Of a stretch of 64,000 nt of DNA, positions 1 through 64,000 are shown in pieces (the first letter of the stretch is position 1; each line of letters opens with the position of its first letter). The position numbers were made by a program, and so were the translations under genes. The DNA is from Oculina patagonica (Eukaryota), in contig NC_135762.1 of the NCBI RefSeq assembly GCF_052425735.1, positions 31,310,001 through 31,374,000 on the forward strand. The letters are read 5' to 3'. The notes under the pieces are model-generated. The model made no database searches and was not told the DNA's origin. It saw only the letters and a list, made by a program, of their open reading frames with translations.

Positions 1-685
1 GGCGCAGATTTTAAAAACCCTTCTGTAGTTATGTTCTCCAGAAATGGTTTTGCTTCGCTAAACCATCGGAAGAAAACACGTACCATAAAAATAGAATTGA
101 GCCGTAAACGTGTCGCGACTTTTAATTCAAATTTGCCGTCTGACTCTTTCGCATTTGTATAAAATTAATTTTACGTGAAGATCGGTAAAGCCGTCCAATT
201 TCATTCGGTTTACAAACGCAGAAGACTTGACATTGAAGTTAAAGCCTCACAAAAATTTTAAAGATGTATTTGCTGTATACAAAAAGTTAAATTTGACCAA
301 ATTTCAGCCGACGTAAAATTTATTTATCGGCAGATCGCTCATGCGAAACGACGTCAGGCTCTTCAACTTCAACCAAATATTTTGTAACTCTAGCCACTGG
401 AATCGCTGGAACATTACCGCTGCTGCCATGTTTTCTTCACCTGAATTTCCGACATGACCATGACTTTCAAGCAATGTTTTTTTCCTCCTCAACTTGCAAA
501 CTTGGGAAGTTTAGCCGGACCAAAGTTGGGGAGTTTGTTCCGAAGTTCGTAATTTGATTGTTTAACCCGCAAAGTAATTGGCTACTTTGTTACGTAGTTC
601 CCAAGAAAACGAGTTTAAATTTGTTTGAATGAATTTTACTGAGAAATAAATGGTTTCTATCGAAAACTCTCAACGTTTTAAAAAC

Positions 686-803
686 ACGCGACTTTTTTCA
701 AAACCCGCGACTTTTTCAAAACCCGCGACTTATTTATAACCCGCGACACGCGACTTGAAACCCGCGACCCGCGACCCGCGACCCGCGACCATTAGGGAAA
801 CTC
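686..803. repeat. Tandem (A/C)CGCGAC array, probably the subterminal repeats of a DNA transposon end
   Basis: About 9 copies of cgcgac with variable spacers, ending in cattagggaaactc; no partner end lies in the window. Confidence 0.6.
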
Positions 804-951
804 TCGATGACCGGGCTAAAATTTCCCATATGATCAAATTCGTCCCGCTATCCGGGCCACAGTTACCGGGTACATCTGAAGTCAAGAGGCCCGACAAGGC
901 CCTAAAGCCGGCAACACACTAGGCGATTTTATCGGCAATCGGCGAATTAAA

Positions 952-1002
952 TAGCCTGCGAGAGTAGACGCATTTCCGGCCGTCGCTTCTCTCCGCAGGC
1001 TA
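952..1002. mobile_element. 51-bp MITE, TAGCCTGCG...CGCAGGCTA, 9-bp TSD
   Basis: TIRs plus perfect direct repeat cgaattaaa at 943-951 and 1003-1011. Confidence 0.8.
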
Positions 1003-1201
1003 CGAATTAAATCGCCTAGTAATCAGTTTCTCTTGTTTTTTAGTCGATTTGATAGTTAACCGATTTCAGTTGCCCTCGTAAGTGCACTTAGCTGTTAAGT
1101 GGAGTTCAGGAAACGTTTAATTAATTTCAGAATACATTACATAAATTATGGAAAAGAGACAATAAATTATAACTTAATCATATCCTCTTAATATTATATC
1201 T

Positions 1202-1274
1202 GGGGGATTAGCTCAAATGGTAGAGCGCCCGCTTTGCATGCGGGAAGTACCGGGATCGATACCCGGATTCTCCA
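1202..1274 (+). tRNA. tRNA-Ala, anticodon UGC
   Basis: Full cloverleaf: acceptor GGGGGAT/ATTCTCC with the G3:U70 alanine identity pair, D-arm GCTC/GAGC, anticodon arm CCCGC-TTTGCAT-GCGGG, T-arm CCGGG-ATCGATA-CCCGG, discriminator A. T-runs follow immediately (Pol III terminator). Confidence 0.96.
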
Positions 1275-2810
1275 AATTTATTTTTTCTTTTTCCTCTTAT
1301 CTAAAACATTTCAATGTTTTTTTTTTTGCTTCTTTCTTTCCTTTTTTTATTCTGTCGAAAATTTTTAACCTTAATCTCGAAGTTATTCGAATGATAAAAA
1401 TTGCTTTTCAGCATGAAGTGCCAACAACGTAAAATTCCCGTTTTCCCGCTTGAGAAACAAACCACACCACCAACCAAGGTGAAATTATTTGGCAGGGCAG
1501 TAGCCTGCAATACAGGCTTTTTTATTCGTGAGCGAACGAGAGCGAACGCATTTTGATCGGGCGAGCGCCATCTTGGATTCGTACTCGGGAGAGGATTGGG
1601 GAGAGGAGAAATCGCGTCCAAGGGAGTAGGAGTGAGTAAGGAGTGAGGAGTGAGGCTGAATTCTCGCGCGCCCAAGGCAGGCAAGCTGGGCAGAATAAAC
1701 GTATCACCGCAAATCCAGAGATAAAAATTCCCAATTTTTATTCAAATCTGGGTAGAATTACAATTCAAAGCAATAAGTTACCGGCAATTCAGAAGCCATA
1801 GTCTATTCATATTTCTCAAATTTACAGTCGGGTCTATTTATTGTACAAATTCGATATATTAAATTATTAGAAAGATGCCAACAGTTATTCTTACGATCTC
1901 AAATGAAAAGCAGGAGCTACATTACAACACATGTATTTTGAGTCATTTTTTCCGATGTTAAAACAGGGCCGTAACCTGATTTTTGACAAAGACGAGGGAA
2001 AAGTTGTGAGCACCGAAGGCGTAAGCCGCCAGAGGAGTCTGGGAACACGCTCCCCAAGAAAAGTTTGAAATCTAGAAGCTATAAAAAAAAAAACATTTTC
2101 TTGAGGTATTTCTTCATGAAAAATCAATATGTTCAACTGAGGATTATTTTTCCAACCAAACAAATTACGTTTTAAAATTTTAGGTTAAAATCTTGACGAG
2201 GCAAGTGCCTCGTCTTGCCTCTTGCTAGTTACGGCCCTGCAAAATTAGTTTTGAATTAAAAAAAAAAAACGTCGAAATAATAGTTTTCTTAGGTGAGAAA
2301 AAAACAGAAAAGAAGGAATATCAATTTTTTCCTTCTATTGACGAGTCTCTTTGGACGGACAGGCAAGAGACCTTACAAGACCAATTAAGAACGAACAAAA
2401 ACATAAATTCAATTCTCTTGTGCAAAAAGCAATTTTGACTGTTCACTGAACAGATATGTGACATCTTTGTCATGGAGAGCAACGAAAATGAACTCTTATT
2501 GGAATCTTGTATAAAGTGCCCCATAGATTTTAACAATCGTTGTGGAGAGATAATTAATTAAATAAATATACTAGCAATTATAATTTACTTCCTCTGTCGC
2601 ATACGAATCTTTATCAAACGTGTCATCATAAACTGCGTTATGTATTTAATAACTAATATTCTATCTATCTAAAATCTATATTTCTATTTCTATTTTCTAT
2701 GGAATTGGAATTGTTTATTGGTCATTATTTTATAGAATGATCAATCGATCGATTGATAAACTAATTAATTCAAATAAATTGTCAAAAAAAAATTATAACT
2801 CCGCGCGCAC

Positions 2811-2839
2811 TACACTCTTTTTATTTTATAAGAATCTAG

Positions 2840-2871
<32 letters not shown>

Positions 2872-3206
2872 TTTTTAAGAATATTTTAAGAATAAACCCG
2901 AGGCTGAGATTTTGATTTTGATTTTTTAGTTGAAACAAAATCAGGTATTTTCATTTCCGTCACTTTATCTCTGTGAGGAATGCTTTGTTTAAAGCCAAAA
3001 CGGCCAGGCTGTAACGAAAAGCAATGGATACAGATCTGGACACCAAACACTTGTAATTGATTACCCAATACTTGCTAAAACGGAAATGTCAAACGGTATT
3101 TTCTAAGAATGTTCATAAGAATATTTCAGCCTAAAATAGGCAGAACAATAAGAATATTCAGCCTGGGTCGGAAAAACCGTATTCTTATAAAAAAAAAAAG
3201 AGTGTA
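2811..3206. mobile_element. ~395-bp MITE (CACTC...GAGTG, TA TSD), copy 1
   Basis: TIR tacactc(t)n..ataagaat / attcttat(a)n gagtgta; near-identical inverted copy at 35885-36284. Confidence 0.85.
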
Positions 3207-3512
3207 GGCTCTTTCTCAGTCCTTTCTTTGCCCGTCACGCAACGCTTCTCGCCACTTAATGGAAAGACGCGTGGCGTGACGATACAAATTACAAATTGAT
3301 ATATAGCATACTAGTTTTCTTTGTAGACTAGCATGACTGCGTGTGTCCACAGAATTTGTGCATAACCAATAACAGACTCCGTCGAAACGCTTTATTAGGC
3401 CGTCACGCAACGTTTCTCTCCTATTAAAAGGTAGATGTGCTGCGTGACAACCATAATAATGGGCTTGCAAAGGAGACCTAGTGTTGAGTTTTGTATGTGA
3501 TGCAGAGATCTT

Positions 3513-6500
3513 CTAATCATTGCCTTCTAGCATATCCTGTACTGTTCGGTAAGTACATCTGTCCATCTCGGGCCCAATTTCTTTCAATACCTCGTCAACC
3601 AAAGCACGTTGTTTGGGTTGCTGAGAAATGATCAATTCACCAAACAGGTAAATTCCCATTCCCTGTAAAAGAGGATAAAAATGAAATATAACAAGGATAA
3701 ATTACAAAGAAAAACCTTCCATGCAGAAGAAGCCCTTATTACGAACATTTTGGCTGCTATGTACAATTATGTCCAAAAATGAACGCAGTTACGATTTTTT
3801 ACAAATTTTACGATTTTTAGTGATAGTCCATCAGCTGAGATCCGAAAATTTGGGTTCATGGCTCACTTTCGGGGAACAAACGAAACATGTCTTATCTTAA
3901 TCCTTGCCTATTGAGCATCACAAAAATGTATGATAGCAAGGTTGGAACGGTAGCTTTCACTTATAAATCGAATTTTAAATTGGCTCCCCTATCAGGCCCG
4001 ATACGCTCTTATTTGGCCGCCATCTTGGATTTTTGGGGTGAAAAAGCTACAAAGCTGCCTGCATTCTTTTAACGTAAACGAATCGCTTTCAACGCAAATT
4101 TAAAACTTATTGAACTAACAACATGATTTCGTTCATTCAAGTGTTTCAAAAACAACAACGTGATGTCATATGTGACGAAGCCACGGCTGATTTTTACAAA
4201 ATAAAGCAAAAAGTGCAGATTTAAAAATTATTTCACGAAGAAAAGAGAGCACGTAGATAAAATACCATTGCAATTCAAGTGTCTTGAATAAATCCCCTAA
4301 AAAAATCGTCATTTTCCAACCCAGCCCTTATCATCCCGGAAGACTTTAAAAAAGAGGGAAGAGGTGGAAGAAAAGTGAGCTTGCACGTCGTCACTAGGGA
4401 TAGCGGGGAGGAGTTTCAGTCGAGGTGATCAAGAAAAAAAGTCAGCTGCGAGAAGGAGTGATGGGAGAGACAGGCGCCAGGGAAGTGAAGAGAGATACGC
4501 CGGGAAGAGCCAGAGGTTCTCCCACCAGGCATCCACACCGAAGACACTGTCTCCACGCCAAGGGTGGAGACTCTTTCTTCCAACAATCTCTAACTGAGGG
4601 TCTCAAGTTTTACGTTAACGTTTTTTTTTACGGCTAACGGTTAATTTATTTCCATAACGGTTAAAGAAGTTATTAACTGAGCCCTATTCTAACCTTATGC
4701 GTGGACGTAGCTATGTAATTGATTTGGGGTATACTGATATGTGTAGTAACTGAAAAAACGAGCATGCGATGGAACGCCTTTATGGTTTTTATTTTAGATG
4801 ATGAGGAGCAAAAGGAAAACGAGTGAAAAACAAAATGGCGGACATTGCGACCTCATTTATTGCGTACTTTGCTTTTTTACCGTAAACAATGCTAAAATAA
4901 TGTCCCGAATATGTAGTACCTCTCAAATATATATCTAAGCAAAACATCAGTAAGTATTTAAGAACGAATAAAAAAAATTAAGGATTTTTGTTTTAAAATC
5001 CAAGATGGCGGCCAAAAGAAGGACATGAGAGCAAATTTCAAATTCGATTTACACAGTGAAAGCTACCGTTTTATCCTTGCTATCACACATTTTTATGATG
5101 CTTAATAGTCAAAGAGTAATATTAGACAAGTTTCGTTTGTTCCCCTTAAGTGAGCCATACAAGCCCACTAGCTGATGGACTATGACGGCCTCGCGATTTT
5201 TGCACTTTTTGTAAAATTCGAAGTTTCGTCGAGGGCCTACCTTGAACCACATTTTCACTTCATTTTTCTTTTGCGAGTTTTAAAAATTCCTGATTTCCGC
5301 AATTTTCGCCATTTCTGCTAGTTTGTTGCAAAATCTTGTAACTTTTGTAACATTCGTAACTGCGTGCATTTCTGAACATATCTGGCTGTGTACACTTACT
5401 TAGAAATAAATTATAAATTATAAATAAATCATAGATTGGAGCGATTAACATTTTGCTAATCTACACAACGTAAAGAGGTCAAAGGGCACGTATGAGGAAA
5501 CTGTTCTCTTGCTAGAGGGCATTCTCTTGATAAACGGCGCCAAATTCTCACAACATACATTAAAAAAATGTCTTGTATTCAGTTAGGAGAGTTTGTATTT
5601 CGGTCATACCTGATCCTCCACCAAAAACCTCTGAACTTCCTGCAGCCCCGGAGTGTAACTATAAGTATGGCAAGCAAAGATCAATTAAGAATGATAATTT
5701 GTTCTCTGTGTGTGAAACAAAGAGTGAAACAATACATGAGTGCGTAGTGACAGAGCGATACTTACTTGTGTTTTACTACAAGTTCACACCAGCGATGTCG
5801 AATCTGAAAAATTAAACCAACGATCAGCAACTATTAAAAAGCTAGACTGTTCCAGGCTCTTGTTTTTTTCGCTATCCTCCAACTACTGGGGGCCTGGAAC
5901 AGGCTACAAGCGACTTTTACTTACCAGTGAGTTTCGCCCGTGAGATACATTTTGTCACGCAGTATAAAGGGCTTTTTCACGCAATATATTTCACTGTGTC
6001 ACGCCATAAACGAGGTGGTGTGACGCAGTATCAAGTGGAAATCTCACGCTGTTTAAAGTCTTGTTCAACAACGCAAAACATTTTAATTCGACGAAAATCT
6101 AAAAGACAACACTTTAGTGGGATGGAAAACACCAAACAAATCAAGGATGGTTTGAATCGGGAAGATAAAAACTAATTACAAAATTCATTTGGTTTTGACT
6201 TCCAAATAAAAATAGCCACAACAAAATAGTCGGGAAATAATATGACGAACCTCGGCATTTCCATTTGATAAGTTGTAGCATTTGTCCAACTGACGCAGTG
6301 TATTGTGGGAAATTGTCTCTCGTTCCAAAAGCTTTTCCAGCAACAAAACAACTTGTTCAGCAACCTCCTATAATTGACAAAAAAGAAACGAAATTATGTG
6401 AATATCACCAAACGCTCACGACCCGTAAAGGAAACGATATAGAACACGCTGACGTAAACAGTCTTCGGCATTCTTCGGGTCGGCTCGTGTTGGTCCGAAA

Positions 6501-8579
6501 AATGCCGAACATTTCCAAACACGTTCACGTGGTTGTTTAAAACTATTCGAAAACTATTTTTCTTCCTCGAGTTAGCACAAAATAATGCGCAACTGTTTTG
6601 AGTAAAAAGAATATTGAGCCACTTACCAAAGTTCCGCTTGGAGGTTTCTTTCTCTTTCTCACTTTTAGCGTCTTATTCCGTTTGTTAATCATGTCCTGTT
6701 TCTTCCAGGTCTGAAACTTAAAGCAGGATACGCCGTAATTAGATACGAGCTTACTTAACAAATTGAGCGGTATTCTGTGGAGCGCCAGACGAATTTTGTG
6801 TCACTTGCCACCTTGTTTAAGAGAAAATGGGTTTTCACCAAGGTAGGGATCACTGGTTTATAGTTATTTATTGTTATTTATTGTCTAGATTCTAGAATGG
6901 CTGTGCAGAGGACAAGAACTACTTACTAAAAATTTCACAGCAGTCAAAGGCAAATATCTTACGCAGCCCGGTTTTCGCCGCCTCGAACTTTGTAAAAGTT
7001 TGAAGCGAAAATGTGCAAGACTTTTTGTAAGGAAACGTTATAACAATTATTTAGTTTCCTATACTATGCATATGCGGCGTAGAAGGCTTCACTTTTCTGG
7101 CTTCAAAGTGAAAGATTACAAGAAACTTGAAACGCCTAGAGGCAGCAGTTTTGGCGGCGCGCAGTGCGTTTGACCGCTGTGTGACTTAGACTCTAGGTGC
7201 AGCGTATACTAAACTCTATTAAACATTCATACAATAACACCGAACATTTACCGGTGAATTGCAAGGAAATCAGCGCAAAATCGCACAAACGTGACACCTT
7301 GTAGGATCGCATTTTCTGCACTTAAAACCGACTAATGTGTGACAAATTTCTTCCCAAATGTTGCAGTTGCTATATCACATCACAACTTGCTGGGTCTTCG
7401 CGACAATTTCTCCAGTTTTCGGAAATTTGTGTTAAGTTGCGTTAGAGGCTACGTCATTTTCATGGTTTATACTCTCATTGTCCATTGCTCTCGACCAATG
7501 AGCGCGCAAGAAATTCCTCAGTTATTGTATAAAATTGACCAGCGGTTACCACCTACCTCGTTTTCCACTTGTGAGACAAGTTCATTGTCAGGACTGTTGA
7601 ACTTTTTCGGGAAGGACTGGGAACAAATAAAACATTTCAGTTTCATTGCGGTAAGCCAATAATGAAACAAACATCAAATCAAAGTATAACTGCCTTTTGT
7701 AATTACATTTACCAAATTTCACAGCCAATCAGAAGGCAAAATCCACGGGTAATCTATCGACATTTAAGCTCTCCGGCTCGCAGACTGACTTTTTTCTGAC
7801 TGGCCAAACAATGGGGTGTCGAAATTTACACAGCAATGGAAAATTCATAGACCCAATGCAAATATGGCGGCTGTTAATTTTCAGCTCCCAGAAGAATCAT
7901 TTGTCAACAAAATTAAATTACTCTTACTTAAAGATAAGGTCAAAGTAAATCAGTGTATGAAGTTTTAAGGCTATACTTTCATCTAATGGGAAGTTACAGG
8001 GGTATTTATATTGCCAAAAACATGAAAATGAAGCTAGGCAGGCCATGGTGACTTTTTCAACACAAATCTCTTAAATTTGAATGAGTCATAACTTTGCAGC
8101 CATTTAACCCAAAAAACTGAAACTTCTCAGAATATCATAATATTTCATATATATTTAAGTGCCACCATCAGCGGTTTAAGAAACTTGACCAAACAACAGA
8201 AATGAATGACAACTATTTATGCATAAGGTCTCGTAATATTCAGTTAGTCCGTGTCGAGTGGTGCAAGTAGGTCTTGCTACAAGCTCCAACAATCACGATT
8301 TAAAGATCTAACCGTAAATATTGGCCACTCACTTTTGGCAATCCAGCTCTCTCCAGCCATTCACTAACAAACTTGTCCTTCATTTCCCTGAAGAAAAATT
8401 AGCAAGAGTTACAACAGCTATCGGTTAGAAAAGACTTCTTAAAATCTAACGATAAAAGGAGGCTACCCTTTTAACGACTCGCCACAAAATCAGTCTGACC
8501 CACCGTTTACTAAATACTTAACAATTATTCCACGAGCGCACGTTGGATATGAAATGGTAGCGCCGAGTTGGCTATAACG

Positions 8580-8613
<34 letters not shown>

Positions 8614-11600
8614 TTTAATAAAAAACGCCAGAAGAATTGCAATATTTGAGCTCCCCAGCTGTTTTCGTTGACGCGTATTGGCTACCATATTGTGGTCAAT
8701 GGTATATGAGCTCATAAACCATTGCCTGCTAACCAATCAAAACTCAGGAATTGCAATATACCATTGCTATTTTTTAATAACAAAGAATAATTATACCACG
8801 TGACAGATTGCATAACACGTGACAAATGTAAAACACGTGACAGGAAGTCCATACTTTCTCACCTTGGCACATTGGGGAAACTTTCAACAAAGAATACAAA
8901 GAAGTCCTGTGGATAAAGACAAGATGCACAACAAGTCAAATTGGAGTTAAAAGCGAGATTATCAGAGAAATTACTACTAAACGTCGAAGTTGTCGACGGA
9001 CAAGAACATTGCGCTACATTACACAAGCCTTTGTTTACGTTCACTTAATTGCTCATTTTCAAACTTCGTGTCTGTTTCTAACAGTCACGCCCTCGAATTT
9101 CCATGGTTAAATTAACGCCCTGGGAACAACATCGAGTCCATGCCGTATCAATCTGTATAACTGACTTACCTCCGAGGTAACAAGTTGCTCTTTGAAATGC
9201 TGGACATAGTTAAGAAGAAACTCATCAAATTCCTCAAGTCCCACCAAGTTGGCCATGTGATGAAGAAGAAAGTACCCCTGGAGAACAAAATAGGGTTGTA
9301 TTAGGTGTATTTGATTGGATGCTGGCTGGCTTGGTTAATCGAACGAAGTGAGGCAAAAATGAGTGCTTAAATTTTCTAGTTCTCTCAAAACCAACTTCAG
9401 TGTAACCCCGATATAACGATATCCCGAGGGAGCAGTAAAATTATATCGTTATATCGAGGAATCGTTATATCGACACTTCTGATATAACGATATGGCCGTA
9501 AAATAACCGAAAATATCGTTATATCGGGGTAAACCTAACAAGTACTTTTTACTGCATATTAAAGGAGATAAAGAGAATAATTTTGATAAAGAGGCTTAGA
9601 ATACAGTATCATTTTCGTATATCATCGTACAAAGCTGTTTACAGAAACGTTAGAGATCACTCAATAACTGTAGTGCTATTGCATTAAATACGATGTTTTG
9701 CAAATAAATTGTGACTGTGTACTGATAATATCGTTATATCGGGAGGATTTTACGTTCGGTACGCTAAATTCTCATCGTTATATCGGGAATATTGTTATAT
9801 CGAAGATCGTTATATCGGGGTTCCGTCCCATACATTTTACTGTAACTTTTGCCGGGACAAAGAATATTCATCGTATATCGGGAATATCGTTATATCGAGG
9901 ATCGTTATATCGGGGTTTGGCATTATCAAGATTTGTAAGCCCGTGTACTCAACTTCTACTTCTTAATGTAATTTTCACAGTGACACTGAAATATAAAATT
10001 AAATTTGACTAAGAATCGTACCTTGTGAGCAAACCATATTTTTACTTGCCTATAAAGCCTCGCTTGCCGTTTGAAAGGGTTTAAGTCGTTTTAAGGAGCT
10101 ACATCACGGGGATTTTGCAGATTTTTGGTCTAAACTGTTCAGAATTTAGTGGTAGGTAACTATTTCCATTAAAAAACCTTTATCTTTGAACATCCACTGG
10201 ACGATATAACCTTAATTTGCGGATAAAAATTGAAACTACCGCTAGATTTTTAGTCAAAGAAGCAGTAACTATGGGATAGATTTTTTGAAGACGCGCAGAG
10301 GCAACTTGAAAAGTTTAGCTTAACTTGTATGAAAGTGTCATTAAAATGCCCGAAAATCATCCTTGTTTGTTATGTGGCCGTGATTTTGCCAATAAAGACT
10401 TCTGCTCTGCCAATTTGAAGTTTAGAGCTCTTAAATAACGAAAATATGTAAAATAACCTAAAATACCGATAGACAAACCTTGAGGTAGTGAACTTGAGTC
10501 CATTTTCTGGAGCAGATTTGACCAAACTGTACCACAGTGTGAGGTCTGATGGTGTCTGACTGACCAGAGCTCTTCTCTACTGCTTCAGCCGCGGAAAGAG
10601 CTGCGAAGGGAAGCAGGAATAAGCTCGATCAATGGAGTTCAAATTAAGCTTGAAGACAATACGCCATAATAACAAACTGAGCAAAAATTCGTACCTGACG
10701 CTGGTTTAACCACTTTAGGCCTGCATTACAATGACAACAAAAACATTTGCTTTAGTTTTGTAAGTAAACAAATCATTATTACACTGTCACAGACATCGTA
10801 AGGGTCATGGGTACGAAACAAGTCGAGACGTAGATTTTCTCTTTGCTTCTTTACAACGGCTAGATACAATCGACGATTGCAATTTTAAGACCACTTTAAC
10901 TTGTGTTGTTTACGCATACGAGTCTTTTTNNNNNNNNNNNNNNNNNNNNNNNNNNNNNNNNNNNNNNNNNNNNNNNNNNNNNNNNNNNNNNNNNNNNNNN
11001 NNNNNNNNNNNNNNNNNNNNNNNNNNNNNNNNNNNNNNNNNNNNNNNNNNNNNNNNNNNNNNNNNNNNNNNNNNNNNNNTGCTAACAATACAATCAGTTC
11101 TATCGAAGTGAAGGATAGCCTGCGTGGCAGGCGTCGTTAGTTTCTAGCGCGCGTATGGGAGAAACGCGAAAGGCGCGAGAGGGCCACGCGAGGAAAAAAT
11201 CGAGAAGATTCTCCTCGATTTTTTCCTCGCGCGGCCTTCTCGCGATCGCGCACTCTTTTACGCGCGCTAAAAACTACACAGACGCCTGCTACGCAGGCTA
11301 AGTGAAGGATAGAGAAAACATTCTGGGCTCTTACAAGCGCTCGCACTGCCACCCCTACGCCAAACCCCACGTTAACCCTTAATATGCTGAAATAACTTCA
11401 AAAACACGTTTTTTAACCTTCAAATTGATTTTTTTGGCGCTACGGTGCTAAATTCTTCTAAACTTTGCTAAATTTGTGCTTTTTGACATTGCAGTAAGTT
11501 TTTGATGAAATTTCATGTAAAAATGTACAATATTTTACTTATTGCTGAACCGTTCCGAATTTTTTTCTTGCTCTTTTCCTTTTCGTTTTTCTCTGCTTTC

Positions 11601-14600
11601 TTGTTCTCTCTATCTTTTACTCTGTGCACCCCTTCTACTGGCCTTAAGAGTTTCGATCTTAACCAATGGAAAAGCCTGGAAAGGAGACCATGATCAAGTA
11701 CGGGTATATTGGCCCGTTTTAGCACCAATTTTACACCAAAAACTGATCACGTTTTTTTTCGATTTGCTCTGTCGGAATGCCGTCAATTTTCAAGATGGAC
11801 AGTCCTGTGGAAAGATCTATCCAAGCTCTATTAGTCGCACATCACAAAAATCTGCTGACGTCTAAATTGGTGACGTCACAAGTGGTTGAATGGCCATTCC
11901 TTTAAATCCCGGAATAATCCGGGCTTAGCATATTAAGGGTTAATTTATTACCTATATGTGTACGTTATTCTTAGTCACTATGAAGAAGACAGATAATAAG
12001 ACTGAGAAACAAAAGCTTGTCAATTAGTGAATATTGTCTTGTTGTGCCACCAAAGAAATGTCTGGTAATTAGAAAAGAGGATTAATATTTCCTGCTCGGG
12101 ATCGGCCATGCCTCCTTACCTCAAGTACTTAAGACTGTCATCACACTCTCTGATTTCAGACAACAAACATCTGTGTCTGAGAATTTGTCTCATCTCCCGG
12201 TAAAACCTGTCCTTATCTTTGGACCACTAAAGAGAAAAAAAATTAACCAAAATCAGCAAACTACAGATTAGACAAGTTTGTCCACATGCTACATAGAACG
12301 GTTTCCTGAATGCCACAAATTTAACCTCTGCGCCCTACCCGGGCAAGGAATTTTCAAGTTGGCAAAGACAGCCAAGGCGGGGAAGAATGGTGGCGAGAAA
12401 GAATTCTGAAACAAAACAGTGGAGATGAGTACTCGAAACAAAACTAGTGAAGTCACTTTTACTTTTCTTAAGCTCGATTTTGTTGCTCCATGCTGTCTTC
12501 CTACCCGTGCTTTGAGAGAAGGAGCGAGGGCTTATTTATGATCGAGCCCAGTTATTCCCTTACTGTGTGCAACAAAAGTAAAATGTCCACACACCCTTTC
12601 AGCCTTGGATTGAATCTTCTCCTCTATGAATGTCGCAAAGCCTTCAGACAGCCACTCTTCGCTCCAGTCTTTTGCGCCAACCAGCAAACCGAACCAAGCG
12701 TGTGATATCTCATGTGCCAGGCGCACCCGCATACTGGCGTCACCGGAGAGAAGGGACTGGGACAGAAACACGAGGTTGGGACTTGAATTCAACAAAAACA
12801 CAAACAAAACTAATGAGATCAAATTCTCAACAACAAACATTATTAGAAGTGTATAACACTACGTAAGGAGAATTACGATTTCGATCTCTGGACACTCTCT
12901 TACCTTTTGAGCCCCATACAAGCGAAACACTTGGGTAAGACCAACATATCCAAGCGTCTAAAAGGATACGGACCCAATAGCTCACAAGAGGCCTCAAGAA
13001 ACTTCGGTGCGTATCCTAGCAACTCGTCTGCCGCACTGTCAATCAAACTGGGCGGGGCAAACAGACGGCACGTGACAGGCACGTCGGGGTTACCGCCATT
13101 TTTCGTTTCAGCGTTTCGTGACTGTCTGCACCGCCACCAACCCACTGCTACAGCCAGAGTGGAACAGGGCAAAGGAGAATCCATTTCATAGTGGAAGGTC
13201 ACTGAAAGGTAGGAAGCATGGTGTTTTATTTTCCTAATCAAAGTCAGTTGGATAAATTCTTTCATGCAATCTCGTGCAGAGGAGTATCGCATCTCTACGG
13301 CACCTTCTTATTTTTAAAGTGGCGTTCCCATAGTTACTGCTTCTCTGACTAAATACCTATTCGTTTCTATTTTCGCGAGCCGGTCACCATTTTGGTTTTT
13401 TTTTTTTTTTAAATTTTTTCGGGTATTTTGGGTTTAAAAATAATTTTTTTTTTTTTTTTCCCCTTTTTTTTTTTTTTTTTCCAAAAACTTTCAAACAAAG
13501 TTTCTTTTGACCCAGCCCATGGCTATAACAGGCCGATTTCGGTATATTTTAAAATTCTAACTAGACTCTGAAGGCAGCTAAAGGAAACATTGAAAAAGGA
13601 AATTTAAGAAACTTTTATTGATCCCTTGCAACCCCAACGTGATTTCTTTTTGTAACGGATATTTTTTTTTTTTGCCAACTTAGCATTTTAATACATTCTG
13701 AGGCTTATTACAAAAGCAGTTCGATTTTGCTTTGGTTTTGCATTACTACGCTTAGTGATTGGCTCTAAAAACCCGCACCACTTTCTCAGCCAATCAGAAG
13801 TGAAACCAAGACCAATCATGACTTGCTTGCGCACGTTTTCCCGCGCTTCGTGCCGGCTACATTTATTTGCTTCGAGTTTTGATTGGTTCACTGAATTGTC
13901 TGGGCCCTTTGTGATTGGTCAGAGTGATTAACTTAGTTCTGGTTTTACGACACTCAATTGAAAACCGCTCTATGACACAAATAATGATCAACCAGAAGAC
14001 TCCCCCAAAGAAGATCGAAGCTTACCTTGACCATCACTTCCAGTAGTTTTGCCAACAAACTCGTTTCCACTCATCAGCACAACACAGCCCTCTGGCACGT
14101 GAATAGACGCCTGCCACGTTGACATGGCAACAGGCGGCTCCTGACACGGCATTAGAGATCGATTGTTGATGTATGCACCGGGTGAGAATACAGATGGTCT
14201 GGTACAAGGAAAAATCGAATTACTCAATTAATCATTTCATTCTCAAGGGGGGATCTACATCTATTTTGTTCCCTAATTTTTTTTTTTTTCAAAGTCAGGC
14301 AGAAAGCCAAATGTGACAAGACAAAGAAAACCATAAACCAGACGATGTTGTCTTTTCGGCGTGGTGTCTTCTCTGTGCCCGATTTCTCACCATTTGCTTT
14401 AATTGTTCGACGAACTTATAAGATTGGCTCAGGGTATGACGTGACCTTTACCGTAAAAGCTCTACAGTCGAACCCCCATTAAGCGGCCAGTTAACCCTTA
14501 CTTAGCGGCCACCTCTGTTAAGCGGCCGCGGCCACCTTTCGCTCGTCCGATGAGGATTCGTATTGTTTTTACCTCAGTCTGTTAACCGGCCACCAAGAAT

Positions 14601-16193
14601 TTAATAAACGTAGCTTGGCCTTGCTTTTGTAGTCTGATGACAGATAAGAGTAAAAAACTGGAAGTAACGAGTCGTTACTTTCAGTTTTTTACTCTTATCT
14701 GTCATTAGGCTACAAGCGGAATATGTTTGAAAATTTTTATCAGTCATCGACTGATAAAAATTTTCAAACACGCTTATTATCGTCTTGACGTGATTTCGTT
14801 GTCACTAAGCTAAGTGATGACCTTTTGATTTCCTGACAATAAAGTGATGTTTCTACCACGCCTTATGCCAATTTCAGACGAACTCTTATTAAGCGACCAA
14901 CCTCTATCGACCACTTAAAGGGACTTTGTCACAGATTTTTAGCTAAATTTACGGGTATGGGAAATGCCCATCAAATTCGTTGAAATATAAAAAAAAACCT
15001 CTCAAAACAGTGAAGGAACATGTCAATAACACAGCAAATACAAAAGAAGGTACGGATGGCCAAAAGTGACGAAGATTGAAACGGATTGCGATATGGATTT
15101 TTATAATATTGTTGGGCTGAACAGTTTTCAAAGTCAACCTTGTTTGCTTGTGACTTAAAATTATAACGCCCGAGAGACTCATTTGGTTGCAATGAAGCTA
15201 TGGTTTTATCGTTTAGGTCCATAGAAGTATTTTTGGGAAGGTTCATAGGTTCATAGGGAACATAGGGAATATTTGGCAAAGCTAAATAAAATAAACTTTT
15301 TAACTCAGCCGTGACACAATCCCTTTAACATTTCCCCAAAGGCTTTGTACTTACTTGCCGTCTTGATCCGTTGCCCATGTCAATGAACTTCCTTCTGGAC
15401 TCGTGTGATACTTAATCCACACGCATCTGGGCCAAGCTTTCCCGGTTGCATCAGGTTTCGAAATCTGCACGCACCACCCATGCACAGAATACGACAGCCC
15501 CTTGAATGGCAAAGGAGTATGGGTCTTATCACCAAGGATGTTACCAAGGAAACCGTTTTGTACCCCGGATGAAGATGTTTCTTGCGTCAAAAGGCTGTCT
15601 TGTCTTTGACCCAAAAATGACACTTCAAAGTCTTCAGGCAGGAAGACTTCACTCACTGATTCGATGTTCACCAATGTACTGTCTAATGCCATTTGAAATG
15701 GCTTTTTTGTCACATCCTCGTTACGAGGTTCAAGAAATAATACAATATTGCCCTTCATAATTTTTTCGCTAAATTTGACAGACAGGTCTAAGATGTAGTG
15801 ATACACCAGAACTTCATCGACATTAGCCATTAATGGCAAGTCATCGCTTTTATTCCAGTTTGTGTCAAGAGGACTTTTAGTTCTACTGTTGCATTCAGAA
15901 TCAGATTCATTTCTCAGCTTCTTTGCAGAAGTTTGTTCAACATCTCCAGAATTATTGATTGACAACGACCTTTTCCTGTCAAAGGCATCTTCACTTTCAA
16001 TCTCCATGTCTTTATTTACCTCAGTTGCAAATGCATTCATAGCCTTAGATTGAGCTTCTTCAACATCACCAGAATTATCGATTGACAACGACCTTTTCCT
16101 GACACAGGAATCTTCACTATAAATCTCCATGTCTATATTTAAATCTTCAGTTACAAACGCATCTATGTCCCTTAGATTGAGCTTCCTCAACAT
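3513..16193 (-). CDS. AOPEP: Aminopeptidase O (M1 zinc metallopeptidase), 16 exons, ~820 aa from the first in-frame ATG (true start uncertain)
   Basis: GT-AG exons with consistent phases and no stops: 16193-15355, 14198-14026, 13201-12904, 12781-12595, 12226-12120, 10720-10695, 10600-10479, 9277-9170, 8906-8863, 8387-8333, 7616-7557, 6710(or 6716)-6627, 6367-6251, 5803-5766, 5658-5610, 3662-3513 (TAG). Motifs typical of AOPEP: DDLPLMAN..HYILDL, INNRSLMPCQEPPVAMSTWQA, CMGLKSP in place of GAMEN, HEISH-x18-E zinc site (12714-12700), QVHYLKGYFLL, basic KVRKRKK segment, RHRWCELVVKH, EDQGMGIYLFGEL. Confidence 0.93.
3823..5183. mobile_element. Non-autonomous DNA element with ~200-bp imperfect TIRs (ATAGTCCATCAGCT...AGCTGATGGACTAT) in the last AOPEP intron
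   Basis: 3823-~4035 is the diverged reverse complement of ~4993-5183. The interior holds unrelated GC-rich and MITE-like fragments. Confidence 0.8.
9398..9918. mobile_element. MITE with many ATCGTTATATCG subterminal repeats
   Basis: Starts cagtgtaaccccgatataacgat and ends atcgttatatcggggttt; the motif recurs more than 8 times in both orientations. Confidence 0.75.
10930..11079. other. Assembly gap (150 N) inside an AOPEP intron
   Basis: Run of n. Flanking exon phases are compatible without requiring a hidden exon. Confidence 0.99.
11116..11300. mobile_element. MITE TAGCCTGCGT...ACGCAGGCTA, 9-bp TSD
   Basis: Long internal palindrome; TSD agtgaagga at 11107-11115 and 11301-11309. Confidence 0.85.
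11372..11943. mobile_element. piggyBac-like MITE (TTAA-CCCT...AGGG-TTAA)
   Basis: TIR cccttaatatgct / agcatattaaggg, flanked by TTAA at both ends. Confidence 0.8.
13712..13972. mobile_element. Short interspersed MITE-like repeat
   Basis: Repeated gattggt/ccaatca motifs and imperfect terminal inverted ends (aagcagtt.. / ..aaaccgctcta). Confidence 0.55.
14463..14914. mobile_element. TA-CAGT MITE with ttaagcggcc subterminal repeats and two internal hairpins; right end cut by a TTAA element
   Basis: Starts tacagtcgaaccc; repeated taagcggcc; hairpins at 14627-14715 and 14724-14770. Confidence 0.65.
14915..15328. mobile_element. TTAA-flanked element (Kolobok-like ends AGGGA..GTCAC / GTGAC..TCCCT)
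   Basis: ttaa-agggactttgtcac ... gtgacacaatccct-ttaa. Confidence 0.75.
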
Positions 16194-16305
16194 CACCAAA
16201 AGTGTCTTTCGACGACCTTTTCTTGGCACAGGTTTCTTCACTAACAATCTCCATGTCTTCACTTTTTTCAGCTACAAACGCATCTGTAGCCTTAGATTGA
16301 GCTTC
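15935..16305 (-). repeat. Three ~120-127-bp coding-type tandem repeats (EAQSKAxDAFVxE..DMEIxSE..KRSLS..GDVE)
   Basis: Anchor cttagattgagcttc at 16291, 16171 and 16044. A +1 insertion at ~16170 breaks the frame between units. Confidence 0.85.
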
Positions 16306-17009
16306 CTTATCTTCCATAATCTCAAACAAATTCCTGTACGTATATGGAATAGCCTCTGTACTGTTCTCAGAATCAGAGTTAGATTCAATTTGTTCATGTT
16401 GAGAAGTGCCTATGTATCCACTAGTTGCATCTTTGCAAACAGATTCTGGCATATGTGTTGAAGGAACACAAGCAGTTTGCTTAGAACTTTCCAAGTTCCC
16501 GGGCTTGTGACCTTTCCGAGTCCTTTCCTTACAGCCTTTCTTCCCCTGGCAATTACCGGGGGCAGCTTGGGAAGCCGAGTCTTCAAAGGTACTATCTGTT
16601 GGGCTCCATCTGCTTCTCTTCCATCTCATCTTGATCTTTACAAAATTTTGTAAAGTTCTGGAGCCATCTTTGGAATGGCGTGTTAATTTCATCGTCAGAT
16701 TTAGTCCCTGACTGGCTTAAACCGGTGTTATTGGTTTTCTTGCTCTTCTTTTCAGTCTTCTTTTTATTCTTCTTCTCTCGCTGCAAGGGTACATCCGTTA
16801 CAACTGTGCCAAGAGTTGAAGATTGCCCCTTAAGACACGTGACATGATCTGGTTCCCCGTCATGCTTGCCTTCAACAGGAACTAAATTCACTGCATTTCC
16901 TTCAACCACTGGTGTGCTTGCATTTGTCACAGCGGTGCTGGTGATTGAGGACGAATTCTCATGATAGGTTACATGCCCGCCGGCTCCTGGTCAAGCTCAC
17001 TTTCATTGC

Positions 17010-17645
17010 TGACTAGTACTCAAAGAACTCCCATCTTCCGCTGACAACAATGCAACATCTTCAAAGGGGCTGATGGCTGAACATGGCTTTGCATGACACA
17101 TCACATCAACTGCCTCCACTTTAAGTTGATCTTCATCAACAGCAAGTTTAATTGTACTTGCTTCCACCTTTGGCGAGATTGCATGTTCATTAACTGGACT
17201 GATGGCGGAAGATGGCTTCGCATAAGAAGTTAACCAATCTAGCTCCTCATCAAGCCTGTCTTCTCCATCCACCAGGTTCACATTACTTTCTACTTCCCGT
17301 AGAAAGCTTGTATCTTCTTCTACTGGGCTAATAGTTGCACATGGGCTGATGATTGAAGATGGCTTCTCTTGGAAGGCTACATGCAGTGGCAGATCACTGA
17401 GCTCAGTTCCATCATTGGCTAGTTTTGTAGTGCTTTCTCTCAGCTCTGGAAAGCTTGACTCTTCCCCAAGTGGGCTTAAGACTGAAGATGGGCTTGATGT
17501 TTGAAGATAGCTCCTCATAACACGGTCCGCAGTTTGACCCCTCGTCAAGCCTGTCTTCGCTATCACCCACACTCAATGTACTTCCATCCGCTCCTGGCGA
17601 AGTTAAACCATCTTGCACTGGGCTGATAGCTGAAGATTGGCTGAT
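17010..17645 (-). repeat. About five degenerate ~43-49-codon repeats (PSSAISPV...EDRLDE)
   Basis: Recurrent gggctgat..gaagatggc motif; peptides SSAISPVQ, SSVLSPLG, ATISPVE, SSAISPVN, CSAISPFE. Confidence 0.7.
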
Positions 17646-18646
17646 GGGTGTGTTATTGAACATTGACCCACCATTGTCCTCAATCCCGACTGAAGAGCTT
17701 GTAACTGCCATCACTGTACTGATAGTAGTTGAAGACTTCTCATGGCCTGTTACACCACCTAACTCCTCGTTGCCTGTGAAGAGTTTCCAATCCGAGTTTG
17801 ACACACCACTGTTGCCATTTCCCTCTGAAAAGCTTTGCATCCATCATAACTGCTCTGGTTGTCGAGAAGGTTTTGTCATAAAACATGACTCCATCAGGCT
17901 CTTCATTTCCTGAAAACATTTGTCATTGGACACACAAATGTGTCCACCATCCATGTTGAATGATTCAGCTGAACTTTCACCTTGCGTAGTTTCCCATTCC
18001 TTTGTGAGTAAAGCATTGTTGGAAGAAGGGTCTGCTTCTTCACTTGGCGCAGTGGGTTGCACGTCACCACTAGACGGACCAGCGTGAATACCTTTCCCGT
18101 GAACAGATTCCAAAGTGTTTCCTTCAATGGAAGTTGCGTGGACACCTTTTGGAAATGTCCCAGTTGTGGAAGTGTACCTTACAGGGTTTGATGCTGGTGA
18201 AAGCAAATGAAGTCCACATTTCCTACTCAAGCCTGACAGCACGTGACAAGTTTCCATGTACACTTCTTCCAATGTCCAGGATGACACGCCATGAGAAACT
18301 GGCTTTTTGCTGTATACAGCTGCAACACAACAAAGCCAACTAAGAGCACTTTTCTGACGAATTTCGAAAATAAATTTCAGTTTTAATTACTCGTATGTAA
18401 TTTACTTAGTTTAAGACAAGCCATGTCACCAAATTTTAAGTCATTTTTCTGGTGTACATAAATTTGTTGTCAAATTGAAGGGAAACCTCAAAATAATAGT
18501 TTTCCAAGTTACATAAACACCACTGAGAAGTATTAGAAGCCGAAAATAAACAAGGATGGTTAGGAATGAGGAAAGTTAAGACAGATTACATGCGACAAAC
18601 TTGCAAAAATTGACCATTCTCTAACTTAACTTAGTGTGTGGGAGGC

Positions 18647-19020
18647 TCCACCGCGGTCAAACAACAGAAATATGCAAAAAATAAGAAAAGTACTGCAAAG
18701 ATAAGGTTTTAATTTTCACAGTTCAAAGTTCGATACATAACCGGTATCCTAAGGGTTTACTAAGTTTTTTGGAGCTTTAAGAAATAAAGTTCTACATGTT
18801 TGAAAATAGCGATAGACGGACTTGTCGGCGCCATTTGTCAAAGCACCTTTGGTTCGGATGTGAAACATTTAAAAAGTAAAAACACTGGTTTACCTGAGGG
18901 AATGGGATTATGCTTTCACTCGGCAATTATTTTTATCTATCTTGCTCGTAACTAACACATAATTTGAAAAAAACGGTGAAATGGAAAGAAAACCTGCCTG
19001 AGACGTTTGACCGCGGTGAA
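18647..19020. mobile_element. TIR element (TYCACCGCGGTCAAAC ends) with 5-bp TSD GAGGC, inserted in a SINE head
   Basis: 16-bp inverted ends; gaggc at 18642-18646 and 19021-19025. Confidence 0.7.
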
Positions 19021-19344
19021 GAGGCATGGTGGCCTAATGGTTAGCACGCTGGACTCTGGACTGGAGGGGTCTGGGTTTAAGCCTTGACCGGGGTCATGTG
19101 TTGTGTTCTTGGGCAAGACAATTAATTACTCTCATAGATCCTCTCTCCACCCAGGTGAATAAATGGGTACCAGCAAACTAATGCTCAGGGGTTAACCATG
19201 CGATGGACTACGACCTCATCCAGGGCGGAGTATAGGAACAATCCTAGTTGCTTTATGTTACAGAAACCAGGATAAGCTCCAAGCCTGTATCGACCACTTG
19301 GCTCAAAGCAGAGTTCACCTACCTACCTACCTACCTACCTACCT
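19021..19344 (+). mobile_element. tRNA-derived SINE with (ACCT)n tail
   Basis: A-box-like tggcctaatgg head, conserved body tgttcttgggcaagaca..ccacccaggtg..aaatgggtacc, (acct)7 tail; same family as 31283 and 21828. Confidence 0.8.
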
Positions 19345-21827
19345 AAAATAGAAGAATAGTTTATCATTTTACCTGAAGGAATTCCTTTACCAGCTAACCT
19401 ATTGCCGTTCTCGCCAACAGCAAGATGGATCATATACAGCAACACAGGAAAAGATGCAGAGCAGTTTCTGTTTTCATTTTCAACCAGCCCCGTCACGGCA
19501 AGATGACTGTCAGAGGATGTCTTTCCCACCCTGTTTTCAGAGGCATCACTACCCTGATTATCTTTGAGCCTGTTCTTGATCACATATGCTTGCATCGCTG
19601 TGACATGCTGGAGATGTACTCCATAGCAAATGTCACCAGCCCTGTAGTCATTCCAGTCCTTTACAAGCTTGATAAGCTCCAAGGTAGGTCTTGAAAACAT
19701 GGGCCCTAGTGCTACGAACAGAACTTTATGATGTATCACAAGGCAAAAGATCCAAATGGTTCTTTAGTGACTCTTGCTGGAGAGTGGTCTCCCTGTGTTG
19801 CATTCGTATAACCATGTACTCAAACTTCACATCAGAGGCTTTTCGTGTTTGAAGATTTGCCACTATTGCATCGGCTAGAGCAGTGAATGATGCAGAATGC
19901 CTGGAATTGTCAGGTCTCTTATGATGGTGTACCAGGACATTCATCTTGAACAAGAAAAACAACCCGCATTGACGACATGACCAAGCCAGGTGGAGTGACC
20001 TAAATTTGGAATTTAAAAACCACATGTAACCTTCAAAGGACTTATGTCATTATAAAGATACTGATCTAGTGAACTGTATATCTTTGAAGGTATACTATTG
20101 AATTGATCTTTACTGCCACATCACCAGCTTTTCATTCTCGTAAGCCCTATTGCCACATAACAATCTCATCTTACCTCTATTAAACGCCGGGCCCTGAATA
20201 AACGCCGGGTCTCCTTTTTAAATAAACCCTTAAACATTTTATTTTTTTTAAAAATAATTTAATATATTCTTCAAAAAAAAAAAGTTCTAAGAAACGATCA
20301 AATAAATCTTAAATAAGGTTTGGGGTTTTGGGTTTATAAATTGGATTGTTATTCACTGATGATCCAATTGTATGCAAGACAAATAAATTGACAGTTTGCA
20401 AAAAAAGTCCTGTCCCATAGCCTGGAGTGAATGGATTTTCCTGTCAGGCTGGATTTTATCTATCGCTTGCCCAATGGACAAGTAACATTTCAGACTAGAT
20501 TAGACCTAGACCTGATTAGATTAGACCTAACAATTATATAAGAATACGCAAGGCCACCTCCCCATCCCACCCCAACTTACTTCCGTTCGCTCTGGAAATA
20601 AAAATGAAAGCCCTTATACATGTACCTGATCTTCTTTGCCTTCTGTTAAAAGCCTTTCATCCACATTATCGCAGCCCAGGAACCCCAAGCCCATCTCCCT
20701 CGCCAGGTCTGGAAACCCCTCAGAGCATGCTCTGTGTACTGCATCCCTTAGTCTTGTACCACATGTACCAGAAGTTATGCTGGGGACCATGGTCGAAAGC
20801 ATCAAGTGCAGATCAGCAACCTGGGAACCAGTCTCATAAACTTCTTTTGTACTGCCGCACAGAATAGAGTGTAGTTTTGTCTTCAACCAGTTTGCATCTA
20901 CTGGCCAGTCCTGAAAAAAGAAATGGCACTTGAGGCAAATTTGACTTTGCTTGACAGGCCTAGATAAATTTTCATCCCTAGAATCCCTACCCTAGAGGTC
21001 ATTTAATACACATGAAGCCACAATAAAGGGGGAAGGGTAGGGGGGGGGGGGGGGGGCAGGAGTGTCTGAACTTCCTGCTGTTATTTTTATATTACCGGTA
21101 GCTTGTGCTGCTGATGTTACAGTTAATCAACTTCAAGTTAACAGTTAGCTAACAAATTCTTTGAGCAGCCAGTATCAAAGAGAAATCTTTGCTTCAAATT
21201 TTTGTAGAGAGAATTTATCATGCTCCACATTTTGGGAGAAGGAAATCATTGCTCCATATTTGCAAGACAACTAAAACAAAATCGACCAAACACATTACAG
21301 TTGAATATACTACATCCACTTTTATTTATCATACAATTTTAGCATAACAAAAACACAGACTTACTGCGTGAGAACAGTCTAATTTCAACGTGAAACAGGA
21401 TGAGATGTGGGTAGCCATGAGCACATCCTTCAGCACACTCTGGCAAGCCATCACAAAGTCATGCAGTGAACAAAACTCTTCAAATCCAGCCTGTTTTCCA
21501 ATAGCAAATGGAGTACATGCGAACACTTGACCTTGGCAGCTAGAGTGACAGCTCAAGACTGTGACGACTTCAACTGTTGGAAATGAATGGGGAATGAATT
21601 CAGTTAATGTGAGAATTAGGAAGGTAATCATAACTCTGAGGTATACTGTCTGAATCTGAAAGACATGGTGGCCTTATTAAATCTGATTAAAATCGTGACA
21701 TAGTCCCTTTTAGTGCATTAGGCCCCCTTAGGTTAAGCCTAGCCTAGGGTATTGTCTTGTGTTCTTGGGCAAGACATAAATATTCTCACAGTTCCTCGCT
21801 ACACCCAAGAGTACAAATAAATGGTGG

Positions 21828-22128
21828 GTTAAGTCTGCATTTGAGCTTACTGACCAATCAGGCTGGAGCTTATTCTGGTTTCAGTAGCATGAAGCAACTA
21901 GGCATATTTCTACTCCCCCTTGGATGGGATCCTAGTCCATCACAAAGTTACCCCCAAGCATTAATTCACCAGTACCCATTTATATGCCTGGGTGGAGAAA
22001 GGCACTGTGAGACTCAGAGTATAGTGTCTTGCCCAAGAACACAACACAATGACCCCAGCCAGGGCTCGAATCCAGACCGCTCAATCTGGAGTCCAGCGCA
22101 CTTACTATAAGCCACTGTACCTTCCACA
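21828..22128 (-). mobile_element. tRNA-derived SINE, reverse orientation
   Basis: Reverse complement of the SINE body at 19021 and 31283; a short forward fragment lies at ~21750-21820. Confidence 0.75.
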
Positions 22129-22368
22129 GGCAAATTGTCAGGGTAACCTGCTGGGGGATATCTGCACTGTACAAGCACATCACGCTGGAGTCACCATGTT
22201 ACAGAAGCCATGAGGGTTCAGTGCTAGCTGGCCTGGTGACCACGCCTTCATGCCAAGTGGTACAGAAGGCCATCCTTCCTCATTCCTCTACCCATTTCCA
22301 AATTTGGCAAGGTTAAACCTGCCAGGGACTTGCCTAGACGACACTGATAAGCACAGTGCTTCTCCCAA

Positions 22369-22622
22369 TACAGTAAAAACCCACGAGTAAGAACCTGCAT
22401 TTTCCCAAGTTAGCCTAAACAGGTGTCTCCAAAGGGGATCCAGAATGCTAACTTAAGTCCCTTTTTCCCCTAAAAATAAACATTTTGAATTGATTTTAGA
22501 AAATAAGAACCTATTCCCAAATTGTAGGCTAAAAAGGTTCTTATAAAGAGGGTGTCTAACTGGCAAATTTTAGCCTAACAGGTTCTTAAAAACTAGGTTC
22601 TTACTCGCGGGTTTTTACTGTA
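22369..22622. mobile_element. Tc1/mariner-like MITE (TA TSD)
   Basis: ta-cagtaaaaacccacgagtaagaacc / ggttcttactcgcgggtttttactg-ta. Confidence 0.85.
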
Positions 22623-23681
22623 TCTTGAAATGGAACCGAGCCTTACATGCACCAATCTTAACAATTGTCTGGATCCCACTAGTAACTCTCAGAAAGAAAA
22701 GAAGGAAAAAAATTAAGAGGAGTTGGACTTGAGAATAAAACCTGAACTCACATACCTGTCGGCCAGTGACTGTTCAGGAAGTTCAACTTTGCGATACATT
22801 CCATCAGTTCCTGACGGCTTACAAAGTTCTGAGTGATGACCACACAGTCGTTTTGTTGAGTTCCTGCATATTGGAGAATATTTTTATTGTCAAGAATTGT
22901 AGTTTAAACTATTTAAAATAGTTGAAATGTTCAAAAAATTACAGTTATGTGTAACAGGCTTCCAAAGTTTCCCATTAATGTCCAAACCTCTCAGACTCAA
23001 TACAAATTAATCAACAGGTATCATTTCTGAGAAAGTAAATTGCCCTCAGCCTTAAGTGAGCTGGACACTTTGCCCTAAAGGTTTTCACTGTCCACATAAA
23101 AAAATCTGCTCCTTGATCATCATTTATTACGGTTTTCAGTGAAATGCAAACTCTGAAATTCAAAATCCAACAAACGATTGCGTTTTTCGCTGCCAACAAT
23201 CATAATTATGGCAACTGCCAACGAACAATGACAAAAAGAAACAAACAAAATGGATCAAGATCTACCAATCACAACTGACAGACGTGACCTTTTGACCTGG
23301 TTGAAGTGAACTTCTGTTTCCCAAGAGGTCCGCTAAGATGATATATGGCAGCAAAAAACGTAAAGCGGTGGTCGAGGATTGTATTTCAGAGTTCGCATTT
23401 CACTGAAAACCGCAATAATACCTTCAGCCATAAATGCAGCCTCGAGAAACAGAGACATCCAATCCCCAAACTGAGATTGAGGATCTTTGAGGTTGAACAC
23501 AGCGAGGACCTGAAGCCACAAAAATATAATAAAAAATGCAACTTATGAGCTAATGTCAGCCAGGCATAAAGCAACATTTTTAAAGTGTTGTTATCATGAA
23601 AATGTCACAGATGCACATATAACATCAAATACACATAGGCAAAGGCAAAGTCGAGTCAGAGGAATAATGGGAACATTGTAG

Positions 23682-24170
23682 TACAGTTGAAGCTCTCGTA
23701 AGTGGATATCTTTGGGATGCGAAAAAAGTGTTCATAACTAGAGCTGGCCGCTTAAGAGAATGGTTCTCATGAGCGGCTACTAGAGGTGTAGGGGATAGAT
23801 GGCCGCTTACGGGAGCTTGCCCGGCTAAAAATAAGCAGACAGACTTGGGTGATGGTAAAACCAAATACTGAAATATGGTACTGTAATTACTGTAAAATTA
23901 AATCATCAGTGAGGAACGGCGATGTGAAGTTGATTGATAAAAACAAGATACAGAGGTTGTGAATAGGATTTCTTTGGGGTGTCCACTTATGGGAGCTTAA
24001 AAACAAAGAAAAAGTCTCTGAAAGTGTCCGTGGCCGCTTACGGGAATGTCCGCTTATGAGAATGTAAAAATACAAAGTTTGTATGGGAGTTAAAACAGGG
24101 TTTCAAACAAGGCGGCCGTAAGTAGAGTTGTCCACTTACGAGAGTGTGCGTTAAGCGAGCTTCGACTGTA
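23682..24170. mobile_element. Tc1/mariner-like MITE (TA TSD) with ggccgcttac repeats
   Basis: ta-cagttgaagctc / gagcttcgactg-ta. Confidence 0.8.
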
Positions 24171-26464
24171 AATGTGTTACCTTTCTAGTTCCTTCAGGCA
24201 GGCACTGATTTTCAAGAAAAACCTCACTTTCAACATAATGAGCATTGGTCTCCTGATCATCTGTTCCAGAATCCACTTCTTTCATGTAATGGTGGACCTC
24301 TTTACCAACATGTCTCTCAAGAACTTTAACATTCTTCAGCGTGTTAAGAAGCCAGCAACGCTTCCCTGGAAAATTAATCCACCATTTCCATCAACAACAT
24401 CAAGTTTACGACTTTGTGGCATGCGACAAGGTTTACAACAGGCCTATGGCACGAATTGTGTCATATTAAACAAACCTACAACTCGCTTACAATTTTAGCC
24501 AATTTTGAGTCAAGGTTTGGGGTGAGCTTTTCATCAGCACATAAATCTGTGAAACAATATACATGTAACTCTGGGGAATATACCTTTCTCTGTGCCCCCG
24601 GGGTTTGAAATTTGCACTAGACTAATAACTTTTAGTTATTATTTTAGCTATAAGAGTATCTTATTGTCTTACCAGTAGATTACAAGTTTGTAGGAAAGAA
24701 ATAACAATGGTTTTCTCTAAGTTTGCTGAATCATGGTAAGTCAGACAGCTAAGACATGCATGTGAAGCTACAAATCAGAGCCATACAAGGGTGTGAGGTA
24801 AGGAAAATATTTACTAACCTCTCCTCCAGCCACTAGAGATCTATATATTTAGTACCCCTCTTAAATGATAAGATGATAATTGTATTTACTAGGCATAAAT
24901 GTATAAAATAGCCCACTCCTACAAATTAATTTATTATCTATACAAATTACACATCACATGTCACCCTAGGCTACTGACAATACCTTGCAAGGCCTCTGCA
25001 TGTTGTTTGCACTGTGGAAAGTCGCATCTTATGTATCTTGAGTCCCCAGAAGTGTCAAATGCAAACACATTGCTGGGGAACCGTGCAAGAAGTTCCTGTG
25101 TCTGAAGGTATAATCAAGACAAATTCATCTCCAGATTACATGTCCAAATCATAGCAGCAGGAAGATGCTAGCTAGTTTTACTATTTTGGTCATTCCACTT
25201 TATGTTCATCTCTGTTCCTTATGCATGATATACCAACATCACTATTATCACTGATGCTTCTTCCCCACCCCCACCCCCACAGTGTTCCTTAAACAATAAC
25301 ATTAATAGGCCAGAGGAGAGGGAAGGGAGCAGACCAGGTAAAGACAGGGGATTTGATAGAAATTGCATGCCTTTAGCGGGGACTTTTGACCATTTTAGTG
25401 GACTTTCTAACAAACTTTTACTGAAGTTTAGTGACTTTTTTGACCATCCACAAATATCCTGTGGTGGGGCATCTGAACTGAAAATCGCAGCTAAGCTCAA
25501 ATGCCCCTCCTATGCCTGGCCTGCTCCCCTGGCTTAACATTGATAGGTGCATTAAACACCTTTTAAGAAACACTGCCAGCTCAGCTCCTTCATTTTGCAG
25601 AGGATTCACATCAACAGCAAGATAATATTGGGCTATTGCATTTAATATTGGCACCCCCCCCCCCCCCCCATAAAAAAAAATTCTTTTTGGCTTGAATTTT
25701 TATATTCAATTTTCATTACGTTTAATGATGGGTTTTTGTGGAATAAAAGGGTGTTATTTTATTCCAGTGGGTATTTAAGGGCTAACATTTGGCTCTGTTT
25801 GAGGCCTTCTTGTCGTTTTTTCCTTCACAAAGGTTATACCCCCCTAGGGAGAAGGTTATACCCCCCTAAGGAGAAGTTCACATCCAATATGGCTACTCTC
25901 ACAAGGGAAATTTTTAGGTCAGATTGTGCTCAGGAACCGTGTATTTTACACAGAGGATAGCATGAAATACTGCTGTGAGGTTTCCAATAAGAAAAAACCC
26001 TGCGCCATGTCTGTCCTGAAAACAGATGTAAATTCAGCTACCTACGTGGTGAATAATATCAAGGACGTGCGATGTGACAACATTTGATTTTTGAAAATTC
26101 AAGATAGAGTATGGGAAGATGCAGAACAAGGCAGAGATAAGCCAAGGGGCGTTATAATTGGATTTTAGTAATAAAATTTCAGATGGTTTCTGATAGATAT
26201 AAAACACCGCGATTTTTTACTAATAAAGGCTTCTTCGATCGCGAACGAGGTACATGTGACATGTCACAGCTGACAATTCTACAGTACATGTGATCGGAGA
26301 GGGAGTAAAAAGCGATATACGGTGATTTGAAAAGTGTGATTTTCAGTTAAAAGGAAGCAAGACAGATCAACAAAGTTTCTGCATTCGAAAAGAAACGTGG
26401 CATCCCTTACCTTTGCACTTATTCTGCTATCTTCTTTTTCCGCTCTCTTTGTTTGGTCCGCCAT

Positions 26465-26540
26465 GTTGGACCATGTTTGGTGCCTGCGTTTCGATAATGG
26501 TTACTCAGCGGTATCTCCTTGACTGCAGTTTGAAAACAAA
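26465..26540. promoter_or_regulatory. Very short bidirectional promoter / overlapping 5' region between the GREB1L-like/AOPEP unit and ZMYND10
   Basis: Divergent ATGs, both in good context (AACATGGCG on minus, AAAATGGCG on plus) and each followed by a short exon with a GTAAG donor, lie 76 bp apart. Confidence 0.7.
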
Positions 26541-34677
<8,137 letters not shown>

Positions 34678-34917
34678 CCCAGGCTACAATCACGCGAAAA
34701 GTTTTTTACGAGTTGTTTTGGACGCCGATCTCCAAATAGCGTCACAACACGTAAAAACAAGGAAGAACGCTGAGAGACAATGGGTCACAATGGCTGGCTG
34801 GCGTTTGGACATCTTCTGTGCATTATGCGGTGATTTTGAATATTTCCAGTGTGGCCAATCAGTGAAAATTTGCCTCTGTTTTAATTTTGGAGTCACTGGC
34901 ACAGTTTCGTTCGGATG

Positions 34918-35041
34918 TAGACTTGCACCAAGTCGCCCTCTATTGGCGAGCGAAGCGAGCCACGCGTCGCGAAGCGACGCGCAGTGAGTCGCGAAGCGAC
35001 GACCGCGAGTACCGCGCGTAGAAGGACTTTGAGAAAGTCTA
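34918..35041. mobile_element. MITE TAGACTT...AAGTCTA with 9-bp TSD, ~240 bp downstream of the ZMYND10 stop
   Basis: TSD gttcggatg at 34909-34917 and 35042-35050. Confidence 0.85.
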
Positions 35042-35884
35042 GTTCGGATGATGTGCGCGTTATAATTTCCCGCCATTCGTCAGTACGTCACCTACACAAC
35101 AGCCAATGAAAACGCACGTGTTATCTACGTGACTCGCGCGCGCGTGCACTGCGGTATTTATTGCCCACATATAAGAGTAAAGTGTATCATGCACATAATT
35201 GGGACAAAAACGCCTGACCGTTTCAGTGGGGTGGCCGCTGAGAACGTTATATTTTAAATATTTAAAAAATAAAAATTCAGAAATGAAATAAAGTATAAAA
35301 AGGAATAATAGAAGTGTCATTTTGTAAAAAATTCCTTCATCAGTGGGGGTCATCAGTGGAGCGGCAGCCATTTAGAGCGCGCGCGCGCGTCTCTCCTCGC
35401 GCGCATCGTCCCTCGCACGCTCTTCCACTCGTGCAATATGTAGAATGTGTTAGTATTAACTCTTGCCTCACTAATAAACAGCCCCAATAGGCTAATTTGA
35501 TGTGGAATTAGCGTAGTGATTTGTATTCGAATTTGAAAACTATGCCACTTTTGGAGCCCTTACAAAACGTCTCAATCACTGTACCATTCGTGTGTTCGTC
35601 ATGTCTTCATTTTGTAGCTGCCAATCACATGCAAGTTCAAACCAGTCCTCTCGTCCTAACCGCCCCTCCTCTGGCGGCATAGGACTAGAAGAGACTAGTT
35701 CTGAGAAAGATTTTTAAAAAATCTACATGTTTAAGCTGTAAATGTCCGTTTTCTCGGAATGTTTACCAGTCAAATAAAACATCTTAAAAAAGCAAATCCA
35801 TTACTAGGGAAATAGACCGGGACTATTTACTGGCCACAATATTTCGACTAACAGAACTAGTCTTCTACAGGGTAATATAAGAAC

Positions 35885-36284
35885 TACATTCCTTTTTTTA
35901 TAAGAATACAGTTTTTCCGACCCAGGCTGAATATTCTTATTTTTCTGCCGATTTTAGGCTGAAATATTCTTATGAACATTCTAAGAAAATAACGTTTGAC
36001 ATTTCCGTTTAAGCAAGTGTCCAGATCTGTATCGTGTTACATTGTGTATATGTACCATTGCTTTTCGGTACAGCCTGGCCGTTTTGGCTTTAAACAAAGC
36101 ATTCCTCACAGAGATAAAGTGAGGGAAATGAAAATACCTGATTTTGTTTCAACCAAAAACTATATTCTTTTCAAAATCTCAGCCTCGAGTTTATTCTTAA
36201 AATATTCTTAAAAATTCGCAAATTTCAGCCTCGATATTCTTATAAACTAGATTCTTATAAAAAAAAAAAAAAAAAAAGAGTGTA
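35885..36284. mobile_element. ~400-bp MITE, copy 2 (inverted relative to 2811-3206)
   Basis: Shares the internal sequence (both ORF-track peptides contain QPGRFGFKQSIPHRDKV) and the TIRs. Confidence 0.85.
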
Positions 36285-37254
36285 GGCTTTAAGACAGTTA
36301 TTTTTGCAGTGTTGTAAGAACAGCGTCAACTTCAGATAAGGTGGTGGTGTTGACAGTATTGTTGCAAAATAAGAACAACATTTCAAGCATTGTCTCACCT
36401 GCTTGTCTTGCAATGTTTTTTCTCCTGTGAGCTGGATCACTTTCATTGAACTCCCGGGATTGAACCTACCCCCTCCCTCTGACGGCTTACTGAATTAACT
36501 CGACAATGCCAAAAAAATCATGCGAAGGGGAAGGCAAAGAAAAGAGCGCACAGTTTATTCCCCTTACCTATGTTGTTGAAAGAAACGGATTCAGGGTTTG
36601 CTGACCTTGGCAATGAACGAGTCGGCGAGCAAAACGCGACACACGCGCGACTACACGAACGAAATCAGCTTACTTCACGCATCGACTTCGCTGTCCGCGC
36701 GCGTGGTTTGCATGCGTGTCAGCATTCTGTAGCTTGTACTAAATTGCATAATCTAGAAGACAGAGTGGTATAACAAGGAATTTAAACCCAAAAAATTAAA
36801 GCCAGTTATTTTATTTTTTATTTTTTTTTTTTGCAGTGCTGTAAAAAAACTTCAAGACACTGCTGCAAAATAAAATCCTGAAAACAACATTTTCAAAACG
36901 TCGACTTGTTTTTTAAGCGCTCTTTTTGCCGGGATATTTGCAACTTGTTTATTATCGTTTCTTTTTTCAAAAACACTTCAGAAAATCGGTCAATTAAATA
37001 GCTTGCTGAATATGAAATCTTTCAAATAGCTTATCAAAAAATATCTAGTCTTTAGGGTGTAAAAACAACAGCAAAAAACAATAGCAAAAATAACAGACTC
37101 CGCATGGGGGAGCTTAGAGGTGCGTGTTGATACGGCGGGAAAGACTGTTTGAATAAATTTAAGAAGGGATAAAAGACAAAAATCTTTTGATAGACAAGGT
37201 TTTGTCCGTTGAAAAATAATAGAAGACACTCCTAAAAATACAATATATGACGCG

Positions 37255-37300
37255 CATCCAATAAAACAGACAAATCCGGCACTTACGCATGCGCAGTAGC
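37255..37300 (+). promoter_or_regulatory. HMGB-like gene promoter with CCAAT box and NRF1-like GCATGCGCA site
   Basis: CCAAT at ~37258-37262 and ACGCATGCGCA at 37285-37295, in a CpG-rich patch ~200 bp upstream of the ATG. Confidence 0.5.
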
Positions 37301-37480
37301 AGCGCGTCAGGCTGCCTCGTGTTTGTCTTCTTACAAGCGTCTCTTCCCTTGTGCTCTTATACTGAGAGAAGCAGTAAGCTTGTGTAAAAGACCTTGGCGG
37401 AACGAGCTTTTTTTCGGCGCAAAGTCGACAAGAGCAAGAAAACAAGTCATTCGACATCTGAAAAGCGCAAATCCAACGAC

Positions 37481-40400
37481 ATGGAAGGTAATTTTGGGTT
37501 TTCGCTGCATTGCGGCACTTTTATTTTCAAATCTCAGTCAAACTCTTATGAGCGACTCCATGAATTGTTCTCCCCTTGTTGTCTTATATTTCCTTACTAG
37601 CCTCATACGAGGCCTTATGAAGCCTATAGGACGTATGGAAGTGTGCACCACCAAAATCAGCTCAGAAATTTCTTCGGTTCAACCGACAATTTAAGCTCAG
37701 ATATGCTCTAGTTTAGTAAAATAAGCGTCTGTACCTGGAGTAAACGGCGAAAAATGTCCGCTGCGACTAATTTCGAAGCCGTTCGCTCGAAGTTTCTTTA
37801 TTTCAATTCGCGCTAAGGGTATATACACAGGAGTATAAATTATGCCTCGGGGACTTACCGATCTGTTGCACTAACCTAAAGTTTTGATTTTTGCGTCCAA
37901 AATATCGCGACAAAGGGCTTAAATTTTCTTGCAAACGATACTTAAGCTGTCGTTTTGACCTCGAAGATGCGAAGACATGATGTTGTTCTTCTTTACTCGA
38001 AGGAGCGAAGTCTAAGAAACGATCCGCGGACACAGCGCTTCACAAGTCGAGGTCTCCAAAGAAATCCAAGACTGGTAAAGAAGGGAAAAGAAGCAAAAAA
38101 GCATCGAAAGGCGACGGACCACAAGTGAAGAGAGCGTCCTCAGCCTACATTCACTTCACCACGGATTTCCGAAAGAAGCTGAAAGAGAAATGCGAAAAGA
38201 AAGGTGATCCACTACCCAAGGCGAACGAAGTCGCGAAGATGGCCGGCGAAGCTTGGAAGAATCTCTCGGGAGATGACAGAAAACCATACGACGAGAAGGC
38301 CCAGTTAGACAAAGATCGTTATATGAGAGAGGTAGGCAAGAATTCTCGGCAAAACTAAGCTCGAATGTGGAGTTAAATTACTCATTTTTGAGCTGTTCAA
38401 CATGGCCGCCACCCTTTCTCCCTTTCGTGTCAACCGCCAATGTGATGTCACGTGATATTTTTGTTCCTGGGGAAGAAAAAGTTTGCTTCAAGAGAATTTT
38501 TTAATGATTCAACTGCTGTGATTTTGAAGGCTAAAATGTATTTTTATTTCAATTTATAAGAAAAAAGTATATTTTTTTAATCAACATTTTTCAAAAGATT
38601 TCTAGTTTTTTCCACAAATCTCGTAGTTCTCTCACAAATCAATTTCCATGCATACCAAACTTTTAGAAAAAGTAAAAATTTAAAATTTTGTTTTTCACCT
38701 ATTTCTTTTCTTGATCGTACTGATTAACTCTGAAATTTTCTGCATTTCATGTTAACCTTACTTTTAGGAAAGTGTGGGTTTAAATAAAATAAAAATGTGA
38801 GATCTACATTTAAGTGCTAAAGAGCACAAACATTTTTCAGATTCCTTTTGAGTAAAAACCAGTGTTTTGTTTAATTCATAATAAAGAAACAGACAAGATT
38901 GAACTTGGGATTCCCATAGAGAAAATCTAAGGAAGGGCAAATTCTTGTCTACAAGGTCAAAGCTTACTGTTGTTCATTTGCTCAGTAGGTATTTCAAATT
39001 GGCAGACATAACAAACAAGGATGATTTTCGAGCATTGTAAATGACACTTTCATACAAATTGAGATAAACTTGAAAAATGTCAGGCCAATGTTTTTCAAGT
39101 TTACCCGAACACAATCCGTTTTAATCTTCATGAATTTTGCCCATCCATGCCCCTTTTTGGCCTTTCTGTGTTTCTTTTGAGTTCTTCTACAGTTTAAAGC
39201 TGTTGTTGTGATATTGCAGTTAATTCTATGACCAGTTGGTCAGTGCCAAAATTTCCTACAATTGTGTGAATGGAATGTTGCCAGTTTACTAGTCAAGTCA
39301 AAATCAATTCCATACTGATCATGTCAAAATAAAATCTTGAAAGAAGAATTACACAAAAAAGGATCCTGCATGGGGTCTAAGGGTCTAACTGCCTAGACAA
39401 TAATCACATGTAAATCCTAAGTTGTTATTTTGAGTTTTATTTCATTCTAAAGACAATATTACAGTAACTTCATATGTTGTTGACAGTTAAAATTTTTTAA
39501 GTCTTGATGTCAAAATGCAAGTTCTTCTTACTTGTCTTCATATATTTCATGTAACAGCAGTTGAGAGAATTCGATTTGATCGTTTTATTTCCAGTAGAAA
39601 TGGTGTTTTTTCGTTGTTTTTTCTCTACCCAAGTTATTCAAGTCGGATCAATTTAGGTTTCTGGGAAACTGCTCACCTACCCCTCCCCAAACCTAACATT
39701 AACCCTTATCGCTTTGGGCAAAATGTTAGGTTTGGGGAGGGGTAGGTGAGCAGTTTCCCAGAAACCGTAATTGATCCTTCAAGTCTATAGTAAGTGATTG
39801 TTTTTGTTTTCCTTTCCATACAGAGTGGAAAATTGGCTAAAGTTGAATCTGATAAGCCAAAGCGTGCTCCTACAGCTTATTTCATATTCCTTGCTGAATT
39901 CCGAAAGGAAATGGCGGGTAAAAAACTTGATGGTGATCAGAAAATCCCTGCCCTTGCTGGAGAGAAATGGCGAAGCATGACTGACAAAGACAAAGAGAAA
40001 TTCAAGCAGTTGGAGACTGTTGCAAAAAAGAAGCATGAAGGTGAAATGGAGGAGTGGAGAAAGAAGGTCAGTAGAAAGTTGGACAGCGATATTAAAAAAA
40101 ACTTTTAAAAAGCAGACCTCCATTGCTCTAACTCAACGCTCCAAGTTAAGATCATTTTAGTTACCATGGGGACTAAAATTTTGGTGCTGGTGTCTAAATT
40201 AAAACCGAAGTCGCCAGCCTGGCGACTGAAATTGTGAAGAAGGATTGAAAGCATATTTGCTTAATTTAGCAACTGAAATTTATCACTGGCAACCAAACTT
40301 GAGCAGTTGGTGGCCAAATGGCCACTAAGGAAAAAAATAAACTTGGTGGCTTGTAACTGTTAATTCATATAATTTCTTTTCATTAAGGGTGTATTTATTT

Positions 40401-43400
40401 GCGTATTTAATTGTCATACACGTATAGCTGTCGCATTTGCTTACACTCGCTTCTCCCCATACCATAGTTTGTTTTTGGGAAAGGCAATTGAAATTTGGAT
40501 GTGGAACCTATGGTGTCAAGATATATTTGCCTGCTGTCATTTCCTGCACAGCTTTCCCATTTCTAATGGGGGCTCAGAATAGCTTAGACCTTTCTGTCTT
40601 TGCCCTTATTTAATATTACTGCTAGCCTGATTGTTTGACTAAAAAACATTTACTGTAAACCAGTAAAGCTATTGTCATTTTAAACAGAGTCCAATCCAAA
40701 CATCTTTCTTTATTTATCAACAACAAAATTTGTTGCCATAGCTACGTGGAAAGATGGAAAAAAAAATACTCCAGTTTTGACCTTTTAAAGTTTCTATTTT
40801 TGATATATTTTTGTCAAATCAACAAAAGAAACATTTTTGGGAAAACAAAGTTTTAACTGTAGCATTATTAATAGTTCCTACCTTGTTATTTTGTAGAATG
40901 CTGGAAAAGAGGCAGCTCAACCAAAGGCAAAACCAGAAAAAAAGAAGCCACCACCCAAAAAGGAGGCCCCCAAACCATCTGAGTCAGAAGATGAAGACGA
41001 CGATGATGATGACGAGGATGATGAAGAAGAGGAAGAGGAAGTTGAGGAGGATGATGATGGTATGTTCATGTCAGGGCGTAAAGGGGCTTTGTCACAGATT
41101 AACCAGATTTTTGAACAGCCAAAATATACAGCTCTGTTGTCAGATCAAAGCTTAAAGCTTAAAAGCAAGACCGCATGGTGATCTGGGTATTCACTGGAAT
41201 TTTGCATATTGGCCCATAGGAAATGTACCGTAGTTATTCGGTTATAAGGAGCACGGTTTTTTCGAAAAAAATCTGTTTTCCTGTGGGAAGTTCATTCCAA
41301 AATTGGGGTGCATCTTATAGCCGAGTATTTTCGCCCAACAAAATCTTATGACCGCCATTTTACTGGAACTTACAGTTAAAACAAGAGAAATGAAAACACT
41401 TACTGTTGGTTATTGACTTTTACAGTAAGATAAAACAAACGTTAAGTTTAAACGCAAAGTTTATTATCGCTTATATAAAACGAGTTTTAGAAACATCTGT
41501 ATATGCCAGCATTTTGTTGAAATTAGACAAAGAAAATCAAGCATACTCATTTGAAACAAACCTTTTTAAGTGTGGAAAGTGAAAAATGACTTTAGAAGAC
41601 AAGGAAAACATCAAAAAAGCTTGAGAATCTTTGTAAACCACTCGATTAACAAAGTTCGTAGCGATACGAAGCATGCTTGAGGACTTGGTAACCAAGCTAC
41701 AAACTCAATGGTCACTGGTAACAACACATCTGCCAGGTTACTAAGCAGCTAAGTTCGAAGCATGAACGATGGAAAGATGTTTTGCTCAAGTGGATTTACG
41801 TCTTTTTTAGCGGGAAATGTTAGCTTTTTACTCGAAGATTGTTCCAAGGAGTATGACCAACATTCAAATTTTGTAAGAAAAAACTGTCCTCTCCAACTCA
41901 TGGTGCGTCTTATAACCGAGTGTTTTTGGAGAATTTTCAGTTTGTAAACTTAGCATAACAAAGTTGCCAAGTTTGGGGTGTGTCTTATAACCTAGTGCGC
42001 CTTATAACCGAATAACTACGGTACTTGTAAGTGTGTATTTTTGCACATAAAGAATTCATCAATTTGTTTACCTCGGAGCAGACCTTTACTGTACAGCTTT
42101 CTTTCACTGTTGTAGCTTTGAGTTTTGAAAAGTCTTAGAAATGGTGTTTAGTTTGGTTAAAAGTACCTTGTTTCCACATGTCTGCAGAGAAAGAAAACAT
42201 GCAAAATCGCGTTTGTCATGTCCTTACATCTCATTAGTATTCAACACATGTATGCAGTTGCTCTTTTCTTCGACCCATACTACCTATGTAGACGGGTCTT
42301 GTCTTAAAGCTTTGGTCGGACAATGTTTATTGAAATACCATAGTTGTATATTTGTGTCATAGGAAACCTAAAAATATTGGTCCATTTTTATTAGCAATTG
42401 CTTTGTTAGAGCACTGAAACTGTTAGCAAGTGTCTTTGGCTGCAGATGGCTAGGATGGAAATGGATCACAACTTGAAAAACTGAGGCTAAACTTTTCAAG
42501 TTGTTTCTGGGGATCTTCTTATAGCCGTAGTTTGCTTTCTCTCTGCAAATTAAGGTTAGGAGTTTTAATTGGTGTGTAAAACCAAAACCAATGTAATTCT
42601 TCGGCCATCCAAAAAACCATAAAAAAGAAATTGCGGGGAGGGGGGGAAAAGGGCGGGGGGGGGATTTTTTTTTTTGGGAAAGGGGGGGGGAAAAAAAAAA
42701 AAAAGAAAAAACAAAAAAAAAAAAAAAAAAAATTAAAAAAAAAAAAAAGAAAAAAAAAAAAATCCCTGTGATGTAGCTCCTTTAAATTTATCTCTATTGA
42801 AAATCACTATATGGCTAGTAATATTCGTGGTTGTTATTACACTTCTGTTCTGAAGCACAGCTTTATCTTTTAATGGCCCTTTTCTTTTAACCAGAGTCTT
42901 GCTGTGGTTGTATTCTACTGTAGTCTGATCACGTGTTTGTTATTCACTTCCCCTATCACAAAATTACCTCTATTCTTGCCAGGGATGTAAATGTTTGTAA
43001 ATTTAAATGTTTTTTATAGTGGTCATGCACTTAGCTTCAAGATAGAAAGTTTGCAGGCATGCCACTGAAACAGAAGAAACAAATATTCTAAATGAACATA
43101 ACATGATTTAAAATCCCAACTGCCAGGAGGCAGACCAGTTGGATATATACAAAGTTTAGTGTGACGGAGGATTTGAACTCCGGACAACCGAGAACAAATC
43201 CAGCTAGTGGCAGGGTGGAAGTTTTGAACCCTGGACCTCCAGATTACAGCAGCAGCGCCCTAAACCGCTTGGCCATGCGGCGTCCCTGCTGCTGTTTGTG
43301 TAGACATTTCTATCTTATCATTTATGCGATAAATGGGCAAACAGCGAACTAAGATGAGATAGTGATGAATATCAAAAGCTGGCACAACATTGATTTTTTG

Positions 43401-43842
43401 TAAGCGAATGGTCTTTAAAATGGATTTCCTGAGAAATGCAAATAAGCCGCTTTCAGTGTTAAGTGCATAGCTATCTTTCTTCATCCATCTTTCGACATGC
43501 TGTTTGAAATGAGCCAATCAAAACCGATGCAAATGAGCCCACAAGTTCAGAAGGTCATACTTGTGGCCTGTGATTTGCGGATTTTGATCCATTTTGTTTG
43601 TTTAGCATGTCAAAAGATGGATGTCAATTGACATCTGCTATGCACAGGTGTAAGTAGGTTTTGAGTGAACTAAACCAAGCTTATAATATTTGTAAAGGCA
43701 ATAATCATGGGTTTTGTACAGTTATGTTTAGAGCAACTTTATTGCCAACATTTGTATAACTTTTTAATCTGGGTTATTTTTAGGTGGAGATGATGACGAC
43801 GACGATGAAGATGATGATGATGATGACGATGATGATGAGTGA
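37481..43842 (+). CDS. HMGB-type protein: basic N-terminal extension, two HMG boxes, long acidic tail; 5 exons, 266 aa
   Basis: Exons 37481-37487, 38003-38331, 39824-40066, 40897-41059, 43784-43842 (TGA), with consistent phases. Box 1 VKRASSAYIHF..AKMAGEAWKNLS..KPYDEKA; box 2 PKRAPTAYFIF..AGEKWRSMTDKDKEKF; D/E tail. Confidence 0.9.
39645..39777. mobile_element. Palindromic 133-bp MITE with 8-bp TSD
   Basis: ggatcaatt..aattgatcc foldback; ttcaagtc at 39637-39644 and 39778-39785. Confidence 0.88.
41078..42785. mobile_element. TTAA-type (Kolobok-like) element in HMGB intron 4, carrying nested insertions
   Basis: Left end aggggctttgtcac, right end gtgatgtagctcct-ttaa. The body aligns by eye with the shorter copy at ~58262-58592 and the fragment at ~10091. 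Confidence 0.6.
41226..42023. mobile_element. Nested TA-CCGTA MITE (~800 bp)
   Basis: Perfect TIR taccgtagttattcggttataagg / ccttataaccgaataactacggta. Confidence 0.88.
43090..43285 (-). mobile_element. tRNA-derived SINE of a second family
   Basis: The minus strand reads ccgcatggccaagcggtttagggcgc..ccagggttcaaaact (A/B boxes), followed by the body. Confidence 0.65.
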
Positions 43843-44980
43843 AGAACCTGGCATTCGACTTGCATTCTTAAAAAAGAGAGCCATTCTTGTATTCTGTGTT
43901 GCTGCTCATTCATATTTACAATTTTTAGTGTCTTTTCTGATTTGAAACTCCAAGAGTACATGTCCATTGCTGTGTCATTAATGTATTAAAGAAATATCAT
44001 TTGTAAACATGCCAGATTTCATTGACACTTTCCCAGCTGGCATTTTTTGTCCTTAGTGTAATTTTCTTGCTAGCAGTAAGACCATTTGAAAAAATGCTGT
44101 TTGAATGATTTTCATCAAGTTTTGAAGCGAGGAAAGTGCACAGATCAAACTATTTTTCTGTTGGCTCTGTAAAATTAGCCCAAATGGATCCCACTTTTTT
44201 GTTAACAGCTTAGAGAATTTAACTTTTGCAGACATAAGTGTGATTGAGTGGCAGTTGCTTTGGCCTAAAAGGCGTGTTCATTTTACTATTAGCCAGACGT
44301 ACTATTGTTAAATAGTATTAAATAGGATCTCCACTATGTAGCTACATGTATTTATTCTGATTTAGTTAGATCTGTATAATCGATAAACAGTATCATTATG
44401 TTTACAGGCATTAGTGCCAACAGAACATCATTTTCAAGCAAATTTTGTTTACACTGCATTTAATTGTGTGCCATATTGAATTCTCTTGTAATAAATGCAG
44501 AATGTAATGCTGTACAACATGGTCTAATTAACATGCTGAATTCAGTCACAGCTTTGGAAAAGTCATTGCATTTATCAAGGAATTTTTTGCAAATAATCTT
44601 TCTTTATCATTTGGTGTAAGATTCTGGATGTGGTTAACACCTCATTTCTTATGAAAGGTTACAGTAATTGCTTTGTTGACTTGACTGAATTTCCATTCCA
44701 CACACTGTAAAGCAGAAAAGAAATGTGGTATCTCACTTGGCCTTTTGGCTAAGATCAAGTGTAGTAGTTTGGCCACATTGCATCCTGTTAACAAACTGAA
44801 ATGAGGACATATGAAGAAAAACCTTTGATTTGCTTGTAAAGGATAAAACATCTTTTTTAACCATGTAACCTTGGTAACAGGAGTTGATGTAAGCCCCTTG
44901 TTTATGCATACTTGATTTCTGTTGGCACTGTCTGTAAACTTAGAGATTTTTTTAGTTTGTACATGCATGTATATGTTTCA

Positions 44981-44986
44981 AATAAA
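44981..44986 (+). terminator. Likely polyadenylation signal of the HMGB-like gene
   Basis: AATAAA followed by a GT/T-rich downstream element (ttctttttcagtagttgtttctttgtttg), ~1.1 kb after the stop. Confidence 0.55.
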
Positions 44987-47390
44987 GCTGTTCTTTTTCA
45001 GTAGTTGTTTCTTTGTTTGTTCAGGTATCTAAAAATCATCATGTGAAAGCTGTCACCTTGGCCCTGTAGATGCAAACAACAATAGTGTGTATTGGCTTAG
45101 TCTAACCCTTAGGGTTAGCGTTGTCCCCCTCCCCTGTGTCCCTCCGAGGAGAGGAAGGCTGACATTTCAGACTAGGATTGGCTGTCGGCCAATCGAAACT
45201 ATTGAACTGAGTCCCTGTTTCCAGAGCGGTAGCTAAAATGGGAGGGTGGATTGTGTTTTGAGCCAGACTTGGACCCATTAGCCAGTTTGATCCATGACAA
45301 GCAGTGCCGGAGATGGAAGAATTGCTGAATATGCACAGTTATCATTGACAGAGAAAGTTTAAAACAACAAATCAGGCTGGAGAGAACATTGAAACAACGC
45401 CAAAATTGTTGTAGCTAGACTTGTAGTTACAGTGTATTGTAGGAAAAAACTTTTCATTTTTAAAAAAAAAAATTGTAACTCATTTTGATTTTTGCTCAGA
45501 CAAAATGAGTTTCCTCTGCCATTTTCCTATCGACTAGCATTATTTTGAGGCTTCCTTCAGGTTAACTCAGTGTTTCGCATTGTACAGACTTCAATGCCAA
45601 AGAAAGTGTTCTATTGAAACTTATCAACAACAACAGTGATCAAAATGTATTTTCTCCAATTGAAATCTCCTTTGTTCACATGACTTTCATGTTCGATGAA
45701 CAACGGAAATTGCTTTCTTATTTTCTTGGTTATGCTATTATTTAATTATCGAAGCTTGTATTAATTTGCTTCGGACGTCTTTCTCGGGAGTAAATGCCCA
45801 GAAAAGACGGTTGGGATTCAGATATTTTCATATTTTACATTCACTGTGTTTCCTCCAGATCTTGAAATAACATGTTTTGCAATGATTCTCTATCGTTTTG
45901 AATTTTTCATATGGTTTCGGGCAACCAAATTATTAACAAATGCAGTTTGAAAAAAGAAAACAAATGTAGTTCCATTGAATACGTTAAAAACAATTATTAG
46001 CCGGATTTCTATGACCCTTTCTAGTTGGTGGTTGTTGCATCAGAACAAAAACCCCACTATGCCCAAAACAAAACAAAAGAACTCGATTAATGAACACCTC
46101 TTTGTCTTAACACTCACTGTTATAGCCCTTGCGCCTAAAATTAGACTTTTTCAGCGCTTTTCTTTAAATAAATCAGGTCCAAGATGATGGATGATACACA
46201 ATCAGTGTGATATCGGCTTCTTTTTCAACCTTGGCAAAAAAAAAACCCGCGCACCTCACGAAGAACTTGCGCGCTTCGTCAGAGGTCAACAAAAATCACT
46301 TTAAAAAATAGATATAAACCCAGGGTTATCAAATACTTGAAAAGCCATTTAAATGCTGTGCAGCGAGTTTTGTTGGGTTCGAAACCGAAAGCAATTAACA
46401 CCCCTCACGCGACATCAAAAACGTGACATTTCCCTCTCATCTGTCACATGATCGTGATGGCCACTGACAGCGCTGCGAATTATCCTAAAATAGAAACAAT
46501 GGTCAAAGTAATAACAGATGAATAAGGGGCTTCCACAGAGCCTCAAAGGAAATCGCGAATTCTTTGTGGGTATCAGAAATTTTCTGTGCGAACAAGCGCG
46601 TTTGGGGGTTAATAATAATAAAGCTCATTCGAAAGAAATTTCAGCTTCGCGTGTGCGGCTACGCATCAGCGGCTGATACAAAAGGGTTCGCTGCACTTCA
46701 GAAGTTTCTCATGATTTATAAACAGGGTATTTTAGAAGGATGAACAGCATCGAACATTTTACTCTAGTGCTGCCTGTGTTGTTATCGCAAACTCCAAGAA
46801 TTTGAAGTGTTGGGAATATTCGGAAGGCTTTCTCTATCCAATCTGAGCCAACAATACAATATGTTCTATTTACATCATTTTGTCAAACACATGGCGAAAT
46901 CAGGTGACTTCCTTCCATCTGATGCTGAATAATTCAACAAAGACACTTCTAAACAAACATCCATAAATCCGCCTAAAGGCTTCATGATTTTTCCTTCTCG
47001 TTGCCTTCAAACAGGAACATGAATATAAATATCGCTACAATATCCTATATTGGTGTTTTCAAAAAAAGCGCAAATATATCCACACAGAGAAAAACAACAA
47101 TAACACGGCCTCAAAGCTGTTTCAATGTTATAGACTCCAATTTATTCTTGCTGTGAACAGCAAACTGTACAGACTTTACAAAATCCTATACAGTTAAAAA
47201 TACAGGTCATAGCTCTTATCTTACAAAAGTTCCCAGCCAAAGAAAATTATTAAAGCCGAGCTCTGTCTTTATACACCAAAACACAACGCGAAATGAATAT
47301 TCGATTAAACGTGAAATTTACATATCTTTGTATACCAGAAAATTTATATATGCACACAAATATTTTGCTCTAAAGTTCTTGTTTTTAACC

Positions 47391-47882
47391 CTAGCATGGA
47401 ATACAGGACGAGACTGGAAAACTAACCACATCTTTGGTGCAATTTAGGAGATTCATACTGCTTCGCTTTCTTCTTTCTTGATTTCTTGAATTCAGCGCTT
47501 CTCTCGAAGGCTTGCTTGCGTTTTCTTGCGAAACCATCGACTCATCCAAGTCGCAAATGGATCCGTTTTCCCCAATTCGAAACGCCACCGATTTTGGGTC
47601 GATCCATAGCGTTAGCTCTTCGGGAAGCGTTAGATCTTTGTTGAGAAGACCGCTAGCTTGTGCTGCTTCAGCGATAACTGGATCGAGGGAATGGTTGATT
47701 CTAATACAGCGAAATCCACTTCCTAACAAAGGATTCTGAGGGTGCCAATGATGCTTGTATCTCGCGCATAAAATCTCCTTCATTTTCTTGTGAAAAGCTT
47801 CTATCTGCTTCTCCGATAGCTTTCTGTTACTCCTCATCATCTTCGTGACGAATCTACAAGCCATTTCAACTTCAGCCTTCAT
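47391..47882 (-). CDS. BTG/Tob antiproliferative family protein, BTG1/BTG2-like, 163 aa, intronless CDS
   Basis: MKAEVEMACRFV start; box A YKHHWHPQNPLLGSGFRCIRIN; box B LPEELTLWIDPKSVAFRIGE; box-C-like NGSICDL. AATAAA on the minus strand at 47141-47146. Confidence 0.93.
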   Translation of the reverse strand: MKAEVEMACRFVTKMMRSNRKLSEKQIEAFHKKMKEILCARYKHHWHPQNPLLGSGFRCIRINHSLDPVIAEAAQASGLLNKDLTLPEELTLWIDPKSVAFRIGENGSICDLDESMVSQENASKPSREALNSRNQERRKRSSMNLLNCTKDVVSFPVSSCIPC

Positions 47883-48164
47883 GATTTACGACTCTATCTT
47901 GAGAAACTAAAAATTTATCCTTCAGCGAACAGTGTTTTTAGTTTCGTTTTCGTCCGTTTGGTATTGTTCCAAATAGCAGTGTTTCTTTCAATCAAGTTAC
48001 TTTCTCGGGAGTCTCAACCCAACGGCTCACTAGCAAATTACCATCCACCACCGAACACAACGGCTCCTTCTCCGAAATCGTTCTTCAGCTAACCTTCTTC
48101 AAGCTTTTTTTCGCGTCGAAACTTTTGCGGAAATAATAGCCTTGCGTCTGGTAAAAAACCCACA

Positions 48165-48192
48165 CAGTGACGTCACGACAGCGACCAATCAC
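48165..48192 (-). promoter_or_regulatory. BTG promoter: full palindromic CRE plus CCAAT box
   Basis: TGACGTCA at 48168-48175 and CCAAT at 48185-48189, ~290 bp upstream of the BTG ATG. Confidence 0.6.
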
Positions 48193-51100
48193 AAGCGAGA
48201 ATGTTACAAAGGGCTCGAGTCGGGTTGCTAAGCGAAAAGGTTGAAATGTGAATAGCCTTTTGTTGTGGGACAGCTTGTCTGTTTGCCGTCAATACTGCGC
48301 TGAAACGCGCAAGAAAAATTGGGATTCTTCGCATCTATTTTTTTGTTTCGTGGCAATCATGTCCAGAATTTTATTATTTACTCTGTGGCTTGACTTATAT
48401 CGTCTTATCAGAGGGGTAAATGAAGCTTTGTGTTGGGACGTGATCGAGCCTGTTTTGAAAAGCCAATCTAATTCATGCGTGACGTAGAAAATAAACACAG
48501 ATGAAGATTAAGATAATCTATAAGCGGCCCGGAACGCCATGTTTCTTCATTGTTTAATTGTTCTATTATCTTTTTTACAAGGCGCCTTACACGATGATCA
48601 ACTTTTTGTCCTCTCAAATAATGCCCAAGTTGAAAAGTCGCTCCAAAGATGAGTGTTAAAAACCTCGACTTTTTTGATCGCTCACGAAAATGAAAGTGAA
48701 AGGAAATACCGCATTTGTTGAATAATTAATTCATCGTCACATCCGCTTGTCATGCTTATATGAACTTTCATGGAACGGTTCACGATTTCGCGTTTTTTGT
48801 GTGTGCGGACTTTCATCTTCAACATTTTTTTCTGTAAAAATCCATACAAACCGCCCAGCTTCACAACAAAACACGCTTGGATTTCGGCTTTTGTTTCGCC
48901 ACACAAAACCGTTCTTATAACATCGACAAACTTTCGGAAAGGCAAAAGGAAAACAAAGTATGTCGATATTGCGCCTAAAAGGTTGAGCTGCTCGAATGTT
49001 CAATCATCGGACACGCATGGTTGAACCCAATTAAAAATATTGCAAAATGAATCCATTATCGAGTATTTATCTCATGCGACAACTCGTGTACCCGAAACGA
49101 GCGATTGGACCACATGGGGGTGTTAAATCTATATTGTTACCAGATCGTTCGTTCAAAATAAATATCTTTTTATCGGCCTGAGTACAAAGTGTCCAATGCA
49201 GCATTAACCTCTAACCTTGTCTCAGGGAAAATTCCAAAAAGGTTGCATTCTTCATGATGCTAATCACAACAGATATTTTCATCTGTCAAACTTTGTTGTA
49301 AACAAAAGTTTCGCTTTTAAACGAAAGGATAGGTGTGATTCTTATTTTATGTTTTCTTGCACGTACAAACTTGCGTGTACTGGCGCCTTCGGACTTGCTC
49401 TCTGTGGGAGATCCTTCGAATCTCGATAAAACAGCGGGATATACAATTTATTGGCGCAAGGCGTGATTATACAACAACTGAAAAAGTTCACATAATATTT
49501 CATACACAAATCAAAATAAAATGATAAAATACCCGTAAGCCAGAAACCAGAAAATTTTTCAACGAGTAATTTAAACAGAGATGTAAACAATGTTCAATAT
49601 ATTTTATTGTTGTTTTCTCTGTGTCACTGTAAAAATACATAAAATTATAATCACCTCGCGCCCTATTCAAACTTTAGCACGTTCAGTGAGAATTTGCCTC
49701 GGCGCAACAGATGGTTGATGTGTTGTAAGTCGATTGTTGTTTCCTTAAAAAATAAAATGAATTTATGTTAGAAATAATGGTCAGTATATTCTCCTTAAAA
49801 TCAGAGCCATTTAATTCTGAGCCTTTTTAGATTTATTTTATAAAGCAAATAAAAAGCAAGAATCTCGTTTATATTAAGCTGCGGGAAGAATAAATTTGTA
49901 TAATTAGAACTTTTACAACGGCCTTTGTCTCTATTTAAAAACCAATTTTGCTTCGTTTTCTTTTGCTAACGTTTGCAGCTGGCTTCATTAAACAGGCAAA
50001 AACATCTTTGCAAAGGTTTTCGACTGTAATTTTTTTCTCTTACAAAATCGGCTCAGATGGACAGCCTGTCCTAAAGGCTTTAATTAAAACAATTGTTGGT
50101 AGTTAACCAGCAAAGATCTGATGATTTAAAAAGAATATAAATTACCCGTACAAATGAAAGCCCGGTAAAAGGAAACCATTTGAATGAAAATGGCCATTTT
50201 CAATGGCTTTCCTGTAAACCACAACAGTTCATTTTTAGCATTGTAGTGGCTTCATTTATATCGATTTACCGACGACTAACCTCTCTGTTTAGTTTAAATA
50301 AAGCAAAATCGAAACAAAGGGTGTTATATGAAGCTTTCATGTTTAAATTGTATATTTTGCGTACAAAGTCTGTTTGACCACATCCAAAACTTGACTGATC
50401 CGGGTCAGAAATCGGAACTGGGATAGCTACGTAGGTTGTACAATAGGGCTGGACTGGCCGAAACAGTACACTAAACATCCGGTTTTCACCAGATCCATTT
50501 TGTAAACTATCTGGTTCTGAGCCAAACTATTCCATATCCCACCTCCTTTATTTTTTTTTTATCCTGTATCGGGTTCGGGTAATTTTGTCGTCAGAACTCG
50601 TCCAAAACAAAACACAGTCAGATTGTGACCAAGGCTATATCTTCTATTGCAACGCTGAGAAATTTCACTATTTTAATTACATTTTTTTGTTTAATTCGAG
50701 GACCTCTTATACTGATATAAATACGTCTTATACCAGGCAATTTTTTCAACAAAGACAGTTTCAGGGATGTCGTATAAGTAATTTCAAGTATTACAATTCG
50801 AGTGATCTTGAAATGAAAACATATTATTTTACCTTTATTCAAATCCCTGTTGATCAGTTCCTTGAAATAGCCGTGAAATTTGTACTATCAATTTACCGCA
50901 AGAAAACTGTTGCAGTATAATTAAACTCCTTTTCTTTCTAACTGGTAGAAGACAGTATATACTGATTTGAATTTAATGTCCCTTATATTAGCAGAATGAC
51001 GGATTTAGTCCGTTTTCTATACTGCATGTCAGTCCAATACAACTATCAACATGTACTCCGTTTCGATCTGTTGCTATCAAATAATGTTATTCGGCAATGT

Positions 51101-54100
51101 ACGCGCACGTACACAGCCCATGTTTTGTCAAGGCTATTGACCTGCCATTTATGATGTTGTGTATGTTAGATTGAACCACTCGTGATTTCGATACAGGGTC
51201 GCATTTTTTGCCGCATACATCATACATAATGTTACAAGTATTTTCATCAGTGCAAATTTAGCTTTGGCTACAACTTACGATGGCAAATTAAGAAAACATC
51301 TATATAGAGTTTAAAAAATGAATTAAAAAAAAATACCTCCAAATGTCAGTAGCAGCACTGTTAGCTTTTTTGGGAAATGAACTTGTAAATACATTTCTTA
51401 TCATAAAGGCCATAGTTGGGATTCCCTTAACAGTTGTACTTAACGGTAATTTTTTGCTGTGTTTTTCATGCGCAGTCTTTTGTCACAGTGCCTCTCCCAC
51501 CCAGGGGTATAAATGGTTCCCTGCAAACTTGTTGAGCAATCATGACAGAATGCTGGGGAGTAACCTGCGATTGACTAGCATCCCATCCAGGGGGGAGTAG
51601 CAATACTCTTAGCCCCTAGCCGCCATTTATGCTACAGAAAACTGTCGGATATAAGACTCCGATGCTTATGAGACACAAAGTGATGGAGGCTTTATCACTT
51701 TTTTTGCCGAAAGCCTTCTTTGTACAGTGGTGTAGCAGCTCTAGTAAGCTTGTAATTCTACTGGTCTTCTAGTGTAGCTATATGTAGTATAGTTGCTATT
51801 TGGGTTAGAAGCATCGTTCCTGTCTTTTTGTTTGTTCTATTATTCTCTCAAGGCCAAGCAAGCTCGCTATGACTCATTCATGCTGAGACCTCCCGAAAAC
51901 TACAACCCTAGGCTACCTACTTTGTAATCGTTCAGCCGATAAATGATGATTTGGCAAACAAATGGACTTGCTGAAAAACAGCCTGCAAAACAGAGCAACT
52001 GATGACAGTCCCAGGCTAGAAAAAATAGACGCGTGAAAAAAAAAAAAACAATAAGCTTAGCAGCTATTTTTGTCCGCTCACTGACCATATCAGGGTTTTG
52101 AAATCTGGTTCTGAGCCAAAATATTTCATTTTCAATATTGTTTTATTTCCTGTCGCTTCGCCTCTCGTGGTTTTGCTTTGACTACGCTCGAGGGCCTGTC
52201 TACAACTGTGGTAATAAAGTTAGACGAATTGTGAAAAACCCATATCTGGGCCTTAAGGGCCACTCTATAGATACTCTTCCTTCTTCATTTTGAATTCGAG
52301 AAATTCTCTACTGTGAAAACAGTGGCGATGTTTTAATGATTATCCCAATTTATTGATATTTAAAACTAAGAGTTCGTTGATCTTGGAAAGATAAAGTTAT
52401 AAACATTGTATACATGTACAACTGAATTGATTTTAAATAGGTTGTCCAAGTTTTTGAGCTAGTCGAGGTTCCCTAATTGCGTAAAAATCCCGATGCATCA
52501 CATTACAGTAAGAATTAATTTTATAATTCAACTAGCTAGAAGTACACAGAACTATAACAAAAGGTTTTGTTTCTGTCAACAGTGTACGGGCATGTATAGA
52601 AAATAAATTTAGTTAGCTTGCACTTGTTAATGGTATATTGTGTGTGAGACATAAAGACGGCTATATGTTTATCTTTGCAACATGCATTCACGTATGTTTC
52701 GAATCTCAACGAGCCAAAAACAAAATCATATATATTGGGACTACAAAAAATTCGTTAATTTCGCTTTTCTTGCGGTATTTAATGCGGTAATTAATGCTAA
52801 AACTGTTCGGCTTACTGTAATGCCGGATATCCGTGTTCTCAGAGAATGAGAGCCCAGTTTACCGAAAAAAGATCTATTGAAACGAGCCCCGACAAGCAAA
52901 TTAAAAACAGCAGAAATCTTAAGGTGTTACGTTTTTCAGTGACTGGGGCGAAAAAATAAGAATTTGTCGACGCCTCAAGCTTTGCAATTATAAATCTGGA
53001 GTATTAATTCCCAGTAGCTTGTACTGTACTTTAAGCGGTATGGTTTATACAAAACTGAGTCGAGATATTGAGAGGGGTAAGGGCTGGTTTAGGAAAAGAG
53101 AAATGCGCTAGAAATAGGAAATATTGTTTATAAATGAAAACGTCTTGCCTTTCTTTCACGGTGTAGTACGTAGTGTTTGTGCGGAATAATTCAGCTACTC
53201 TAAACAGAAGCATTTGCTACTGAAAACAAGGCAAGACATTTATATTCAAAAGTCCCTCGTATTTTTAGTTCCTTGAATAATAGTCCTGGTTTTGGCAATA
53301 ACGGAAATAATGGAGACGTTGATTCCCTTGGGATAATAGCGACACTTCCTTGGAATAGTGTGAGTGTTTTTTTTTGTGAAATAAGAAGGGAACGCTGCAA
53401 ATTTCAGAGGAGGAAAAATGGAATAATGGACACTGCATTATTCTTCTTCAGCCCCCGAGTCCGACCCGAGATTAAGTAACGGTTTACTGCGAATAATGGT
53501 AAGAATTTAAAGCAAAGAACCAATGATTTTGTGAAGTGTGTTAGTTTTATTTCAGCTTCAGCATCTTGGCACAGGAGCTTCAAGTTCTCTTCTATCTGTA
53601 ACGAATCTTCTGAAGATTCGCTTGTTGCAGATCACGGGGGTGGAAGCCCGGAGGAGGAAGGCGTGTATTCTGCATGATACGTGCTCGAATTCCCTGCTGT
53701 GTGCGTGGATCCTTCAGAACTCTTGACTCCGAAATCTTGAAGCAGTGGGCGTGAAGCTGATAAAAAAATAAATCCCCGTGCAAACAGCCAAGAGATACAA
53801 CAAAATGTCTACTAATTCTGGTAAATTAGAATATCAACTCGCTCAAAGTTCACAAGTTCAGGCTGTTTGATACGTCATGATACGTCACTCTTCTCACGTA
53901 TCCTATTTTTCTGCTTTTTTCGCTAAATATTACGTATGGAGAAATAAGGCAAAAGATTCATATTAAAGACTAAATTTAGTTCCAGTGGAATATTTACTAA
54001 AGTGCCTCAAAGTACCCACTAATAAAGGCAAAAAAGTTCTATCTATTTTTAGTGGTCAAGAATATTCTACGATCAGCTAAGATTATAATGATCATGTTAA

Positions 54101-57100
54101 TGGCTTGAGTTTACAAAACCATTACACAGTAAATGACAGATAATGTCGGAAAAGAAGGCTAAGGAAGCTTAACGAGGGCGCGAACGGAAATGATTTACAA
54201 TTTGCAAGGCAGAATGGAAAGAGAATACCCACGTTTTAAACTATGCTTGGTTTCTCTTTAATTTTTTAATATGAGGTTGATAAATTTTAAAAAATTCTGG
54301 ATTTTTTAATAGCTACGTGAGAAGTACATAAAGAATTGAAAGTCAAAACACCGGTGATACATTTATCCAGTACAACTTGAACCTATATTTTAATGAAGTA
54401 TGTGAAAACTGATATAAATGGCAAGTAATATTTTTAAAGTTCTTTGTCTAATGGCCGTGTTAGTATTATAGTTTATTATACGTGTTCTATACACTATCAT
54501 TCTGTTGACGTTATGTTCCAAAGGGAGAAAAAAAATTAACATTGCGCTGAAAAAACTCTTTCTTATATGTGATGGTCTCCTGTAATTTGCAATGGGTTGA
54601 AATTTGTTCGCAATGATTTTGTAACAAATAATTAGCGATACATTCATTGTTAAAATATAATATACCTATAGAACGAAGCATTTTAACAACGCGAACCAAA
54701 TTTACGCGTAATAAAACTAACGCGAAATGAAGAAAAGTTCTGGTTAAATGCTTATAGCAAATGTTCTTAAAATGTGTTAACATAAATAAAATTAATGCGA
54801 ATTTTTGAAATTTGCGTTAATAACATTATACATGTAGGTAAGTGGCACGATCAGCATGAGTCATTTTCTCAGGTAAAAAAATTTTAGCGCCCGGCAACCG
54901 GTTGCGCTTGTGGTTTTGATAATGGCCTTTTGTGGTAAAACTAAAACGGAGTTATTACATGGGTAGTTTATTCGTTGGCAAAAAGTGCAAACCTCTTAAA
55001 TACAGACACCAAAAAACAGGGAAGAATGTCCATATTAATATTATGGTGTCCGTATTACAGAGAAAAAGTTTATATGAATTTTGGTCTCTTTCAGACCAAA
55101 TAAACTGTCCCTAATATGGAGGTGGCAGTATTATAAATCGAGGTGTCCGCAACCCGGCGCAAAAAAGCGCGGGAAAATTCGCGTGCGTGAGTCATACCAA
55201 GCTTTGACCTGATTGGACGAGAAGGCGACAAGTAATCAACTCTTTAGAACAGGTAAAAGCCTCTTTTGTGTAGCCGCTCAAATTCAAAAGGAGTTACATC
55301 AAACGTTTTTCCGCTCAGAGTTATCGATGATAAGATGCGTTCTTCAGAGTTGCGACTAACATTCAGCGAGAATTTAAAAGTTTGCACCACTTCAATGAAG
55401 GGGTATAATCCAAGCTAACAAAAATAGAGGAAAATTCATTCTGCAGTTTTATTCTTCCCAATGCTTCAATGCTTCTTATATACATTGAAAAATTGACCTT
55501 TATCATGTTAATAAAATAGTACGGGTTGTATTGGTTTACAACAATAGCATTTTCATAACCAATCACAAAAATCAAACCACACATCGCAGCTTAATTTCTT
55601 TAGAACTGGTTCGATTTTTTTCGAGCTTTTGTCGCACGACACTTAAAAGTTTTGGCATGACGTTTAAACTTAAAAAAGTATAACGTTTTCATTGAATGCC
55701 CAAATCGTAAGTTAACAAATAAAAACCTTTTTAAGCATTATCTTTAAAACAGCATTTTCACGCAAATTAAACTACATTTGTAATATTTACATTCTACAGA
55801 TGGAAGCAGTTATAAAGTTTTCTTTTGTGCGTGTTTTTTTTTTACCGCAGATATTTCAAAGCTACATTTTGATCGCAAAGTTTCATTTTAAGAAGACGTT
55901 TAATATCAGAAATATATACAACCGTTACAATAGTATTATCTAGCCGATTTAAGTAGCCATTTTAAAGAAAAGGAACAACTGTTTTTCTAAGAAATGCTAC
56001 TCATCTCGTTATCAAGATTTTGTGGCAAGATTTCCATTAAGCACATTAAGTGCTCCAATCTTCCTTTGTATTTTGCCCAACTGTTCAAATGACCTGCACA
56101 CATTAGAAAAGCTATTGTGTTGTTTTAGCCGGTGTGATTTGCAAGGGAAATAATTTAGTGTCTTTTAGTAATGAAAGCAAAGTTTTCTCTATTAACTGCA
56201 CCTGCGGAACATTTACTTTGTTTTAATAATTTCCGCCTTTTTGCAAATTACCGACAAATAAAAATATATTGCTGTGAGAGAGATCTTCCTTCCTTTAATT
56301 GACTTCTAATTTAATTCTTTATAGAATTAATGTAAAATAAGAGGTTTTATCTCGTCTAGCGTTTTACTTATCTATATATAAGCTTTTTATGAACCGTTGT
56401 TTTAAAAATATGTTGTTTTGCCATACAGGATGTTTTCAAGGGATGCCATGCTTTCAGTACAATACAAAACGGGTCCCTTTCAGTTCGCATTTTTAACACT
56501 CCCTTCTGAACACCTGCTTTTGAAACAAAACAATTCATAAATCAAAAATCCAAGCATGCATTCAACTAAACGGGCAAGGAGCACAAGAAATCACTGACCA
56601 GAAATTTAGCATTTTCACCTATAGTGTTTTTCCCAAGGACCGGTTTCAGAACAAGGCAAGCACTTCAGGATTCGAAAAGCGTTGCAAAAAATCACATCCT
56701 TCGAATGCCTTCACCTAAATAATTCGCTCGGTTCATTGAATAGCGAACGCATGAACAAGCGATGAACACTAGAATTTGAACCATAACAGAACAGAGCAAC
56801 TCAAACGAATAAACCTAAGCGAAGCGCAGCAACACGCATACTGTTCACAAGACATTTGAGAAGCGTTTGAAAAGATGAAGTTACGAAGCCCTGTAAGCAC
56901 ATCAAGCGAAAGTGTACTTGCTACAAAGGACTTGGCGCAAAGTTTGAGGTAATTGAAGACAGCGGATAGAAAAAGTTATTGTGGTTGATATGAAAGCGCG
57001 CTTATATGCGACACTCTTCCTGTGAAAATTTCATTTCTCGTATTTGAGAAACGATTTTAATTCTCACCAATTCACCGTCGGGTAGTCGAGTAAAATTTGC

Positions 57101-58594
57101 TAAACATTTGTATAGAAACAAAGAACTTTTAGACGTTGTTTAAACAGAAGGACTTCGAACTCTTCGTAAAAACTGTAAATTAAATGTGTTTGGTGATATC
57201 TCGCTTAAAAATTCAACTAAATCTTTCAGGCAATTTTATCTGCAATATTTCGTAAGCTAATAAAATGCGACAAGTTAAAACAACCACCGATTTGCAAGGA
57301 TTAGCGAGTTTTCTTTTGAGCTGTTGCGAATTAATCCGCATGTGTTTCCGAAAAGATTTTAATTACACGGTGGTATATTGTAACGTAATTAAAGAAAATG
57401 TATTCAAAACTTTTAAAATAGAACCTTGTTGATTAGCAGACCATTTGTTATTATCAAAAATTTTCCCAGCAATTTTTTTAGACAATTTGCGCCCGTCTGA
57501 GCAAAACGGAAACCAATCAGTCGTTTCCAAAGTTGATTTGCACTAAGATTTTCCGAATTTCTCATCTTAGGTTTTTAAAAGAAAAAAAAAATTCATTTTT
57601 TGCATTTGTTTCTTTAAATATCTGGATTTCTATAGTTCCCAAGTCATGAAATTGCGCTCAATTTTCAAACCGTCACAAAGGTGTTTCGTTAGCCGGAGCA
57701 AAAGTAGTTTGTGACCAAAATGTGTTCTCCATGTTCTCTCCGAAGTTTTTCGTGTCTGTCTGCGAAATGTTGGGCGGAGAAACTAAAATTACTATCTGAG
57801 TTATTTTTAAAGTTTTTCTTTTCATCTGTTTTGGTTTTTCTGTTGAGAATTGTAGACGATGTATGATGAAGTAAAATTGTGAAAATTCGGATATTCGATT
57901 TTATCCAAGTCGCAGGCGGGCAGCCGCCCTTTGCGATCAGCGTACAGCTCCCTGAAACGACCACGTTTCATGCAATGTTTTTTTTTTTATTTGGAAAGAT
58001 TGTTCTCTTGATCAGTTCCTAGACTAAAGGCTCTAAGATCAAATTATTTTATCTCCTTACTTATTGTCATACAATTGTATTAATGTCAGTAGTGAGAATT
58101 TAGTGGTTGGCCAAATTAAGCTGATTTTGCTTTGTTCTCGTGGTTTAAGACAACGGATGGTTTTAACCGCAGCGTTAAAATGCGGCATTTCCTCCTTTAA
58201 TCAAGCTTTTGTTCTCATCTCCCCTTAACAGTGAAAAATTAGATTTTGATCACACTTGGAACAAAAGTGTCACATATTTTACCAGATTTTTGAACAGCCA
58301 AAGGTTATATTTGTGAAGTAGGAAACCTTAAAATAATGGTCCATTTTTTTTTTAAAAGAAATTGCTATATAAGAGCACTGAAACTGTTAACGAACGTCTT
58401 TGGCTGTAAATGGCTCGAATGGTAATGGATTGAATTTGAAAAATTAAGGCTAAACTTTTCAAGTTGTTTCCGCGCGTCTTGAAAATTCGATATTTGTAGC
58501 CGTAGATTGATTTCTATCCGCAAATTAAGGCTATATCTTCCCATATATATTTAATTAAAGATAATGTTTTTCATGGGATTAGCTCCTTTAACAA

Positions 58595-59055
58595 AGCTTG
58601 AAATGGCTACCATTTTATGACGAAATTAATGTAATCAAGTTATGCTTAGTGTTTAAATGCCTTAATGGCCAATGCCCCGAGTATTTGTCCAATACACTGA
58701 CAAGGGTTAGTGATATTTCTACGAGACAGTCGAGGCATGGAAGCATAACCCTGAGATGCCCGAAATACTCGCGTGAAACAGAGGGAGAAAGGACTTTTGC
58801 AGTCACGGCAGTGAAAGAGTGGAATAAGCTCCCGATTAGATCTAGTCAGAATGTTAAGCTTTTTAAAAATAATTATGTAAATTACTTTAAGGAATCATAC
58901 GTAGGTCTCGACCATTTCTTTATTTCTTAAGTTAAACTCTATTTTAGTATTTTGTTTTTAGTCATTTCAATTTTATAATATAATGAGGGCCACTAGTTTC
59001 TCAGTTTTTAACTGTAAAGTGTTTTTACCCTCGTTAAATAAATAAAGTTATTAAG
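58595..59055 (+). mobile_element. 3' end of a CR1/L2-group LINE (ORF2 C-terminus plus 3' UTR)
   Basis: LKWLP..LVFKCLNGQCPEYL..RTFAVTAVKEWNKLP is typical of the post-RT tail; ends accctcgttaaataaataaag. Confidence 0.8.
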
Positions 59056-59069
59056 TTATTTTGCCCTTC

Positions 59070-59640
59070 TTTCAGCACATCACCAAACGCCAAGGATCAC
59101 AAGAGATCGATTCGTCGCCAGGAGAGAGAAGGAAGTCCAAAATGCTACCACTGTGACAGAGACGAGAACATCACAGTGGAACATTTCCTTGTGTCATGCT
59201 CAAAGTTTGAAGAGATCAGATCGGAGCTTCTCTGTCAGCTGCGAGGCGAGCTAGAGGCTATTGGTGAGACAGGTTTTCAGGTGTGGCAAAGATTTTCAGC
59301 CAGCAGCCCAGCGTGTCAGTCGCAGATTATTCTTGGAGCGCAAAGCTTTGGTGCCCTGGAGGACGAAGCCATTGATCATTTCCGGACAGAGTACGTGGCC
59401 AGGGCCTGGAGCGAGAGGATTGTTATTTGAGGTCGTTGCTGACGCGCAGCCTCGTTTCCAGATTTGCTATCCCGGATGATAAGCTTCTTCACTGATTAAC
59501 CCTTGTTTTCCCCTTTTTTTTTAGTATATCCAAGATTTAGCTCTGTAATAACAGAAATGTTTAATTTCCAAATTATTATTGTAATCCCGCCGAGGAAACA
59601 AGTGCCTTTGTGTCAAATCCAGTTTTTATTGACCAAACAA
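59070..59640 (+). mobile_element. 3' fragment of a second non-LTR retrotransposon
   Basis: SPKCYHC..EHFLVSC zinc-knuckle motif followed by a degenerate C-terminus and a T-rich 3' UTR. Confidence 0.6.
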
Positions 59641-61389
59641 AAATAAGGATATAAGACGCACAGGCCGAATAAGCTCGCTCCCAAGATCCTCTCTATTCTC
59701 CCCTTCTGAGAGGTCGCTGGGAGCGAGGTCGTATGAGACCCTCAAACAAACCCGCTGACCAGAAAAGATAATTATTAATATAAATAAACGGATCACAAAT
59801 AAAGAAGGACAAAATAAATAAGTAAACGAAAACTTTATTCAAAAATACTAAAATATGACAAAAGAAAGAATAGAAAATACAAAATAAATAATCATTTAAT
59901 ACAAAAATATGGCTTTAATAATAAACTTCTATACATTTATTTTTTAGTTTATAAACAACTTTGTAGTAATAAAACAAATATAGGAAATTTGCCTTTGAAT
60001 TTTTCTTGTTGTCATTTCAATGTAGTTACAATAACATCAGCGGCCCCCCTTGTTTACATGTTAGTAGATACAGTCTAAGCTCTATTACGGACACTCTCGT
60101 AAGCGGACAGCCACACGCCACCGAGAACCCCGACCCAACACTCGTAGACCGAAGCGGACATCCGAAGCGGCGGACCGAGAGAACGACAGACTCTGTGCCC
60201 AGAGACACGAGGAAACAAACCTCTGATGTGAACATCACCACTCGCCGTCGTCACATGAACTGAATTACAGTACCAATCAGTGTTGTTTGTCGTCCACGCG
60301 GGACATCGAAACACCACTAACATGCAATACCATATGAGCAGGCAGCCCCGAAGCGGCCACCCCCCAGGGCGCACAAGAACCACCGAAGCGGCCAGCCCAG
60401 GGGAACCGCGTCCCGAGGGTGTCCGCTAGAGAGCCGACGTATCATCAAACCAGAATTTCGGGTCAGTCAAGATATACAGGAATTGCCGTGAAAACCATGT
60501 ACATTAGATTCAGGCCGTTTTATCAGTATAAGTTATTTCACGGTTGGTTGTTTTTTTTTTTGCTCTATTGAGACAAAAAAATCGGTTGATTTGATTACAT
60601 TTTTCGGTTGAAACGCTTCATCAGATATTCAACGATCCTTTCAAACAAATGCAGCGAAAAAGATTTTTCCATTAGAACACACACAAAAATCTCAGCCAAC
60701 CCAATAATCAACTGGAAACGGCTGATCATAGTAAAACATTGCTAAGCAGTTAATCAACAATTCAACCTGCATGGTCCCAAAATTCCATGGCCTATTGTAA
60801 AGGCGTTACTTTGAGAGCATTTTCTAAACAAACGAAACTATGAAATCGCACATTGAAACTGGAGAAAAGCTAATCGAGAAGGATTATGAAAACATTTACA
60901 GAATTGAACTTAAAAATTAGTAAATTCAGTAAATAACGTGAAAAATCATCTACAATTCTTTTGTAGATGAGATTACTCATTTAACATTTCGCAAGGAAAA
61001 TCGGCAATAGATAGCCCTACTTTGACGCTTAAGATGAAAAAAAAAACAAAAAAAAAAACACGACAAAACGGTTTCTTCAGGAAACGATTTGTTTATCCCA
61101 GGATTTGACTGCAGTTTCTCAAAATGCACAGGATAAAAGTATCGTACTTTCACAAGATTTCTTTTAAAACTGATTTTCAAAGGTAACCAAACAAAACAAA
61201 ACCGTCAATCTCGTTTTAAAGGTATCAGACGTAGCAGTTCAGCCATCACCAAGGGCTTGACTTTTCAATAACGCGGGCTCCATATTGGACAATGCGGTTT
61301 TCCAAAAGGACCAGCCAGCACATGGGACGACAGGACTTAGACCTCTTTGTGGACTGCTATCGCATCTCCTTGTGTATTTCATCAGGTTT

Positions 61390-64000
61390 TCACGATGTAC
61401 TCATTTTGGCGAATTCAGAGCTCAGCGCTTTCATGACTTCCTGGTGAGAGAACGTATCATTGTCGCTCTTGATGCGCGCGTAGTGTTGTTTGACAAACAA
61501 GGCAAATCGGCTGGGAGTGCGAGACTGTGGCGTGCCATCCTTCTTTAACTGAGGGACAAGCTCCAAGCGGCTATTAAAAAAGAGAATGAAAAAAAAAAAA
61601 ACTTAGAAAACTGTTTAGCATTCGGTTAACCAATAACGCTATCGCAAACAACCCTTCAGTTTCCAATGGCTGTGGTAAAACCAACTGAAAGTTATGGCAT
61701 TTGTCAATCACACTGACAACAAATGCAAATAAATGCGGTGACACGAATATGCTTTTGTACATTATGCTAGCATTTTTTCTAGCATTTTAGTGAGGAAAGA
61801 TTGAGATATCGGGATTTTAGTGGCATTTTCCCGGAAAATTGATTTTTTTCGAGAAAAAAAAAGAAATTAATTTTTTTAGAGAAAATGAAGACTAAAACTC
61901 AAAATTCAACTACAAATAGCTTTCAGAGACAGTCAACTACTTTTTACTTAGCCCGAAATATTAGATATTTTTTCGTTTTTAATTTTTTATACGTTTTTTT
62001 TTTTTCAAATTGTACATTTTTGTAATGTTAACATTCACCATTTAAATGAATTAAATTAAAAAAACGTTTCACTTTGTATAATGAGCATTATCCGAGCATT
62101 TTAGTGACTTTTTGGGGGAGACCGAGCATTTTAGTGGGAAAAATGGAGCATTAAGGTGGAGCATTTTAGTGGGGAAACAAAATCATAATGTACAAAAGCC
62201 TAGACACGAAGCAAAAACATGCAACCCGTATCAAACGCGGGAAACGTGCAACCGGTGCCAAGCGCGGGAAAACGTGCAACCCGTGCCGAGCGCGAGAAAA
62301 CGTGTAACTGATGCCAAGTGCGGGAAAACGTGTTTCGGTGCCGGGGTGGTGCCAAGCGCGGCAAAAGTGCAGCCGGTGTAAAGCGCGGGAAACGTTCGTA
62401 AACCAAGTCACGAGTGGTTTTGGCTTGCTACTGATTTGCTAAAAGGTGGGATGTTTGTTCCAGCTTCACTAAGTGCTTCATTGTAAATTAGCCGCAGTTT
62501 ATCAAGTAAAAAAGCGAACACCTTACCTGTGGCAGTAAGCGCATCTACTTTTCTCCAAATTCACTGATTTTGAATGACGCCCAAACCTGGTCAACAGCAA
62601 AACAATGTAAGATTGACTTCAAGCTTCACTTCAGATACAGTCAAACTATTTTAATATGGTTTCTTTCCTACATTCCCAGCGTCCAAGTTTGAAAAGAGAG
62701 CAGTTCCAAAGAAAGTACATTTCTTTTGCTGACCTTTTCTGTGATTGCATTTTTTAACTTATCCCAAACATTTATTAAAGCTTATAACGCTGGTTTTTAA
62801 TGAGCATCAACAAGAACCAAAGCACAAACATTAGCGCGTAAGATGACTGAACAGACACAATCTTCTTACGCTGTTCTCGCTTGGAGGACAGCATAAGAAC
62901 GAGTGTCTTCGTTCATCTTTCGTGCATATGTTAAATCTAGTGCTTGCGTTTATATCAGTTATACCCAGTGAAATCAGCTTACACATTCAAAGAACAATAT
63001 CATTTACCGTATTTATTCGATTCGATTAAACCCCGTGGCGTTTATTAAATTTTTCGTGATTCCAATGCGGCGTTTATTTAAAATTCAATTCATTTCTTGC
63101 TAACAATGGTATGGTAACTGAACATTTGAATAATTTTAAAAACAGAAAAATGTTTTATTGCTTGTCTGAAAAGTCATTTTCAATATCTTAAAACATTGTT
63201 ACAATCAAGGAATGCTTGATTATAATTTGATTTGCTTTTTGACTATATTATTGGAATAAACGCCGCATCATGATGCGGCGTTTATTCGAGGGAGGCGTTA
63301 CCTTATTATAAGAAAATTAACGCTTGTGTTAGTTAAGGTATTTGAAATTAACGCGACTTAAAAATTACTTCCCAATAAAGGGAATTAACGCGAAAGAGCG
63401 GGTAACATTTCAAAATGAAGGAAATTAACGCGACGTACACAACAGGAACAAGTTTATTTCAACACTTGTAGGCGTATTTAAGCTTCAACGAAAACAATGT
63501 TCGTGGTACTTTTCGCACTTTGAGCGTTCTTCACAGTATCAATGATAGTGGCAGATAAAATTATGCTTTTTCCTTGGAATCAAGAACATCTGGACTGTAA
63601 CGAAAAATTGGGGCCAAAATAATGAAAATTAACGTCATGGAAATTAACGCTACACTTAATTAACGGCGCGGAAATTAACGTTAACAAAAATTAACGCAAC
63701 TTAAATTAACGCGAAAGTTTGAAATTCGCGTTAATTTCATGACGCGTTAATTTCTAATAATAAATACGGTAGTTTTTCAATACGTGCATCTAGTTTCTCA
63801 TCAAAGACGTCACTAAGTACAGTAATATGTCTTAAATACTTTCCAGATGTTCCTGTTGTTTTGGTTGAATAACAACAATCGAGGATTTGCATTAAAAAGG
63901 TTACTTGATACCCCGGATGTTTTTACGGACCAATCATCCAATCCTGAATACTCACGAGTTCGAGCATGCGCTGTTGGTACATCTGTAAGTGTACTTTGCA
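61390..64000 (-). CDS. GCNA: 3' end of GCNA/ACRC (germ cell nuclear acidic protein): zinc finger plus C-terminal HMG-like box; gene continues beyond the window
   Basis: Exons >64000-63956 (AKYTYRCTNSACSN), 62586-62527 (FGRHSKSVNLEKSRCAYCH) and 61570-61390 (RLELVPQLKKDGTPQSRTPSRFALFVKQHYARIK..HQEVMKALSSEFAKMSTS*). Phases are consistent and the motifs are characteristic of the GCNA C-terminus. Confidence 0.88.
62213..62400 (+). repeat. Tandem ~28-bp repeat (gcgcgggaaaacgtgcaaccggtgccaa), ~7 units, in a GCNA intron
   Basis: Periodicity is directly visible. Confidence 0.85.
63005..63785. mobile_element. Nested MITEs: outer TA-CCGTA element with an inner AATTAACGCG-repeat element (63299-63771)
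   Basis: Outer taccgtatttattcg..ggcgttta; inner taccttatt..aattaacgc / gcgttaatttctaataataaatacggta. Confidence 0.7.

Follow-up and report, generated by a model that had tools for sequence, protein, structure and literature searches.

The region between 15355 and 26464 of the window, a 64,000-nucleotide stretch of the Oculina patagonica contig NC_135762.1, appears to be the 5' half of the coral ortholog of an ancient 'aminopeptidase O-like' gene of cnidarians and sponges. This gene carries a module with a predicted caspase/CHAT fold and is not a new chimera, a reading to which we assign a probability of about three in four. Examples of its orthologs are Stylophora LOC111338453 and Nematostella LOC5513554. 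The encoded protein starts with a CCCH-type putative zinc knuckle, followed by a predicted caspase/CHAT domain of ~230 aa, a second alpha/beta domain, a linker and the M1 peptidase. The disordered Ser/acidic linker, from ~45 to >3000 aa long, shares a single giant exon with the beginning of the peptidase and is not interrupted by an intron, and the C-terminal part is a complete M1 aminopeptidase O (AOPEP) with an LTA4H-type C-terminal domain. A reading of the DNA made from the sequence only had proposed a gene fusion at this locus. This holds in so far as one transcription unit joins a conserved N-terminal module through the Ser/acidic linker to AOPEP, but the fusion is not recent.

All exons lie on the minus strand. 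Coding exon 1 (26411..26464) begins with the ATG at 26464 (MADQTKRAEKEDSRISAK) and is followed by a donor GT at 26410; its product matches the N-terminus of Stylophora XP_022800692.1 (MADQTVRSKGED...). Exon 2 (24984..25101), located by tblastn with an ortholog and bounded by canonical AG/GT sites, encodes the motif C-x10-C-x4-C-x2-H (FAFDTS...RCDFPQCKQH), which is conserved in the ortholog alignment and represents the putative zinc knuckle. Exon 3 (GKRCWLLNTLKNVKVLERHVG...; 24181..24365) was placed by tblastn with two orthologs and by its splice sites; tblastn and splice sites also defined exons 4, 5 and 7. The first strand and helix of the caspase-like domain are assigned to exon 4 (VLAVFNLKDPQSQFGDW...; 23422..23509), and exon 5 (DCVVITQNFVSRQELMECI...) occupies 22756..22863. 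Exon 6 (21365..21573), 86% identical to Stylophora in tblastn, encodes an invariant His (VLSCHSSCQGQVF) and an invariant Cys (THISSCFTLK) that form the putative clan-CD dyad, and the caspase-like domain ends within exon 7 (DWPVD..., GSTKEVYETGSQVADL, FPDLAREMGL; 20626..20910). Spliced together, exons 1-7 give an open ORF of 349 aa. Exon 8 (19373..19999) encodes the second alpha/beta domain of the module, which is spread over three frames in the window. The giant exon 9 (15355..18319) comprises the last helices of the module (SSWTLEEVYMETCHVLSGLSRKCGL), a Ser/Glu/Asp-rich linker with a K-rich stretch and an NTPFQRWLQNF motif, a tandem repeat (3 x 123 nt at 15936-16305) and the first ~165 aa of AOPEP, starting with DDLPLMAN at 15845-15822. 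Its acceptor (18319) and its donor (15355), the latter inside the AOPEP domain, are both canonical. Exon 10 (PSVFSPGAYINNRSLMPCQEPPVAMSTWQA...; 14026..14198), the second AOPEP exon, showed 77-91% identity to Nematostella and Stylophora in tblastn. Homology gives 8 coding exons ahead of AOPEP in place of the ~11 originally counted, and moves the start of exon 8 from 20146 to 19999; the upstream exons are collinear with real proteins (tblastn).

That the upstream exons splice into the acceptor at 18319 was borne out by the canonical site and by an RNA junction 19373->18319 (minus-strand GT..AG, 1053 nt skipped), present in one contig in each of three runs. These runs differ locally by 0-8% from the window and reflect relatives or other haplotypes, not necessarily the haplotype of the window. 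RNA depth across 15355-18319 was even and close to that of the flanking exons, confirming that the exon extends to the donor at 15355 uninterrupted by an intron, and two RNA contigs break exactly at 15355. The 2965-nt stretch does join module, linker and DDLPLMAN, but its frame is not open throughout in the window (three switches and stops). The depth of exon 10 resembled that of exon 9, and the intron 14220-14419 had zero depth. It might be argued that the upstream exons constitute a separate gene with read-through into a neighbour, and that AOPEP starts from its own promoter at 16.2-18.3 kb. The depth of run X7, which climbs from 5' to 3' along the locus, and a hydrozoan intron-retaining transcript (L005), which would give a product with the N-terminal module only, are compatible with such an arrangement. 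The depths of runs X1 and X2, however, are flat over exons 8-10, and in the exons of one relative (L001) and 10 others a continuous open frame links the module, the linker and AOPEP. Moreover, complete transcript ORFs from Oscarella and from Hydractinia-type runs hold both halves, and an intron or stop between the halves is absent in every relative. We regard two neighbouring genes as very improbable.

Single proteins composed of N-module, linker and M1 peptidase were predicted or transcript-assembled in Oscarella sponges and in all cnidarian classes sampled. Among cnidarians such proteins were found in Nematostella (2051 aa), Stylophora (1904 aa; PFX19236.1, 'Aminopeptidase O'), Dendronephthya, Clytia, Hydractinia, Rhopilema and Sanderia; among sponges, in Oscarella pearsei (a transcript ORF of 1256 aa) and O. 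lobularis ('aminopeptidase O-like'). Logan RNA contigs of the Hydractinia type (~4.1 kb) encode the entire 1297 aa. The architecture, of which no earlier description had been known, is common to homoscleromorph sponges and to anthozoan, scyphozoan and hydrozoan cnidarians and is already present in public databases, where most of the fused proteins are named "aminopeptidase O-like". In hmmscan PF01433 and PF09127 were found in all orthologs and the first ~540 aa had no Pfam match. The exon 9 homolog of L001 is one open ORF of 869 codons, and 10 further relatives possess open exon-ORFs (869-3371 aa) ending at the same donor. The exon 8 homolog is a single ORF of ~200-230 aa in 39 relatives.

The window itself contains five +1 insertions and several in-frame stops, clustered at 16169-19916; in other corals the corresponding exon is open. 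Two insertions, near 19916 and 19729, fall in exon 8, which in tblastn with four homolog queries was split into three frames in the window only. In exon 9 the frame switches at three +1 insertions, near 17495, 16596 and 16169, and stops interrupt it at 17846-17844 and within 17005-16991. We are inclined to attribute these lesions to local sequence or assembly error. The gene could instead really be broken in this genome, which we judge somewhat short of an even chance. The frame-shifted haplotype could then not make the full-length protein, and what remains would at most be AOPEP translated from a Met inside the repeat region (16.0-16.2 kb) or expressed from an internal promoter, as an incipient truncation of the bilaterian kind. 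The five insertions are uncompensated and accompanied by stops, against none in the ~2.1 kb of AOPEP coding sequence, and two of the three insertions inspected lie outside homopolymers. At 19916 the RNA contigs lack 1 nt, in X2 fully and in X1 at half the depth, which means that X1 keeps the state of the window in the other half. On the other hand exons 1-7 (1047 nt), which belong to the same 'dispensable' half, are free of lesions. The lesions cluster by position, in a 3.8-kb patch, and not by function. Every one of the five net changes is an insertion, a bias unusual in natural mutation but common in long-read consensus errors. The RNA contigs, too, argue against a broken allele. At 17495 one X1 contig, which has 1 mismatch in 315 nt, lacks a base across the site; at 16596 the extra base is missing from every contig; and at 16169 it is missing from every X2 and X7 contig, X1 having a C>G change and an unplaced second gap. 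The extra base at 16169 is a G in a GGG run inside the tandem repeat, and among the sequencing runs listed none held the 61-mer around 16596 (2 sampled words). Near 19729 the RNA gap counts are consistent with one missing base. The frame breaks of the 3.8-kb patch should not be taken as pseudogenisation before comparison with reads.

For the core of the module (~230 aa) a caspase/CHAT (clan CD) fold is confidently predicted. The domain model had a pLDDT of 86.5 and a pTM of 0.87, and four independent searches matched it to folds of this kind. In a Foldseek search against the PDB the top 50 matches were all of caspase fold, including SAVED-CHAT 8tl0, MALT1 and caspases 3/6/7/8; a shape search of the ESM-Atlas gave DUF6642, CHAT and caspase-3 clusters at TM 0.58-0.68; and the best entries among the AFDB clusters were caspase p20 and CHAT. 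Apart from these structural searches, the language-model neighbours of the domain were DUF6642, CHAT and Peptidase_C25 (score 0.91). None of the caspase, CHAT or Peptidase_C14 Pfam HMMs matched the module of intact orthologs at E<=1, and a profile of the domain found nothing by sequence among PDB chains at E<=10. The fold is thus assigned on the basis of structure prediction. The predicted model shares with clan CD (caspases, MALT1, metacaspases, CHAT proteases including 8tl0, DUF6642) the alpha/beta/alpha caspase-hemoglobinase fold, and its candidate dyad would be placed as in this clan, with a His past one strand and a Cys past the next: in the domain model H173 (numbering of P0093) lies 2 residues past strand 74-80 and C223 lies 3 past strand 124-129. 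Neither residue varies among 12 sponge and cnidarian sequences, and the motifs CHSSxQGQVF, HxSSCF and EVYETGSQ are invariant from sponges to corals. The coral module differs from these families in its motifs (CHSS and SSCF rather than SHG and QACxG), in having no HMM-level similarity to them, and in its context, being flanked by a CCCH knuckle and a second alpha/beta domain and fused to M1. It would join the short list of animal caspase-fold proteins as a new family.

The upstream half had been likened to GREB1, and the locus interpreted as a fusion of the N-terminal and central modules of GREB1/GREB1L to AOPEP, with the peptidase replacing the TAGT glycosyltransferase. This label, tempting as it is, was not supported: no profile match was found, one anchor proved intronic and another mostly so, and the fold evidence points to clan CD. 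Pfam-A includes GREB1 models, and in hmmscan none of the GREB1 families was found at E<=0.01 or E<=1 in pieces of the window, exon-8 homologs or 11 full-length or long orthologs. When 5.8 billion proteins were searched with phmmer and with profiles, both word-seeded and covering a length range that includes GREB1, the matches were all AOPEP-like proteins. GREB1/GREB1L were also absent from the top 30 Swiss-Prot AFDB matches of the whole module; since caspases were missing from that list as well, this is a weak negative, which leaves the GREB1 interpretation some room. Five short peptides had served as anchors. AGFFLIG (26003-25983) falls in intron 1, and most of VVDGNGGLIFQGKRCW comes from the polypyrimidine tract and AG at the acceptor of exon 3; VVDGNGGLIFQ lies upstream of this acceptor, in the intron. 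The other three (VVITQN, ETGSQVADL, ASFTALADAI) do lie in real exons, but they are partial matches of 6-10 residues. GREB1 is described as consisting of a Zn-binding domain, a circularly permuted inactive SF2 helicase and a GT domain (PMC7968844). SF2 or RecA helicases were not among the best matches listed for the domain model, which were caspase and CHAT folds. There is a general resemblance, in that both are large metazoan proteins with a Cys/His-rich N-terminus, an alpha/beta centre, a low-complexity linker and a C-terminal enzyme (PMC7968844). In the coral protein, in contrast, this enzyme is an M1 peptidase instead of the TAGT glycosyltransferase, and the centre has a predicted caspase-like rather than SF2-like fold. 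The reported absence of the TAGT domain is correct; the orthologs end with PF01433 and PF09127, and the window is collinear with them. A GREB1 origin of the module is unlikely, although a very distant relationship may exist.

Little is understood of AOPEP, a nucleolar M1 peptidase that has been linked to dystonia in humans. The C-terminal ~700 aa of the cnidarian and sponge proteins are orthologous to vertebrate AOPEP/C9orf3 and collinear with it to the last residue, with the same DLPLMAN start motif, HEXXH-X18-E signature, Peptidase_M1 and Leuk-A4-hydro_C domains. The difference lies ahead of the motif, where the cnidarian and sponge form has a structured module of ~540 aa and the long disordered linker. 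In a phmmer survey many AOPEP-type proteins began within ~20 residues of the motif, as human AOPEP does, and bilaterian AOPEPs, beginning at DLPLxAN, look like 5'-truncated derivatives. The N-module may be a cysteine endopeptidase, or the substrate-binding head of a pseudo-protease, tethered to the aminopeptidase. As an endopeptidase it would cleave substrates and so expose N-termini for AOPEP to trim; alternatively it would cut the linker, releasing or regulating AOPEP. We tentatively suggest that the ancestral animal AOPEP was a two-protease enzyme, with a catalytically active clan-CD head bearing a CCCH knuckle, a linker and M1, a form that sponges and cnidarians kept and the Bilateria lost at their base, and that the head acts on AOPEP substrates or on the linker. 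Raptor adopts a caspase fold but is not known to act as a protease, and the fold of the module therefore does not imply activity. The module may instead serve as a non-catalytic scaffold or recognition domain through which AOPEP is targeted or regulated, in the manner of Raptor or c-FLIP, whose protease-like domains are among the structural matches; its lack of sequence-profile membership in active families agrees with this. The invariance of His, Cys and surrounding motifs from sponges to corals nevertheless exceeds the conservation usual in scaffolds. A strongly conserved Pfam-less module in early-branching animals, with its predicted caspase-type fold and invariant His/Cys pair, offers a concrete hypothesis on the ancestral partners or substrates of AOPEP.

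The AOPEP half continues downstream of exon 10. The window at 12858-12535 (HEISH...E) matched Pfam Peptidase_M1 with E = 3.9e-12 (46.7 bits against a cutoff of 27.7), and the M1 catalytic exon with HEXXH-X18-E (12595..12783) was 94% identical to Stylophora. The remaining AOPEP exons (3516..13202) were placed by tblastn, collinear to the C-terminal residues of two orthologs, approximately at 13202-12906, 12226-12119, 10610-10479, 9283-9170, 8389-8333, ~7600-7557, 6719-6627, 6367-6242, 5806-5768, 5663-5610 and 3665-3516. The last exon is by itself too short for a Pfam match in hmmscan; Leuk-A4-hydro_C (PF09127) is present in all orthologs, and the window is collinear with them to this exon. The frame is intact in all of the remaining exons, and the last exons of the window showed 62-95% identity to orthologs (tblastn). 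A run of Ns at 10930-11079 falls between AOPEP exons.

The minus-strand gene extends from an ATG at 26464 to about 3516, and inspection of the window sequence showed canonical splice sites throughout. Splice sites and tblastn together place coding exons 1-4 at 26464-26411, 25101-24984, 24365-24181 and 23509-23422, exons 5-8 at 22863-22756, 21573-21365, 20910-20626 and 19999-19373, and a giant exon 9 at 18319-15355; about a dozen aminopeptidase exons, located by tblastn, follow downstream to about 3516. Splicing of exons 1-7 gives an open frame of 349 aa. The acceptor at 18319 and the donor at 15355 proposed in the sequence-only reading are both correct. Its roughly 11 upstream exons reduce by homology to eight coding exons, and its exon 19373-20146 starts at 19999 instead. 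Pfam searches of individual window exons returned nothing useful except Peptidase_M1 on the catalytic exon. A run of 150 Ns (10930-11079) lies inside the gene between exons 12226-12119 and 10610-10479 and appears to hide no coding exon. Short blocks 5' of exon 1 (27069-29213) are 76-93% conserved relative to positions 126-2801 of L001, an ENA genomic contig of a relative; they may belong to a promoter, a UTR or a neighbouring gene.

The gene had been taken for a new fusion of a GREB1L-like module with aminopeptidase O (AOPEP). However, the same order of parts already exists in single proteins of sponges and cnidarians. With a complete 1256-aa transcript ORF of Oscarella pearsei (P0093) as bridge query, both phmmer and profile searches yielded proteins that combine N-module, linker, Peptidase_M1 and Leuk-A4-hydro_C, in this order, in a single chain. 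Full-length homologs were found in Oscarella lobularis ('aminopeptidase O-like'), Nematostella vectensis (LOC5513554, 2051 aa), Stylophora pistillata (XP_022800692.1; PFX19236.1, 'Aminopeptidase O'), Actinostola, Dendronephthya gigantea, Clytia hemisphaerica, Hydractinia symbiolongicarpus, Rhopilema esculentum and Sanderia malayensis, so sponges share the architecture with every cnidarian class sampled. The whole protein (1297 aa) is encoded in Hydractinia-type RNA contigs of about 4.1 kb, and in tblastn the Nematostella and Stylophora proteins match the window collinearly, starting at residue ~16-18 and reaching the C-terminus. Many other AOPEP-type proteins in the phmmer survey start at the DLPLxAN motif, as does human AOPEP, which suggests a loss of the 5' part of the gene in bilaterians.

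A 629-aa protein consisting of the module only (P0200) was considered as a stand-alone gene and rejected, since the tail of its ORF runs on into a GTAAGT donor, indicating intron retention. On L005, a Logan RNA contig from a hydrozoan-like run (333-2222), the ORF of an intron-retaining transcript ends ~90 aa past the N-module, with a tail running through an AAG/GTAAGT donor. This transcript would give the module alone as product and may constitute an alternative isoform.

The linker varies from about 45-50 aa in Oscarella to 3139 aa. It is rich in Ser, Glu and Asp in every case, has stretches rich in K and carries the conserved motif NTPFQxWLQNF. Immediately before the AOPEP domain the window has three copies of a 123-nt (41-codon) tandem repeat (15936-16305), whose units read EAQSK...DMEI.SE...KRS...GDVE; about 247 nt of it, or about two units, are absent from L001. 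Of two giant exons from relatives (P0051 and P0068), one has ~19 tandem repeats of ~50 aa in a linker of 1745 aa and the other is the one with the 3139-aa linker. The linker is extremely expandable; in both relatives the exon stays open along its whole length and ends at the AOPEP donor.

Transcription across the junction was surveyed over 14020-20019 in Logan RNA contigs from three runs (X1, X2 and X7) and in one raw poly(A) run. The 19373 to 18319 junction (minus-strand GT..AG) was present in all three contig runs, with one contig in each. RNA depth over 15355-18319 was even (about 20, 50 and 5 in the three contig runs) and resembled that of exon 10 (14020-14219); it also resembled that of exon 8 in X1 and X2, while X7 had no depth over exon 8. 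Intron 14220-14419 had zero depth, and the match of two RNA contigs stopped exactly at 15355. The junction contigs, the even depth and the contig ends at 15355 together indicate that transcripts extend from the upstream exons across the linker and into AOPEP.

Interspersed repeats occupy intronic positions 14820-15300 and 18620-19220, with related copies at 21757-22128 and 31262-31557. Their SINE-like copies share the reading 'KQLGIFL...CPRTQHN...'. In all three contig runs, RNA-contig word depth over the repeats climbs into the thousands, and chimeric joints are numerous. Lying outside the exons of the gene, these elements are either highly expressed or present in very many copies.

Exon 9 had been described as running into AOPEP with no recognisable intron; its 2965 nt do not form one continuous ORF in the window. 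The open frame shifts near 17495, 16596 and 16169, and in-frame stops occur at 17846-17844 and within 17005-16991. The coding sequence of exon 8 is likewise spread over three frames, with breaks near 19916 and 19729. In L001, which is 76-90% identical to the window at the nucleotide level, exon 8 is intact and the giant-exon homolog is a single open frame of 869 codons from acceptor to donor. Ten further ORFs of this exon type (869-3371 aa; phmmer, 1.84 billion representatives) end at the same AOPEP donor, and exon 8 is a single ORF in thirty-nine relatives. RNA contigs of all three runs lack the base at 16596; that at 16169 is missing from X2 and X7, and that at 19916 from X2 and from half of the X1 depth. 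Gap counts of the RNA contigs are consistent with missing bases at 19729 and 17495 too. We favour a local sequence or assembly artefact, with a probability of roughly 60%. A real broken allele is a serious, somewhat weaker contender: two of the insertion sites are not homopolymers and the window state at 19916 is apparently carried by X1, but the lesions cluster by position (16169-19916) while exons 1-7 and every AOPEP exon are free of them, the five net changes are without exception insertions, and at 16169 the surplus base is a G of a GGG run in the middle copy of the 123-nt repeat. In a search for a second, independent assembly of this species, the exact products of four window ORFs were not on record; no run was listed for a 61-mer around the 16596 insertion (2 sampled words only), and a pattern search for this site in JGI metagenomes gave no match.

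The assignment of the N-module to GREB1 found no support. Hmmscan of window pieces, exon-8 homologs and intact orthologs gave no GREB1-family Pfam match at E<=1 (E<=0.01 in one scan). Phmmer and HMM searches, both limited by word seeding, returned only AOPEP-like proteins at lengths of about 690-2200 aa, a range that spans GREB1. Among the proposed anchor peptides, AGFFLIG lies within an intron and most of VVDGNGGLIFQGKRCW derives from one. When the whole module was compared with Swiss-Prot AlphaFold models, the top 30 matches included neither GREB1 nor GREB1L; this is a weak negative, because caspases were missing likewise. GREB1 is described as combining a Zn-binding domain with a circularly permuted, inactive SF2 helicase and a glycosyltransferase (PMC7968844), and none of these was positively identified in the gene or its orthologs. 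That the module is a very remote relative of GREB1 is improbable.

Aligning 8-12 sequences from sponges and cnidarians revealed the invariant blocks CHSSxQGQVFSxT, FEEFCSLHD, HxSSCF, WPV, GSxxEVYETGSQ and PDLxxEMGL, and an N-terminal C-x10-C-x4-C-x2-H motif. The AlphaFold model of the whole module (pLDDT 72, pTM 0.79) shows two alpha/beta domains preceded by a small beta element at the N-terminus. Whole-module Foldseek and VIA-align searches gave mostly generic two-lobe PBP and dehydrogenase matches (TM<0.3), so the first domain (P0093 residues 92-325) had to be modelled alone (pLDDT 86.5, pTM 0.87); a whole-module ESM-Atlas feature search gave scores <=0.70, taken as a lead. With the isolated domain, all of the top 50 Foldseek matches in PDB have the caspase fold, including SAVED-CHAT 8tl0, MALT1, caspases 3, 6, 7 and 8 and a coral caspase. 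An ESM-Atlas shape search gave DUF6642, CHAT and caspase-3 clusters (TM 0.58-0.68), caspase p20 and CHAT entries ranked top among AFDB clusters, and the language-model neighbours were DUF6642, CHAT and Peptidase_C25. In the domain model an invariant His lies two residues past one strand and an invariant Cys three residues past the next, which would correspond to the dyad positions of clan CD. No sequence profile ties the module to known families. The first domain is therefore likely to have a caspase fold, and its catalytic activity is putative.

The gene would then encode a single polypeptide in which a caspase/CHAT-like head, an active protease or a pseudo-protease, is joined to an M1 aminopeptidase through a long tether that is disordered and probably nuclear-targeted. 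The head could generate N-termini for trimming by AOPEP; alternatively, it could cut the tether and so regulate AOPEP. The gene models are already public, with the N-module unannotated. In the literature we found no paper that ties AOPEP to a caspase-like or GREB1-like domain, and none on a CHAT domain with Peptidase_M1.

Elsewhere in the window, a single-exon ORF of 163 aa on the minus strand (47391-47882) encodes a clear member of the BTG/Tob family (Pfam BTG, E = 2.4e-40).
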